From Phycisphaerae bacterium (GTDB taxonomy: Bacteria > Planctomycetota > Phycisphaerae > UBA1845): 64,000 nt of DNA. Position 1 is the first letter of the stretch; every line of letters starts with the position of its first letter. Location of the stretch: NCBI GenBank assembly GCA_963666835.2, contig CAXXGO010000006.1, positions 128,001 through 192,000 on the forward strand. Reading direction: 5' to 3'. Under the pieces are notes generated by a model. It saw only the letters and a program-made list of their open reading frames with translations, was not told the origin of the DNA and searched no databases. The translations under genes and the position numbers were made by a program. Of the stretch, positions 1-64,000 are shown one piece after another.

Positions 1-4
1 TTGT

Positions 5-93
5 GTAGGGCGTGGTCCCCGTCCGAGACCTGCCGCAGTCCACGCGCAACATGCGCCATTGGTGGCAGGTCTCGTGCCTCGACCGTGCCCTAC
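5..93. repeat. Inverted pair of 30-bp GTAG-type REP elements (family A; 5-34 and 64-93), REPIN-like doublet
   Basis: gtagggcgtggtccccgtccgagacctgcc and ggcaggtctcgtgcctcgaccgtgccctac are near reverse complements; the unit recurs at 9509, 9705, 18149, 20161, 47121, 61565, 61623. Confidence 0.8.
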
Positions 94-116
94 AGGTGCT
101 GCCACGTTGGTGGCAC

Positions 117-150
117 TTCGAGTCCCCCACCGCTAAAGCGATGGGCCACC
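117..150. repeat. 34-bp REP-like palindromic element (family C)
   Basis: ttcgagtcccccaccgctaaagcgatgggccacc; exact reverse complement at 9318-9351. Confidence 0.75.
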
Positions 151-1470
151 TGATCGCACGCGCAGGCCGGGTGAGATCTCCCGGGACGGGTGGGACACTA
201 CGGTGTCACTAGCCGTGACGCCGGAGACGATCTGGACCAGGTCCTCGTTCATCAGGCCCACTTCCACCGCGCCCAGCTCGGTAACGCCGTTCCGCACAAG
301 CATGACCTGCCAGCCGGAGCGCGGACCGCGGAAAAGGCAGGTCCGCGGTAGTGTCAAGGCGTCGGCGGCCTCATCGTAAAAGACGCGCACATGCACCCGA
401 AAACCGACGCCCAGACGCTCGGGACGTTGATCGAGCTTGACCGCCACCTTCACCCGCTGCTGTTCCACGCCGAGCGAGCTGATCTTCTTGAACCCCGCGG
501 GGAACACCCGAGCAACGGACCCGGCGATCGGACCGTCGGGCAGAGCCTCCCCGTAGATCTCCACCGGGTCCCCGGGGACGATACGGGTGGCCCGCTCGGT
601 CAGCACCTCGACGTGAACCTCGATCTCGTCCAACCGCCCAACCGTCAAGAGCGGCGTACCGGCCGCGAGAAACTGCCGACGGGTCTGATGCCGGTGCAGT
701 ACTACCCCGTCTATCGGGCTGCGCACCTCGGCGCGCTGCAGGTTCCGCCGCGCGATCTCCAGTTCGGCCCGGGCTTGCTCCAACTGACTCTTCCACGTAT
801 CCGTCTTGAACGTCTTGCGGTCGATGTAATCGCGAATGAACTTCGGCCCGATATAGCTCACCGCCGAAATGGTCTTCAGGGCGGCCAGCTCCAGTACATC
901 GCTGCGATAGTCCGCCTGGGCCTTGCGAAACTCCAGTTCGACCTGGCGAAGCTCGCGGTCGGCCGCAGAGCCGGTCTCACCGAGATCGCTCAGACGCTTA
1001 ACTTCCGACTGGGTGAAATCGAGAGTCGCCTTGGCGGCCTCCAGCTTCGCTTCCGCCGCGGCCACGGTCTCGTCAATCGCCTTGACGGTTGCTTCCGTCT
1101 CGACCAACGCGTTCTCTTCCAACCGATGGTCCGCGGTCTCGGCGATCTGGACTTGCAGCTCCGTCAGACGCTGCTCCGCCTGCCGCACGCGGTCGGCCAG
1201 GTCAAAAGTCTCCAGGCGAGCCACCACCTGCCCCGCGGCAACCGGGTCACCCTCGCGTAGCAGGATCGGTTCCAGCCAGCCGGCAATCGACATCGAGATC
1301 AGATAGTCCTGCGGCAGCTCCGTAACGGCCTGCTCCTCGACAAAAGCCCGCACAGTCTGTCTTTGTGGTTGCACCACGACCACCGTCAGCGCCGGCCGCG
1401 AACTCGCCCAGACGATAATCGCAATCAGCACGACCACGACGAGAATGACGGTCAAACGTCCCTTCTTCAT
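133..1470 (-). CDS. Efflux transporter periplasmic adaptor subunit (HlyD/MFP family)
   Basis: N-terminal TM anchor, lipoyl halves (REGDPVAAGQVVARL; VRSPIDGVV), long coiled coil; last gene of an ABC operon. Confidence 0.9.
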   Translation of the reverse strand: MKKGRLTVILVVVVLIAIIVWASSRPALTVVVVQPQRQTVRAFVEEQAVTELPQDYLISMSIAGWLEPILLREGDPVAAGQVVARLETFDLADRVRQAEQRLTELQVQIAETADHRLEENALVETEATVKAIDETVAAAEAKLEAAKATLDFTQSEVKRLSDLGETGSAADRELRQVELEFRKAQADYRSDVLELAALKTISAVSYIGPKFIRDYIDRKTFKTDTWKSQLEQARAELEIARRNLQRAEVRSPIDGVVLHRHQTRRQFLAAGTPLLTVGRLDEIEVHVEVLTERATRIVPGDPVEIYGEALPDGPIAGSVARVFPAGFKKISSLGVEQQRVKVAVKLDQRPERLGVGFRVHVRVFYDEAADALTLPRTCLFRGPRSGWQVMLVRNGVTELGAVEVGLMNEDLVQIVSGVTASDTVVSHPSREISPGLRVRSGGPSL

Positions 1471-1480
1471 GAGCCAAACC

Positions 1481-3862
1481 TCACTCTTTCACCTGAATGC
1501 CGGCCAGCCAATCCAGCTTCCGGATCTGCCGATGGACACACCACTGCACCGCGGCCACAAAGAACCCGGCGATTACCACGGTCAACACCACCGCGGCCGG
1601 CCTGATGAACACGGGCATGCGGAACAACTCCGAGTCATACGCCTGCGCCATAGCGATGAGCAATGCATAACCCAGCGGGAAGGCCAGAACCAACCCGGCT
1701 GTAAACGTGGCCAGATTCTCCCGCAAGAAGATCCCGGAGACGTGGCCCGGGCGGTAACCCAGAACTCGAAACGTCGAGATCTCGCGGATGCGATCGCCGA
1801 TCTCGATCATTGCGGTATTGAGCATCGTCCCAAACGCGATTACTCCGGCGAAGATGATCATAATCCCCAGGGAAACAACCAGCGTATGCACAAACGTCTC
1901 TTCAAGGCTGGCCTTCGTATCGTTGCGAACGCTAAGCCCCTGCGCATTGGGCAGGACTTTGACCGCCTGGTAGAACGCTGCGGTAGCGGCCGGGTCAACG
2001 GCGAGCTGAATCGAGTTAACCGCCTGAGCTTCACCGACGATACCGCTGAGGTAACGAATGTCCCCGTAGCATTCCATGCCGAGATACCCGCCCACGACGG
2101 AAGCCACCCGAACGAAGCGTGTATCCCGCCGTCCGCGCACGGGGGTCAGTTCGAGCGTATCGCCGGCTTTCACGTCCAGAACCTCGGCCAGTTTGCCCGA
2201 CACCACCAGCCCGCTCGGCGGGATCACAATGGGCGAGCCGTCCGTCTGCACCGGAGTGGTTAACCGATGACTTTCGCTCAGCCCGACGATCCCGATCCGC
2301 CGGGCGCGGCGCCCGTTGCGTAGCTCGCAGACGACGCCCAAAGACGGCTCCGCGTAGTCGACCCCCGGCAGCTCCCGACCCTCCAGCAGGGCGGCCACGG
2401 ATTTCTCCTCCCGCATGCCGATATCCACGTCGCTGTGGGCCACCTGCTTAAACTGAAAGTCGATCAGATAGAACGCCGAGTCGTACATGACCAAAGCTGC
2501 GAAGATCAACGCCACCGACAAGGCCGACGACGCCACCCCGGTCAGCGTACGGGTGCGGTTGCGGAACATCGTCCGCAGAGCCATCTGACTGCGGAACCCC
2601 AGCCGTTGCCACAAGCCGGGAATCCGTTCGAGGATGATAGCTCCACCCCGCTCAGGCGGCTTGGAGTGCATGGCCTCGGCGGGCTGAAGCCGCAATACCG
2701 CCCAGACCCCCTTGGCGGCGCCCAGCACGGCGAAAAGCACGCTCAGAACCATACCGACCGCCAGCAGATCCGGGTGAGGCCGAAACAAGAAGGTCGGGAA
2801 GTCATAGAACTCCTTGTACATCTCGATCATGCCCGCGGCCATCGCGATTCCCAGTCCGCCTCCGGCTATCCCGCCGGCGACTCCGATCACCACTCCCAAC
2901 TTGAGGAAGTGAACGAATACGCGAACGTCGGTGTAGCCGATGGCCTTCAAAGTTCCGATGACAACCCTCTGTCTCTCAGCCAACCGGCTGAGTACGACGT
3001 TGAGAACCAACGCCGCCACGACGAGGAAAATCGTCGGCATCACGGTGGCCGAAACGACCAACCCGTGGATCTCGTCGGAGAGGAACCGGTGCGAGGCCTG
3101 CCGCTCTCGAGGCGTAGTGGCTAAAACGCCGTACGGCTCGAGGACGCGTTCCATTCGATCGAGGAGCAACTCGATGTCGCCGTTGCCGTCGGACAGCAAC
3201 ACCCGGCCGACGACTTGGTTGCAAGCATCCTTGAAATCGAGCACTTCGCGGGCATAACGGTCTTTTACATAGAATACGCCGAAGTGCTCGGGGTCTGGAA
3301 TGATGTCTCCCTCGCCGCGCACCAAGTACACATATTCCGGGCTGATGGCCGTGCCGACGATCAGGAACGACTCCCGCTTACGGTTGAGGATCAAATGGAC
3401 GCGGTCACCGGGCCTTAGACCGTGGGCCTGCGCGAAGGACTCGCTGAGGATAACCTCCTCGTTGCGCCGGCCGGAGAACCCGGAACCCTGCACCAGACAC
3501 AATCCATTGATTGACCGATCGAATCCTTCTTCGGGAACCGAGAGCAGCCGACCGGATATCGGGCGGATCTCCTCCGGCAGATCCACGATGACATCGAACA
3601 CGATGCGCCCGGCAACGGCGGACACCCCGGGGAACTCGGCCAGCCGGTCAACGGCGCTGATCGGGGCTCGTTTCACATCAATCCAGAAATCACCGAAGCG
3701 GTAGTCGCGATAGTAGGCCGCTTGGCTGGCACTGAGGATTCGGTGGGCGGACCCCAGCCCGACGAACGAACCCGTGCCGACGGCGATGATCGCCACGATC
3801 GTGGCGAGCGTACCCCACGTGCCGAACAGGTCGCGAATGAGCTTGCGGTTGAGGGCACTCAT
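1481..3862 (-). CDS. ABC transporter permease, double FtsX/MacB-like
   Basis: 793 aa with two FtsX-type halves (ERQRVVIGTLKAIGY; DRIREISTFRVLGY), multiple TM segments. Confidence 0.9.
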   Translation of the reverse strand: MSALNRKLIRDLFGTWGTLATIVAIIAVGTGSFVGLGSAHRILSASQAAYYRDYRFGDFWIDVKRAPISAVDRLAEFPGVSAVAGRIVFDVIVDLPEEIRPISGRLLSVPEEGFDRSINGLCLVQGSGFSGRRNEEVILSESFAQAHGLRPGDRVHLILNRKRESFLIVGTAISPEYVYLVRGEGDIIPDPEHFGVFYVKDRYAREVLDFKDACNQVVGRVLLSDGNGDIELLLDRMERVLEPYGVLATTPRERQASHRFLSDEIHGLVVSATVMPTIFLVVAALVLNVVLSRLAERQRVVIGTLKAIGYTDVRVFVHFLKLGVVIGVAGGIAGGGLGIAMAAGMIEMYKEFYDFPTFLFRPHPDLLAVGMVLSVLFAVLGAAKGVWAVLRLQPAEAMHSKPPERGGAIILERIPGLWQRLGFRSQMALRTMFRNRTRTLTGVASSALSVALIFAALVMYDSAFYLIDFQFKQVAHSDVDIGMREEKSVAALLEGRELPGVDYAEPSLGVVCELRNGRRARRIGIVGLSESHRLTTPVQTDGSPIVIPPSGLVVSGKLAEVLDVKAGDTLELTPVRGRRDTRFVRVASVVGGYLGMECYGDIRYLSGIVGEAQAVNSIQLAVDPAATAAFYQAVKVLPNAQGLSVRNDTKASLEETFVHTLVVSLGIMIIFAGVIAFGTMLNTAMIEIGDRIREISTFRVLGYRPGHVSGIFLRENLATFTAGLVLAFPLGYALLIAMAQAYDSELFRMPVFIRPAAVVLTVVIAGFFVAAVQWCVHRQIRKLDWLAGIQVKE

Positions 3863-3877
3863 GGGATCGCGATCCTG

Positions 3878-4621
3878 CTACCAGTTCACGTCTGCGGCCA
3901 AGATCGGATTCTCGTTCACGCGGGTTTCGGCCACCCGCCCGCTGACCAGGCGAACGACTTTCGTAGCCACGTCGGTTAGTGCCGGATTATGCGTGATCAA
4001 CACGATCGTCAGGTCTCGCGTCCGGTTGAGCTCCTGCATAATCGCCAGGATTCGGCGGGCCCCTTCGAGGTCCAACGCGCCGGTGGGCTCGTCGGCCAAC
4101 AGCAACTGCGGCTTCTTCACCAAGGCCCGGGCAATTGCGACCCGCTGTTGTTCTCCCCCCGAAAGCTGCGCCGGAAAGTGACCGGCCCGCTCCGCCAGGC
4201 CGACCAAACCCAGAGCATCGCGGGCATCCAGAGGTTCATCCACCAACTCGGCCGCCGCCTGGACGTTCTCCACTGCGGTCAAGGTCGGTACGAGATTGTA
4301 GAACTGGAACACGAAGCCCACGGCCAGGCGGCGATAGTCGGTAAGCGCTTCGCTGGTCAGAACAGACAGATCGGTGTCACCATACCACACCTTCCCCGTG
4401 GTGGGCCGGTCCATCCCGCCGATGAGATTGAGCAGAGTGCTCTTACCCGAGCCGGAGGGGCCCAGAATCACGACGAAATCGCCGCGGACGACCCGCAGAT
4501 CGGCGTCGATCAGCGCGGGCACCTCCACCTCGCCCATCCGAAAGATGCGTCCCGCCCCTTCAATCCGGAGCAAAGCCCCATCCTCTCGCGAAACGTCTGT
4601 TTGAACGTCTCTTACCATCAT
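3878..4621 (-). CDS. ABC transporter ATP-binding protein (LolD/MacB-like)
   Basis: Walker A GPSGSGKS, signature LSGGEQQR, Walker B LLLADEPTG; start moved to ATG 4621. Confidence 0.92.
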   Translation of the reverse strand: MMVRDVQTDVSREDGALLRIEGAGRIFRMGEVEVPALIDADLRVVRGDFVVILGPSGSGKSTLLNLIGGMDRPTTGKVWYGDTDLSVLTSEALTDYRRLAVGFVFQFYNLVPTLTAVENVQAAAELVDEPLDARDALGLVGLAERAGHFPAQLSGGEQQRVAIARALVKKPQLLLADEPTGALDLEGARRILAIMQELNRTRDLTIVLITHNPALTDVATKVVRLVSGRVAETRVNENPILAADVNW

Positions 4622-4882
4622 CGCCCTACGATAACGGCAACCCGGCGGCGCGGAAAGCTTATCGGGCATATCGGATCGCAGGCCTACCGCTCGGCGGGAA
4701 GTGGCAGACTCCGATAGTACCACGATTCGCGGAGCGAGGATCACGCCATTACGCCCGCCCCGGCGGTGTTCCGATACACCACCCGGAAAAGCCGAGTCTG
4801 GGTGGTCATTATCGCCAATCGTCCGAGTGGTCGGTTCGATGGCGGATCGTCCATCGGGCCCTCTTATTCAGGGTTGCTATTC

Positions 4883-7636
4883 ATGGTGCATCAACGCCTG
4901 CGAGCCGTCGTGCGGACCGCGCTGTGTGTCTTCGCCGCCTTGGTGGTCCTCGGAGCCGTGACCGGATGTGAGTCCGGCCTCTTTGCGGGGGCGGAAAGGA
5001 CTCCGACGAGCGCGCAGTTCCTCGAGAAGGGCACCGCGTGTGAGGTCGTTGTCTACTTCAACAACTCCGTGAAGAACCAGCCGGCCTCCAAGCCGTCATA
5101 CTATCGTTTGAGCACCGGCGAGTACGCGACGGATACTGCAGACGTACCCGACGTCCATGCCGTCATCGTGACTTTTCCGGCGCCGGTTACCACGGCCGAT
5201 CTGATCGCCATCGGGGCCGACACTTCGAACGAGACCATTCTGGCGGTAACAACCAATACCGCAGATGCCGAGCCGGCGGAATTCGTCGACGCGTCTTTCG
5301 TCGCCGATGCCGCGGCGCCGGTCGTGGCGTTGTCTTTCGACGGAGCCCTCGACGCCACCGTCGCTTCGGATGTGACCCGCTACGCGCTGCAAGGCACGAT
5401 CGAGCATCCCATCTCGGCGGAAATGACGGATTGCGGCCAGAAGGTCGAACTGACCTTTGCGGCGCTCAAAGCCGATACCCGGCTCGATTTCGAGGGCTTA
5501 ACCGATCTCAACGGGGTGCCCGTTGAGGATCGATTGGGTCTCACCGTGGCGGCGGCCGAGGAAGAAACGCGGCCTGTGGTGGAATCCGCCGCGTTTGCCG
5601 TCGACGGGGCCTATGCGACTGCCGAGGTGACCTTCAGCGAGGCGATCGACCAGACTACCGCCGAGACCGTCGCGAACTACACTCTCATGCCCGAGGGGAC
5701 CGCCCCGGCCTGGGCCGCAGTAAAGGACGACGGGCGGACGGTCGCCGTTGTGTTCTCCGAGATCCGGCCGCCGATTACGCTGAATGTCAAAGGGGTGACC
5801 GACCTGGCCAAGAACCCCATGATGGAGACCAGCGGTATCGAGGTGAACCGCGCCGAAGATTCGACACCTCCGATGCCGGTTGCGGCGAGCCCGACCGGAC
5901 GCAACGGCGGACTGACTGTCGAGGTGACGTTTAATGAGGCCGTCACGCCCAATACCGCAGAGTTGGTTACGAATTATGTGCTCTCCGGCCCGCAGGAGCC
6001 GGCCACACTGCAGCCTACCGCGGCGGACGTTGTGGACGAAGGATCAGCGGTTGCGCTGACCTTCGACTATGTGCCTGCCGACGGTACGCTGGAGGTTTCC
6101 GGAATCTCCGACCTTAACGGCAACGTGATGGCGGACTCGGCGGAGGTCGCTGTGGACTTCACGTATGATCGAACCGCCCCGGCGGTCTCGACGGCGACCT
6201 TCGTGGCAAACTCGACGACGCCGGCGGTGGACGTGGCGTTTGACCAACCAATGTTGCAGACGTCGGTCGAGACGGTTACCAACTACACCTTCAGCACCGG
6301 AGCGGTCCCCCTGTCGGCCACGCTGCAGTCCGACCAGCGTACCGTGCGGTTGGTAACGACGTCACTGGCCCGCACGACTACACTGGCGATTGCCAATGTA
6401 GTGGACGCCTCGGGTAATATAGTCGTGGCCGTGGCGAATGCCGCGATCAACGCCGCTGCCGATTCCACCGAGCCGTTGGCTTCGTCGGTGGCGTATTTGG
6501 ATGACACTTCCAGCCCGACGGTGCTGGTTACGTATTCCGAAGCGGTGGACGAAACCTCGGCCGAGACGGTAAGCAACTACCTCAGCACGACCGACAGCCA
6601 GGCTCCGGACACGGCCGTGATGCAGTCCGACGGGCGGACGGTCGAGCTGACCTTTGGTCCGATGCCGCTGGGCACGCAGTTGAAGATCAGCGGAGTAGTT
6701 GATCTCGACGGTAACGCAATCGCAACGGTAACGATGGACATTGCCGCCGACGCCGACACCACCTCGCCAACCGTGGTAAGTGCGCAGTTCCTCGCCGACG
6801 CGGGTTCCCCCACGGTGGAGGTGGAGTTCAGCGAAGCAGTTAACGAGACGCTGGCCGAAGCTCCCGCTTTGTACCTGATGGGTACCGCCCGGACCTCGGC
6901 GACCTTGGCCACCTTGCAGGACGACGGGCGTACGGTGCGGGTGGTCTTTCCCGCCGTCGCCAGAGCCGACAAGCTGGAGATCCGCTCGATCACCGATATG
7001 AGCGGCAACGCCATTACCGCGGTCAGTGATCTTACGGTGGACTCCGCGGAGGACGACAATCACCCACGGGCAATCTCGGGCACGTTTGCCGCGAACGGCA
7101 CTACGCCAACGGTCACCCTCGAGTTCAGTGAGGCGGTCGATAAGACCTCGGCGGAGACTTTGACCAACTACACCCGCGTGCGCGACGGAGCCCACCCGAC
7201 CAGCGCCACCGTGCAAAGCGATGGCAGGAGCGTCGCATTGGTGTTCAGCTCCCTGGCCTCCTCAGATTCGCTGTTGACCGAAAACGTCTCCGACTTCGCG
7301 GGCAACAAGACGACCACGACCGTGGACGTGCCCCTTACCGCGAACTCGGAGACCACCGCTCCGACTATATCGTCGGCCACCGTTTCCGGGGTCCACGAGA
7401 TCACCATCGTCTTCAGCGAGGTTGTCGACCGAACCAGCGCCCTGGTGGTCACTAACTACACCGGTCTGCCCACCGGAGCGTCAGCTAGCTCGACGTCGAT
7501 TGCCACCGACGGCAGGACGGTGACCCTGACCACGATCGGTGTCCACCTGAGTGCCGGCGATCAGTTTGACGTCGCCGGAGTGAAGGACCTTAACGGCAAC
7601 ACGATGACCGCGGTGACCGACTACACGACGAGTTGA
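4883..7636 (+). CDS. Putative surface lipoprotein with tandem bacterial Ig-like domains
   Basis: Lipobox-like VLGAVTGC; about 8 repeats of ~100 aa (P.V.SA...V.V.FSEAVD..SAE...NY...DGRTV.L.F...V.DL.GN). Confidence 0.8.
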   Translation: MVHQRLRAVVRTALCVFAALVVLGAVTGCESGLFAGAERTPTSAQFLEKGTACEVVVYFNNSVKNQPASKPSYYRLSTGEYATDTADVPDVHAVIVTFPAPVTTADLIAIGADTSNETILAVTTNTADAEPAEFVDASFVADAAAPVVALSFDGALDATVASDVTRYALQGTIEHPISAEMTDCGQKVELTFAALKADTRLDFEGLTDLNGVPVEDRLGLTVAAAEEETRPVVESAAFAVDGAYATAEVTFSEAIDQTTAETVANYTLMPEGTAPAWAAVKDDGRTVAVVFSEIRPPITLNVKGVTDLAKNPMMETSGIEVNRAEDSTPPMPVAASPTGRNGGLTVEVTFNEAVTPNTAELVTNYVLSGPQEPATLQPTAADVVDEGSAVALTFDYVPADGTLEVSGISDLNGNVMADSAEVAVDFTYDRTAPAVSTATFVANSTTPAVDVAFDQPMLQTSVETVTNYTFSTGAVPLSATLQSDQRTVRLVTTSLARTTTLAIANVVDASGNIVVAVANAAINAAADSTEPLASSVAYLDDTSSPTVLVTYSEAVDETSAETVSNYLSTTDSQAPDTAVMQSDGRTVELTFGPMPLGTQLKISGVVDLDGNAIATVTMDIAADADTTSPTVVSAQFLADAGSPTVEVEFSEAVNETLAEAPALYLMGTARTSATLATLQDDGRTVRVVFPAVARADKLEIRSITDMSGNAITAVSDLTVDSAEDDNHPRAISGTFAANGTTPTVTLEFSEAVDKTSAETLTNYTRVRDGAHPTSATVQSDGRSVALVFSSLASSDSLLTENVSDFAGNKTTTTVDVPLTANSETTAPTISSATVSGVHEITIVFSEVVDRTSALVVTNYTGLPTGASASSTSIATDGRTVTLTTIGVHLSAGDQFDVAGVKDLNGNTMTAVTDYTTS

Positions 7637-7837
7637 TCTTTGCCAAAATGGAGCGAGGCGGGACCGGCCGGCGTCGACGCCGACATCGCGACGCCGACTC
7701 GACGTGTCGCGGAAAGGAACGCACGGGGACGCCGTCCCCTTGCATCGCGGCAACCTCGCCCTACCCTGATGATGTTCGGCAAACTGAATCCGAGGAAGGT
7801 AACGGGGCCGACTCCGGGACAGTAGAAAGGGTGGTCA

Positions 7838-9295
7838 ATGCACCGCTTGACAGCTCAAACGATCTACCGCTCCCTTCCTGTGTTTCTGCAGAACACGGTT
7901 GTGTCTCTGCTGGGTTTGCGGATGCGTCGCCAGCGCTACGGGCGCGTCTTTCGTGATCGACTTGCGGCGCTGCGGGAATCGGAGTGGGGCAGCGCCGAAG
8001 ACATCGCCGAATACCACCGTGTACAACTTCGCGGGTTGATCGACCACTGCTACGAGACCGTTCCGTATTATCGAGAGCTGTTCGATGCGCAGGGCCTCAA
8101 ACCTGCGGATATTCGCGAGCCGAAGGATCTCGCCAAGCTGCCGGTGCTTACCAAAGAGGATGTCCGCCAGAACACCGACCGTCTGATCTCCCGCGCGTAC
8201 CGCAAGAAGGACCTGGTGAAAGGCCGCACTTCCGGGACCAGCGGCAAGGCCCTGGAGTTGTACTACACGCCCGAAGCGGTGCAATTCCAATGGGCGGTGT
8301 GGTGGCGGCATAAGGCGCGGTTCGGTCTGCGGCTGGGGGATCCGTTCCTGTCGTTCGGAGCGCGGGTGCCCATCCCGATCTCCCAGACCAAGCCTCCGTT
8401 CTGGCGTCGTAACCGAGCTTTCGCCCAGACGTACCTCTCCACCGGACACCTGACCCCCGAGTACATGCCGGAGATCGTCCGGTTCCTCAACAACAATGAC
8501 TTCGACTTCTACACCGGAAACCCGTCCGCCATGGCCGTGCTGGCCAACTTCATGCGCGATAACAACCTCCGCCTGACCAACCGGCCCAAGTACATCGTCA
8601 GCGGCGGCGCCGCCCTGCTCGCGTGTTTCGAGACGCTTCTGCAAGAGGTGTGGGGCGTGCCGGTTACCGAGCAGTACGGGACCGGCGAGTATTGCGTCAA
8701 CTATGCGAAATGTCAGCACGGCCTGTTCCACGAGGACTATGAGTTCGCGATCCCGGAGCTGTTGGAGAATCCGCACGACCCCCAAGGCGCCAGGCGGATC
8801 ATCTCCACCGGCCTGGCCAACCGGGCCATGCCGCTGATCCGCTACGAAACGGGAGACTTAGCCGTCCCGAGCGATGAACGTTGCCCCTGCGGTCGGGCCA
8901 CGCGCGTGATTCGCAGCGTCGACGGACGGACGGAGGACTACGTACGTACGCCGGATGGCAGGATGGCCATCGGCATGAACCAGGCGTTCGTGTGGGTCCC
9001 CGGTGCCAAGGAGATGCAGATCGTCCAGAACGAGCTCGAACGGATCGTCGTGAAGATCGTCAGGCGCGATTCATATTGCGAAGACGACACGCGGGCGCTC
9101 ATGCGCGAACTGCGCAACCGTCTGGGTGAGGTGATTACGATCGATTGCGAGTTTGTGGACGAGATCGCCCGGGCGCCGAACGGCAAATTCCGCGCTGTCG
9201 TGTCGACTTTGGGGAACATCCCGAACGAACGGCAAGCAAAGAACCGCGCTTCGACCGAGTCGCCGCGAAAAGCCGCGGAAGTCGGATCATTGTAG
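7838..9295 (+). CDS. Phenylacetate-CoA ligase/CapK family adenylate-forming enzyme
   Basis: TSGTSG P-loop, YGTGE, MPLIRYETGD, GRTED, NGKFR motifs. Confidence 0.88.
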   Translation: MHRLTAQTIYRSLPVFLQNTVVSLLGLRMRRQRYGRVFRDRLAALRESEWGSAEDIAEYHRVQLRGLIDHCYETVPYYRELFDAQGLKPADIREPKDLAKLPVLTKEDVRQNTDRLISRAYRKKDLVKGRTSGTSGKALELYYTPEAVQFQWAVWWRHKARFGLRLGDPFLSFGARVPIPISQTKPPFWRRNRAFAQTYLSTGHLTPEYMPEIVRFLNNNDFDFYTGNPSAMAVLANFMRDNNLRLTNRPKYIVSGGAALLACFETLLQEVWGVPVTEQYGTGEYCVNYAKCQHGLFHEDYEFAIPELLENPHDPQGARRIISTGLANRAMPLIRYETGDLAVPSDERCPCGRATRVIRSVDGRTEDYVRTPDGRMAIGMNQAFVWVPGAKEMQIVQNELERIVVKIVRRDSYCEDDTRALMRELRNRLGEVITIDCEFVDEIARAPNGKFRAVVSTLGNIPNERQAKNRASTESPRKAAEVGSL

Positions 9296-9317
9296 CAACC
9301 CAATTGCTCCCCGGTTG

Positions 9318-9734
9318 GGTGGCCCATCGCTTTAGCGGTGGGGGACTCGAACTGACACACGGGTGTCATGGGCTAACTTGTTAGCCCGTGGTCTGAATCT
9401 GGTCCGCGGCGCGGACCCTGCCCGCTTGCCCATGCCGCCCGCCCGGCGTAACACAAGCATCCTGCCTGCAAGAGCGTACGGCAGTTCTCGCGGTCCGCGG
9501 GCATTTGCGGCAGGTCTCGTACCTCGACTGTGCCCTACAGAAGTGTCACTTGGGTGGCATGGGTCAACTTGTTGACCCGTGGAGCGCGATGCGGCGCGGG
9601 CATCCCCGGGCAAGCTGGAACGGTCCATAACCCTAACGCGGAATCAAGTAACGAACGGTACTTCGCCGCGCGAATCGGCGACGCTTGCCCATGCCACCCT
9701 CGGCGGCAGGTCTCGTACCTCGACCGTGCCCTAC
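9318..9734. repeat. Intergenic cluster of REP-like elements (C 9318-9351; B 9448-9470; A 9509-9538 and 9705-9734)
   Basis: Direct sequence matches to copies elsewhere in the window. Confidence 0.75.
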
Positions 9735-9949
9735 GGGATCGGCGTAACCGGGGCATCCCACCTGTCGAATTCCATCCAACACGCGAGACCTGGATTCCAA
9801 ACACCTTCAGACGGGTCCGCCCCGGCACCACGGTGGCGTCTTCTTCAAACGGCCGTTACCATAATCGCTTCGGTAAGACGTGATTCATCCCGGCCGCCGG
9901 CCGTGCTGAAGGAACTGCATCGAACCATCTTTTGTCGAGGGACTGATCC

Positions 9950-11323
9950 GTGATTGACCAGGTTATTGCCCACATCGAGTCGAAGAAAGACGCCAACATC
10001 CAACGTATGATCGATCTGCTGCGGATCCCGAGTATCTCCACCGATTCCGAGCACAAGCCGGACATGGTCCGGGCCGCCGAGTGGGTCCGCGACTTCTTCG
10101 ATAAGGCGGGGATGGAATGCGAGATCATAAGCACGCCGGGGCACCCGGCCGTGCTGGCCGACAGCGGCCCTGTCGCCACCGGCGGCCCCACGGTGCTGAT
10201 CTATGGGCACTATGACGTGCAGCCTACTGGGGATGAATCGTTGTGGGACTCGCCGGCGTTCGAGCCTACGGTTCGCGACGGCGCGGTCTTTGCCCGCGGA
10301 TCCGCGGACGACAAGGGGCAGGTTCTGGCGCAGATGGTCGCCGCGGAAAGCTGGATGAAGGTGGCCGGCAAGCCGCCTATCAGGGTCAAGTTCCTCGTCG
10401 AAGGCGAAGAAGAGGTCGGATCGGCCAACTTGGAGGAGGTCATCCGCACGCACCGCGAACGCCTCGCCTGCGATTACGTCGCTCTCTCTGATACGCCGAA
10501 GTTCGACGCGCGGGTCCCGGCCATCACCTACGGTACGAAGGGCATGGTCTATAAGGAGATACTGATCTACGGGCCGAAACAGAATCTCCACAGCGGATCA
10601 TTCGGCGGAACGCTGGCCAACCCCGGGAACGTACTCGCGGCAATCATCAGCTCGCTCAAAAACGCCGACAACCGGGTGACCATTCCGGGCTACTACGACG
10701 ATGTCCGCGAGCTGACGGACCAGGAACGAACGAACATCAAAAACCTGCCGTTCGATGAAAAGGGATACCTCGCCGCGACGGGGGCGCCCGGGCTGCTGTG
10801 CGAGAAGGGCTTCAGTACCCTGGAAAGCCGCTGGGCTCGGCCGACCTTGGACGTCAACGGACTATTCGGCGGCTTCACTGGCGAGGGGGCGTCAACCGTA
10901 ATCCCGGCGAAGGTCATGGGGAAGGTGTCCATGCGTATCGTGCCGGATCAGGACCCCGAGAAGATCTCGGCCGCATTCGACCAGGCCGTCCGGGCCGCAA
11001 CCCCCGACTCGGTCAGGCTGGAGATCAAGACCCACGCAACTTGCCCGGCCTACGTGGGCAACCTCGATTCTCCCGGAATGAAGGCCGCGGCCGCGGCAAT
11101 GCAAGCGGGGTTTGGAGTGGCTCCTTTCTTCACCCGTGAGGGCGGTTCTTTGCCGATCCTGCCGCTGTTCAAGGAGGTCCTCGGGGCGGACTCCCTTATG
11201 ATGGGTTTCTGCCATCCGGACTGCAACGCACACGGCCCGAACGAGTTCTTCGGGCTGGACGACTTCCACAACGGAACCAAGACCGGGGCGCACTTTATGC
11301 GCCTGCTGGCGGATGGGAAGTAA
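9950..11323 (+). CDS. M20/M25/M40 family metallo-dipeptidase
   Basis: YGHYDVQP, ARGSADDKGQ, EGEEEVGS, LHSG, NAHGPNE motifs. Confidence 0.92.
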   Translation: MIDQVIAHIESKKDANIQRMIDLLRIPSISTDSEHKPDMVRAAEWVRDFFDKAGMECEIISTPGHPAVLADSGPVATGGPTVLIYGHYDVQPTGDESLWDSPAFEPTVRDGAVFARGSADDKGQVLAQMVAAESWMKVAGKPPIRVKFLVEGEEEVGSANLEEVIRTHRERLACDYVALSDTPKFDARVPAITYGTKGMVYKEILIYGPKQNLHSGSFGGTLANPGNVLAAIISSLKNADNRVTIPGYYDDVRELTDQERTNIKNLPFDEKGYLAATGAPGLLCEKGFSTLESRWARPTLDVNGLFGGFTGEGASTVIPAKVMGKVSMRIVPDQDPEKISAAFDQAVRAATPDSVRLEIKTHATCPAYVGNLDSPGMKAAAAAMQAGFGVAPFFTREGGSLPILPLFKEVLGADSLMMGFCHPDCNAHGPNEFFGLDDFHNGTKTGAHFMRLLADGK

Positions 11324-11543
11324 GGCCGGCAGTTCATTGGCACTGTCAATCTGCCACTCTCAATGCCGGAGTGCCGTTGCCGTGGTTTTCTTGCCGCGTC
11401 CGGTGGATTGAATGACCGATATCGGCAGGGTGGCGCTATGGGTGCGCCGAGGCCATTGCTTGCATTGCCTGCCTGCTCGCGAGTACGTTAGCAAGCGGCG
11501 GCCGACGAATCGTTTGGGCGTGCCCGGAGTAGAGGAGCCGATC

Positions 11544-12422
11544 ATGTTGCGTATGCGAGTTGCTACGATTGCCGTGTTGCTGTGCGGCGGGCTGGCCGGT
11601 TCGGCGCGGGCCGATATGTTCCGTGATATTGGCTATGGCTTGCTCTACGCCGGTTTCAACATCGAGGGCGATCGGAATTACGCCAGCGGCGGGGCGGATT
11701 TCCTCATCAACCGCCAGCTTCTGGGTAACACGATTGACTTCGGGCCGTCGGATCTGACTGTCGCCGGGCCCGTATCGTTGTCGGCGTCTTACGGCGGGCG
11801 GTTTCTCAGCACGTTCGACGTCTCGTTCCGCACGGCGTTGGACCGTTGGAGCGAAGCGGAACCGCTAACGTACGTGCTTAACTCCGACGTGGGTAATCAG
11901 ACGGCCCAGATCAGCGGGAGTCTGTATGTCGATGCCAATCTCTCCGTGAATGAACTGGGTTTTTATGACATAGACCTGACGTACTCGTCCCGGCAGGACG
12001 CGAACACGCGGGGACGTTTCGCCAACGAGAACGAAGACAACGACTTCGACGTGGGCCCGATCAACATCTCCGGCAATGTCTTCGCCGACGCTCTGGCACT
12101 GCTGACCGCTCCGCTTTTCGACGCAACCGGTACGGTCAACGTGTTCTCCGAATTCAGCGGGGCGTACAGCTTAGCCAGTTTAGCCCAGGACGACATCTCC
12201 GAAACGCTTCGCCAACTGGCCGAAGGCACCGCTTTGAGTGATTCCAGTATGATTGTTCCGGATAGTGCCAAATTAGCGTCACTATTGGCGGCGGAACAAG
12301 GCTCGGGCAACAGTGACGCCGCCCCGTCGCGGTTTGCGGATACGGTCGTGCCGGAGCCGGCCGTGTTGGTCCTGCTGCTGGCCGGCGCCCCGTTCGTATT
12401 CCGTCGGCGCTCGGCCCGCTGA
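11544..12422 (+). CDS. PEP-CTERM sorting domain protein
   Basis: Signal peptide ending SARA; C-terminal VPEPAVLVLLLAGAPFVFRRR; RBS GAGGAG before ATG 11544. Confidence 0.85.
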   Translation: MLRMRVATIAVLLCGGLAGSARADMFRDIGYGLLYAGFNIEGDRNYASGGADFLINRQLLGNTIDFGPSDLTVAGPVSLSASYGGRFLSTFDVSFRTALDRWSEAEPLTYVLNSDVGNQTAQISGSLYVDANLSVNELGFYDIDLTYSSRQDANTRGRFANENEDNDFDVGPINISGNVFADALALLTAPLFDATGTVNVFSEFSGAYSLASLAQDDISETLRQLAEGTALSDSSMIVPDSAKLASLLAAEQGSGNSDAAPSRFADTVVPEPAVLVLLLAGAPFVFRRRSAR

Positions 12423-12527
12423 GCTCTTCTGATCGCTTCTTCGGCAAAAGGGCCGGCCGCGCCTGCGAGTCGGCTACTCTCGCAAGCACGGCCGGAGCGA
12501 GCGAGCCATGTCTGGTGAGGCTTTTGC

Positions 12528-14735
12528 CTACGGCAGCTCCTCGATCCCGTGGGCTCCGCGTACGTAGGCGACGAAGTGCTTACCCCACGAGGGTATCCGG
12601 GCGTTGAACGGCGTGGGGTAGAAGCAGACGACTTCGGCCCGGTCCCACGGAGCGTATTCCTCCGGATGAGCGGCGTAGTAGGGATCGTTGATCTGCGCTC
12701 CGAGCTGCCAGGACAGCGCCGTGTCGTAGTCGTGATCTACCACCCACTTGCGCGACCGCTCCCCGGCCCGGGCCCAGCCGGCGGCCAGCGAAACCCACGG
12801 CATCACGCTGCTGATGCCGTGATCGTCGGCCTTGAGGCAGTTTCTCCGGAAGGATTCGACCATCGTGTTGACGTACCAGGGTAGATAGAAGTCCGTGCTG
12901 AAGTAATCCCCCATCTCGTTCAGCGTATAGAATCTCTCTTGGCACCACGTCGTATGGTCCTCGCACGGGATGATGGCTCCGCGCAGGTAACGTTCGATCC
13001 GGGCGTCCGGGAACAGCTCTCGAGCTATTGAGTATATTGCGTTGTGCTTGACATCAATCGCTTCGTTCCACTCCTGCCAGCCGTCGTCTCCTTCGCGCTT
13101 GGTGAAGAAACGCTCCGACTCGAGAATGATCGCCGAGATTTCGATCGAGGCTCCGTAGGCCTTGTTGGCATCGGCCACCCACTGTTTGAACTGCTCTGCG
13201 GTGGTCCGGAAGAACTCGATCTCCGCGTCGTGGTCCGGTCCCATGTCGGTGGGCGGGGCGTCTTCGGGAAAGACCATGTGCCAAGGGGAGAAGTTGAGCG
13301 CGATCGTCGCCGGGATATCCGGGTGCGTGTTGTTGACCTGCCGGCACGCCTCGACCGCGGTGTAGACGTCCGTTTCCTGAGGCCACCGGGTGCGCACGCT
13401 GCACGCGTTGGTAATCCGCACAAACTCGTACATCAGCGGATTGAGCGGTTGGCGATACAAGAACGGCTCGACCGCGTACGAGTAGTGGACTTTGGGAAGC
13501 GGATCCAGCTCCTGCAGCCAGGCCAGGACCTGCGCCTCCGTCGGATCCGCGCGGTCTTCGGTCACCGTGACGAAGACCTCGTCCGTGGCCGACACCTCCT
13601 CTTGAGTGACGACAAGCTGGAAACTAACGACGAGCGGCTCGAGTTCGATTTCGGGGGCGGTAAACGAGATCACCTCGGCGTACGGGTCGGCGACCGCAAC
13701 CGCAGGACCCCATGTTTGAGTCCAATGATAAGCCAGAGGGTCTGAGCCCGTTCCAAAGCTCTCTGCGGCGCTTAGAGTCACCGACGCACCACTCCGAACC
13801 GGCTGGTCCGGTCCCGCATCGGCCGTGACTACCGGCAGCGGCTCAACATTGTCGTCGCGCGGGTTGACCAGGATTTCCACCAGATCGCTGGCAACCAAGT
13901 CGTTTTGAGACACGTCCAACCGGAACACCAGCAGCACCGGCTCGTCAACTTCCTCGGGAGCCTCGAAGACCGGCATCGCACTGGAAGAGTCGTTTAGGTC
14001 TACGTCCGGACCGTCGGCCTGGGTCCACGCAAACACCAACACGCCATCCTCACTTCCGCCGCTCCCGGAGCCGTCGAGCACGACGTCATCACCGGCAACC
14101 ACGGACTGACGAGGGCCCGCTTCGGCAAATAACTGGTATGATGACGTACTGCTGTCACTAGGATCGTCATCCACAATGTCGATCGGATCCGCGGACGGCT
14201 CGTTGCTCGAATCCGACGTCGCGGGCGGCGGTGAAATGCTAATGGCCACGACACCCTGATCGTCGAAGCCAAGAGAAAGTGTCTGAGTCGCGGTGAGGAT
14301 CGAACCATCGTTCAGGTGGATCTTGAGAGTGATCTCGTAGTCACCGGCCCATTGATAAGTATGATTCGCCACCGGACCTTCGCCAACGCGGTCGTCTCCG
14401 AACTCCCAGGAGTACTTGACAATGTTGGCGGAATCCACGCCGGTTACCTGGGCATCCAGTTCTATCGAAAGCGGATTACAGCAGAACCCCGGACCCGCAC
14501 TGATCGCCACGTTCGGCGGGGTCTCATCGACGCCGGCAGGACCGATGATCGGATCCTCCCCGGCGGCCGCGGTGATGTTCTGGTTCAACGTCGGACGATC
14601 GGTTTGTCCGTCGTCGGATGGCGTTCCCCCGCAGCCGATCACCGCGGTAAGCCCTGGGGCGCAAAGCAAGCTCCAGACGCTCAATCGGTAACGCCGGCGC
14701 GCGTGGTATACGGGTGGCATCGTGTTCCGGCTCAT
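12528..14735 (-). CDS. Putative lipoprotein with PKD/REJ-like domains and an unassigned C-terminal domain
   Basis: Lipobox-like TAVIGC; PKD motif YSWEFGD..HTY; two AxAGPxQxV..WTQ modules. Confidence 0.75.
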   Translation of the reverse strand: MSRNTMPPVYHARRRYRLSVWSLLCAPGLTAVIGCGGTPSDDGQTDRPTLNQNITAAAGEDPIIGPAGVDETPPNVAISAGPGFCCNPLSIELDAQVTGVDSANIVKYSWEFGDDRVGEGPVANHTYQWAGDYEITLKIHLNDGSILTATQTLSLGFDDQGVVAISISPPPATSDSSNEPSADPIDIVDDDPSDSSTSSYQLFAEAGPRQSVVAGDDVVLDGSGSGGSEDGVLVFAWTQADGPDVDLNDSSSAMPVFEAPEEVDEPVLLVFRLDVSQNDLVASDLVEILVNPRDDNVEPLPVVTADAGPDQPVRSGASVTLSAAESFGTGSDPLAYHWTQTWGPAVAVADPYAEVISFTAPEIELEPLVVSFQLVVTQEEVSATDEVFVTVTEDRADPTEAQVLAWLQELDPLPKVHYSYAVEPFLYRQPLNPLMYEFVRITNACSVRTRWPQETDVYTAVEACRQVNNTHPDIPATIALNFSPWHMVFPEDAPPTDMGPDHDAEIEFFRTTAEQFKQWVADANKAYGASIEISAIILESERFFTKREGDDGWQEWNEAIDVKHNAIYSIARELFPDARIERYLRGAIIPCEDHTTWCQERFYTLNEMGDYFSTDFYLPWYVNTMVESFRRNCLKADDHGISSVMPWVSLAAGWARAGERSRKWVVDHDYDTALSWQLGAQINDPYYAAHPEEYAPWDRAEVVCFYPTPFNARIPSWGKHFVAYVRGAHGIEELP

Positions 14736-15248
14736 ACTTCAATCCCCCTCGAACAGGCAGTGTGTATCGTGGCAGGCGGACCCTGGCACCGACGGACACG
14801 TCGCTTCACTCGTGCGACGTTCCGTCCCCGGACCAGAACTTCCCTAGCGCAATGTCCGACCGCTTGCTTCGAGCGGTCGACGCGGTGGGAAACCGGCGGC
14901 AGAATTCCTACAGTTTACGTAGTTTCACTATACCACTCTACTTGACAGGGTAAGATACGCATGTGGGCCGGGCAACCAACGGCAGCCCCGGAACGGACGG
15001 CGAAGTCCAATACCTACACGGTCCCATTCTCTTGCGTGGAGGCGTTGCCGGTATTGGACGATCAGATATCGGAACGGCGCAGTCCGTCATCGCTGATCTG
15101 AGTCTGATATGTCCGGCGGCATCACCGGGAGTGATCTTGCTTGAACGAGTATCCTGCCCATACCATCAAGCGCGGCCTGTGTGGATGCGATGCAAATCAG
15201 TGCGTAAGAGCACCCCGTGCTTTCCACGGTGGTGGCCGCCTGGTCGGT

Positions 15249-17921
15249 ATGCGCAAGTCGGAGCCTGTAGTGAGGCGAAGCTGCACGCCATTGTGGTTCG
15301 TTCTGGGGCTGATCGCAGGGGTCTGCGCCCTGCCGGTCCGCGCCGAGGTCCTACTTGTACCCGAGCAATATCCGGTAATTCAGGCGGCTCTGGACGCGGC
15401 GGTGGATGGTGATGAGGTGGTGCTGGCGCCCGGTGCGTACTCCGGCCAGGGGAATCGTGATCTGGACGTAGCCGGCAAGAGCGTCGTTGTGCGTAGCCGG
15501 GACCCGTTCGATAACTTGGTTGTGGCCGCCACCGTGCTGGATTGCGAAGGTGATGCGGATGACCCCCATCGGGCCTTTGCCTTTCGTTGCGGAGAGAGCT
15601 GGGATACCCAGGTTATGGGACTCACCATAATAAACGGGTATGCACCGCCCGAGGCAATCGGAGGGCGGAACCGGCCGACGGGAGGGGCGATCGTGTGCGT
15701 TGGTAGCGATCCGACGATCTCCCGTTGCGTCCTCACGGGGAACGCGGCCGACAGAGGCGGGGCGATAGCCTGCTGGGATGGGGCGAGCCCGCTTATCACC
15801 GATTCGACCTTTGTAGACAACGCTGCGGCAATCGATGGTGGCGCGATCATCGCCCGTGACTCAAGCGCCGTTCTGCAGGATTGCGTGATTCGCTCGAGCG
15901 GGGGCGGCGGTGCGGCCGTTCATGTGGGGGGATCCGGAGCAGCGACGATTCACGGTTGTGTTTTCGACAACAACTCCGGAAGTGCCATCTTCTCGACCCA
16001 GGAGGCACCGCTTGTTTCAAACACCCGAGTAAGCGGGAATGAGACGGACGACGCCGGGGCCGTGCGTCTTATGGGCAGCAGCGCGGCGCTTAGAAACTGC
16101 CTTATTAACGGGAACGCCGGGGGAGGTCTTCGGATGTTTGGGGCCGAGCCGTCCCTGCTCGGGTGTACCGTCACCGGCAACACCGACGCGGAGACCGTCG
16201 ACGGTCCGGTGTGGATCGACACGCCTGACCAGCTCGCCAACGTCCCCGGCGGATCGAACGGTGTGTACGGTTTCGTCTGCGGTTACTGGCGTGACAAGCT
16301 GTGGGGATATCGCTTTCGCCGACTGGTCTCGTTCGACGGGGAGTCATTTGCGGACGGCGCGAACACGGTGCCGACGAATATCCCGCGGATCCCGTACTTC
16401 AACGACGCCGGCGCGTTCGTTTACTCCTATCGTGACGGTTTAGGGTATCTCGAAAAGTCCATCGACGGAGTTGAACCGTTCGAGATCAAGTTGCCCGGCG
16501 CGACATCGATCCACGCGCTCCCGCGTTCGCTCGTGTATTGCGGGCCTACCGATATGCATCCCGGCGGAGTCATGTTCTTCTTCGAGTACCCCGGTGCGAT
16601 ACCGTACCTTTATGCCAGCACCGACAACGGTGAGACCTGGACAACGCTCTTTCGTTGTGCCTACAAGTCGATTCGCCACTTCCATGGCGGCGTGTTTGCA
16701 CCAGGGCTCGGGGAGCATGAGGGGCGGCTTTACGTCCTCACCGGTGATGATAGCTACGAAAGCTCGATCCTGACGTGCGACGACATTGACGACTTGCTGG
16801 CCAACCCCCTTGTCTGGAAGCAGCGCTGGGGTCTGGATGTTGCCTACGATCATCTCCTGGACCCGGCGTATACCATTAACGACAACCTCGACGACGCCGG
16901 GCGTCCGACCACGCAGGACTTCCGGAGTGTAGACCTGTTGATCGCAAGTGACGGCTACGCCTACTGGGCGGTAGACTCGGCGCTTCCCAGCGGGCAGCAC
17001 GTCTTTCGCGTCAATCAGGAAACCAGAGCGGTCGAGAGAATCGGCACCGAAAACGTGATCGGGTCCGGCTGGATCTGGATGGAGACTTCCCAGGGCGAAG
17101 TGCTCTTCACCACCGGGTCGGAATCAACTGCGGGCCACCCCATGGCGGGTCATGACGCTTACGCTCATCTTTACGCGCTTACGGACGACCGGCGGGATTT
17201 CGTCGAGCTGCGGCGGTGGATCAGAACTGACAGCGCCGAGCCTTCCGGCGCCTTGCTGGCCGGGTACATGTCCGAGGCGTTCGGGCATCTTTGGGTGGGC
17301 GTGGCGGCCGGGAGTATCGAGTACGGCAGTTGGAACATGGTTGGGCGGATCGAATCGTACCCGGAACCGCGGGGCGCCGGCGTGCACGCCTTCGACAGCA
17401 CGTGGACCGCCCGGAACTCGATCTTCTGGGGCAACCACTGGGAAGGAGTGTCTCCCGAGGAGTCGCTGCAAACGGGCGGCGGTACGCCGGGAATCACGTA
17501 TAGTTGTATCGGCGGCTTGTCGCGATCCGGCGGGCGCCCGGCCAACATCAACGCCGATCCGCGCTTTGTCGACCCGGTCGGAGCAGACGGGCTCACCGGC
17601 ACGGACGACGATGACTTGCGCCTGCTTTCCGACTCGCCGTGTATCAACAAGGGAGACGGCGGCACGAACACCTTACCCGATGAGACCGATCTGGACGGCT
17701 TCCCGCGGATTCTGTGCGACCGGATCGACATGGGGGCTTATGAGTTCGGGATCGGTGACGAGAATTGTGACAGAGTTGTGTCTCTTAAGGACTTCACCTT
17801 CTGGGCCGAGTGCATGGACGGGCGGTGCGATTGCAGGGCCTTCGATTTCGACGCCGACGGGACAATAGACCTTCGCGACTTCGCCGGTTTCCAACAAGTG
17901 CTCGACACCCCCACCCCGTAA
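15249..17921 (+). CDS. Secreted right-handed beta-helix protein with inserted Asp-box (BNR) domain and dockerin-like C-terminus
   Basis: VPEQYPVIQAALDAA start, GGAI repeats, STDNGETW Asp-box, SPCINKG..RIDMGAYE, DFDADGTIDLRDFAGFQ. Confidence 0.75.
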   Translation: MRKSEPVVRRSCTPLWFVLGLIAGVCALPVRAEVLLVPEQYPVIQAALDAAVDGDEVVLAPGAYSGQGNRDLDVAGKSVVVRSRDPFDNLVVAATVLDCEGDADDPHRAFAFRCGESWDTQVMGLTIINGYAPPEAIGGRNRPTGGAIVCVGSDPTISRCVLTGNAADRGGAIACWDGASPLITDSTFVDNAAAIDGGAIIARDSSAVLQDCVIRSSGGGGAAVHVGGSGAATIHGCVFDNNSGSAIFSTQEAPLVSNTRVSGNETDDAGAVRLMGSSAALRNCLINGNAGGGLRMFGAEPSLLGCTVTGNTDAETVDGPVWIDTPDQLANVPGGSNGVYGFVCGYWRDKLWGYRFRRLVSFDGESFADGANTVPTNIPRIPYFNDAGAFVYSYRDGLGYLEKSIDGVEPFEIKLPGATSIHALPRSLVYCGPTDMHPGGVMFFFEYPGAIPYLYASTDNGETWTTLFRCAYKSIRHFHGGVFAPGLGEHEGRLYVLTGDDSYESSILTCDDIDDLLANPLVWKQRWGLDVAYDHLLDPAYTINDNLDDAGRPTTQDFRSVDLLIASDGYAYWAVDSALPSGQHVFRVNQETRAVERIGTENVIGSGWIWMETSQGEVLFTTGSESTAGHPMAGHDAYAHLYALTDDRRDFVELRRWIRTDSAEPSGALLAGYMSEAFGHLWVGVAAGSIEYGSWNMVGRIESYPEPRGAGVHAFDSTWTARNSIFWGNHWEGVSPEESLQTGGGTPGITYSCIGGLSRSGGRPANINADPRFVDPVGADGLTGTDDDDLRLLSDSPCINKGDGGTNTLPDETDLDGFPRILCDRIDMGAYEFGIGDENCDRVVSLKDFTFWAECMDGRCDCRAFDFDADGTIDLRDFAGFQQVLDTPTP

Positions 17922-18148
17922 CCCCGGCCGGCGGGTGCCCCATCCGCCCTGAGTTATATCGCAGCAAAGAAGAGGCACCGCATCCAGATGAAGTTGCGGC
18001 ATGCGCACCATACCCTGGGCGAAGGGTGGGGGACTGACCGGGTGGCTCACGTCCTCTTGTCTTTGCCATGCGTTTCGAACCTTCGCGGATCGTTCAAGGC
18101 CGTTTCCGCCGGACGTCAACGAGCCGATGATCAGCCGTCGACAAACGC

Positions 18149-18178
18149 GGCAGGTCTCGTACCTCGACGCGGCCCTAC
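18149..18178. repeat. REP family A copy
   Basis: ggcaggtctcgtacctcgacgcggccctac. Confidence 0.7.
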
Positions 18179-18292
18179 ATGGCCGCGGCACTGGCCTACG
18201 GATTGACGGGCGCGCTCCGGGACGGTAAGAACAGCCCCTCGACCGCGAAAGGGCGGGTGCCCGCGGGCGGTATTTGGGTGGGGAGATACACC

Positions 18293-19459
18293 ATGACTGA
18301 CTGCCGAGCTGAACGACTTTCAAAGCTGCCGCCGTATCTGTTCGTCGAAATCGACCGGAAGAAGAAGGCGGCCATCGCTGCCGGACGCGACATTATCGAC
18401 TTCGGAGTGGGCGATCCCGACTGGCCGACGCCGCAGTTCATCGTCGACCGGATGGCCGAGGCGATCCGAGACCCGGCGAACCATCCCTACGCCTTCGGCA
18501 TCGGCTTGCCCGAGTTCCGCCGGACCGTGGTCGAGTACTTCCAGAAGCGCTTTGGGGTCGCCCTGGACGCTGATAAGGAAGTCGTTGCACTCCTGGGTTC
18601 CAAGGAGGGGATCGGCCACCTGCCGATCGGCGTGGTAAACCCCGGAGATGTAGTGCTTTGCCCGGAACCGGGCTATCCGGTTTACATCAGCGGGACCATC
18701 CTGGCCGGTGGGGAGCCGTATTCCATGCCCCTGCGCGAAGAAAACGGCTGGCTGCCGGCGCTGAACGAGATCCCGGCGGAGGTATGCCGTCGCGCCCGGC
18801 TGATGCATCTGAACTACCCGAACAACCCGACAGCGGCGACCGCACCGATGTCGTTTTTCGAGGAGGCCGTCACGTTTGCCCGCAAGCACGACATCATCCT
18901 CGCCCAGGACGCCCCCTACGTGGAGCTCTACTTCGGCGATAAGCCGGCCAGCATTCTGCAGGTGGATGGGGCGCGGGATGTCGCTATCGAGTTCCATTCG
19001 TTTTCCAAGACCTTCACCATGACCGGTTGGCGTCTGGCGTTTGCGGTTGGTAATCCGCAAGTGCTGGCCGCCCTCGCCAAGGTCAAGAGTAATCTCGACT
19101 CCGGCGTGTTCATGGCCGTGCAGCAGGCGGGCATCGCGGCTCTGCGCGGCATCGACCGCCCCGAGATTCGCGACCAGATGGAGACCTATCGGTGCCGGCG
19201 CGATCTGCTGATTGGTGGGCTGCGAGAGGCCGGCTGGCCGGTGACTTCGCCGGAGGCGACCTTCTATGTCTGGGCGAAGTGCCCGAACGGGGCGGATTCG
19301 ATGACCGTCGCGGCGAGAATCCTTGATGAAGCCGACGCAGTTGTGGTCCCCGGCGCCGGCTTGGGGGCGACCGGTGAGGGGTTCGTGCGGTTCTCGCTGA
19401 CGGTGAATGAAGAACGGACCCGCGAGGCGCTGGCGCGTATCGCCCGGATCACCTGGTGA
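18293..19459 (+). CDS. dapL: LL-diaminopimelate aminotransferase (class I/II PLP enzyme)
   Basis: LPPYLF, GVGDPD, GSKEGIGH, NYPNNPT, SFSKTFTMTGWR, KSNLDSG; RBS GGGAGA before ATG 18293. Confidence 0.8.
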   Translation: MTDCRAERLSKLPPYLFVEIDRKKKAAIAAGRDIIDFGVGDPDWPTPQFIVDRMAEAIRDPANHPYAFGIGLPEFRRTVVEYFQKRFGVALDADKEVVALLGSKEGIGHLPIGVVNPGDVVLCPEPGYPVYISGTILAGGEPYSMPLREENGWLPALNEIPAEVCRRARLMHLNYPNNPTAATAPMSFFEEAVTFARKHDIILAQDAPYVELYFGDKPASILQVDGARDVAIEFHSFSKTFTMTGWRLAFAVGNPQVLAALAKVKSNLDSGVFMAVQQAGIAALRGIDRPEIRDQMETYRCRRDLLIGGLREAGWPVTSPEATFYVWAKCPNGADSMTVAARILDEADAVVVPGAGLGATGEGFVRFSLTVNEERTREALARIARITW

Positions 19460-20004
19460 TGGACCCGGGCGGGCCTGCTATCGCCTATCTGGGCCTTGGC
19501 TCGAACCTCGGAGACCGGCGGGCGAATCTGATTGCCGCTATTGAGGCACTTCAGAAGTCCCCGGAGATCGACGTAGATCTCAGTGCCGGAGTTGCGGCAT
19601 TATTTGAGACCGACCCGGTCGGCGGCCCGCCGAATCAACCGACGTATCTGAACTCGGCCGTGCGCGTAGCGACGGCTTTGACTCCGCGCGGATTGCTGGC
19701 CGCGGTTCTCGATATCGAAGCGGGTCTGGGTCGCACCCGCGAGCAACGCTGGGAAGCGCGGGTCATCGACATAGATCTGCTGCTATATGGAGATGTCGAA
19801 CACCACGATGCCGTTTTGACTGTCCCCCATCCGCGGCTGGCGACGCGGCGGTTCGTATTGGCCCCGCTTTGTGAAATCGCCGGGAGCGTGGTGCATCCCG
19901 TTCTGCATTCCACGATCGCCGAACTGGCCTGCAGACCAGATCAGCAACCTTCGGGCGATGCCGTGACCAAAGTGGCAGGACCCGATTGGCCCGTAGCCCG
20001 GTAG
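19456..20004 (+). CDS. folK: 2-amino-4-hydroxy-6-hydroxymethyldihydropteridine diphosphokinase
   Basis: YLGLGSNLGDR, RVIDIDLLLY, LTVPHPR, RRFVLAPL; overlaps the dapL stop. Confidence 0.95.
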   Translation: MMDPGGPAIAYLGLGSNLGDRRANLIAAIEALQKSPEIDVDLSAGVAALFETDPVGGPPNQPTYLNSAVRVATALTPRGLLAAVLDIEAGLGRTREQRWEARVIDIDLLLYGDVEHHDAVLTVPHPRLATRRFVLAPLCEIAGSVVHPVLHSTIAELACRPDQQPSGDAVTKVAGPDWPVAR

Positions 20005-20160
20005 GGCCACTCCGTCGCCGAGTTCGGGCACAGCCTCAAACGGCCGGGAGACTCGGAGAGTTCTGACAACTTCGGCCACTGAGCTACGAATACCCGATGA
20101 ATACCGGGGGGACAGTCACCGGTTTTCTGCCCGGGCTTGCGAAGCTCACGTCAAATCGAT

Positions 20161-20256
20161 GGCAGGTCTCGTGTCTCGACCGTGCCCTACGCCGATGCCA
20201 CCGTACCCATTGAGCCGGAATCGGGCGGCGATCTGCAGGCAGGATGCCTGCGCTAC
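20161..20256. repeat. REP family A (20161-20190) and family B (20234-20256) copies between convergent genes
   Basis: ggcaggtctcgtgtctcgaccgtgccctac; tgcaggcaggatgcctgcgctac. Confidence 0.7.
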
Positions 20257-20335
20257 GTGCATAGCTGGTCTACACGATTCTGCAGACAGGATGTGCATGC
20301 AACACCTGCCGGGCCTCCATCGCCGTGTGGCGCGG

Positions 20336-21865
20336 TCAGAGCTGCCGATCCAGGCGGCGGTAGTGGATTGCCTCCAGCAGGTGGTCCGCCGAGATATCGG
20401 ATTGATCGGCCAGGTCGGCGACAGTGCGGGCTACGCGCAGGACCTTGTCATGAGCCCGGGCGGACAAGCCGAGCTCGGTCATCGCCTGCTTCAAAACGGT
20501 CTCCCCCGCGGCATCGATCCGGCAGCAGTCCCGCAAAACCTTCGACGACATTCGCCCGTTGACCACGGTGGGATCGTCCGCGAAGCGTTCGCGCTGCCGT
20601 TGTCGCGTACGCTGGACTTGTTCGCGCATGATGGCCGAGGACGTCCCGTTCCCGCGGGCCCGCAGCTCGCTGAACGGTACGGCCGGCACCTCTACGTGAA
20701 TGTCGATCCGATCGACCAGCGGCCCGCTAATACGTGACAAGTATCTGTCAATCTGCTGCGGCGAGCACTTGCAGGTTCGTTGGGCGTCCGTGAAATAGCC
20801 GCAGGGACAGGGGTTCATCGCGGCGACCAGCATGAACGAGGCCGGGAAGCTGACCGTGCTGTGGGCTCGGGCAATAGTGACGCAGGCATCTTCGAGCGGC
20901 TGGCGGAGCGATTCCAAAGCCGGGCGAGAGAATTCCGGAAACTCATCGAGGAACAGCACCCCGTAATGGGCCAGGGAGACTTCGCCGGCTTTGGGGACGC
21001 TCCCCCCGCCGACCAGCGCCGGGATACTCGCCGAATGATGCGGCATGCGTACCGGTCGCGTACCCAAAAGCGCCGTGTTCGGCGGCAGCGTGCCGGAGAC
21101 CGAGTGGATCCGCGTCGCCTCCAGTGATTCCTCCAGATCCAACGGCGGTAGGATCGTCGGCACGCGCTTGGCCAGCATGGTCTTGCCGGACCCCGGCGGG
21201 CCGATCAGCAACAAATTGTGCCGCCCGGCCGCCGCAATTGTCAAAGCGCGCTTGACGTGTTCCTGCCCGCGAACGTCGCTGAAGTCGCAATCGTACGTCC
21301 GGGCATCGGTGAACAGGCTGTCGACATCCACCACCACCGGCTCGAGCGGAAGCTGACCGGACAGAAACCCGGTGGCTTCGGTCAAACATGTCACCGGTAT
21401 GACATCTATTCCTTCCACCACGGCCGCTTCGGCGGCGTTCGCAGCCGGAACGATAATCCCGCGCAAGCCGCGCTCCCGCGCCAGCATCGCCGCGGAAAGC
21501 GCCCCGTTCACCCGGCGGACCCGCCCGTCCAGCGCCAGCTCACCGGTCACCAGGTAGCCATCCACCGACTCGGCCACGACGTCCCCGTTGGCGAACAGAA
21601 TCCCCAGCGCGATCGGCAAATCGAACGCCGGGCCCTCCTTCCGCAAATCCGCGGGAGCCAGGTTGATCACCGTCTTGTGACGCGGGAACTGATACCCCGA
21701 GTTCTGCATCGCGCTGCGCACGCGCTCGATGCTCTCCTTGACGGCCGCGTCCGGCAGACCCACGACCGTCGCCCCTGAAAACCCCCGCCGGGCGACGTCG
21801 ACCTCCACCTCGATGCGCAGAGCCTCAATCCCGGAAAACGTCACACTGTGAAGTTGAGCTACCAT
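20336..21865 (-). CDS. comM: YifB/ComM family Mg-chelatase-like AAA+ ATPase
   Basis: VGLPDAAVKES, NLAPADLRKEG, GPPGSGKT, HYGVLFLDEFPEF, AMNPCPCG, LSARAHDKVLRVARTVADL. Confidence 0.9.
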   Translation of the reverse strand: MVAQLHSVTFSGIEALRIEVEVDVARRGFSGATVVGLPDAAVKESIERVRSAMQNSGYQFPRHKTVINLAPADLRKEGPAFDLPIALGILFANGDVVAESVDGYLVTGELALDGRVRRVNGALSAAMLARERGLRGIIVPAANAAEAAVVEGIDVIPVTCLTEATGFLSGQLPLEPVVVDVDSLFTDARTYDCDFSDVRGQEHVKRALTIAAAGRHNLLLIGPPGSGKTMLAKRVPTILPPLDLEESLEATRIHSVSGTLPPNTALLGTRPVRMPHHSASIPALVGGGSVPKAGEVSLAHYGVLFLDEFPEFSRPALESLRQPLEDACVTIARAHSTVSFPASFMLVAAMNPCPCGYFTDAQRTCKCSPQQIDRYLSRISGPLVDRIDIHVEVPAVPFSELRARGNGTSSAIMREQVQRTRQRQRERFADDPTVVNGRMSSKVLRDCCRIDAAGETVLKQAMTELGLSARAHDKVLRVARTVADLADQSDISADHLLEAIHYRRLDRQL

Positions 21866-22249
21866 GCGGCAGATAATTGTAATCAACGGCGGAACATCAC
21901 GCGACTGGTACAACGTCAGAGGCCTAGGACCCACAAGAGTTCTCGCCGGCGGATAGGAGCGAGGGCGCGCCCGGCAGGGTCCTTTCGCAGCCCATCCGAT
22001 CTGGACAGGTCAGCCAACCCGTGTTTGGCGTACCCGCTCGGAGGGTGAGGTCCTATAATACTCGCGTTCCTCCCATGAGCGTGCGATTCGCAGCACGACC
22101 GGGACCATCAACCGAGTGCCGCGAGCGGCCGAAGCGACCCCCTCTAACTGCCGATAACTAGAGCGAGGACCGCCAGGCAAACCCCATAACTCGGAAGCTG
22201 ACCTGGGCGGCGCGACAACAGGTACATGGCATCGAAGGAGACCAACTCC

Positions 22250-22609
22250 ATGCATGAAAGACGATTACACGTCGGGATGCTGACTCTGCTGGCGACCATC
22301 GGCGTCGTCGGGTGCATCACCATCGACATCCCCGAGCAGGTTTCGCTGCTCTCGACCGGCACTTCGTTCGTAGTGAGCGGAACGGCCGCACTGGAGGACA
22401 CCGACGGCCCGTGCCTGGTCTGGATCGGTGATAACGGCATCATCTACCACCTTTTCCAGAATCCCCGCGTGGACAACGAGACGTTCGATCGAATAACGAC
22501 ACCCGGAGTGACCTCCCGTCTCGAGATAGCCACCAGAACCGATCTGGAGCTGGCCTGCCAGATAGGAACCATCGTGGAAGTGCAAGATGTCCTTGATATT
22601 GAGGACTAA
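22250..22609 (+). CDS. Small putative lipoprotein, function unknown
   Basis: RBS AAGGAG; lipobox-like GVVGC. Confidence 0.7.
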   Translation: MHERRLHVGMLTLLATIGVVGCITIDIPEQVSLLSTGTSFVVSGTAALEDTDGPCLVWIGDNGIIYHLFQNPRVDNETFDRITTPGVTSRLEIATRTDLELACQIGTIVEVQDVLDIED

Positions 22610-22663
22610 CTCGACCACCCGCTGCCCGGACACGTTGTCGGGCGGACTACCCGGACTGAACAC

Positions 22664-24331
22664 ATGAATCGGACTCGCCAGTGGCTGCTTCGTGTTCCAA
22701 CCTATCTGCTCACCATGGCCCTGGGGGGTGGCTGCGCATTACAGCCGGAGACCCTGCCGGCCGACGACGCGGCCATGTATGCGCCGGTCTTCCTCGTTGA
22801 CACGGAGCAGCTCGAACCGCCGGCCGTGGGAGTGGCGGCGGCGTTCACGCCGACAACGCTGCACGAGATTGAACAAGACGATCCCGTTGCCGTGCGAGCG
22901 GCCGGGTTCTTCCTTACTTTCGCAACTGCGGCGCCCGAATTGCTCACCCTGCGTATGGTCGACAGGGAATCCGGCACGGAAACGGTGTTGACGGCGATAG
23001 GTCCGCCGGAATCGGATGCCGAGCGGTTGTTGGCGGCCCAACCGCGAGCGTTCAACGATGCGAGTTGCTCTATCTTGCGCGGTGGTGGTGGCTGTTACTG
23101 GCCGACAGACAGTGGGGCGGTTGACGCGTCGGCCTATCGGGTCGGGGTTCTTATCCCTGAGGAATCGCTGGTTTCCGGCGTCCAGCTTGAGGCGTTTACC
23201 CTGCAGGCGGGCGATGGAACGCCGGTTGGCGCTGCGAGCATTGAATTAGTCTCCGGTTTCTTCTACCTGGCGGTGATCGGCGACTCGGTCCAGTGGGGCA
23301 ACGGGTTGCGGGAAGAGGACAAGATGTCGGCGCTGGTGGCCACGACTGTTCAGAGCGAAACCGGACGGCGAGTCATCCAACAGCGATACGCTCATTCCGG
23401 GGCGAAGATCCTGTCGGCGGAGGGCGACGGGATCTGCGAGGTCAATTGTAACGGCGAAGTGCCGCATGTACGCACTTCGATCCTGGTCCAGGCTCAGCAA
23501 ATAGAACGCCCCGATCTTATCGATTTGGTTCTGATGGACGGGTGTATCAACGACGTAGGTGTCTGGACGATTCTCGATCCCTTCGTACCGGAAGAGGAAC
23601 TGGCCGAGCTGACTCGACAGTACTGCGCAGACGAGATGGCTGTCTTGCTGGAGGAGGTTCACGCCATAGCACCGCAGGCCCGCATCGTGGTCACCGGCTA
23701 CTTTCAGATCGTCGGCCCGGATAGCGACCTGTTTGCCCTTGAAACGTGGCTCGAGACTCAAACGCTGGCCGAATCCGAGTCGAGCGAGCCCTCTGACGAA
23801 ACGGATAACGCCGCTGATGAAGCTGATTCCGAGGTAAGCGAACCGGCAGACGATGACGCTAGCGTGGCAGCCGCCGAAGACGAGGCCGAGGCGGTTGAGA
23901 ATGTCGAGGCGCTCATCGACGTATTCACGTCGCGATCCGTGGTGTTTCATGAGACCGCACACACTGCTCTGGCTTCTGCGGTTGAGGCAGCTAACACGGC
24001 GATCGGCAGCGACCCGGTGATTGCGTTCGCTGATCCGGGGTTCGGTCCTGAGAACGCCGTGTTTGCCCCGGACCCCTGGCTATGGAGCCTGACGGAGGAC
24101 GATACCGTATTCGAAGGCCTCGACGTGGGCTTGGCGCTGTTCCCTGAGGATCCCATCACCAGGTACCGGCTAACTGCATGTTTTGATACGGATGCGATCG
24201 GTGATCTTATCGGATGCATCTTCCAATCGGTGGGGCATCCCAATCCTGCCGGTGCCCGGGCGTACGCAGATGCCATATTAGAGCAACTCCTTCAGCTCGG
24301 CCTTCTGCCGGAGCCGCCGGACACTCCATAA
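22664..24331 (+). CDS. SGNH/GDSL hydrolase family lipoprotein
   Basis: IGDSVQWG (block I), AHSGA, DGCIND, GHPNPAG; lipobox-like LGGGC. Confidence 0.85.
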   Translation: MNRTRQWLLRVPTYLLTMALGGGCALQPETLPADDAAMYAPVFLVDTEQLEPPAVGVAAAFTPTTLHEIEQDDPVAVRAAGFFLTFATAAPELLTLRMVDRESGTETVLTAIGPPESDAERLLAAQPRAFNDASCSILRGGGGCYWPTDSGAVDASAYRVGVLIPEESLVSGVQLEAFTLQAGDGTPVGAASIELVSGFFYLAVIGDSVQWGNGLREEDKMSALVATTVQSETGRRVIQQRYAHSGAKILSAEGDGICEVNCNGEVPHVRTSILVQAQQIERPDLIDLVLMDGCINDVGVWTILDPFVPEEELAELTRQYCADEMAVLLEEVHAIAPQARIVVTGYFQIVGPDSDLFALETWLETQTLAESESSEPSDETDNAADEADSEVSEPADDDASVAAAEDEAEAVENVEALIDVFTSRSVVFHETAHTALASAVEAANTAIGSDPVIAFADPGFGPENAVFAPDPWLWSLTEDDTVFEGLDVGLALFPEDPITRYRLTACFDTDAIGDLIGCIFQSVGHPNPAGARAYADAILEQLLQLGLLPEPPDTP

Positions 24332-24420
24332 GGGACCAATTCCGTAGGAGCACTCTCTTTCTGCCGCCGAGAGAACACTGTGTGCGGCAATTGTGCAATG
24401 ACAACGAATCGCGTTCTCAC

Positions 24421-24450
24421 TTGACCCGAGCCCTCGTATTCTGATAAACT
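24421..24450 (+). promoter_or_regulatory. Candidate sigma70 promoter
   Basis: TTGACC-18 nt-TAAACT with extended -10 TG. Confidence 0.4.
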
Positions 24451-24816
24451 AGGGTGCTTGGCCGGGTCCGCGCTCGGATTTTGCCTGTTGGCGAGGCAGC
24501 AGGGGGTTGCTTAGAAATCCGAAGGTCCGGGTCTGAGTCGGCGCAGTAGCGTTCTTCGGCGGCATACAGGGGGTCGTCGTAGGGCAAGGTAATGCGGCAA
24601 AGCGGGCGGGCAACCCACCGGGGCCGAAGTTGGGCACTACATCCCTGCTGCAGAATAGATCGGTGGATGTCGGGGTGTGAAGTGTCTTCCCGTTGTCATT
24701 CAGAGAATGTGCTATCGGGAAGTGCGTTCCGCGCCGGCGACCGGCGCCGGTATCGCCGACGATATCGGCGGGAAGAAAGGGACGACTCGAAACTGGATCG
24801 TATGGAGGATGTAGAA

Positions 24817-27800
24817 ATGCGTACCGCTACCGTTCTTGCGGTTGCACTTGTGCTGGGGCTGTTTCTGTCCACGGCTCGCGCGGAGCTGGCAACCCCGGAC
24901 GAGATGAAACTGGTATGTCAGAACTGGCTGACGTACATCGTGGACCAGACCGGAGATTGGGCCGGAGAACGCGAGCCCTGGATCGCCGACGTGCAGGAAG
25001 TGTACGCAGGCGACACCCTTGTGGCACATCATTTTGCCATCGGCCCGCAGGGGCATGTGGTCGTGCCGATTCTCAAGGAACTTCCCCCGATCCGGATGTA
25101 CTCGGACGAATCAAACCTGAACCTGGATGAAACCGACGGTCTGGCCCAGCTCTTGCGAGACGTAATGGAGCACCGCACAGGCTTGTACATCGAGAAGTAC
25201 GGCAGTCTTGAGGCGAAGCAACCGCGCGCCGGCGAGGTACTCCTCGGTCGCGCCCATCGCGACGAGTGGGACCGGTTCGCGATAGACCGTGACCAGTTCG
25301 CCGCGGAGTTGGATTCGCAAAGGGCCGACCCCATCGTCCAGCTCGGACCCTTGTTGACCACGGTTTGGGACCAGGGCCCTCCGTATAACAACCTCTGCCC
25401 GATTGGTGACGGCGGACGCACGGTAGTCGGCTGCGTGGCGACCGCCACGGCCCAGTTGATGGCTTACCACCAGTGGCCGCCCTCCGGTACCGGCGAGCAG
25501 ACGTACACCTGGAGCGGGGACGACTCTTGCGGCGGCAGCACGCCGAGCGAGAGTCTCTATGCCGATTTCTCCGACGAGTACGACTGGGACAACATTGTCG
25601 ACGAGTGTTTCTCCGGATGTGACGCCGCCCAGCAAGCCGCTCTGGCCGAGTTGAATTACGAGGTCGGGGTGGCTTTCTACATGGACTACGGAGTTTGCGG
25701 GTCCGGGGCTTACACTTCCAACGCTCGGCAGATAATGCCCGTGTTCTTCCGGTATGAGGACTCGCTGGACAGTGAATACCGCGACAACCACACGGCGCAG
25801 ACTTGGTACGATACGATCCGGGTTGAAATCAACGCCGCGCGGCCCATGTTGTACGGCATCTCCCGGCATGCCATCGTGTGTGACGGCTACCGCGACACCG
25901 GCGGGACGAACCAATACCACATGAACTACGGTTGGGGCGGCTCGCAGAACACGTGGTTTGCCATCGATGATTTGCATTGTACGTGGGAGGGGTGCCACTA
26001 CATGAACGAGAGCCTGATCCGACACATCATCCCGTTCAAGGACTGCAACGAAAACGATATTAACGATTATCTGGACATCGACGGGGGCACGAGCGAAGAC
26101 TGCAATTCGAACACGATCCCTGATGAGTGCGACCTCGAGAATGGAGATAGCGAGGACTGCAACGAAAACGACGTCCCCGACGAGTGCGATATTGCCAATA
26201 TGGTTAGCGAAGACTGTACCGGCAACGGCATTCCCGACGAGTGTGAACCGGACTGCAACACGAACGGGATCGCCGACAGTTGCGACATCGCGGGCTCCAC
26301 CAGCGAAGACTGCACCGGTAACGGGATCCCCGATGAGTGTGAACCGGACTGCAACACGAACGGGATCGCCGACAGTTGCGACATCGCGGGCTCCACCAGC
26401 GAAGACTGCACCGGCAACGGGATCCCCGATGAATGCGAGCCGGACTGCAATATGAACGAGGTTGCCGATAGTTGCGATATCGCAGGCGCGACCAGTGAAG
26501 ACTGCACCGGCAACGGGATCCCCGACGAATGCGACATCGCCGATTGCCCGACGGAAGATCTCTCCTGCCAGGACTGCAACGGAAACGAAGTGCCCGACGG
26601 CTGCGACCTGAGCGAAGGAACCAGCGCAGACTGTCAGGCAAACGGCATTCCGGATGAGTGCGATATCGTGGCGGGTACCAGCGGGGACTGCACCGCCGAT
26701 GGTGTACCGGACGAGTGCCAGGCAGACTGCAACGGAAACAGCATTGCCGATCTCTGCGACGTCGCCGGTTGGACGAGTGACGACGACAACGGCAACGGCG
26801 TGCCCGATGAATGCGAGGGGCCGAACTTCACGCTCATGCCTGTGGGTGCGTCGGGAACACACATGATCTTCTGGAACACAATCTACATTCCCGAAGGAGG
26901 AGGAACGGTTGAGCTGGAGCTGCAGCTCTCCAGGTGGGGAACCGCCCCCGGAGCTCCGGAATTAGCCGCCTATCAGGCTCAGGTCGACTCGACCGGATAC
27001 GGAAGCGGAAAAGGTGCCCCACTCGTGCCGGTCGGCTGGCCGTCCACGCCGGAAACCGGAGCGTTCATCGACTTGACCCGCGACGATTTCCCGTTCAAGG
27101 ACCTGACTCCACTCGCGGGAACGGACTTGACGTTGCTGGATTACGTGTGGGGATCCACAGCTCTCTACGGATCCCGCGCGGACGCGGGCGGAGCCAGTTA
27201 CGGAGGCACGTTGATTCTGGATATCCCGGCGGGAGCCGATGGTGAGTATTCGATCGGTCTCGTGGACAACGATGATATGACCTTCATGGACGACCCGGAC
27301 GTCCAACTGTTACCGGGCTTGGGGCTTCTGCCCGGGAGGATCATTGTCGGGGAGATGCCCATGGGTTGCTGTCTACCTGATGGCATCTGTGCTCCGGCTA
27401 CTCCGGAGGACTGTGCCAACGCCGGCGGTACTCCCGTCGAGCAATGTTTGGGCGATCCGGGGGGCAACGGTGTCGACGACGCCTGCGAGCAGGCGGGCCC
27501 CGAAGAACCACCCGCTCCCTACAACGTGCCGAAGAACCGCTACCTGTCCTTCGATCCCAACAACGGCGCTTTGAGCGTTGCCTTCCGTGTCGAATTGACC
27601 TCCAGCGTCTATTTCCCAGGATCTACCGGTGTGCTGGGTTGGGTAGGTGAGCCGGACGGAAACGGGATCGCCCGGGTCGAGGCGGATCCATATTACACGA
27701 GCGACTGGCCGGACGTGCTTCACGTGGCCGACTGCGAAATCGTGCCCGCCGCCGTCTACTCAGTATCTTCGACTGCGGACGGAGCGGAATTCTCTCTGGC

Positions 27801-28086
27801 GTTGGAGATCCCGACGACCACCCAGCCGGGCGTCAAGTTCTGGGCTGATATGGTCGGGCCGCTGGACGGCGAGGGCTGGACTCCACCCAACGGGGTCGTG
27901 AGTATGGACGACATCATGGCCGTGATCCAGGCGTTCCAGGCTTCCCCAACCGCGCCGCATCTGTCATGGGTTGACCTCGACGGTGAAGCACCGAACAAAG
28001 TGGCGAACATGACGGACATTCAGCAGGCGGTCAACGGGTTTAAGGGCTTCGCCTATCCGTTCAGCGACCCGGCGGCGTGTCCGTAG
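24817..28086 (+). CDS. C10 family (streptopain-like) cysteine peptidase with propeptide, Asp/Cys-rich repeats and dockerin-like tail
   Basis: WDQGPPYN, GCVATATAQ (catalytic Cys), HAIVCDGY (His), HMNYGWGG; DCNxNGIPDEC repeats; RBS GGAGG. Confidence 0.88.
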   Translation: MRTATVLAVALVLGLFLSTARAELATPDEMKLVCQNWLTYIVDQTGDWAGEREPWIADVQEVYAGDTLVAHHFAIGPQGHVVVPILKELPPIRMYSDESNLNLDETDGLAQLLRDVMEHRTGLYIEKYGSLEAKQPRAGEVLLGRAHRDEWDRFAIDRDQFAAELDSQRADPIVQLGPLLTTVWDQGPPYNNLCPIGDGGRTVVGCVATATAQLMAYHQWPPSGTGEQTYTWSGDDSCGGSTPSESLYADFSDEYDWDNIVDECFSGCDAAQQAALAELNYEVGVAFYMDYGVCGSGAYTSNARQIMPVFFRYEDSLDSEYRDNHTAQTWYDTIRVEINAARPMLYGISRHAIVCDGYRDTGGTNQYHMNYGWGGSQNTWFAIDDLHCTWEGCHYMNESLIRHIIPFKDCNENDINDYLDIDGGTSEDCNSNTIPDECDLENGDSEDCNENDVPDECDIANMVSEDCTGNGIPDECEPDCNTNGIADSCDIAGSTSEDCTGNGIPDECEPDCNTNGIADSCDIAGSTSEDCTGNGIPDECEPDCNMNEVADSCDIAGATSEDCTGNGIPDECDIADCPTEDLSCQDCNGNEVPDGCDLSEGTSADCQANGIPDECDIVAGTSGDCTADGVPDECQADCNGNSIADLCDVAGWTSDDDNGNGVPDECEGPNFTLMPVGASGTHMIFWNTIYIPEGGGTVELELQLSRWGTAPGAPELAAYQAQVDSTGYGSGKGAPLVPVGWPSTPETGAFIDLTRDDFPFKDLTPLAGTDLTLLDYVWGSTALYGSRADAGGASYGGTLILDIPAGADGEYSIGLVDNDDMTFMDDPDVQLLPGLGLLPGRIIVGEMPMGCCLPDGICAPATPEDCANAGGTPVEQCLGDPGGNGVDDACEQAGPEEPPAPYNVPKNRYLSFDPNNGALSVAFRVELTSSVYFPGSTGVLGWVGEPDGNGIARVEADPYYTSDWPDVLHVADCEIVPAAVYSVSSTADGAEFSLALEIPTTTQPGVKFWADMVGPLDGEGWTPPNGVVSMDDIMAVIQAFQASPTAPHLSWVDLDGEAPNKVANMTDIQQAVNGFKGFAYPFSDPAACP
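26209..26540 (+). repeat. 96-bp (32-aa) intragenic tandem repeat, about 3.4 copies
   Basis: gaagactg at 26209, 26305, 26401, 26497; unit EDCTGNGIPDECEPDCNTNGIADSCDIAGSTS. Confidence 0.85.
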
Positions 28087-28120
28087 TCTGACGCCGTTCG
28101 GTCGGTAGGTATACAAGAAC

Positions 28121-28160
28121 GAGGGGACTCGGGTGTAAGCCCGGGTCCCCTCTTTCTTTT
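28121..28160. terminator. Intrinsic terminator between convergent genes
   Basis: Stem gaggggactcggg/cccgggtcccctc followed by tttctttt. Confidence 0.8.
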
Positions 28161-28177
28161 CCACTGCGATGCTGCGC

Positions 28178-28678
28178 TTATTCTATCCCAAAAAGAGACT
28201 GCTGGGCCGGGCTGTCCTGGGCGACCCGTCTCTTCACTTCGCTGATCTCGTCGATGAACTCGTCGATTGTGCGGTACTTGCGGTGGACACTCATGAACCG
28301 AACGTACGCCACCTGATTGAGCCGGCGCAAGTTCTTACCCACGTACGAACCAATCTGCTCGGTAGTGACATCCCGCTCGTGATTACTGAACAGCTCTTCC
28401 TCTACTCGATCGACCAACTCCTGGAGCTGATCCTCGGCGATGTCCAGCTTGTAGCAGGCCCGCTCCGCCCCGTTCAGGATGTTATCCCGATGATACGGTA
28501 CGCGCTGTCCGTTTGCCTTGATGACCGTGAGCCGGAGTTCGTGCTCCACCCGTTCTTTGGTCGTGAACCGCCGGTTGCACGATTGGCAGACGCGCCGGCG
28601 GCGAATGGCCAGCCCGTTCTCGGTCAGGCGAGAGTCAATGACCTTGTTGTTGTTCTCTTTGCAGGAGGGGCAGAACAT
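28178..28678 (-). CDS. nrdR: Transcriptional repressor NrdR
   Basis: CPSC..VIDSR..IRRRRVCQSCNRRFTTKE zinc ribbon, ATP cone, VAYVRFMSV. Confidence 0.96.
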   Translation of the reverse strand: MFCPSCKENNNKVIDSRLTENGLAIRRRRVCQSCNRRFTTKERVEHELRLTVIKANGQRVPYHRDNILNGAERACYKLDIAEDQLQELVDRVEEELFSNHERDVTTEQIGSYVGKNLRRLNQVAYVRFMSVHRKYRTIDEFIDEISEVKRRVAQDSPAQQSLFGIE

Positions 28679-28778
28679 CAATCAGCAATCCCAGGGGTCT
28701 CCAACCGCACCGTCCGGTCGGTCGACCCCTCACCAAACGGGGCTGAACGTCCAATATGGACCAACTCACAGCGTACCA

Positions 28779-28794
28779 ACACCAGATGTTGAGT
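28779..28794. promoter_or_regulatory. Putative NrdR box upstream of nrdR
   Basis: ACACCAGATGTTGAGT, 12/16 match to acaCwAtATaTwGtgt. Confidence 0.45.
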
Positions 28795-28897
28795 GTCAAA
28801 TGGTCCGGACGAAGGCAGGCCCGAGCCCGCCACGGTCAACGCCGTTTTTTCCCCCCGGCGCTGGACGCAATGGCCGGTCTTCGCTTAAGTACCGGAC

Positions 28898-30205
28898 ATG
28901 GGAAGACTGGTGCAGAAGAAGTTAGGCGGAACTCTGGTCAGTGGGTTCTCGCTGGCCGGAGAAGAGAGCGTGGTCGCGGCTCCGGAGTACAACGTCTGTT
29001 TTGACATCGGACGGGCTCCGCGAGAGGTGATCTCTATCGACAATGTGTGCCTGACCCACGGCCACATGGATCATGCGGCAGGCGTTGCGTATTATTTTTC
29101 ACAACGGTGCTTTATTGGCAATTCGCCCGGGCGGGTCATTGTTCACCGAAGTCTGGCGCAGTCCATCCAGAAGCTCATGGACGTTTGGGCGGACATCGAG
29201 GGGCACCCGTCAGCCGGACAGGTGTACGGCGTAGAGCATCTCGAGGATGTTCCGATTCGCCGGGGGCTCATCGTTCGTCCTTTCACGGTCAACCACACTG
29301 GCAGTTCGCTCGGCTTCACGATAGTCGACGTGCGGCATCGGCTGAAAGAGGAACTCCAGGGCAAGCTGGGGCCGGAACTGGTTGCCCTCAAAAAACAGGG
29401 GGTCGAGATCGAGGACCACGTGGAGATCCCGGTGCTTACATACCCGGGTGATACCGCCCCCGGGCGATTCCTGGATCTGGATTTCGTGCGGAAAAGTCGC
29501 GCCGTGTTACTGGAATGTACCTTCTTCGAGGACGACCACCGTGTCCGCGCTCAAGCCGGCCGGCACATTCACGTGGATCAACTACCCCGAGTCCTCGCGG
29601 CCGTCCCTGACGCGGAGGTGATGCTCATCCATCTCACGAGAAGAACCGACCTCCGGGCGGCCAAGCATCAGCTTCGGTCCGTCCTTACGCCCAGCGATCT
29701 TGAACGAGTAAGCTTCCTGATGGACCGACCGAGGCGCCTGCCTCCGGGTCACCGACCGGATGGTGTCGAGACATTGAATGCGAAAACGCCCCATGCCGCC
29801 TCGCGGGGGATAATTTACAGCAAGAATGCTAACATTGTTGAGATATTTGCCCGTACCGGGACGGCTGCGAAGCGGTCGCCCATGCCACGCAGGCCACCGA
29901 AGACAAAAAACCTGGCGGTTATAGGGTTGCGGTCGGTTGGGGAACGTAGTAAAAGACCCCGCTTCTGGAGCGGATGGATGTACGCACGCAAGGCGCGTAG
30001 CTTCGTTGCCCTGTTGGCGTTTGTCGATCCCGCATGGAAGAGGTGGTTCGGCGAGTGTTCCTTGGCGCGGATCGCTCGGGTGTTTGTCAGGCCGAGCCAC
30101 CAGTTGGGGAGTGTTGCGAACGGGGCGGAAGCGTTCAGCGCAGACGCCTGGAGAAGTGCTTACTACGTCTACTTTCGCGAATGCCCTTCCGGCGCGGGGG
30201 GGTGA
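28898..30205 (+). CDS. MBL-fold metallo-hydrolase, RNase Z-like; C-terminal ~150 aa doubtful
   Basis: THGHMDH, PGDT, LECTF, HIH and LIHL motifs end by about residue 280. Confidence 0.75.
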   Translation: MGRLVQKKLGGTLVSGFSLAGEESVVAAPEYNVCFDIGRAPREVISIDNVCLTHGHMDHAAGVAYYFSQRCFIGNSPGRVIVHRSLAQSIQKLMDVWADIEGHPSAGQVYGVEHLEDVPIRRGLIVRPFTVNHTGSSLGFTIVDVRHRLKEELQGKLGPELVALKKQGVEIEDHVEIPVLTYPGDTAPGRFLDLDFVRKSRAVLLECTFFEDDHRVRAQAGRHIHVDQLPRVLAAVPDAEVMLIHLTRRTDLRAAKHQLRSVLTPSDLERVSFLMDRPRRLPPGHRPDGVETLNAKTPHAASRGIIYSKNANIVEIFARTGTAAKRSPMPRRPPKTKNLAVIGLRSVGERSKRPRFWSGWMYARKARSFVALLAFVDPAWKRWFGECSLARIARVFVRPSHQLGSVANGAEAFSADAWRSAYYVYFRECPSGAGG

Positions 30206-30242
30206 AGCGTTGTGTTCAGTTTCTGAAGAGAAAGGGATCGAT

Positions 30243-30323
30243 ATGAGTTGGTGGTGGTGGATTGGTATTGCCGGTGTGGTTGCGTATTTCCTCTTCTACG
30301 GCATGGGAACCACGACAGCGTAA
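30243..30323 (+). CDS. 26-aa hydrophobic small protein MSWWWWIGIAGVVAYFLFYGMGTTTA
   Basis: RBS GAAAGGGA; paralog at 30482 differs by synonymous and mostly conservative changes. Confidence 0.75.
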   Translation: MSWWWWIGIAGVVAYFLFYGMGTTTA

Positions 30324-30481
30324 GTGCCAACCGGGGGCTTCTCCGGTGGATGATTGAGAACAAGGGCAGCTGAGCAGTCTGTGCTCGGTTGCGGTCGGAG
30401 TCTGTTGGAGAACGCGGTCGTCCGCCAATGCCGGCGGGTCGTCTGCGAATATCTCCCTTTTTTATGACGAAAGGAATCGAT

Positions 30482-30562
30482 ATGACTTGGTGGTGGTGGA
30501 TTGCTATTGCTGGTGTGGTTGGATATCTGCTGTACTCGGGGATGTTCACCACGACAGCGTAA
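30482..30562 (+). CDS. 26-aa hydrophobic small protein MTWWWWIAIAGVVGYLLYSGMFTTTA
   Basis: RBS GAAAGGAA; 19/26 identical to the 30243 peptide, same start and stop context. Confidence 0.75.
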   Translation: MTWWWWIAIAGVVGYLLYSGMFTTTA

Positions 30563-31066
30563 ACGCAGCCCGGACCTTGAAGTTCGGACAGACGTTGAGA
30601 AACAACACGGCGAGGGACACGCTGGTCGACCAGGGTGTTTCACTCGCCGTGTTTTTTTCATGGTCGAGGCGCGAGACCTGCCGCGTCCTTTGCGTGATGC
30701 GCGCAGCAGTGTGTTCGCGCGATGACGCACTCCCGGGCGGTCGCGATGCGGGCACAGGCCCTCAATCGCAAATGCCCGGGAAGCCGTTGGGTGTGGTCGA
30801 GGAACGAGACTGGCCGTAGTCTTTGTGTGATCCCGGTAGCCGTCCGTCGGATCTTCGGGACGGATCACGGGCCGGCAACATGGCAGCGGGCGAGGTGGAT
30901 CGTGCTCTTGCGTACCCCTGCGGCGGACCGTACACTTTGTGGTTTGCGCTTTGCAGCGGACGGCATACCCGATAGTCTCAGGTAATGGGGCTGTAGCGGC
31001 GCGGCCTACCGGCGACATGGGGGCGACCGGCGACAGCAACCAGTTAAGAAGGTGGTACAAGACGCG

Positions 31067-32029
31067 ATGACGGCGGAAGCGATTCGGGAGCAGGTCAAGG
31101 CGGGACGGTTTGACGAAGCTCGGCAGGCTCTTGAGGCCATGGGCGAGACTGACGAGAACCGGACTGAGCGATTGTTTCTGCAGGGACGGGTACAGGAAGG
31201 CGAGTATGATCGTAGTGGGGCTCTAGCCACGTACGAAGAGGTGTTGAACCTGGATTCGGAGCACAAGGAAGCCCGTTTTCGGGCCGCGTTGCTTGCAGAC
31301 CTTCTCGGCGACGACGACCGGGCGATCGAGCTCTACGAACGGTGTGTGTCGGACGATTCGGTGCCGGTCAACGCGTTGATCAACCTGGCGGTTCTCTACG
31401 AGGAGAACGGGCAGCTTGGCGACGCGGAGTGGTGCCTCAAGAGCGTGCTGACGACCTACCCAAACCACCGCCGGGCGCGGCATTTTCTCAGTTCCGTCGA
31501 GAGCACCTACACGATGGTGTACGACGAGAAGAGCGTTCGCGATCGCGAGCACCGGTTCGCGGTGATGGACACACCGGTCACCGATTTCGAGTTGAGCGTT
31601 CGCAGCCGCAACTGTCTCAGGCAGATGAACATCCGGACCCTTGGCGATCTGCTCAGAACCACGGAAGCGGAGTTGCTTTCTTACAAGAACTTCGGGGACA
31701 CGTCGCTCAACGAGATCCAGGCGATGTTGCGCCAGAAAGGTTTGCGGTTGGGGCAGGCGATCTCGCCGCTGGACGGCGAGGGCGGTCCGTTCGGGGGGGC
31801 GATTGATCCGATCGGCGCCTCGGCGAACCCTCACTTGAGCAGGCCGGTCTCCGAACTCGAACTTTCCGTACGCTCCCGAAAATGCCTGCAAGCTCTGGGC
31901 ATAACGACCATCGGCGAGTTGATGAAGCGAAGCGAGACCGAGCTGATGGCCTCTAAGAACTTCGGGCAAACGTCACTGGCGGAGATCAAACATCAGCTTT
32001 CCGCGCTGGGGCTGGCTCTCCAACCCTAG
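31067..32029 (+). CDS. TPR protein with two RNA polymerase alpha C-terminal domains
   Basis: TPR helices then two ELSVRSR.CL...I.T.G.L....E.EL...KNFG.TSL.EI motifs; alternative start 31052. Confidence 0.88.
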   Translation: MTAEAIREQVKAGRFDEARQALEAMGETDENRTERLFLQGRVQEGEYDRSGALATYEEVLNLDSEHKEARFRAALLADLLGDDDRAIELYERCVSDDSVPVNALINLAVLYEENGQLGDAEWCLKSVLTTYPNHRRARHFLSSVESTYTMVYDEKSVRDREHRFAVMDTPVTDFELSVRSRNCLRQMNIRTLGDLLRTTEAELLSYKNFGDTSLNEIQAMLRQKGLRLGQAISPLDGEGGPFGGAIDPIGASANPHLSRPVSELELSVRSRKCLQALGITTIGELMKRSETELMASKNFGQTSLAEIKHQLSALGLALQP

Positions 32030-32102
32030 CGGCCCGGCTTCGTAGCGCAGGTCCGGTTCATGGAATGCGATACTCGGCATCGCCGATGCAGGGAGTATTG
32101 AG

Positions 32103-33374
32103 GTGAACCGCATCTTTCCACAACGGCTCGCGCCATTGCTGGGAACCGCCGCGGTTCTGCTTGCTTGGGCAGCACTTACCCATGTCAGATCCGAACCGGT
32201 CGGGACGGAATCAACGGTTGAGCCGCCCCCTCCGGTACGAGACGTTCGGGTCCTACTCGTTCCTAGTACTCGCATGGTCAGGGTGCGGGCCGAAGGACCG
32301 ATCGTCATCGAACCGGTCGAGGGCGAGGGGGCCGCAACGGTCTTCAGCTCATCCGAGTGGGTGAAGATCCGCCCCGGCGCCGGCGGCGGCTTGTCGATCG
32401 CCGACGGCTCCGACCTCGGGCCGGCAGTTGCCATCGCAACCGAGTCACCAGCCGGAATCGCACTGACAACACCCGATTCCCCAGCTAAGGCTGCCAAACG
32501 GCGTTATCCCGGCCGGCTGCTCGTTAGCATCACCGAAGGCAAAAGACTGCGAGTGGTAAATGCCGTCGGCGTGGAGCGATATGTGGCGGGCGTAGTGGCG
32601 GCGGAGGTGTGGCCCACCTTCCACGTGGAAGCCTACCGGGCCCAGGCGATTGCCTCGCGGACTTTCGTGCTTTATCAGATGGAACGCCGCAGGAACGCCT
32701 CTTTCGATGTACGGGCGACGCAGGGCTCCCAAGTCTACACCGGCTTGCGATCTGATCGAGCGGGCCGACAGGCACTGGCGGCAACGGAGTACACTCGGGG
32801 AATCGTATGCACTTGGCGAGACAGCGGTCGAGATCGGCTCTTTTCGACTTACTACAGTGCCGCGTGCGGAGGGGAATCTCAGTCGGCGAGGATCTTCGGA
32901 GAGAACGACGACGTTCCACCGTTGGCCGGCGGCGTAAAATGTGATTATTGCCGCATTGCTCCCGGCAAGACCTACCGCTGGGGTCCGGTGCGATTGAACT
33001 GCGGTGAGGTGCTTAGGAGAATCGTCGCCCGTTATCCGGAATGCTCCTCGCTCGGGGCGATTACCGACATTCGCACGATCGAGCGGACTCCCGGGGGCCG
33101 GGCTATTCGGCTGCGCATCGAAGGAAGCAGCGGGGAGCATCATGAGTTGCTGGCCGAGCACTTCCGGCTGGCCGTCGGGGCAAGCACCATCCGCAGCACC
33201 GATTGTGACATCAAGGTGTCGGGCAGAGACGTGATCTTTGCAAACGGCCGCGGGTTCGGGCACGGGCTGGGTATGTGCCAATGGGGGATGCAGGGGCAGG
33301 CGTTAGAGGGGAAACGCGCGGCGGACATCCTGCGTTACTACTACCCGGGCTCGAAGCTGACCCGCGCGTATTGA
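32103..33374 (+). CDS. SpoIID/LytB domain protein
   Basis: VERYVAGVVAAE, AQAIASRT, SQVY, YYSAACGG, GRGFGHGLGMCQWG, ILRYYYPG. Confidence 0.92.
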   Translation: MNRIFPQRLAPLLGTAAVLLAWAALTHVRSEPVGTESTVEPPPPVRDVRVLLVPSTRMVRVRAEGPIVIEPVEGEGAATVFSSSEWVKIRPGAGGGLSIADGSDLGPAVAIATESPAGIALTTPDSPAKAAKRRYPGRLLVSITEGKRLRVVNAVGVERYVAGVVAAEVWPTFHVEAYRAQAIASRTFVLYQMERRRNASFDVRATQGSQVYTGLRSDRAGRQALAATEYTRGIVCTWRDSGRDRLFSTYYSAACGGESQSARIFGENDDVPPLAGGVKCDYCRIAPGKTYRWGPVRLNCGEVLRRIVARYPECSSLGAITDIRTIERTPGGRAIRLRIEGSSGEHHELLAEHFRLAVGASTIRSTDCDIKVSGRDVIFANGRGFGHGLGMCQWGMQGQALEGKRAADILRYYYPGSKLTRAY

Positions 33375-33390
33375 AGGCCGCTCCGTACGG

Positions 33391-35535
33391 TCAGTCCTGC
33401 ATGAGCCGATCGATGAAGCGCGATAGCCTGCGGTAGATGGTCGTGGCAATCGGTTCGGTTCGACCTTTGAGCCGCACCCGACCGGTCATCCCCTGGCGAA
33501 ACCGCGCGTCGCCCTCGGGTTGAAGATCGATAGTGATCTCAAAATACGGTTCCGCGGCCTCACCGGTCTCCGGATCCACCGCAACATCACCACCGCCGAG
33601 GTGCGTAAACGTGGGTAATCCAACGTAGCGGGTTCCGGCGGGGGTAACTCGTGCGATGACGCCCGCAGTAGTCGAGCCCGCATCAGCGGCACTGCGAAAC
33701 TGGACGGCGTCGCCGGGTTTCGGCTCCACCGCCGCGAGTTGCTCACCCGAGAGAATGACACGAACCTGCCACTTACCGGACGCGATCGTCGCCACCGGCG
33801 CGCCTTCAGGCACATACGAACCCAAGTCGGTATCTCGAAGCGAACTGACGACGACGCCTGACATCGGAGCCCGAACGCGAAGATCCGCGGAGCGGGCGCG
33901 GTGACGGGCGAGGGCCGCTCGATACACCCCGGCGCGATCCTCTTCCTGCATAGCCCGGTCGGGCTCCGCGACCCGGTAAGCATCCCGGCGGATCTCCGCC
34001 GCCCGCAGGTTCGCTTCCGCGCCGGCGATGTCTTCCACATAAAGATCATTGACCAACCGGGCGAGCAGTTCCCCCTCGTCCACCCGCTGGCCGGACTCGA
34101 CCGCGCACTTCTCGAGGAAGCCCGTCGCCCCCGCTCTGACCACCGTTTCGTGCCCGGAACGCAGCACCCCCAAAGCATGCACGCGGCTGGGAACCGGGGC
34201 CAGAATCAACAGCGCCGGCACGACCACCAGAGCGAACACGCCGACCGCCACGGCTCGGACGCGAACCGGAGCCGTCTCCTCCGCGCACCACAGGTATTTT
34301 GTCAGACTCCGCAGGGTGCGAATGATCGTGCCCCCGAGGTACACGACGGCCAGCCCCATGCCGATCACGAACATCTTCATGGCCAGAATGGCTGAAATGC
34401 TCAGCAGCAAAACCATCCGGTAGAGCGTTGCCGCAATCCCAAAAGAGAGCAAAATGCTCCCCAGCCGCCAGCCGACCGGGGCGTCGTCGGATCTGATCCC
34501 CAGCGTCATCCGCTTGAGGATGTTAAGAACGTACCGCGTCGATCGTGCCCTTAAGTTCGGTACCTCCGTCAAGTCGCTGAGGATGTAGTAGCCGTCGAAG
34601 CGCATCAGGGGGTTGATGTTGAAAAGTGCGGTCACCACGCTCGCCAGGAGCATCACGTTGTAGGCCAGGCTGTTGACCACGGAAGGCCCGGTAAACGCCC
34701 AGACGAACACGGCCAGTGCTGCGATCAGGCTTTCAACATACATCCCCCCCAAAGCAACGATAAGCCGTTCCCGCGTGCTCGAAAAGCCCCACGAGGCGGT
34801 GGCGTCGACATAGGCGCAAGGAGTGAACAGAATGAAGAAGATTCCCATTTCCGGAACGTGTCCGCCGAAGTGCTTGCACGCATAGGCGTGGCCGAACTCG
34901 TGAAAGACCTTAAGCACTACGAGGGTGACCCACATCAGGATGAGATTGCGGGTTGCGAGCAGGCCCTGCAGCGGCTCGGTGAGCCGTTCCCAATTGCGGA
35001 TGACGGTTACGCCGGCACAAATGACCAACATCAGCCAGAGGATGAAGAACGCTCTGCTATACAAAGGCCGCGCGAGGCGGACGGTACGCGTGAGAAAGGC
35101 GTCGGGGTTCCAGATGGGCACGCGCAGGAACAGAAACGCCATGAGTCTCGCCCGGCGTTGAGCGTTCTGTCGGGCTTCGTATCGCTGATAGAGCAGTTTA
35201 TCGTCCGATATCGGCAGCCGCAAAAAACCCAGCCGGTGCAGCCCCATGACGAACAGGTAGAAGTGTTCCTCGTCCTTGGGTTCAGCCAGTTCGCTTTCAA
35301 CCAACTCGGCGAAGACTTCTGCCAGAGTGCGGGTCGGGTCTATCCGGACAAGGACATCGTAATCCGCCGGCTCCAACCGCTGGCTTTGGAAGGTGATAGG
35401 GTCGCGCACCACGTAGGCAACTGCGCCGCGAAACAGGTGGCGACTGACCTCGAGGTCTTCGCGGAGGCCCACCCGCACTCCGCCAAGGCGGGAGGCCAGC
35501 GACGGGCTTGCAGATTGCGCGGGTGCGGCACTCAT
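33391..35535 (-). CDS. Site-2 protease (M50) fused to a HlyD/MFP domain
   Basis: HEFGH and NINPLMRFDGY S2P motifs in a multi-TM region, then lipoyl/coiled-coil MFP; ATGA coupling to the upstream gene. Confidence 0.85.
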   Translation of the reverse strand: MSAAPAQSASPSLASRLGGVRVGLREDLEVSRHLFRGAVAYVVRDPITFQSQRLEPADYDVLVRIDPTRTLAEVFAELVESELAEPKDEEHFYLFVMGLHRLGFLRLPISDDKLLYQRYEARQNAQRRARLMAFLFLRVPIWNPDAFLTRTVRLARPLYSRAFFILWLMLVICAGVTVIRNWERLTEPLQGLLATRNLILMWVTLVVLKVFHEFGHAYACKHFGGHVPEMGIFFILFTPCAYVDATASWGFSSTRERLIVALGGMYVESLIAALAVFVWAFTGPSVVNSLAYNVMLLASVVTALFNINPLMRFDGYYILSDLTEVPNLRARSTRYVLNILKRMTLGIRSDDAPVGWRLGSILLSFGIAATLYRMVLLLSISAILAMKMFVIGMGLAVVYLGGTIIRTLRSLTKYLWCAEETAPVRVRAVAVGVFALVVVPALLILAPVPSRVHALGVLRSGHETVVRAGATGFLEKCAVESGQRVDEGELLARLVNDLYVEDIAGAEANLRAAEIRRDAYRVAEPDRAMQEEDRAGVYRAALARHRARSADLRVRAPMSGVVVSSLRDTDLGSYVPEGAPVATIASGKWQVRVILSGEQLAAVEPKPGDAVQFRSAADAGSTTAGVIARVTPAGTRYVGLPTFTHLGGGDVAVDPETGEAAEPYFEITIDLQPEGDARFRQGMTGRVRLKGRTEPIATTIYRRLSRFIDRLMQD

Positions 35536-37433
35536 AACCAGAGACTCATCCGCAGGTAGTCGATGACCCGGTGCAAAGTGATCCACCAGACCGGGCGGGG
35601 ACCGACGTGGATCTTGGCGACCCCCTCCATTCCGGGACGAATCCAACCGGCTTGCGCAGTGAAGTCCGCCTCAGCTATATATGCGTTGCGGCCTTGTCGG
35701 ATTTGGGCTTCCGCCAATACGCGGGCGATACGGAACTCGTGGGTTTCGTCCGGGCGGGCGTAGCCGGCGAACAGCCCGGTCATGGCGGTCGACAGGTCGG
35801 CCGAGGCGGATTCGGCCACCTCCAGCTCCAGCGTCCAATCGCCCAGCGGTGCCACTTCGAAGAAAGGATCGCCGCGGGCCACGACGGAACCGATCGACTT
35901 GCGCAGGTCACCTTTGACGATCACGCCGTCCATGGGGGCTCTCAGAACCGTCTGTTCGATTCGCTGGTTCACGATGTCCAACTTGGCCTGCACGAGGTGC
36001 TGATTAGCCAGCGCCAGTTGCACCTCCACCGGCATGCTCTCGGCCATGGCCCGGTCTTTCGTCCGTTCGAGGACTGCAAGCTCGGCCAGTAGCTCGGTAC
36101 GTTGTTGAACTAGATCTCGGTCATCGAGTCGGCAAAGCACTTGCCCTTGTCTAACGCTATCGCCCTCCAGGACGGACGCGGAGGCGAGCACGCCTTCAAA
36201 CGGGGCGGTTACGTGCCGGATCTGCGCCGGGCGTACGATGCAAGGGACCGTAAGATCGTAGTTGACGGTGCCGAACGCGAACCACGTCACAGCCACCAGG
36301 GCGAGGCCGACCGTGATCTTCCTGCCGAGTCGCCGGGGAGCCATAACGGCCTTGATCGACTCGCCCAGCGAGTCGCAAGCGTGGCGCACGAAACTGCGGG
36401 CCGCCCGATCGGTGAGGCGCAAAGCCGGAACAAACGGCTCGACCCGTTCGCGAACGCTGTCGATCTGTTCGGAGCTGAGCGGGGCGTCGGCCCGTTTTCG
36501 GATGCTTATAACCGCGCAGATTCTCTCCGCTTCGCGCAGGGGAATGGAGACGACGGCGTCGCCCTGGGTGGCGGTGTGCCACTGTTTGTGCAGGCGATAG
36601 CTCTGGCTCATTTGATCTGTAGCCCAGCCGCCTGCACGATCGAAGGCGATCGGAGTGCCGGCATCCAGACACTCCTCCATGGCTCCCCGCAAGTGAACGA
36701 CCCCCGGAGATTGGCGGCGCACGGTATCCATCCCGGAGATGGACACGACCCGAACCCGCCGTCCGACCACTATCCCCAAAGCAACCTGTTCGCAGTCGAG
36801 TTTGTTGCACAGATCGTTGGTGATAGCGAAAGCCAGCTCCTCCATGGTGCGGCACGTAGCCGCCCGAGCAAGTGCGGCACTGGGCGCGGCTGAGCCGGCC
36901 GCCGGACCGGTTGAACCGCCTCCCTGCCCGCCGGATTTGACCAAGCCGGCGGTGTAGGACGCAAACCGAGCCAGAGTCCCGAGCGTGCTTAACCGATCTT
37001 CGACCTCGTCATCGGCGATCGGAACCAGAACCAGGGCTATGGCTCCGATGGGCCGACCGTTGTCATCCACGACGGGAGACGCCAGGTATGCCGCGGTTGT
37101 CCGGTCCGTTCTGGACCTCAATAGCCGTGCCCTCGGCGCCGGCTCCGCCAGTGATTCCGTCAAAAACTGCTGCAGTCCGCTTTTCCAGAAGTTCGGATCC
37201 GTCGAGCCCGTGTGCCAGTCATCTTGAACGACCTCCGCAGCGTAGCTCACATGAATGGCCGCATACGGGCATGCGAAGTAGGCCGCGATGCGGCGAAACG
37301 CATTAGTCAGGAAGCTAATGTGCGATCCGCCGCGCCTTGCCAAGGCGGCAATCTCGACAAAGGGATCGACCAACGCGCCATCGGAAGGCGGCGAAGCCTG
37401 GTCGATCGTTGACGATGTCGGATGCTCAGTCAA
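35532..37433 (-). CDS. GAF-domain HlyD/MFP family adaptor
   Basis: N-terminal GAF-like region(s), one TM, VTAPFEGVL..EGDSVRQGQVL, LRAPMDGVI, RPGMEG; TTG start with RBS GGGAG. Confidence 0.8.
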   Translation of the reverse strand: MTEHPTSSTIDQASPPSDGALVDPFVEIAALARRGGSHISFLTNAFRRIAAYFACPYAAIHVSYAAEVVQDDWHTGSTDPNFWKSGLQQFLTESLAEPAPRARLLRSRTDRTTAAYLASPVVDDNGRPIGAIALVLVPIADDEVEDRLSTLGTLARFASYTAGLVKSGGQGGGSTGPAAGSAAPSAALARAATCRTMEELAFAITNDLCNKLDCEQVALGIVVGRRVRVVSISGMDTVRRQSPGVVHLRGAMEECLDAGTPIAFDRAGGWATDQMSQSYRLHKQWHTATQGDAVVSIPLREAERICAVISIRKRADAPLSSEQIDSVRERVEPFVPALRLTDRAARSFVRHACDSLGESIKAVMAPRRLGRKITVGLALVAVTWFAFGTVNYDLTVPCIVRPAQIRHVTAPFEGVLASASVLEGDSVRQGQVLCRLDDRDLVQQRTELLAELAVLERTKDRAMAESMPVEVQLALANQHLVQAKLDIVNQRIEQTVLRAPMDGVIVKGDLRKSIGSVVARGDPFFEVAPLGDWTLELEVAESASADLSTAMTGLFAGYARPDETHEFRIARVLAEAQIRQGRNAYIAEADFTAQAGWIRPGMEGVAKIHVGPRPVWWITLHRVIDYLRMSLWL

Positions 37434-37479
37434 ACCCCTGGTCTCCCACCCGCAGAAACGGCCGCTCTTCTTGCCAGCG

Positions 37480-37905
37480 CTACTTGAGCGCAGACGCACT
37501 CGTGGTCAGTTCCTCCGGCAGGCAGATCGGCCGGAAGAAGGAGAAACCTGCTTCGAAGGCGTCTTCGCGAATCAGACGGCAGCGTACGCAACGGGCAAAG
37601 GTCAGCGGGAGATCAATCGCCTTGGGGTCGAATTGGAGGCGGTATATATCGCCGACCCGCGGTGGTATCGGGAACAATACACTGCACCCGCCTTCAGAGA
37701 TGTCCCCCGAAATTCCCTTGACCTTGAAAGTAAGAACTTCGCTGGCGTTGCCCGCTTGCAGAATCACCCCGACCTTCACGGCCAGGCGGAAATGAGCGCG
37801 CTGACGCCGAATCTCCTCGGTCGTGTTACGTTCGAGCTCCTGCATCAGGTGAAACGCCTCATCGCTTGTCAGCTTGTTGGGCTGCCCCTCGATGTCATCA
37901 AGCAT
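37480..37905 (-). CDS. PilZ domain protein (c-di-GMP receptor)
   Basis: RAHFR (RxxxR) and DISEGG (DxSxxG) motifs. Confidence 0.85.
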   Translation of the reverse strand: MLDDIEGQPNKLTSDEAFHLMQELERNTTEEIRRQRAHFRLAVKVGVILQAGNASEVLTFKVKGISGDISEGGCSVLFPIPPRVGDIYRLQFDPKAIDLPLTFARCVRCRLIREDAFEAGFSFFRPICLPEELTTSASALK

Positions 37906-37918
37906 GAATACGGGTCCT

Positions 37919-38902
37919 CTACTCGGGTTCGACCTCTCCAGGTAGACCGGCGGTTGCGGAGACGTCTTTGGTCGGCGGCGCGGGGACCAGAGCAATGTCG
38001 TCGGACTTTGGGGGTCTCCGGCCGGGCAAGTCCACGTTTACCTTCAGCCCCGACAGCCATTCCGCGCCCTCGTTGGGTACGTTGATCTTCACTTTGAACG
38101 TCTGACTGGCCCCGTCCGCTACCCGAGATGCCAGCGTTACCGTTCCCCATCTTTGAGACTGATGGAGATCGGCGGTCCGAACCAGAACCTGATCACCGGT
38201 TCGAATGTGCGGGGCGAGATCGATCGGGCAATCCACCAACACCTTGAGAGGGTCGAGTTGGACCAACGTGACGACGCCTTCGCTCTCTTCAACCGTCTCG
38301 CCCACGTATTTGAGTTGCTCCGATACGTAACCCGTAAACGGAGCACGGGCGGAGTACTCCTTGAGAGTCTCTTCCTCGCGCCGATGGGCCAGCACCGCTT
38401 GGTGATGCTCGAACTTGGCCAGCTCGTGCTCGATCCGCGTTGTCTTCTCATCCGAGCGGGCGTCGTTCAGCTCCTTGATAGAAACACTGTGTTTCTTGTT
38501 AAGGGCTTCAAGACGTTCCAGCTCTAATCGAGCCCGCTCCCACAGTGCGGCCGCCAAATCGATGTCCAGAGTCGACTCGGCAGTCGCCCGGGCTATCTCG
38601 GTCTGGGCTCGTTGCACCCCGTCTTCGAGAATGAACACCAAATCGCCCTGGGAAACCGGTTGCCCCTCCGCCACGAGAACCGCTCCGATCCGGCCCGGTT
38701 GGACCGCGGCCAGGGTGGCCTCTTGGTTAGGAGCGGTCATGCCGACCAGCGACCTCCCGGATGGGTGAGAATCGCCCGGAACGTGGTTCTCGCCGCGCGT
38801 GCTTCCGGTGGATCCGACGACGCACACCACCATAGCACCAAATGCGCAAATGCCCGGGCTGCGCCGCGAGATCGCACGAGTTGTCGATCCGGTTCTCACC
38901 AT
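37919..38902 (-). CDS. Efflux RND-type periplasmic adaptor subunit (MFP)
   Basis: VAEGQPVSQGD, ARAPFTGYV, VADGASQTFKVK. Confidence 0.85.
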   Translation of the reverse strand: MVRTGSTTRAISRRSPGICAFGAMVVCVVGSTGSTRGENHVPGDSHPSGRSLVGMTAPNQEATLAAVQPGRIGAVLVAEGQPVSQGDLVFILEDGVQRAQTEIARATAESTLDIDLAAALWERARLELERLEALNKKHSVSIKELNDARSDEKTTRIEHELAKFEHHQAVLAHRREEETLKEYSARAPFTGYVSEQLKYVGETVEESEGVVTLVQLDPLKVLVDCPIDLAPHIRTGDQVLVRTADLHQSQRWGTVTLASRVADGASQTFKVKINVPNEGAEWLSGLKVNVDLPGRRPPKSDDIALVPAPPTKDVSATAGLPGEVEPE

Positions 38903-39331
38903 CGGGACGTCCGATAAACCTCGTCTGCCTGTTCAGGGCAAACCTAGAGCCCATATCTCACCATTAGCTTGTCGGATTCTGCCGTGCTTGCGGTTAGCTC
39001 TGCTTGCGGGATGTCTCTGTCTTGTTGCGCTCGAATTCCCTTGGACGTGTGAGAACGTAGGGATCGCCCGTGACCCGGAACGGGTCGGTCGTTAATGCGA
39101 CACGGACAATCCCGGATGAAGTTGTCGGCTTTTCAGGCGACGTATCGGCTCGCACCGAAGCAAGGTAGGGTGGGCTCTGCCCGACACACGCCTGCCAAGG
39201 CGAACAACCCCGCGCGAGGCGTCGGACGCAGCGCAGTCCGCACATCACAGAGAAGACTCGCTCGTCTCGTCTGCCAAGGTTAGTACCATTCGGCAGAGCC
39301 CGACCTACTTGGCTTGGACGAATGGTGCGGG

Positions 39332-42300
39332 CTACCGCCGCCGGTGACCACGCTGGTCGGACTGGTCGCTTCGGTTCGACGTACCGGCCAGGCCGCGGAG
39401 AACGCCCCAGACCTGGGCAAGGAACCCGCGCGGAGTCGTGTCGGCCGAAGCGGCATTCTCGTCCGTGACGGCCATCGACTGCCCCCGGACCTGCACCGTT
39501 TCGGACGACAGATCTCGCTGAGCCCCATCCTCTTCGTCGTAGCCTGACCCGCGCATCACATCTTCAACCGACGCATCGTCGGCCTCGAAGACATCCTCGG
39601 CGGTGGCGTCGCCTACCTGAGCAAGCACCGGCGTGGTCGCGGCCGAGACTACCGATCTTGCCGCCGGGATCTCGATGTCACCAACCGGCACGTATGCCTC
39701 TTCCGGCTCCTCCGCATCCACGTCGAAGCCTATCTCCGCAGGCATCTGATCGTCACCCGGCATGACGTCGAAAGCATCGTCGAGCCCTTCAAGCGGGTTC
39801 ATCACCCCAAGCTGCTCGAGATCGTCTTCCGTTACATCGGAGGTTTCCTCCGTAGCGGCCGCAACTGCCGAGGCGTCCGGCTCGACCTTCACCGACCCGC
39901 GATCGTCGCGGGTTTCCGGCTCCGTCGCATCATGAACCGGCCCGGAGTCGTCAACGGAATCCGTCGGACCCGGAACGACCGGATCCGGAGTGACGACAAC
40001 GGCATCGCCGGAATCGGGTTCCGGAGCGACATCCACGACGTCGTCCGTCGGATCAGGCGCGGGCGACGAATCGTCAACCGGTGCATCATCAGGACTTGGA
40101 GCAATAGCATCCGCGTCACCGGGATCGGGCTGGGGCGGATTGTCCGGTACGACATCCGGTACGTCGATCGAATCCACCGGCTCGTCCGGCGCGACATCCG
40201 GTACGTCGTTTGAATCGACCGGCTCTTCCGGCGCGACATCCGGGGTCGGTTCGTCGTCTTGTCCCGCGATTCCACCCGTTGCCGGCGGGTCGGCCACCGG
40301 AGCGTCGTTGACCGTTACGGTCACCGTATCGGTGCTGGTACTTGTGCCGTCGCTGACCTCAACCTGGAATGTCAAAGTCGTCTGCTCAGAGACGTCCGGC
40401 GCGTCGAACGTCGGCTGGGCTGAACCGGGATCGCTCAACGTCACGGCCGGTCCGCCGGTCTGGGTCCAGGTGTAGGTCAAATTGCTGTCCGGCGCCTCAT
40501 CGGCCTCATAGACCCTGACATTGCTGAACAGGCTCTCCGCAGTTGCGCCGTTGACATCGTGGTCGTTGACAAACGTCAACCGGTCGAAACTGCCGGTGAA
40601 ATAGTCACCAACCCGAATTCGATAATGCTGCCATTCACCGGCCGAACCGTCGTACGAATCTTGCCCACCGATTCCCCAGTCCTGCGTTCCGTACAACTGG
40701 AAGGTCGTGTTTTCGCTGATCGCCCCGTCGGTATCGAAACCGATCCCATGTATCTCACCCTCAACGCCGCTACGGAAGTCAAACTCCAGAATGGTGTCCG
40801 CGGTGACCGTGTAGGGGTGGTCCGTGGATTTCCATCCGTTGCCGGTAAGGTGCAAAGTGGCGCCATCGTCCTCTATCGCCACGGTGGCACTGACATCCTG
40901 CTCGGCTCCCCCGTACGAGTCGACGTTACCGTCCTGGAAAGCAATCGGGCCCTCTTCCGCCGAGGCAGCCAGCGAAACCGTCTCGCCCTCCACAACTACC
41001 TGATCGGGTCCGGCATCGACGATCAACTCCGGCTCGTATTGGGCTTCGACCGTGATAGTCACGAGATCCGTTACCGTAGTCGTTCCGTCGAATGCGTTAA
41101 CCTGGAATACAAGCTCCGTATCCTCGTCCACCGCCGGGGCGTCGAATGTCGGATCGGCAGCGTTCACATCACTCAGAGTTACCGCCGGCCCGCCTACTTG
41201 CGTCCAGGTGTAGGTCATGTTGCCGTCCACGGCCTCGTCGGCCTCATAGACCCTGACATTGCTGAACAGGCTCTCTACGGTTGCGCCGCTGGCATCGTGG
41301 TCGTTGATGAACGTCAACCGGTCGAAATCGCCGGTGAAGTAATCGCCGACCCGGATTCGATAATGCTGCCACTCCCCGGCCGAGCCGTCGTACGGATCTT
41401 GCCCGTCGATTCCCCAGTCCTGCGTTCCGTACACCCGGAACGTCGTGTCTTCGCTCTGCAGACCATCGGTATCGAAGCCAATACCGTGGATCTCACCCTG
41501 GACACCGCTGCGGAAGTCGAACTCCAGGATTGTGTCTGCGGTGACCGTGTAGGGGTGGTCTATGGATTTCCACCCGTTTCCGGTGAGGTGCAGGGTTTCG
41601 CCATCATCCTCCACCACCATGGTGGCCTCGACATCCTGGTCAATTCCCCCGTACGAGTCGACGTTCCCTTCCTGGAAAGTCACCGGCGCTACCGCGCTGG
41701 CCGAGGCATTCAAAGAAACCGTCGCTCCCTCCGTGACATCCTGATCAGGTCCGGCAAAGACGATCAACTCGGCCGCCGGGGTGTCGTTTACATTGGCCAG
41801 ATCCGCAATCTGCTCCGCGGTCAAGACCGAATCATAGATCTGTAGTTCGTCGAGGCTTCCCTTGAAGTAGGCCGTTTCGGGATCACCATCGTTGAAGTCG
41901 AACGTCCGCCCGATGTCCTGAATGGGACTGGTGAGCACGCCGGCCGATCCGTTTGCACTCCCGCTGAGCACGCCATCCACGTAGACCTGCACCTGGCCGG
42001 TTTCCGCATCACGGGTGAACGCAACGTGATGCCATTGACCGTCGTTGATGGCGGTGTCGCTCCGGGCGCCGGATTCATCTCCGACCGAAATGCCGATCCG
42101 CCCCTGGTCATCAATGGCCCCCCACCGGATGTCGTTCGTGCCCCCGGACTGCTCACTGCCGACGATCGACGGTGAGTAGTAAGACTGGGGAACGCCGGTC
42201 TGATCCGTCTGGATCCACGCGGAGAGTGTTGCGGTGCCGTTCAGCCACTGACCCAAGTCCGTATCGGAGTGAACGTAATCGTCCACACCGTCAAACGTGA

Positions 42301-45300
42301 GCGCGTTGCCGTGCTGACCAGTGGACCACTCGTCCCCATCCATGTTCGTCAACGTGCCGTCCAAATCGCCGATGGACTCGTCCGAAGTCGTACCCGATGC
42401 TTCGTTGAACGACCACTGCGCCACCGGGGCCGGCGAAGCTGCCGAGGCGTCATCGCTAGCGTTGACGAGAATCGTCACCGTATCGATGCTGGTAGTCGTG
42501 CCATCGCTGACTTCAACCTGGAACGTAAGAGGCGTTTGCTCAGAAACATCCGGCGCCGTAAACGTCGGCTGCGTAGCGTTGGCATCGCTGAGCGTCACGG
42601 CCGGTCCGCCGGTCTGGGTCCAGGTGTAGGTCAGATTGTCGCCATCCAAATCGGATGACGCGGAAGCGTCCAGCGTTACCTCGACGCCTTCATCCACCGT
42701 CTGGTCCGCCCCGGCTTCGGCCACCGGGTCGTTGTTGGCCGCACCTACCGTCACATTGACCGTAGCCGTGTCCGTGCCGCCGTTGCCGTCGTCGACCGTA
42801 TAGGTGAAGCTGTCGGTGCCGCTAAAGTCAGCGTTCGGCGTGTAGGTAAACGTACCGTCACCGTTGTCGGTGACCGTACCGTTACTGCCCTGGGTGAACC
42901 CCGTGATGCTCAGAGTATCACCGTCGGGGTCGGTATCGTTAGCCAGCACATTGCCCGTAGTGACGGCCGTATCCTCGGTGGTGGCCACCGCGTCATCGAC
43001 AGCGTTTGGAGCCGTGGTCGTGCTTTCAACGGGTTCAGCGGCGGTCGTTGTCGGCGGGACCTTACCCCCGGAGTAGACGACCTTTGTAGGGGAGGTGAAG
43101 TCCTCGCTATAGGTGTAAGCGTTGTCACTCAGGTCGAACTGACCGCTCGCGCGCTCAACCGTGAGCGTGCCGCTCGTGAAGTTACCGACGGATAACGCAT
43201 CCAGATCGCCATCGATCGTGATTGTGGCGTTGTCGCTGATCTCGTCACCAGCCGAGATGGATCCGACATTGCCACCGACGTTAACGGTGCCCTTGAGGTC
43301 ATCCCCGACGTCGAGCGTCCCCAGATCGCCGCCCACATTGACGACGCCGAGTAGTTCGTCCCCGGACCCGTCAGCCTGGACGGAGATGGTAGTCACGCTG
43401 CCGGTGACGTCGACGTTACCGCTGAGCCTCCCGCCGGAAAGCGTGGTCAGATCCCCACCGACGGAGATGTCTTTGGCGATACCAGCGCCGGCCGTGATAC
43501 TGTCGGCACTACCGCCAATTGTGATCGCGCCATCGTATTTGATCTCATCACCGGCCGAGATGGATCCGACACTGCCGCCGATGGTGACGGAGCCCTTGAC
43601 GTCGTCCCCGACATCGAGGGTCCCCAGATCACCCCCTACGGAGAGGTTGCCGAGCATTTCGTTCGAACCACCCTCGGCCTGCAGCGTGATGGTGGTCACG
43701 CTTCCGGTGACGTTGACGTCACCGCTGAGTCCCCCGCTGGAGAGCGTGGTCAGATCCCCACCGACGGAGATGTCCTTGGCGATACCGGCGCCGGCCGTGA
43801 TACTTCCGGCATCACCGCCGATCGTGATCGCGCCGTCGTATTTGATCTCATCGCCGGCCGAGATAGATCCGACGTTGCCGCCGACGGTTACGGAGCCCTT
43901 AAGGTCATCCCCGATGTCGAGGGTCCCCAGATCACCGCCTACCGAGAGGTTGCCGAGCATCTCGTCCGAACCACCCTCGGCCTGCAGTGTGATAGTCCCG
44001 GCGTCTCCTGTAACACTGACATCGCCAACGATCCGGCTGACCTGCAGGGTAGTGAGGTTACCTGTGACAGACAAGTTCGCATCCAGGCTATCCGCTGACA
44101 CACTCCCGACATTGCCGTTTACGGTGACGTCAGCCTCGATGTCATCGTCAACGACTACCGAGTCGACGTGAGCGTTGACTGTAGTAGCAGTCTCGATGTC
44201 ACCTTCGCAGTGCAAGGTGCCGATAGTGCCGTTTCCCCCACCAACAGTGATCGCACCGATGCCGGTGCCGTCGGCAATCGTCACGGTGTCCAGGTTGACG
44301 TTGCTCGATAGGGCTCCCAATTCGGTATCCAGAGTTATGTTGTCGACGTTGAGATTCGCTCCGGTGAGATCGGTGATGCTCAGCGTGGAAGCGGTGCTTG
44401 CACCGTCGGCGTCGGAGATCGTCAGCGTGTTGGAATCGGCAGCATACGAGAAGTCAACGGTGCCGCCGCCGGTCATCTCGACCTTGAACGCCTCGTCTCC
44501 TTCGATGAAGACGCTCGTTCCGCTGACGGCCGTACCGGTGTAGTCACCGTGGAGGACGGTAGCACTTACATCCCCGAACTGAATGGACTCGATGTTCGAG
44601 TGATTGATCGTGAACGACTCGCCGTTGCCCATGTCAATGGTCAAAGCTCCGTCGCTGAACGAAGCGTCGGCCAAGTTATAGCCACTTAGATCCAGCGTGT
44701 CGTTGCCGCCACCGCCGTCGACCGTGTAGGTCTCCCCGGCCACAGCGTGGTTGAAGTCGATTACGTCATCGCCTTCGGTGCCGGCTATCTCGGCGAGCGA
44801 GCCCTCATAGGCTGCTGCTTCGACAACATCTATATCGGTGTCTATGCCCGCGGCCAGTTCCGCCTCACCGCCGGCGGATACGGCCTCGAGATCCCAGTCA
44901 CCGCCGGCCCCGGTAACGTCGTTCGAGCCGAATACTTCGGTGCCGGTTAAGCCCGACAGAGTATTGAGAAGATCCTGCCCTTCACCGGAACCGTCAACGA
45001 CGTTGCAGCCGTACGCATAGATATTGGCGTCTTCAGTGAAGTTGTCGGCCAGAGACTGCCATGCGGCCGATTGCTCTGCAGACATCTCAGAGGTAACCGT
45101 CTCGTTCCCGAGGTCGAATTGTCCACCCTCCCCGTGGGAGAGAATCGACAGCGATTCGATCTGGGCGCCTTCGGACTCGGACAGAGCTTCCACCCGAGCC
45201 AGTACGGCGGCCGCCGACTCGTTGGCACCGTCGTACTCGATTACCGTGGCGCCTTCTTCCACGGCATCCGCCAGCACCTCGGTATCTTCCAGGGTCGAGT

Positions 45301-45973
45301 CAATCAGCACGATCTTGAGCGGCGTTACCTCGGCCGAGGTTTCGTCTTCGATCAGACCCGCCTCGTCCGCATCGTCGTCAACGTCGGCCTCGACGCTATC
45401 CTCGGCGTCGTCGACAGCGTCGTCTTCCACAACGGCTTCGGTATCACCGGCCGATTCAGCATCCTGGTCCACCTGCTCGCCGTCGTCGACGTCGGGCAAC
45501 CCGGCCTCGGCTTCAGCTTCCGAGGTCTCGGTCGCTTCCTCTGCAGACACCGCCTCCTCCAAACCGGCATCAGCTTCGTCGACCGGCTCGGTGGCAAAGT
45601 CCGGGTCGGCGTCCGCGATTATGGGAGCACTTTCCTCCGACGTGGGTTCATCGAAGCCGTCGAAGAGTCCTTCACCACCATTGTCGTCAATCGTGGCAAT
45701 GGTGACCTCGGCCGCCTCGGCATCGAACACGTCCTCCCCGGCGCCGTCGGCTTCGGTGTCGGGCGCGTCATCCACATCGACCCAGGTGGCCGAAAGGAGA
45801 ATACGTTCTTCGAGCGCTTCAGTGCGGAACGACGGCTTGGCAACGGTGCCAAACTCTTCCTTGGTCTCACGGACCCGACGATCCTTGCGTTTGCGGATTT
45901 GACGTAGCTGCTTCTTGCGCTTGCTCACGTTGGTGCTCCCCGGTTTGGTTTGGACCTGCGCCTTATCGGTCAC
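39332..45973 (-). CDS. Giant acidic secreted protein: LEPR-XLL motif, DUF4347, beta-helical repeats, cadherin-like/Ig, PKD, LamG, two jelly-roll-like modules
   Basis: [27 protein letters not shown] (DUF4347); [40 protein letters not shown] (LamG). Confidence 0.85.
43230..44000 (-). repeat. 303-bp (101-aa) intragenic tandem repeat, about 2.5-3 copies
   Basis: ccccagatc recurs at 43319, 43622, 43925; unit [29 protein letters not shown]. Confidence 0.8.
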
Positions 45974-46296
45974 AGGTACGCCCGAATGTACCCACTGAAA
46001 ACGTACGAAACAGACTTCACCTGAGCAAACCTACAGTGACGTTTGGTTGTCACTTATTATCGGCGGTATCGTGGTCGGCGGACCTGCGGGCACTCCGGGC
46101 GCGTTACCGGAGCCTATAACAAACGCGGGCCGAGTGAGACTCGCGGCGCGCCGCTCCGCTCGGTGACATGCGGCATGCACCGCAGCGCCGCGTTGAGGTT
46201 CGTCCGCGGCAGCTCTCCCTCCCAACGCGCTGAGGACGTGCAATACTTCACACGCCCCGCGCCTCTGTTTAGTACAGGAGAAAACCCGCCCCTGCC

Positions 46297-46324
46297 TTGA
46301 CAGTGCCTGCGTAGCGGGTAGAGT
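46297..46324 (+). promoter_or_regulatory. Candidate sigma70 promoter
   Basis: TTGACA-16 nt-TAGAGT. Confidence 0.4.
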
Positions 46325-46483
46325 ATAGCAACAGCGCGTGCTGGATAGTCGAAAGACTTCGCATCCGTGCTTGCGGGCGTCCTATTTTGCCCGCCAGCGA
46401 TCGGAAGACTTAGCACACCTCGCACCACGTGGAGGTGTGTCGTGGGGTTTTTCTGGTTATTCACATATCTTAGGGAGCACGCC

Positions 46484-46924
46484 ATGCTCAGAACAACCCA
46501 GCTCAAGGTGATTCTCACCGCGTTCGTTGTCGTGTGGGCCGTCCTCGCCGTGGTAATGGGGCAGGCACAGGGTGTGTCACCCTTCCTTTGCCTGCTCCCG
46601 GCCTCCCTGGTCCTGATAGTCGCACTACCTTCGGCAACCGGCCTTACGCGCAGGCTGTGGTTCCTGCCGGCGTTGGCTCTATGGTCGGGCATCACCGTTC
46701 CGGCGATGTTATTGACCTTTCGGTGGGCGGCCGGGTTGAGCAGCAGGTGCGATCAACTGTTTTTTGCCTGCGGGCTGTTCGCGGCGCTGGCGTTTCTTAC
46801 CTTGTGGGCGGTCAGCGGCGTTAGGACCCGGTGGGCTCGGCAGACGGGAGCAAACCGCGGCGCCGGTCGCGGACGGCACGCGGTCGGCTGCTCTTCAGGC
46901 ACCGGACACATAGAGAGTCTGTAA
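46484..46924 (+). CDS. Small multi-pass membrane protein, function unknown
   Basis: RBS AGGGAG; about 4 hydrophobic segments; followed by a terminator. Confidence 0.7.
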   Translation: MLRTTQLKVILTAFVVVWAVLAVVMGQAQGVSPFLCLLPASLVLIVALPSATGLTRRLWFLPALALWSGITVPAMLLTFRWAAGLSSRCDQLFFACGLFAALAFLTLWAVSGVRTRWARQTGANRGAGRGRHAVGCSSGTGHIESL

Positions 46925-46939
46925 TAAACCAAACGAAAC

Positions 46940-46977
46940 GGGGGAGCCGGATGAGCCCGGCTCCCCCCCCTTTTTTT
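46940..46977 (+). terminator. Intrinsic terminator
   Basis: gggggagccgg-atgagc-ccggctccccc then T7. Confidence 0.85.
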
Positions 46978-47120
46978 ATGCGCACCGACTGCAACACCGG
47001 TGGCCCCGCACCGCTCAGGAGCAGCGTCACACCCGCCCGGGTGAAGCCCCTCCGAGCGACACGTCCTGTAGCCCCACGGCGTAAGCCTGGGGCAACCGCT
47101 CGGGCCATCGCGGGTTTTGC

Positions 47121-47149
47121 GGCAGGTCTCGTGCCTCGACCTGCCCTGC
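47121..47149. repeat. Degenerate REP family A copy
   Basis: ggcaggtctcgtgcctcgacctgccctgc. Confidence 0.6.
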
Positions 47150-47324
47150 AGGTTCGCGCGCGGGGGGGCCATGCCGGGCGCCGGGACCGCACGCATGTGG
47201 TACGTCATCCTACGTCCCGATGATGCTCAATCGTCTTGGATGTCGACGCGGTAGGCACGCAGAGGACACAGCAAACCGAGCCGTGCCCACGCAAGCGTGG
47301 GGCATGCCACCCACCACCCGTTAC

Positions 47325-47437
47325 GAAAGGCGGGACGTCGTAAGTGACGTGGCTGACAAGAGTTACGAACGACAGGCAACCCCTGACAAACAGCGGGTGA
47401 TGGGACTTGAACCCACGACATTCACGTTGGCAACGTG
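47325..47437. repeat. Left att direct repeat, including the 3' 46 nt of tRNA-Gly at 47392-47437
   Basis: Matches 59018-59130 with 4 mismatches (47328, 47335, 47380, 47386). Confidence 0.95.
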
Positions 47438-47927
47438 TGAGCCCCGAGTACAAGCCTTGAAACCACAAGGGGTTACGGACGGGGGTGCATTCGCTTACAC
47501 CAATGCTTACACCGAATCTCAGAATCCGGTACGCCCCGAGGCCGCCGAAGTGGTCAACGAAACCGGGGGCGGAGACTCCGGCCGGCGGGCGTCCGACGAA
47601 GGCGACCGGACCGCGGAGGGGGCTGCCATCCCTCCCGAGGATGCGGCCGTTGCCGGGGCCGATGTCGAGACCAACGCCGGGCCGGATGCCGCGACCACCA
47701 CGGGGGCGGATGTCGAGACCGCCACGGGGGCGGGTGCTCAGGCGTTGGTCGATGCCCTGGCCATGCTGGACCGGCTTCCGCTGACGGACGCGGAGCGAGC
47801 CGAGGCCGTTCGTCGGTTGCTGGGCAGGCCGGGCGGACCGGGGGAGGTGCAACCCGAATTGGAGGACTCGACCGGACCGGAAGACACGACCGGCCGGGAG
47901 CCGACGGGAGGCGGGGCCGATGCGTGA
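47438..47927 (+). other. Orphan reading frame in frame with the integrase across att (putative attP-form C-terminal tail, 163 aa)
   Basis: ORF 47220-47927 reads KQRVMGLEPTTFTLAT, as the integrase end does, then continues CEPRVQ...GGGADA. Confidence 0.55.
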
Positions 47928-48249
47928 CCTTCCGTGCAATGTACTCCAGAGCTTCGGGCGTGTTGCCCGTGGGGTGCGGGTGTGCGTGGACGGTTGGCCG
48001 CGCGGACAGCGAATCCGGCGGGACCGGTTGCGGTGCGGAGCGCGCCAACGGGAGAGCCCCCGAAGTGTCCGTCCGCGGTTGGCTCGGTGCGGAATCGGGC
48101 GGAACGCGGTCTCGGTTGCCGGGAAAGGTAGCAAAGCTGTGGCGGGAATCTCACCAACGGGGGCGGAATGTCCCTTGAAATATCAGGACTCAATATGTTA
48201 CAGTGGCGGTTTCATGGTCTAGCTCGGTCTCTTGCTGTGAGGGGATATC

Positions 48250-50475
48250 ATGTTGCGAGCACGTTCCGCAATGTTCTTTGTTCTTGTGGTTCTGGTCTGT
48301 CTTCCGCCAGTGGGTGTCGGTGGAACCGTCACCGAGATCATTTACGGTCAGAACACCCTCAATTGGCCGCGCGGCATTGCCGTAGACGATGCAGGCGCCA
48401 CATACGTTGCAGGCTACCACAATGCTCTCAAGATCACGTCGGACGGAGTCATCACCGAGATCATCGACGCGCTAGGCGACGGCAAGGGAAACGCGCTCGA
48501 GTACTCCTCCGGCATCGCCGTGGACGATTCCGGAATCGTCTACGTCGCAGGATCCTACAGCAACAACGCCTTCAAGATCACTCCGGACGGAGCCATCACG
48601 GAGATTATCGACTCGACCGGCGATAACATGGGGAACGAACTTGGTGACCCGTCCGGCATCGCCGTAGACGACTCCGGGAACGTCTACGTTGCTGGAGGTT
48701 CAAGCAATAACGCTTTTCGGATTTCGCCGGACGGGATTATCACCGAAATGGTCGATCAAACTGGCGACGGATTGGGGAACACGCTTGATGGGCCGTGCGG
48801 CGTTTCCGTGGACGGTTTGGGCAATGCATACGTCGCTGGTGTTGCAAGTAACAACGCTTTCAAGATTACACCAGACGGAACCATCACCGAGATCATCGAC
48901 GCGACGGGCGACGGATTGGGGAACACGCTTGACGGGCCAGAGTGTATCGCCGTGGATAGCTCGGGCAATGCCTACGTGACAGGACACTGGAGTCACAACG
49001 CCTTCAAGATCACTCCGGACGGAGCCATCACGGAGATTATCGACGGGACTGGGGACGGCAATGGAAAGACGCTTGAGTGGTCGCATGGCATCGACGTGGA
49101 CGACTCCGGAAACGTCTACGTTGCTGGAGGTTCAAGCAATAACGCTTTTCGGATTTCGCCGGACGGGATTATCACCGAAATGGTCGATCAAACTGGCGAC
49201 GGATTGGGGAACACGCTTGACGGGCCAGAGTGTATCGCCGTGGACACTTCCGGAAACGTCTACGTTGCCGGGAAGCGAAGCAACAACGCTTTTCAGATTT
49301 CGCCGGACGGGATTATCACCGAGATCGTCGATCAAACTGGCGACGGATTGGGGAACACGCTTGACGCGCCGCGCGGCATCGCCGTGGACGATTCGGGCAA
49401 TGTGTACGTCGCTGGTGTTGCAAGTAACAACGCTTTCAAGATCACGCCGGACGGGATCATCACCGAGATCATTGACAGGACCGGAGACGGCAATGGAAGA
49501 GCGCTTGTGTGGTCACACGGCATCGCCGTGGACGATTCGGGCAATGTGTACGTGACAGGATACTGGAGTAACAACGCCTTCAAGATCACACCAGACGGAA
49601 CCATCACCGAGATCATCGACGCGACGGGCGACGGTATGGGGAACGCTCTTTTCGCCCCGTTCGGCATCACCGTAGACGAGTCAGGCAACGCGTACGTTAC
49701 TGGACTCAGCAGCGATAACGCCTTTCAGATTACGCCGGACGGGGTCATAACCGAGATCATTGACAGGGCCGGGGACGGCAGAGGAAACACGCTCGTCGAT
49801 CCGCGGAGCATCGCCGTGGATAGCTCGGGCAATGCCTACGTGACAGGACACTGGAGTCACAACGCCTTCAAGATCACTCCGGACGGAGCCATCACGGAGA
49901 TTATCGACGGGACTGGGGACGGCAATGGAAAGACGCTTGAGTGGTCGCATGGCATCGACGTGGACGACTCCGGAAACGTCTACGTTGCCGGAGCTTCAAG
50001 CGACAACGCTTTTCGGATCACGCCGGACGGGATCATCACCGAGATCATCGACTCGACGGGCGACGGCAGAGGACACACGCTTGATTATCCGACCGGTATT
50101 ACCGTAGACGCCTCAGGCGCCGCCTATGTTGCTGGATACTCCAGCCACAACGCCTTCAAGATTACGCCGGACGGGATCATCACCGAGATCATCGACTCGA
50201 CGGGCGACGGCAATGGAAGAACGTTCGGGTGGGCGCACGGCATCGCCGTGGACGACTCGGGCAACGTCTTCGTGACGGGATATGTCACTGACAACGCCTT
50301 CCGGATCGAACTATGCGACACGCTGACGGACTATCCCCTATTCGAGGACTGCTGGGCCGCAAGCGGGCCGGGGGCGGTTGTCGACCAGAGCTGCGCTTGT
50401 CCCGATGATGATGCCGACGGCGACGTAGATCTGGCCGACTTTGCCCGGTATCAATTGACGTTCGTGGGGCCGTGA
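48250..50475 (+). CDS. Secreted NHL/SBBP-type beta-propeller repeat protein (14 x 48 aa) with dockerin-like C-terminus; element cargo
   Basis: RBS GAGGGG; signal peptide; GIAVDDSGNVYVAG..SNNAFKITPDG repeats; DADGDVDLADFARYQ. Confidence 0.88.
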   Translation: MLRARSAMFFVLVVLVCLPPVGVGGTVTEIIYGQNTLNWPRGIAVDDAGATYVAGYHNALKITSDGVITEIIDALGDGKGNALEYSSGIAVDDSGIVYVAGSYSNNAFKITPDGAITEIIDSTGDNMGNELGDPSGIAVDDSGNVYVAGGSSNNAFRISPDGIITEMVDQTGDGLGNTLDGPCGVSVDGLGNAYVAGVASNNAFKITPDGTITEIIDATGDGLGNTLDGPECIAVDSSGNAYVTGHWSHNAFKITPDGAITEIIDGTGDGNGKTLEWSHGIDVDDSGNVYVAGGSSNNAFRISPDGIITEMVDQTGDGLGNTLDGPECIAVDTSGNVYVAGKRSNNAFQISPDGIITEIVDQTGDGLGNTLDAPRGIAVDDSGNVYVAGVASNNAFKITPDGIITEIIDRTGDGNGRALVWSHGIAVDDSGNVYVTGYWSNNAFKITPDGTITEIIDATGDGMGNALFAPFGITVDESGNAYVTGLSSDNAFQITPDGVITEIIDRAGDGRGNTLVDPRSIAVDSSGNAYVTGHWSHNAFKITPDGAITEIIDGTGDGNGKTLEWSHGIDVDDSGNVYVAGASSDNAFRITPDGIITEIIDSTGDGRGHTLDYPTGITVDASGAAYVAGYSSHNAFKITPDGIITEIIDSTGDGNGRTFGWAHGIAVDDSGNVFVTGYVTDNAFRIELCDTLTDYPLFEDCWAASGPGAVVDQSCACPDDDADGDVDLADFARYQLTFVGP

Positions 50476-50571
50476 CGACCGCGTCCGGTGGCGGTTGGGC
50501 GGCGCTCGAGGGTGCCGCGTACGGGCCGATTGACCTACCGGGTGACCACCTGGACCCCCCCGAAGCGGTTT

Positions 50572-50611
50572 GGGTCCTTCCGGAGGGGTAGGCCGGGGGG
50601 GGGGACCCCCC
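50572..50611 (+). other. Putative cos-like packaging site
   Basis: GGGTCCTTCCGG (lambda cosQ is GGGTCCT) then GGGGGGGGACCC, directly upstream of the TerS-like gene. Confidence 0.4.
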
Positions 50612-50676
50612 AGCATCGGCTGAAAAAAACGCGCGGGGGGTAAAAAAGTATGTCCTGTCCTACCGGAGTACAGACA

Positions 50677-51144
50677 ATGATCGAGACGACGACCGAGCCG
50701 TTGTATGCGTGTTCCCGGGTACAACTGGCTGCAATGCTGGGCGTAACCGAGCGGACGGTGGGCCGTTGGCTAAGCGACGGGGCGCCCAAGAAGGCCAAGC
50801 GGGGCTACAACCTTCGGGAGTGGTTCGCGTGGTGGGCTGCAAACACCGGGCAGACTCCGGACGCTGACGGCGGGACCAGTGCCCGCGAAGCTGACCGGCG
50901 GTGGAAGAACGCCCGGGCGAGCCGAGAGGAACGCAAGAACCAACTCGAAGCCGGGGAGGTCATCACGATGGACGAACACAAGAAGAGCCGCATGGCAGTC
51001 GTTGACTGCTTCGTCGGCATGTGCGACTCGGCGGGTGCGGAGTTGTCGACGATGTTGATTGGTAAGGGTCCTCAAGAGGTGCGGCGGATCGTGGATCGGT
51101 ATTGGAAAGATCGGCGGCGGGAGCTGATCGAGGCGCAACCGTAG
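50677..51144 (+). CDS. Terminase small subunit-like protein (lambda Nu1-type winged HTH)
   Basis: SRVQLAAMLGVTERTVGRWLSDGAP...YNLREWFAW then coiled coil ARASREERKNQLEAGEVI; alternative start 50650. Confidence 0.7.
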   Translation: MIETTTEPLYACSRVQLAAMLGVTERTVGRWLSDGAPKKAKRGYNLREWFAWWAANTGQTPDADGGTSAREADRRWKNARASREERKNQLEAGEVITMDEHKKSRMAVVDCFVGMCDSAGAELSTMLIGKGPQEVRRIVDRYWKDRRRELIEAQP

Positions 51145-51484
51145 CAGCTTGGCGCAAGGCCGCTTCGGGGGTCCGCACGTCGACCGCCGGGACACCCGAT
51201 CGGCACAAAATCGCGCAAGTAGACGGGCTCGAACGCCTTCCGAAGTGCTTTCTCGTATCCACCGGTCACACCCGAACATTTCCCGAACCCCTTGCAGGAT
51301 AACGACTTACGAGTTTGTGCCGCGTGGCTGTCGTTGGGGGGTGCTTGCGTTAGGCTTGCAGGCCGGTATCGTGGCTGGCATAGGTAGGCGGCTCATGACC
51401 GCCGATTGCTGACCGGTCGGACGTGCTTTCGTACAGTCCGGCGCGCCGACCGGTTGGCAGCCTCCCTCTGAAAGGACTGTACAG

Positions 51485-52909
51485 ATGCCCCAAGAAGCAG
51501 ACTGCCTCGTCGAGACTCCAGACGCCAAGAGGACGCCCACGCCGGCAACGAATCGCAAGGTAAGGATAGGCCGCAGAGACCTGGCGGAAGTGGAACGGCA
51601 TGGCGGATATTGGCACCTAGAGCAGAACGCCACAGAGCGCGCACCGTTCTTCCTGCAAGTGATTGACGTCAGACAGGTCTGTTCTGCATGCAAATTGACC
51701 GATGTGGCGGACGAAAAGGTGATTCTTTGGCTACACAAACTGGACAGAGTCTTCCGCGCTGAACAAGACGAATGGGCCCGTCCTGACGACCTTGTACTAG
51801 ACTTCGAACATCCGGATGGAGCACCACAGCGGAGATTCACTAAACGCGTTCTAGCGTTGTCGGCGAGCAAGCGAAGATCCTGCGTAACCGAACATACATG
51901 GAAGCCACGCTACACTGGTGATGTAGACCATTCCGGGGAGAGCTTCGCGGTGCAAGCGGGCTTCGCCGAACGAGGCACGGCCCAAACGTACTGTACGGAC
52001 TCCTGGAAGTGCTTGAGGGGTTTAAGCTGCATTCAACGCCTGGAGTTGGCTGTCCGCAATTATTCCTGGAGGTTCTCCGATTGCAGTCTTCCACAGGCTG
52101 AAGTTGTGGACGGAGTGGCCAGACGTGAATCACGATGGATGGGCGGGGCTCCTGAGCCAGACGAAGCGGGGCTGTTCATACCATGCTGGCGTTTTCTATC
52201 CACAAAACGGGCTGGCCGAAACGCTCTAGGATGCGATGTGTTTCGCCCGTGGTTACCCATGTTGTTCATCTGCAAAGATCAGAGTCTGCTGAAGCGAGCG
52301 TTGCAGGAATGGCATAACTCGATCTGCTGGCGCATCGCTAGGGATGTCTACAAGCACGTTCAACCTTTGCTTGCTGAACAACGGCGGCGAAGCTACCCGA
52401 ACGCACCCGGAGTGGACCCGGTCACTGAATGGATGTTGAGACCAAACAAGGATACGCATTACGAGGCAAAGTTGTTTCTAGAGCCTATCATGGAAAGGGA
52501 GGCACACCGCGGATTCATGGCACAAAACGGCGAGAGCTCTGCGGACGCGCAGCCGCCTGTTGGGGGTTCAAAGGCTGTGGGTGAGGACGTGGCCGCGGAA
52601 TCTACCTGCCCTAACGCGCCCCCCGAAGCGGATGTTCCGCACGATCAGCCTAAGAAACTGAAGCCGTCGTGGAAGAAGGCGAAATGCCTGTTCGAATGGG
52701 CGCTAGAGCACGTCGAGGGTGCCGACTCGATGACGTACAAAGAGATATTCGACTCGCTCCAGCACGATCCCCGTTGCGCCGGTGAAGGGCTGCCCGACAA
52801 ATGGGAGACGTTCGCCCACTATTGCCGTGAAGCTGGCGTCCGTCGCAATACTCCGCTTCGGGCGAGAAACCCGACGGGGAGTATACGGCGAGCATCCCAA
52901 CTACCGTAG
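51485..52909 (+). CDS. Hypothetical protein, 474 aa, compositionally atypical; possible regulator or defence cargo
   Basis: RBS AAGGA; visibly lower GC than flanks; no recognised family. Confidence 0.7.
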   Translation: MPQEADCLVETPDAKRTPTPATNRKVRIGRRDLAEVERHGGYWHLEQNATERAPFFLQVIDVRQVCSACKLTDVADEKVILWLHKLDRVFRAEQDEWARPDDLVLDFEHPDGAPQRRFTKRVLALSASKRRSCVTEHTWKPRYTGDVDHSGESFAVQAGFAERGTAQTYCTDSWKCLRGLSCIQRLELAVRNYSWRFSDCSLPQAEVVDGVARRESRWMGGAPEPDEAGLFIPCWRFLSTKRAGRNALGCDVFRPWLPMLFICKDQSLLKRALQEWHNSICWRIARDVYKHVQPLLAEQRRRSYPNAPGVDPVTEWMLRPNKDTHYEAKLFLEPIMEREAHRGFMAQNGESSADAQPPVGGSKAVGEDVAAESTCPNAPPEADVPHDQPKKLKPSWKKAKCLFEWALEHVEGADSMTYKEIFDSLQHDPRCAGEGLPDKWETFAHYCREAGVRRNTPLRARNPTGSIRRASQLP

Positions 52910-53134
52910 CTTCAGAGGTCCGACGTACCGAAAACGGACCGAAACGGACCCCCCCCAAAAAAAATCAGCGCCCCCATATCGCGATTAGTAGCTCTCAAAG
53001 GCGGATCTCAGTCTCTCCCGGCGGACGGTCCGGTCCGGTCCGATGGTCCGCTCTCCCCCTTTTTAAAGGCGAGCGTGGTTGATCGGTGGCAAACAGTCGC
53101 TGACACGGTCGCGACATGAAATGGGAGATTGGAC

Positions 53135-53392
53135 ATGAATTGTACTCAGAAGGCGAACGTGGGCGGACGAAGTGGCGAGGCCGATCGGGTACCGGTTGAG
53201 CTTGTCGACGTCGAAACGGTGGCTCGGGTGTTGGGGTGCTCCACCCGGACCGTCTACCGGCTGGCGGATTCCGGGAAGATGCCGAGGCCGGTCAAGCTGG
53301 GGCAGTTGGTTCGCTGGCCGCGGACCGAGTTGGAGCGGTGGATTGCCGACGGCTGTCCGGCCGTTCGCTCTTGTCGGAGGGCGAGCCGATGA
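53135..53392 (+). CDS. AlpA/excisionase family HTH protein
   Basis: LVDVETVARVLGCSTRTVYRL...MPRPVKLGQLVRWPRTELERWI; RBS GGGAGA. Confidence 0.88.
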   Translation: MNCTQKANVGGRSGEADRVPVELVDVETVARVLGCSTRTVYRLADSGKMPRPVKLGQLVRWPRTELERWIADGCPAVRSCRRASR

Positions 53393-53883
53393 GGGGGGCG
53401 GATAGCGGAATCACCGAAGGTGAACGGCGAAAGGCCGAAGCGCTCGCCCTGCTCGAATCGCGGCGGGAGCTGTACGTGCTCCGTGGGCGGCGGGCGTTGT
53501 TGCTCGCACTTCTGGCGACCGGGGAGGCTACGGCCGACGCGGTCCGGAACGTGGTCAAGCTTCCGCCGGGAATAGACCCGAAGCTATTCGGGAGCGTCCC
53601 GGGGGCACTCGCCCGCGGCGGGATCATCCGGAAGGCGGGGTTCACGGAATCGGATCGGCCGCAGGCCCATCGACGGCCGATTCTGGTGTGGCAACTGGCG
53701 GATCCGGCGGCGGCGCGGCGCTGGCTGGCGACTCACCCGGACCGCCAGGACCCGCAAGACGAGATCGGCGGCGCGCCGACTCTTCCGATTGAAAGCAGAC
53801 CCTCACCCCGTGACAGCACACCGGGCGAGGGATCAACAAGAAAGGAATATTCATGTACGGTTATAACAAACCGACACGATTAA
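53389..53883 (+). CDS. Hypothetical protein (possible winged helix)
   Basis: ATGA-coupled to the AlpA gene; GEATADAVR..LFGSVPGALARGGII. Confidence 0.7.
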   Translation: MRGADSGITEGERRKAEALALLESRRELYVLRGRRALLLALLATGEATADAVRNVVKLPPGIDPKLFGSVPGALARGGIIRKAGFTESDRPQAHRRPILVWQLADPAAARRWLATHPDRQDPQDEIGGAPTLPIESRPSPRDSTPGEGSTRKEYSCTVITNRHD

Positions 53884-54407
53884 GCGACATTCTAGCGGGC
53901 GAAACTCAACAGAATCTGGCCAAGCAATGGGAGAGCACCGAAGCGGCGCCGGACTTCGTCCTGTTGCCGTCCGGGACCTACGAAGCACACGTTCAGGCCA
54001 TCGAGCTTTTCAACGCTCGAACGGGGACGCCGGGCGTCAAGGTGACGTTTCGGCTAGCCGAGGGCGAGCACGCCGGGCGGAATCTCTATTCCGATCTGTG
54101 GCTAACACCGGCGGCACTCCCGCAAACGAAGCGCGATCTTGGGAAACTCGGGGTCCAGACGCTGGAACAACTCGAATCGGCGAAGTTGACTCCCGGGCGG
54201 ATTCGCTGCCGGGTGCGGGTTGCACTTCGGAGGGGGGATGACGGCTCCGAGTACAACTCTGTCCGCGGGTTCGATTTCGTCAAAGTGGAAGGACCCGAGG
54301 CGGACCCGTTCGCGCCTCCCGATGAGGCCGCGCCGGTGGCGCCCGAGAGCACTGAACCGGAGAACGGGGCGGACCCCGAGGAAGGGGGCGACGGTGTACC
54401 GTTCTGA
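53853..54407 (+). CDS. DUF669-like phage ssDNA-binding protein
   Basis: DFVLLPSGTYEAHV...GEHAGRNLY; acidic tail ending VPF; RBS AAGGA. Confidence 0.8.
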   Translation: MYGYNKPTRLSDILAGETQQNLAKQWESTEAAPDFVLLPSGTYEAHVQAIELFNARTGTPGVKVTFRLAEGEHAGRNLYSDLWLTPAALPQTKRDLGKLGVQTLEQLESAKLTPGRIRCRVRVALRRGDDGSEYNSVRGFDFVKVEGPEADPFAPPDEAAPVAPESTEPENGADPEEGGDGVPF

Positions 54408-55458
54408 TGATTTCCGCTTCGGGTTTCGGGTCTTGGGGGATTGTCGACAGCCGCGCCGGGTGGTCGACGCCGGCGCGGCGCTTACCGCCTATGCGGCTTG
54501 TCACGCGCGTTGCGAGTTGGACCGAGAATCCTACCTGTCCGCGTTCTGCTTTGACGCCGGGTTCCGCCGTCACCTGGACGGCACCAATTCAACCGCAGGC
54601 TATCACGGGCCGTGCTGGGCTTCCTGGCTTTGGTGGGATGTCGATGCACCGGACGGGGAGCTATCGACCGTCAGAGAGCCTCTGAGGCGGCTTATCGTGG
54701 CCGTGGTGGACGGCTTGCAGACTGACGAAGACGACTTGCTGGTGTTCCTCAGCGGGTCGAAGGGCTTCCATGTCGGCATTCCCACGGCGTTGTGGTCGCC
54801 CGAGCCGGGGCGGGACTTTCACCGAATTGTCCGGCGGTTTGCCGAGACCGTGGCCGAACGTGCCGGGGTCGACATCGACAACGGCGTTTATGACCGGGTC
54901 CGGTGTTGGCGGGCTCCGAACTCTCGGCATCCCAAGACAGGGCTTCACAAACGCAGGCTGACCGTGGACGAAGCTTCGCACCTGTCTACCGAGGCCCTGT
55001 TGACCTTGGCCAAGAAGCCGGAGCCTCTCGAGCTGCCGAAGCCGACCGCCCGAAGCGAACCGGCTTCCCGGTTGTGGGCCGAAGTGGCCGGGCAAGTCCG
55101 CAGTGAAGCCGAAGCCAAGGCCGCGCTCCCGAATGGCGGGACCGGACCGGTGAGGCTGAACCGCGGGACTCTCGAATACATCCGTAACGGGGCCGCGACC
55201 GGTGACCGGCATCGGCTGCTTTATTCCGCGGCGGCGGATCTGGCCGGGGCGGGGGCATCTTTGGGGCTTTGTGACGCGCTTCTGTCTGAGGCGGGGCTTG
55301 ACTGTGGGCTTCCACCGACGGACGTACGCCGAGCGGTAGAGAACGGATGGACAAGCGTTCAACCGCAGGTGCGGGACGCGTGCGAAGCCGTGAACGGGAA
55401 AGTGGTTACCGTACATTCAGGGCCGACCGAGGCCACTACGGAAGGGGGTGCCGCATGA
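54394..55458 (+). CDS. AEP-superfamily primase(-polymerase) with PriCT-like C-terminus
   Basis: WWDVD, SGSKGFH, D..VYD..R.WRAPNSRHPKTG, GDRHRLLY. Confidence 0.8.
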   Translation: MYRSDDFRFGFRVLGDCRQPRRVVDAGAALTAYAACHARCELDRESYLSAFCFDAGFRRHLDGTNSTAGYHGPCWASWLWWDVDAPDGELSTVREPLRRLIVAVVDGLQTDEDDLLVFLSGSKGFHVGIPTALWSPEPGRDFHRIVRRFAETVAERAGVDIDNGVYDRVRCWRAPNSRHPKTGLHKRRLTVDEASHLSTEALLTLAKKPEPLELPKPTARSEPASRLWAEVAGQVRSEAEAKAALPNGGTGPVRLNRGTLEYIRNGAATGDRHRLLYSAAADLAGAGASLGLCDALLSEAGLDCGLPPTDVRRAVENGWTSVQPQVRDACEAVNGKVVTVHSGPTEATTEGGAA

Positions 55459-56546
55459 ACGCGAACTACACTACTGCTGCCGATGTCTTCGTTGACTGGA
55501 GGGACACCCTATTTAACGGTGAGCGTCCGGTTCTGTATCCCGTGGGGTTGGGAGCGTTTGACCGGGTCGAGATCGGGCCGGGGCGCGTGGTGCTCATCGG
55601 CGGCTTACCGGGCGGCGGCAAAACCGCGCTGACTATGCAGTTTGTGGTCGAGGCATTGCGGTTGTCCAAAGACCTTAAGGCGGTGGTTGTCAATGTGGAA
55701 ATGACTCCGGCCGTCTTGCTGGACCGGCAGCTTGCCCGGTTGTCGGGGGTCCCGCTCGATGTTATCGCCAAGCGGAAGCTGGACGAATGCCACGCCGACA
55801 ACATCGATCAGGCGTTGGCTACCCTGGAGAGTATCGCGGACCGGCTGGCGTTCGTGCGACCGCCCTACGATCTGGCCAACACGGCCGAAACCGCGGACGA
55901 TTTCGAGGGGGAGCTGTTGGTCCTCGATTACTTGCAGCGGATCAAGCCGCCCGGGGAACACGCCGATCGGCGCGGCTCGGTTGATTCCGTTATGGGATAC
56001 TTGCGGGGGTTTGTCGATGTCGGTTGCGCGGTGTTGTGCGTCTCCGCAATGGCGCGCACGAAGGACCGGCGGGGGCGTTCGTCCTATGACGGGGACTCGT
56101 TGTCGCTGGCGAGCTTCCGCGAATCGTCGGAACTGGAGTACGGGGCGGATACCGCTTATGCCCTGACACCGAATCCGCGGGATCCGGAGTCAGTGACGTT
56201 GCGTTGTCTGAAACATCGACACGGGGAACCGGTCGATACGGCTTTGTGTTTCGACCGGCGGCTGCAACGCTTCACGCCCGAGGGTCCGGCGCCGACTCGG
56301 ACGAAGGCTGAACCGGGCAAGATGGCGGCCGCGCTTGGCGAGTTGTGGAGACGGACGCCCGCGGCGAATGATGACGACGGGGCGAGTCTTGAACTCGGAT
56401 TCGCCCATCATTCCACCCGGGCAGACCCTTCCGGCGATGGACTCGCCCGAACCTTCAACCGGCCGAACCAAGCGGGCGGGTGGCAACACCCGTCCGCGGC
56501 CGGGGAGGTCGACCGGGCGCTGGCAGACCCTGAACTACTTCTGTGA
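55455..56546 (+). CDS. DnaB-like (SF4) helicase/ATPase
   Basis: Walker A GLPGGGKT, NVEM, Walker B VLDYLQ, RESSELEYGAD, LKHRHG; ATGA coupling to the primase gene. Confidence 0.85.
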   Translation: MNANYTTAADVFVDWRDTLFNGERPVLYPVGLGAFDRVEIGPGRVVLIGGLPGGGKTALTMQFVVEALRLSKDLKAVVVNVEMTPAVLLDRQLARLSGVPLDVIAKRKLDECHADNIDQALATLESIADRLAFVRPPYDLANTAETADDFEGELLVLDYLQRIKPPGEHADRRGSVDSVMGYLRGFVDVGCAVLCVSAMARTKDRRGRSSYDGDSLSLASFRESSELEYGADTAYALTPNPRDPESVTLRCLKHRHGEPVDTALCFDRRLQRFTPEGPAPTRTKAEPGKMAAALGELWRRTPAANDDDGASLELGFAHHSTRADPSGDGLARTFNRPNQAGGWQHPSAAGEVDRALADPELLL

Positions 56547-56799
56547 CGTGACGATGCGGACGCTTTCCCCGTTGGCCGCGGCTCTGTGGTTTCAACTGTT
56601 CCGAAACACGAAGCCGGACGGGGTGGCGCAAGTGTCGCAAGTCGAGTTAGCGCGGCGAATCGGTAGGTCGGTGCGGGCGCTTCGGGCGGCACTCCGGCAA
56701 CTGCAATCGGCGGGGCTGGTGACGGTAATTCACCGCGGCTCGATGAACGCCGGATCAAGCATCTATCGGGTGCGAGCAAGGCGAAAGGATGACCGTTGA
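56368..56799 (+). CDS. HTH domain protein, putative replication initiator
   Basis: VSQVELARRIGRSVRALRAALRQLQSAGLV winged HTH; directly followed by iteron-like repeats; start uncertain. Confidence 0.7.
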   Translation: MMTTGRVLNSDSPIIPPGQTLPAMDSPEPSTGRTKRAGGNTRPRPGRSTGRWQTLNYFCDVTMRTLSPLAAALWFQLFRNTKPDGVAQVSQVELARRIGRSVRALRAALRQLQSAGLVTVIHRGSMNAGSSIYRVRARRKDDR

Positions 56800-56800
56800 C

Positions 56801-56911
56801 ACCGGAAGCATACTGCCGGTTTACGGAGGAAGTATGCTTCCGGTATACGGCGGAAGTGTGCTTCCGGTTACGGCGGCAGAATCGCGCACACACGCAGGAA
56901 GCAGGCTTCCG
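56801..56911. repeat. Iteron-like GGAAG-N4-CTTCC palindromes (putative origin)
   Basis: Copies at 56804, 56828, 56852 (24-bp period) and 56897. Confidence 0.7.
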
Positions 56912-57029
56912 CCTGTCCAGAATGGACCAGAACACGGGTGTGCACTGACGTGCACGGACCCGTAGGAAGACAGAAGAAGCGCGGCTGTGGGGCTTGACTC
57001 CGGCCGAACATAGGATGACGCTGGACATC

Positions 57030-57248
57030 ATGAAGAAGCAAACCACCGAATCACGAACGCTGACCGAGGTACTCCGCGAAGCTCTGAACAACGCCGAATC
57101 GGTGCGGGCGGTTGCCCGGGCGACCGGGCTTGAACAGGCTTCGCTTGTGCGGTTCCGGACCGGGCAACGAACGCTCCGACTCGACAAGGCCGACATCCTG
57201 GCCGCTTACTTCGGAATCGAATACCGCCAGACCAAACGGAAGGGGTAA
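57030..57248 (+). CDS. Small XRE/Cro-type HTH regulator
   Basis: SVRAVARATGLEQASLVRFRTGQRTLRLDKADILAAYFG. Confidence 0.8.
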   Translation: MKKQTTESRTLTEVLREALNNAESVRAVARATGLEQASLVRFRTGQRTLRLDKADILAAYFGIEYRQTKRKG

Positions 57249-57253
57249 CCGCG

Positions 57254-59131
57254 ATGGGACATGTTTACCGCCAAGAGTACACGAAGCCGCTACCCGACGG
57301 GGCCGAAGTATCCGTCCGCAAGGGGGAACGGGTCGCCCGGTGGGTCGATGGGCGCGGCCGGAAGCGGACCGCGAAGGTAACCACGGGGCGGGACGGAACG
57401 GACCGTATTCTCGTTCAGAGCGGCATCTACACCGCGAAGTACCGCAACGGGGCCGGGCACGTCGTGACGGTCGCGACCGGGTGCCGATCGAAGGATGCGG
57501 CATTGTCCATGCTGACCGAGCTTCAAGGCCGGGCCGACAAGGTGCGGTCCGGCGGATGGACCGCGGCCGAAGATGCGGTCCTGGACCACAAGAGCACGCC
57601 GATTGCCGAGCACGTTGCCGCTTACCTGGCCTACCTGCGGACGAAGCGGGGCAAGGGGGCTCGGGCGAGGGTATCACCGCACCACGTGGAGAACGTGCGG
57701 CATTGTCTCCGGATCGTCCCCCAATGCGGTTTCGAGCGACTCCGCGACTTGAACCGCGAAGCTGCGGAAAAGTGGGCGGACCGGGCCGAGGCCGACGGCA
57801 TGGGGGCTCGGACGATCAACGATTGTCTTTCGGCGTTGACCGCGTTCGGGAACTGGTGTGTCGAGACGAAGCGGATTATTGCGAACCCGTTTACCCGGTT
57901 ACCGATGCGAGACCAGAAGGCCGACCGGCGGAGAACTCGCCGAGCGCTCACGGGCGATGAACTCCGGCGATTGCTCAAGGTGGCGCGGCTCCGTCCGGTA
58001 GCCGAGTACGGGCGTAAGACCGTTCGCACCGCGGAAGGCGACTCCCCGACCGACAAGCGAAGCCGACGGACCTGGAAGAAAGAGCCGCTGACCTATGACG
58101 ACATCGAGGCCGCTACCGAACGGGGCCGCGACGCTCTGGCCAAGCGGCCGGACTATCTGGCCAAGCTGGAAGAACGGGGGCGAGGTCGGGCCCTGGTCTA
58201 CAAGGCGTTGGTCCTAACGGGGTTGCGGAAGGGGGAGCTTACCGCGGTGACGGTCCGGCACCTGGAGCTATCGGGACCGCAACCGTTCATCGTGCTCGAT
58301 GCGGCAGATGAGAAGGCCGGACGGGGAGCCGAGATACCACTTCGGGGCGACTTGGCAGAAGACGTGCGGGAGTGGCTGGCGGACCGGCTGGAGAAACTCC
58401 GAGCCGAAGCACGTGCCGAGGGCAGACCCGTTCCCGCCATGCTCCCGGCCGATCTTCCGGTATTCGACGTTCCGGCCGCGCTGGTGCGGATCATGGACCG
58501 GGACTTGGTGGCGTGTGGGATAGCCAAGCTGGTCACCGATGAGCGGGGCCGGGTGCGGGTCGACAAGAGCGACGATCGGGGCCGGACCGTGGACGTTCAC
58601 GCGCTACGGCACACGTTCGGAACCCACCTGAGCAAGGGCGGGGTTGCCCCACGGACCGCACAGGCCGCGATGCGACACAGCAATATCGACCTGACGATGA
58701 ACACCTACACCGATCCGCGGCTTCTGGACGTGGCCGGGGCACTGGACGTGCTCCCGTCCCTCCCGCTGGCCGGGGGGGGACCCGAAGCCGAGCAGCAAAG
58801 GGTGACCGGGACCACGGACCGGACGGTACCCGCGGGGCGTGTTCGGGGTCTCGACGGGACCGCCGACGGAAACCGGGCGGAGCCTCAGCGGACCGCGACC
58901 GGCCGGGCCGAACCCACCGAAAACAGGTCGAGTTTGCTTACACCAATGCTTACACCAAATTCCGGCAAACGGTGCATATTCGGGGCATCTGGTGACAAAG
59001 GCGCGACATCGAGCCCGGAAGGGCGGGGCGTCGTAAGTGACGTGGCTGACAAGAGTTACGAACGACAGGCAAGCCCTGTCAAACAGCGGGTGATGGGACT
59101 TGAACCCACGACATTCACGTTGGCAACGTGA
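57254..59131 (+). CDS. int: Tyrosine recombinase/integrase
   Basis: TGLRKGEL, HALRHT, MRHS, NTYT catalytic residues; stop codon lies within the antisense of tRNA-Gly. Confidence 0.93.
   Translation: MGHVYRQEYTKPLPDGAEVSVRKGERVARWVDGRGRKRTAKVTTGRDGTDRILVQSGIYTAKYRNGAGHVVTVATGCRSKDAALSMLTELQGRADKVRSGGWTAAEDAVLDHKSTPIAEHVAAYLAYLRTKRGKGARARVSPHHVENVRHCLRIVPQCGFERLRDLNREAAEKWADRAEADGMGARTINDCLSALTAFGNWCVETKRIIANPFTRLPMRDQKADRRRTRRALTGDELRRLLKVARLRPVAEYGRKTVRTAEGDSPTDKRSRRTWKKEPLTYDDIEAATERGRDALAKRPDYLAKLEERGRGRALVYKALVLTGLRKGELTAVTVRHLELSGPQPFIVLDAADEKAGRGAEIPLRGDLAEDVREWLADRLEKLRAEARAEGRPVPAMLPADLPVFDVPAALVRIMDRDLVACGIAKLVTDERGRVRVDKSDDRGRTVDVHALRHTFGTHLSKGGVAPRTAQAAMRHSNIDLTMNTYTDPRLLDVAGALDVLPSLPLAGGGPEAEQQRVTGTTDRTVPAGRVRGLDGTADGNRAEPQRTATGRAEPTENRSSLLTPMLTPNSGKRCIFGASGDKGATSSPEGRGVVSDVADKSYERQASPVKQRVMGLEPTTFTLAT
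59018..59130. repeat. Right att direct repeat
   Basis: Matches 47325-47437 at offset 11,693. Confidence 0.95.
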
Positions 59132-59156
59132 TGCTCTACCACTGAGCTACACCCGC
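59085..59156 (-). tRNA. tRNA-Gly(GCC), CCA not encoded
   Basis: gcgggtgtagctcagtggtagagcatcacgttGCCaacgtgaatgtcgtgggttcaagtcccatcacccgct folds as a canonical cloverleaf. Confidence 0.96.
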
Positions 59157-59278
59157 ACTTCGGTACACCAGCACAATACCCTAGTCAACTCCGCCGGGCC
59201 TGTCAATCCGTGCGGACAAGGACGTCGGAGCCATTTCGGCAGCGGTCTGCGGCGTGCTTTTCTCGGACTGCCGCCCCT

Positions 59279-59301
59279 GTAACGTAGGCATCCTGCCAGC
59301 A
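59279..59301. repeat. REP family B copy
   Basis: gtaacgtaggcatcctgccagca; compare 61501-61523, 9448-9470, 20234-20256. Confidence 0.65.
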
Positions 59302-59549
59302 AAACGCCGCCCGACGCGCAGTCCGGTAGGTCGGGCTCCGCCCGACGCGAGATTCCGCCTGTAGAGACAAACCGCCCCCCCCCGGGGAAGGTGTCTGGCA
59401 GAGCCCAACCTTCTTGGGGAGCGCTCCGCTGCCGGGGTGTGGGAGGGCGGGGCGACGCAGATTTGCCAAGTCCCCCAATCGCCGTTAGGTTGCGTGCCCT
59501 AGCAGAGCCCGCAGTTCTGCGGGCCGGACTCTAACGAAAGGTAGCCAAA

Positions 59550-60251
59550 ATGAACCGTCGCGTAGGCGTTATCGTGTTGACCGTGCCGTTCTTCGCTCTT
59601 TCCGGACTCGCTCGCGCGGAAGAGACTGTTGAGTCCATCGAGAAGAAGATCATCGCCAAGTGGGCCAAAGTTCCGTCGATGACGGCCAAGACCACGATGG
59701 ACATGACCATGCAGGGCATGTCGATGAAGTCGACGGGCACGATGGAGTACATGAAGAAAGGCGAAAAGGAGCTGTACCGGATAGAAATGACCATGTCGCA
59801 GAGCTTCGCCGGCCAGGAGATGAAGGGAGGCGCGTCCACCGTCTGTGAGGGAGACTACGTCTACGTCCTCACGGACATGATGGGTCAGAAGAACGCCATG
59901 AAACAGAAGGCCGAGGACTTCAAAGGCTCTCCGGGCGGCGAGCAGATGTTCAAGACTCTCAAGGAAACCAACGAGCTGAAGGTGCTGCCGGATGAGAAGG
60001 TGGATGGTCAAGCGGTTTACGTTCTTGAAGCGAAGCCCAAATCAGGCGGAATGCAGCAGATAGCCAAGACCAAGTTGTTCTTCGCAAAGGACACCGGGAT
60101 CCCCATTAAGACCCTTGGGCTTGGTCCGAATGACGAGGCCATAATGACCATGACGGTTACCGACATCAAGCTCGGTGCAAACGTCGATGCCGCCCGGTTC
60201 GTCTTCAAGGCTCCGGAGGGCGTGGAAGTCATAGACGTGCCCGAGTCCTAA
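59550..60251 (+). CDS. LolA-like periplasmic protein (lipoprotein carrier/sorting fold)
   Basis: Signal peptide ending ARA; beta-rich; C-terminal F.FKAPEGVEVID. Confidence 0.7.
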   Translation: MNRRVGVIVLTVPFFALSGLARAEETVESIEKKIIAKWAKVPSMTAKTTMDMTMQGMSMKSTGTMEYMKKGEKELYRIEMTMSQSFAGQEMKGGASTVCEGDYVYVLTDMMGQKNAMKQKAEDFKGSPGGEQMFKTLKETNELKVLPDEKVDGQAVYVLEAKPKSGGMQQIAKTKLFFAKDTGIPIKTLGLGPNDEAIMTMTVTDIKLGANVDAARFVFKAPEGVEVIDVPES

Positions 60252-60259
60252 CCGCCGCG

Positions 60260-61456
60260 ATGGCCCCGAATATTCGGGACATTCGACACAAGATCGAACA
60301 CGGTGAGCCGCTCACCGCCGCGGATGGGGTGTGCTTATACGAATCGGTCGACATCCACACCTTGGGTGAGCTGGCCAACGGATTGCGGGAGAGCATCAAC
60401 GGGCGCCGCGCCTATTACAACATCAACCGGCATATTAACTACACGAACTACTGCGTATTGCGCTGCCGGTTCTGCTCGTTCTATCGCCCGTTTCCGACGG
60501 CCCGGGTGAATAAGGTCGGTCCTACTCCCGACGGCTATGAGCTGTCGGTGGACGAGATCGTCGGCCGCGCGAGAACCGCGTACGCCGCCGGCGCGACGGA
60601 GATTCACGTGGTCGGGGGCTTGCACCCCCGGCTGCCGTTTTCCTATTACACGGACATGTGTACCGCGGTGCGGGAGGCGTGCCCGCACCTGCACATTAAG
60701 GCGTTCACCGCGATTGAGATAATCCACTTCGCCCGGATCGCCAAGCCGCGGTTGTCGGTCGAAGTGGTGCTGCGCCGATTGCAGGAGGCCGGGCTGGGCA
60801 GTCTGCCGGGGGGCGGGGCGGAGATCTTCGACGACCGGGTCCACGACGACGCGTTTAAAAACAAGGTCGGCGAGACCGAGTGGTTCGAGGTCCACCGGAT
60901 CGCGCATGATTTGGGCATCTACACGAACGCGACCATGTTGTACGGTCACATCGAGACCAAGGCCGAGCGAATCGAACATCTGATCAAGCTTCGCAAGCAC
61001 CAGTCCGAGAGCCTGCGCCGCGGCAACGCCGGTTTCAATTGTGTCGTTCCTCTGTCATTTATTCCGGAGAACACCGCCTTGGCGCACTTGCCGGGGCCGA
61101 GCGGGCTGGATGATCTGAAAACGCTGGCGATTACCCGGTTGATGTGCCCGAACATCCCGCACATCAAGGCGTTTTGGATCATGCAGACGCCCAAGCTCGC
61201 GCAGGTGTCGCTCAACTGGGGGGTGGATGATATGGACGGCACCGTCGTGCAATACGACATCACCAAGCGCGAGGGCGGCGGAACCGTCCATCAGGAGCTT
61301 TCCGTCGACCGGCTCAAACGGCTCATGGTCGAAGCCGGTTGCGAACCTGTGGAGCGTGATACGCTCTATCGCAATATAACTCGCGACGAAACCTGTTGGC
61401 GGGTGGAAGGGGAAGCCTGGTCGGTGCCGTACGACGCAACCGCCTTGTCCGGGTAG
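60260..61456 (+). CDS. mqnE: Aminofutalosine synthase MqnE (CofH-family radical SAM)
   Basis: NYTNYCVLRCRFC, HIKAFTAIEI, SLPGGGAEIF, TNATMLYGHIE, HIKAFW, DDMDGT. Confidence 0.85.
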   Translation: MAPNIRDIRHKIEHGEPLTAADGVCLYESVDIHTLGELANGLRESINGRRAYYNINRHINYTNYCVLRCRFCSFYRPFPTARVNKVGPTPDGYELSVDEIVGRARTAYAAGATEIHVVGGLHPRLPFSYYTDMCTAVREACPHLHIKAFTAIEIIHFARIAKPRLSVEVVLRRLQEAGLGSLPGGGAEIFDDRVHDDAFKNKVGETEWFEVHRIAHDLGIYTNATMLYGHIETKAERIEHLIKLRKHQSESLRRGNAGFNCVVPLSFIPENTALAHLPGPSGLDDLKTLAITRLMCPNIPHIKAFWIMQTPKLAQVSLNWGVDDMDGTVVQYDITKREGGGTVHQELSVDRLKRLMVEAGCEPVERDTLYRNITRDETCWRVEGEAWSVPYDATALSG

Positions 61457-61500
61457 CCCCGTAGCGCTGGCATCCCTCAGACAGCGCCGGCGTCCCCCAC

Positions 61501-61652
61501 GTAACGTAGGCATCCTGCCTGCAATACGCCGGATAACGTCGGCGACGTCGGAACGTCGGCATGCGTAGGGCACGGTCGAGGTACGAGACCTGCCGTAGTC
61601 CTGGCGCGATATGCGTTTTGATGGCAGGTCTCGTACCTCGACCATGCCCTAC
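61501..61652. repeat. REP family B (61501-61523) plus inverted family A pair (61565-61594, 61623-61652)
   Basis: gtagggcacggtcgaggtacgagacctgcc and ggcaggtctcgtacctcgaccatgccctac. Confidence 0.8.
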
Positions 61653-61717
61653 GGCCCTTACGCGAGGCACCCCCCGCCGAAAATAGGTGACTGTCCCTAA
61701 TTAAGAAGGTCGCCCGC

Positions 61718-63178
61718 CTAGGCGCTGCGGCGGGTGACGATCCGAGAGAGAACCACAAGCCCGGCCGTGATGACACCCTGGATCACCACGCCGCTCATCA
61801 GCCATGATGGGACCGGACCGGGCTGCCAGGCGGTGTAAAACACTCCCGCGGGAGAGCACGCCATAAGAAGAGAGTATTCCGATTGCGCGTAGTGGGTGGC
61901 GGCGAGGTCCGCGCGAAAGCAATCCACGAGGGGAGCGACTGCCCAGAGGGCGATCAAGAGGAGCGTCCCGATTGTCATCGGCCGCTTACTGATCGCGTTG
62001 AAGAGCCGATACACCGCCCACGCCGTGAGCATGGCCAATACGCACGCCACGAGACTGAGCACCTTTCCGGTCACAGTCGCGGCCATGAAACGCTCGTCTT
62101 TGAACAGCGCCGGCCCGATCAGACCTATGGCCAGACAGATGAGTGCGGCCGCAATCAGCGCAACCGTCAATGCCGGCACCCGATCGGACGGACCCCGCAC
62201 CGGGGAATCGGCGCAGGCTCGCGCCCGGCACACCACCGCACCGGCGATTGCGGGCAGCGCCAACAACAACGAGAAGGCCAACGTGGCGACCCACTGATTG
62301 CGGTGCCACGCGATCAAGTCCCATGAACTGGTGCGAAAACCGCCGCCCTTCACATCGACCGCAATGCCCGCGATTCCGAAACCCAGCCAGAACAGCAGCA
62401 GAACGAGCCCGCGCCAGGTGTTGAGGGCCGGCAAGTCCGGTCGACGGTACTTCACGGCCGCCACGTCCAGCCAAAACGCCGCCAACAGCAAGTTGATCGC
62501 GATCAACGCCCCGACCACCCCCGTAGAGGTGGATGCCGCGAGCTTCCCCGTAATCACCTGAAAGCCGGCCCCCATTGAATAAACGCAGGAAAGCACCCCA
62601 GCGGCCGGCAGCGGCGCAATGATGAACGAGAATACGCCGAAGCCGACCGCAAAGGGAACGAACGAAATCGGCGTCTTCTGCCGCAGTCCAGGGGGCAGCG
62701 ACATGGCCCAAAGTGTCACGGCGCCACTGAGCAAGAGCAGGTTCCCGAGGATCCAATCCGGAATCGGGTACTTGGCCAGGGCGGTCAGAACGCCGCCGCA
62801 GATCAAGTTGACGACGAACAGAACCAGGATCTGAAGATTCGGCCCGAACAGGTATCCCAGTACTATCCCGGCATTGGACATCGGGGTAAGTCGGTGCGAT
62901 TCAATCATCTTGCCTGTGTAATCGCGTGACATGGCTCGATAGACGGCGTTACACCCGCCCAACACGAGTACCAGGATTTGTACTCCGGCAATCCCGTTCA
63001 GGATGTAGCTTGCCACGCTGACGAGTGGTTCCGCCCACAACAGCCGCCTCACCCCGTACGACCCGAGGGCGATGAACGCTATGCAGATCGCCGCTACTAT
63101 CCCCGTGCGCCGCCATCCACCGAGCAGTTGGAACTGCACGCGCCAAAACGGGAGCGGGATCTGGAATCGTTCGCGCAT
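61718..63178 (-). CDS. Multi-pass membrane protein, probable ABC-2-type permease
   Basis: About 12 TM segments; LTPMS..IVLG motif; TGATG coupling to the upstream ATPase. Confidence 0.75.
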   Translation of the reverse strand: MRERFQIPLPFWRVQFQLLGGWRRTGIVAAICIAFIALGSYGVRRLLWAEPLVSVASYILNGIAGVQILVLVLGGCNAVYRAMSRDYTGKMIESHRLTPMSNAGIVLGYLFGPNLQILVLFVVNLICGGVLTALAKYPIPDWILGNLLLLSGAVTLWAMSLPPGLRQKTPISFVPFAVGFGVFSFIIAPLPAAGVLSCVYSMGAGFQVITGKLAASTSTGVVGALIAINLLLAAFWLDVAAVKYRRPDLPALNTWRGLVLLLFWLGFGIAGIAVDVKGGGFRTSSWDLIAWHRNQWVATLAFSLLLALPAIAGAVVCRARACADSPVRGPSDRVPALTVALIAAALICLAIGLIGPALFKDERFMAATVTGKVLSLVACVLAMLTAWAVYRLFNAISKRPMTIGTLLLIALWAVAPLVDCFRADLAATHYAQSEYSLLMACSPAGVFYTAWQPGPVPSWLMSGVVIQGVITAGLVVLSRIVTRRSA

Positions 63179-64000
63179 CAATCCACCTGCCTTATCCCGG
63201 AACGAAGGTAGGCCTCCTCCAGGCTGGCCTTGACCATAGTGAACGACAGCACCGGAACATCCGCGGTCAGCAACCGCCGGAGCAGGGCCGCGGCCTGGCG
63301 GTCGTCGGCATGGTAATCGAACGTATAGGTGCGGCCGTTTCGATCCAGGCTGCCGACCCCCTCGATCGCCTCTATAATCTCGGAATAGGGCCTTTCGTCG
63401 AGCGTAATTAACTGATACGTGCGACGCTGATCCTGATCGTGATGCAACGCGTCGGCCGCATCCCAACGCAGAATGCGCCCCTGCTCGATAATGGCGATGT
63501 GGCTGGAGATCTCCTCCAGGTCGGAAAGGATGTGCGAAGAGACGATCATCGCACAGCCCTGCTCGCGGAGCATGTTCAACACGCCGCGGATTTGGACCCG
63601 ACCGGCCGGGTCCAAGCCGACCAACGGCTCGTCCAGCAGAACCACGTGCGGTCGGGGCAGGAAGGTCCGCGCCAAAGTGACCCGCTGCCGCATCCCGCGC
63701 GACAGGTTCTTGATGAGCGTGTCGCGTTTGTCCGTCAGCCACAACTGTTCCAGCCAGAAGTCCATACGCTCGGCGGTTTCGGACCGGCTCAGTTCGTAGG
63801 CCCCGGCGATGAACTCCAGAAACTGGCGGATGGTGACGTCTTCGTAGGCCGGGGGGGAGTCCGGACCGAAGCCGATGTGGTGGCGGACCACCTCGTGCTC
63901 GCCCAGAACCGGCTTGCCCATGACCCGGGCCATTCCACGGGTGGGGATGTGCAGCCCGGCCAGCACCCGCAGCAACGTGGTTTTCCCCGCCCCGTTAGGA
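63178..64000 (-). CDS. ABC transporter ATP-binding protein (5' end outside window)
   Basis: PNGAGKTT, LSRGMRQR, VLLDEP, SSHIL. Confidence 0.9.
   Translation of the reverse strand, partial: PNGAGKTTLLRVLAGLHIPTRGMARVMGKPVLGEHEVVRHHIGFGPDSPPAYEDVTIRQFLEFIAGAYELSRSETAERMDFWLEQLWLTDKRDTLIKNLSRGMRQRVTLARTFLPRPHVVLLDEPLVGLDPAGRVQIRGVLNMLREQGCAMIVSSHILSDLEEISSHIAIIEQGRILRWDAADALHHDQDQRRTYQLITLDERPYSEIIEAIEGVGSLDRNGRTYTFDYHADDRQAAALLRRLLTADVPVLSFTMVKASLEEAYLRSGIRQVD

Follow-up and report, generated by a model that had tools for sequence, protein, structure and literature searches.

Results

Organization of the element and its tRNA target

The window, by which we mean the whole 64,000-nt stretch of Phycisphaerae DNA that was analyzed, contains an element of ~11.7 kb that lies between two att copies and carries all of its genes on the plus strand. 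The att copies are a 113-nt direct repeat (47325-47437 and 59018-59130, 96% identity), of which the right copy (59018..59130, plus strand, from the repeat search) combines the 3' end of the integrase gene int with the 3' part of a tRNA gene. This tRNA-Gly(GCC), located by a tRNA search at 59085..59156 on the minus strand, is intact and is the integration target, and its antisense strand gives the int stop codon. At the left att, a displaced 3' fragment of tRNA-Gly of 46 nt is found at 47392..47437 on the minus strand, and tRNA sequence makes up just these 46 of the 113 bases in the left repeat copy. The other 67 nt (47325..47391, plus strand), outside the tRNA fragment, resemble integrase 3' ends, aligning with three other int 3' ends from the same genome, and were probably left behind at the tRNA-Gly gene by an earlier element of related type. 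The element is contained in six public sequencing runs, with no RNA run among those listed, and in contigs from four public runs the assembly ends at the att repeat, so that neither an attP nor an attB joint is visible in them. A close relative with the site unoccupied was not found, the 30 relatives having only the tRNA in common with the locus.

The genes of the element, all of them plus-strand, include as cargo a 741 aa NHL/SBBP beta-propeller repeat protein with a signal peptide (48250..50475), followed by a terminase small subunit-like protein (50650..51144; phrog_57, E 5e-14), a 474-aa protein without a family match (51485..52909), an Excisionase/AlpA-like HTH protein that is the candidate directionality factor (53129..53392; HTH_17, phrog_66), and an ORF of no clear family that is kept in related elements (53236..53883). 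These are followed by a DUF669/phage SSB-like protein (53853..54407), an archaeo-eukaryotic-type primase (54220..55458), a DnaB-like helicase (55347..56546), a winged-helix, replication-initiator-like protein (56335..56799), and a Cro/C1-type HTH regulator (56994..57248) immediately upstream of int. A scan of 12 element proteins revealed no capsid, portal, tail or lysis function, and the set of int, Xis/AlpA, primase/helicase and small terminase fits a satellite-like element, in agreement with the satellite label of the initial annotation.

The int reading frame passes through att

The integrated form of the tyrosine integrase is 625 aa in length (57254..59131, plus strand; PF00589, E 1e-12; phrog_1). 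Residues R325, K354, H449, R452, H475 and Y485, which we take to fill the roles of the tyrosine recombinase R-K-H-R-H-Y motif, are all present, and hence the catalytic set is kept in the integrated form. The Tyr485 residue lies ~140 codons upstream of att, and the fold ends near residue 505 (58768), with the remainder being the left arm of attP read as protein. As first described from the DNA, the int frame crosses the right repeat copy and ends at 59131 with a TGA whose final base is outside the repeat. In the left copy, the same frame has TGT in place of TGA and stays open to 47927, giving a startless tail frame (47438..47927, plus strand) of 163 codons, including the junction codon, that would be the C terminus of the integrase in the circle. 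Joining 59130 to 47438 in silico produces a reading frame of 2367 nt encoding 788 aa with a single stop, which exactly reproduces the earlier join. The 788-aa form begins with the whole of the 625-aa form, residue for residue, and therefore no host-coded residue is added, so that what had been called a "swap" of the C terminus is a pure truncation at the window locus. A separate tail gene in the integrated state was considered and rejected, the in-frame starts (47397, 47400 and others) being without a clear ribosome-binding or promoter-like site.

Because the symmetric anticodon stem-loop is the region around which repeat identity stops, at tRNA position 27, the crossover is probably in the anticodon loop, near 59123. 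An arm-type direct repeat of two boxes with a 12-bp period is found inside int (58936..58956, plus strand), 187 nt before the anticodon-loop center, and another lies on the far side of attP (47493..47513, plus strand), 63 nt past the crossover, with the form xCTxxCT in most relatives. Both arm-like repeats fall within the fused frame, and we infer that they are Int arm sites; with this assignment, the whole predicted attP, comprising left arm repeat, core and right arm repeat, is inside the integrase reading frame. The two repeats had been missed in the initial annotation.

The frame is conserved in relatives

Of the three plus-strand frames in the tail region, the two other than that of int are closed after 7 and 0 codons. 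The tail has a GC content of 70%, and since 3.5% of base shuffles also stay open over the tail length, the window locus by itself is modest evidence. Relatives provide the broader comparison. Among 57 tRNA-linked members (56 relatives and the window, leaving out L067, in which a T-loop match is absent, and loci without an ARAGORN tRNA), the int frame runs without a stop between the catalytic domain and the tRNA T-loop, a distance of 75-165 codons, in 55, and the other two frames are open to this point in 5/57 and 0/57. The targets across relatives include Gly, Ala, Pro, Lys, Thr, Val, Asp, His, Arg and Ser tRNAs, and all three phases of the int frame relative to the tRNA antisense are used, by 48, 6 and 3 of the 57. 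The arm repeat inside int is 161-163 or 183-185 nt from the T-loop in most relatives.

Circles were rebuilt for 33 elements: the window and 15 of 80 genome loci that hold both ends (first set), 13 pairs that came from searching 24 genomes with a profile and were joined by a common att (second set), three metagenome loci (third set), and the second element of the source genome. Pairing in the second and third sets was by DNA repeats and is independent of frame. The best match to the tail helix described below is in the int frame, with no earlier stop, in 32 of the 33 circles, though the relatives are not independent of one another and the profile of the helix was itself built from tails that are in frame. 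All 27 circles with a helix score of at least 10 bits are in frame, as are five more below 10 bits, and the 33rd (L033) has a helix by eye alone. The spacing between integrase and helix takes 26 distinct values, from 146 to 408 aa, and in L025 the right arm is read in a different frame with the helix still reached in frame. Pairing by shared att left out L047, which has a frameshifted int and a repeat outside att, and L010, L074 and L015, for which no tail locus had a common att; L192 was omitted as a duplicate of L003, and L026 and L032 had no usable repeat. In the metagenome set, the motif pattern missed 14 of 80 loci, several of which were inspected individually.

By these counts, the frame from catalytic domain to helix pair is kept by selection. 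Rebuilding attP for each relative was the check proposed initially, and a frame conserved across att is its outcome; stops before att, random frames and absence of protein conservation, named there as signs against an integrase switch, are not the pattern seen in the 57 members or the 33 circles. The explanation by chance, which takes up the initial caveat that GC-rich DNA can stay open and adds that the motif would be a DNA signal, has in its favor the base composition of the tail and its shuffles, but it is refuted by the frame statistics across relatives and also by the third-position excess in the helix and the natural fused proteins presented below, and is hardly credible.

The conserved part of the tail is a two-helix module

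Conservation in the tail is limited to the arm repeat and, after a linker of 18-89 residues, a two-helix motif of ~27 aa (47745..47825, plus strand; two helices by AlphaFold, pLDDT 88). In 59 of 60 tails measured, a constant 28-34 codons separate the arm repeat from the T-loop peptide, and this distance is a DNA constraint. Three degenerate 24-bp repeats (47655..47726, plus strand) lie in the variable linker; they had been reported as GADVET repeats, and the repeats are present, but only two read GADVET, and they are absent from relatives and so are a local feature of this linker.

In a paralog pair of the source genome, the helix has a pN of 0.06 and a pS of 0.43, compared with 0.43 and 0.49 in the linker, and changes in the helix are in excess at third codon positions. 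For sets of 11 and 6 helices, whose selection by motif biases the values, pN/pS is 0.34 and 0.50, respectively, and 1.1-2.8 in shifted frames. Helix positions are near-invariant over 150 diverse tail sequences, and in one other sample a strain has a tail with 20 substitutions and a net 18-nt deletion in which the helix is unchanged. Conservation of the tail helix as protein, proposed initially as a check, is borne out by both the pN/pS values and the near-invariant positions. An alternative is that selection acts on translation through attP itself, with ribosomes kept on the transcript through the antisense half of the tRNA and on to the cargo genes in the circle, and with the helix as a passive remnant. 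The linker evolves almost neutrally, and the element genes are all on the same strand, therefore the circle can form one long transcript; however, read-through alone would not keep a 27-aa motif with the low pN/pS of the helix and near-invariant positions over 150 sequences, and we see only a slim chance for it.

The tail profile matched 723 clusters at 50% identity. The best 150 of these 723 matches are 51-304 aa in length, and 81 of the 150 have an in-frame tRNA-antisense peptide in front. The tail helix occurs in three sequence flavors, and in most tails the helix pair is close to the end, with 0-68 unrelated residues after it. The AlphaFold model of a natural fused protein, P0030, is folded to ~500, disordered at 534-632 and has a confident helix pair at 635-669; its folded part resembles the lambda, Brujita and Cre recombinases. 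The tail had no match in Pfam, NCBIfam, PHROG or PDB sequences and no usable match in the ESM Atlas, and Foldseek with the helix model gave no match at E 0.001. In a fold comparison, the best Z of the helix pair was 5.3, to generic helix pairs. The known small dimerization helix pairs considered for the tail were XRE-regulator C termini and D/D domains. A two-copy complex prediction for the helix pair scored 0.02, weighing neither way. The first tail helix faintly resembles the final helix of the catalytic domain, but at no more than 6.9 bits this resemblance was rejected as too weak.

The position of the module bears on the possibility that the tail governs the stability or amount of the protein and not catalysis, either with the tailless form being degraded and the helix pair acting as a cap, or with the helix pair being recognized by a protease adaptor and so keeping Int low while the element is free. 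By homology to the P0030 model, the integrated form ends in ~120 predicted disordered residues, and the helix pair is close to the end of most tails. Mycobacteriophage repressors have C-terminal degradation tags that are removed on integration, and so offer a precedent. However, the integrated ends vary with tRNA and frame (FTLAT, FSLEG, QRSPN and GALTN types) with no common end motif, and the 0-68 residues behind the helix are unlike a terminal tag, making an effect on stability alone unlikely in our judgment.

Natural fused forms and exceptions

Fusion of the helix to the integrase also occurs in natural proteins, being detected by HMM in 4 of 120 homologous proteins, by eye in P0110, and in P0273, which was added by searching longer proteins. 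L267, a metagenome contig of 9,644 bp, has both ends inside int and contains a fused junction together with element genes, a layout that would be expected of a circle or a tandem copy. In L041, a tandem junction is present at which the upstream integrase runs into the tail of the next element. A circle of the element in the window itself was not found.

The distance from the catalytic motif to the stop in 150 family integrases with a visible stop is within 59 codons in 21, 60-79 codons in 3, and at least 100 codons in 126. In 21 of 140 family integrases, the stop is 34-40 aa past the catalytic motif and the extension is absent, and among members on viral contigs 8 of 11 are short. The 11 viral records, which are incomplete, gave no tail match, including in the two long forms. 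On a quick tree the short label undergoes six changes, at least four via well-supported branches, which may be gains or losses, and some short forms retain arm repeats and a tRNA att behind the stop. Given these short forms, the family can work without a fused tail, which is thus dispensable for part of the family. Other exceptions are L028 and L050, in which a stop precedes att, and L049, a natural attP-like junction with a frameshift ahead of the helix.

At the L251 locus, int is short, and behind it a separate ORF, which has its own ribosome-binding site, extends over an attP-like junction to a helix pair recognized by eye; in the L251 relative L246 the same separate frame is open into the tRNA; L255, L262 and L268 have no separate attP-crossing frame of this kind. 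As a single case, the separate ORF of L251 is a lead. The helix pair might bind another factor, such as Xis/AlpA, a host nucleoid protein or a helper-phage protein, and might act in trans, with fusion to int as one way of tying its expression to an intact attP. The L251 and L246 frames and the three sequence flavors of the helix are in keeping with another partner, but L251 is scored by neither HMM, L255, L262 and L268 do not share the arrangement, and in 126 of 150 members int and the frame run on without a break, so that we rate another partner as quite improbable.

Distribution of the family

The 80 best related genome loci are from Planctomycetota, Phycisphaerae or lower ranks, with the exception of two labeled only as bacterium, and on a quick tree the window integrase clusters with Phycisphaerae members. 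The tail matched 8 of 151 genomes sampled from the phylum, the source genome included. No match to the tail was found in plasmids, and int gave no tblastn match at E 1e-5 in a phage collection of 50,697 records.

Discussion

A proposed role for the state-dependent tail

Reading frames and their conservation show that the state of the DNA determines which form of the integrase is encoded, and that what is switched is a two-helix module, under selection and carried by a long tether. Our preferred reading, to which we assign a probability of roughly 0.5, is that the tethered helix pair acts as an interaction module promoting integration and that, as in Mx8, insertion removes it. The free circle encodes the integrase followed by a long variable linker, which is attP read as protein, and the conserved two-helix module. 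The helix pair would make protein contacts, either by self-association of Int protomers or by docking on another protomer, and these contacts would raise the efficiency of attP x attB recombination. Integration severs int at the core and leaves a catalytically complete, tailless enzyme, and loss of the tail may damp the resident enzyme and stabilize the integrated state. Excision would be carried out by tailless Int together with the Xis/AlpA protein (53129), and the excised circle would regain the full enzyme for the next host. This mechanism leans on Mx8 because the integrated form of its integrase is less active, as reported in the available part of PMC4701971, and because its tail is not required for excision, according to a title cited in the available text of PMC11610982.

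A broader and more tentative proposal, which we put forward as conceivable, is that the helix pair is a hitherto undescribed attP-gated directionality factor for tyrosine recombinases, needed for integration and made only when attP is intact. It could form part of Int or, as in L251, have a separate gene that spans attP, and could be passed between elements in tandem arrays, where inner junctions would rebuild chimeric full-length integrases on the chromosome, as in L041.

An att site within an integrase gene has been called rare in bacteria, in the available text of PMC4701971, and self-disrupting integrases are treated as archaeal in that of PMC8371274. By our comparison of loci, attP within int is the usual layout in a large planctomycete family unrelated to Mx8. 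The arrangement is thereby the rule across planctomycete islands, with the switched part reduced to ~27 conserved residues, and the question posed by Mx8, the role of the lost tail, would be reduced to a simple deletion experiment in which natural tailless relatives are the controls. The annotated integrases of the family are the cut form, and mining for integration tools would have to clone the circle form. Hundreds of small "hypothetical proteins" adjoining tRNA fragments are orphaned integrase tails.

Comparison with known systems

Our literature search, with most subscription journals outside it, turned up nothing published about this family or about integrases of planctomycetes whose genes span att. 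Phage-inducible chromosomal islands (PICI) are described by int, Xis/AlpA, primase-helicase and small terminase within ~10-15 kb and by induction and packaging through a helper phage, and attP inside int is not known to be part of that description. The element in the window is similar to a PICI in its ~12 kb size, in the same four functions, and in having no virion genes detected. The attP-in-int layout goes unmentioned in the available part of PMC12884075.

The serine integrases of streptococcal rumA-targeting ICEs have att inside the integrase gene and a different C terminus when excised (PMC4701971, in the text available), and they differ from the window in being serine recombinases with a protein-coding target and in belonging to a conjugative element.

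In Mx8, attP lies inside int and IntP is converted to IntX on integration, according to the available portions of PMC6070905, PMC4383910 and PMC4701971. The initial likening to Mx8 is apt as architecture: both have a tyrosine integrase whose gene holds attP beyond the catalytic domain, in its 3' part, and in both integration alters the C terminus with the catalytic residues kept, as far as the accessible Mx8 descriptions go. Unlike Mx8, the elements described here are satellite-like islands of 8-12 kb with many tRNA targets, a family-wide two-helix module and a linker of free length, and the change at the window locus is a truncation that adds zero residues. The Mx8 integrase has no BLASTP similarity to the family (best E 0.56) and no match to the tail profiles (best -1.8 bits), with just 2.9 bits for the int profile; the family would work like Mx8 by architecture, but by BLAST and profile it is no Mx8 homolog.

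In the archaeal suicidal integrases of SSV1, pTN3 and pT26-2, integration divides the gene into int(N) and int(C), the latter being catalytic, as set out in the accessible part of PMC8371274. As far as that source describes them, the planctomycete elements share with these an att within int, tRNA targets, and the potential of tandem or multiple elements to build chimeric genes. The window integrase matches only the domains PF00589 and PF02899, and not Phage_integr_3 (PF16795). The initial comparison with SSV1-type elements is inapt because the catalytic domain remains whole: in contrast to the SSV type, where it is separated, all folded domains stay together and only the distal module is lost.

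Related elements in the same genome

The genome that contains the window also encodes a second member of the integrase family, which is spread across two contigs (C5:27109-28990 and C1:2140928-2141425; loci L081 and L082) and whose integrase is 82% identical to that of the window. A tRNA-Arg-like att fragment is present at each end of this second member, its tail, the frame beyond the att site, is in frame, and no intact tRNA adjoins its integrase gene. Three further loci of the genome retain an integrase 3'-end remnant together with arm-like direct repeats, at C6:854760-855040 beside tRNA-Arg(TCT), at C5:158000-158320 beside tRNA-Gly(TCC), and at C6:1834600-1834790 beside a third, att-like fragment; the bodies of the elements are missing from all three.

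Alternative layouts among relatives

The family also occurs on viral contigs of 10 to 58 kb (L133-L142 and L086), most of which carry the short form that lacks the fused extension. In L251 (11500-12000), behind a short integrase, an ORF of its own, preceded by a strong ribosome-binding site, runs across att into a motif resembling the helix pair, and the matching frame in L246 (11473-11800) is likewise open. The element of L026 (832-2037 and 8919-10937) sits not in a tRNA gene, but in a host gene that we labeled by eye as metalloprotease-like, and both new junctions with this gene read through in frame. In L015 (10001-12130) the helix pair is fused to the integrase, with neither the att peptide nor the right arm between them, a sequence layout that looks as if attP had been deleted. 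An additional copy of the helix motif lies within the element, distant from att, in L003 (5226-5453) and also in L192.

Neighboring genes and repeats in the window

Immediately behind the tail of the window element is a cargo gene (48250-50475) that encodes a signal peptide and contains approximately 13 NHL/SBBP repeats of 144 bp in tandem. Short palindromic repeats, multicopy in the genome, are found at 47270-47325, with 19 genomic matches, and at 47100-47150, and one of the two adjoins the 67-nt stretch that is probably the scar of an earlier related element (47325-47391). Elsewhere in the window, an acidic repeat protein of 2213 amino acids with tandem-95 (cadherin-like) domains is encoded on the minus strand (39332-45973), and a radical SAM gene (60260-61456), scoring slightly under the curated cut-off, resembles MqnE of the futalosine pathway.
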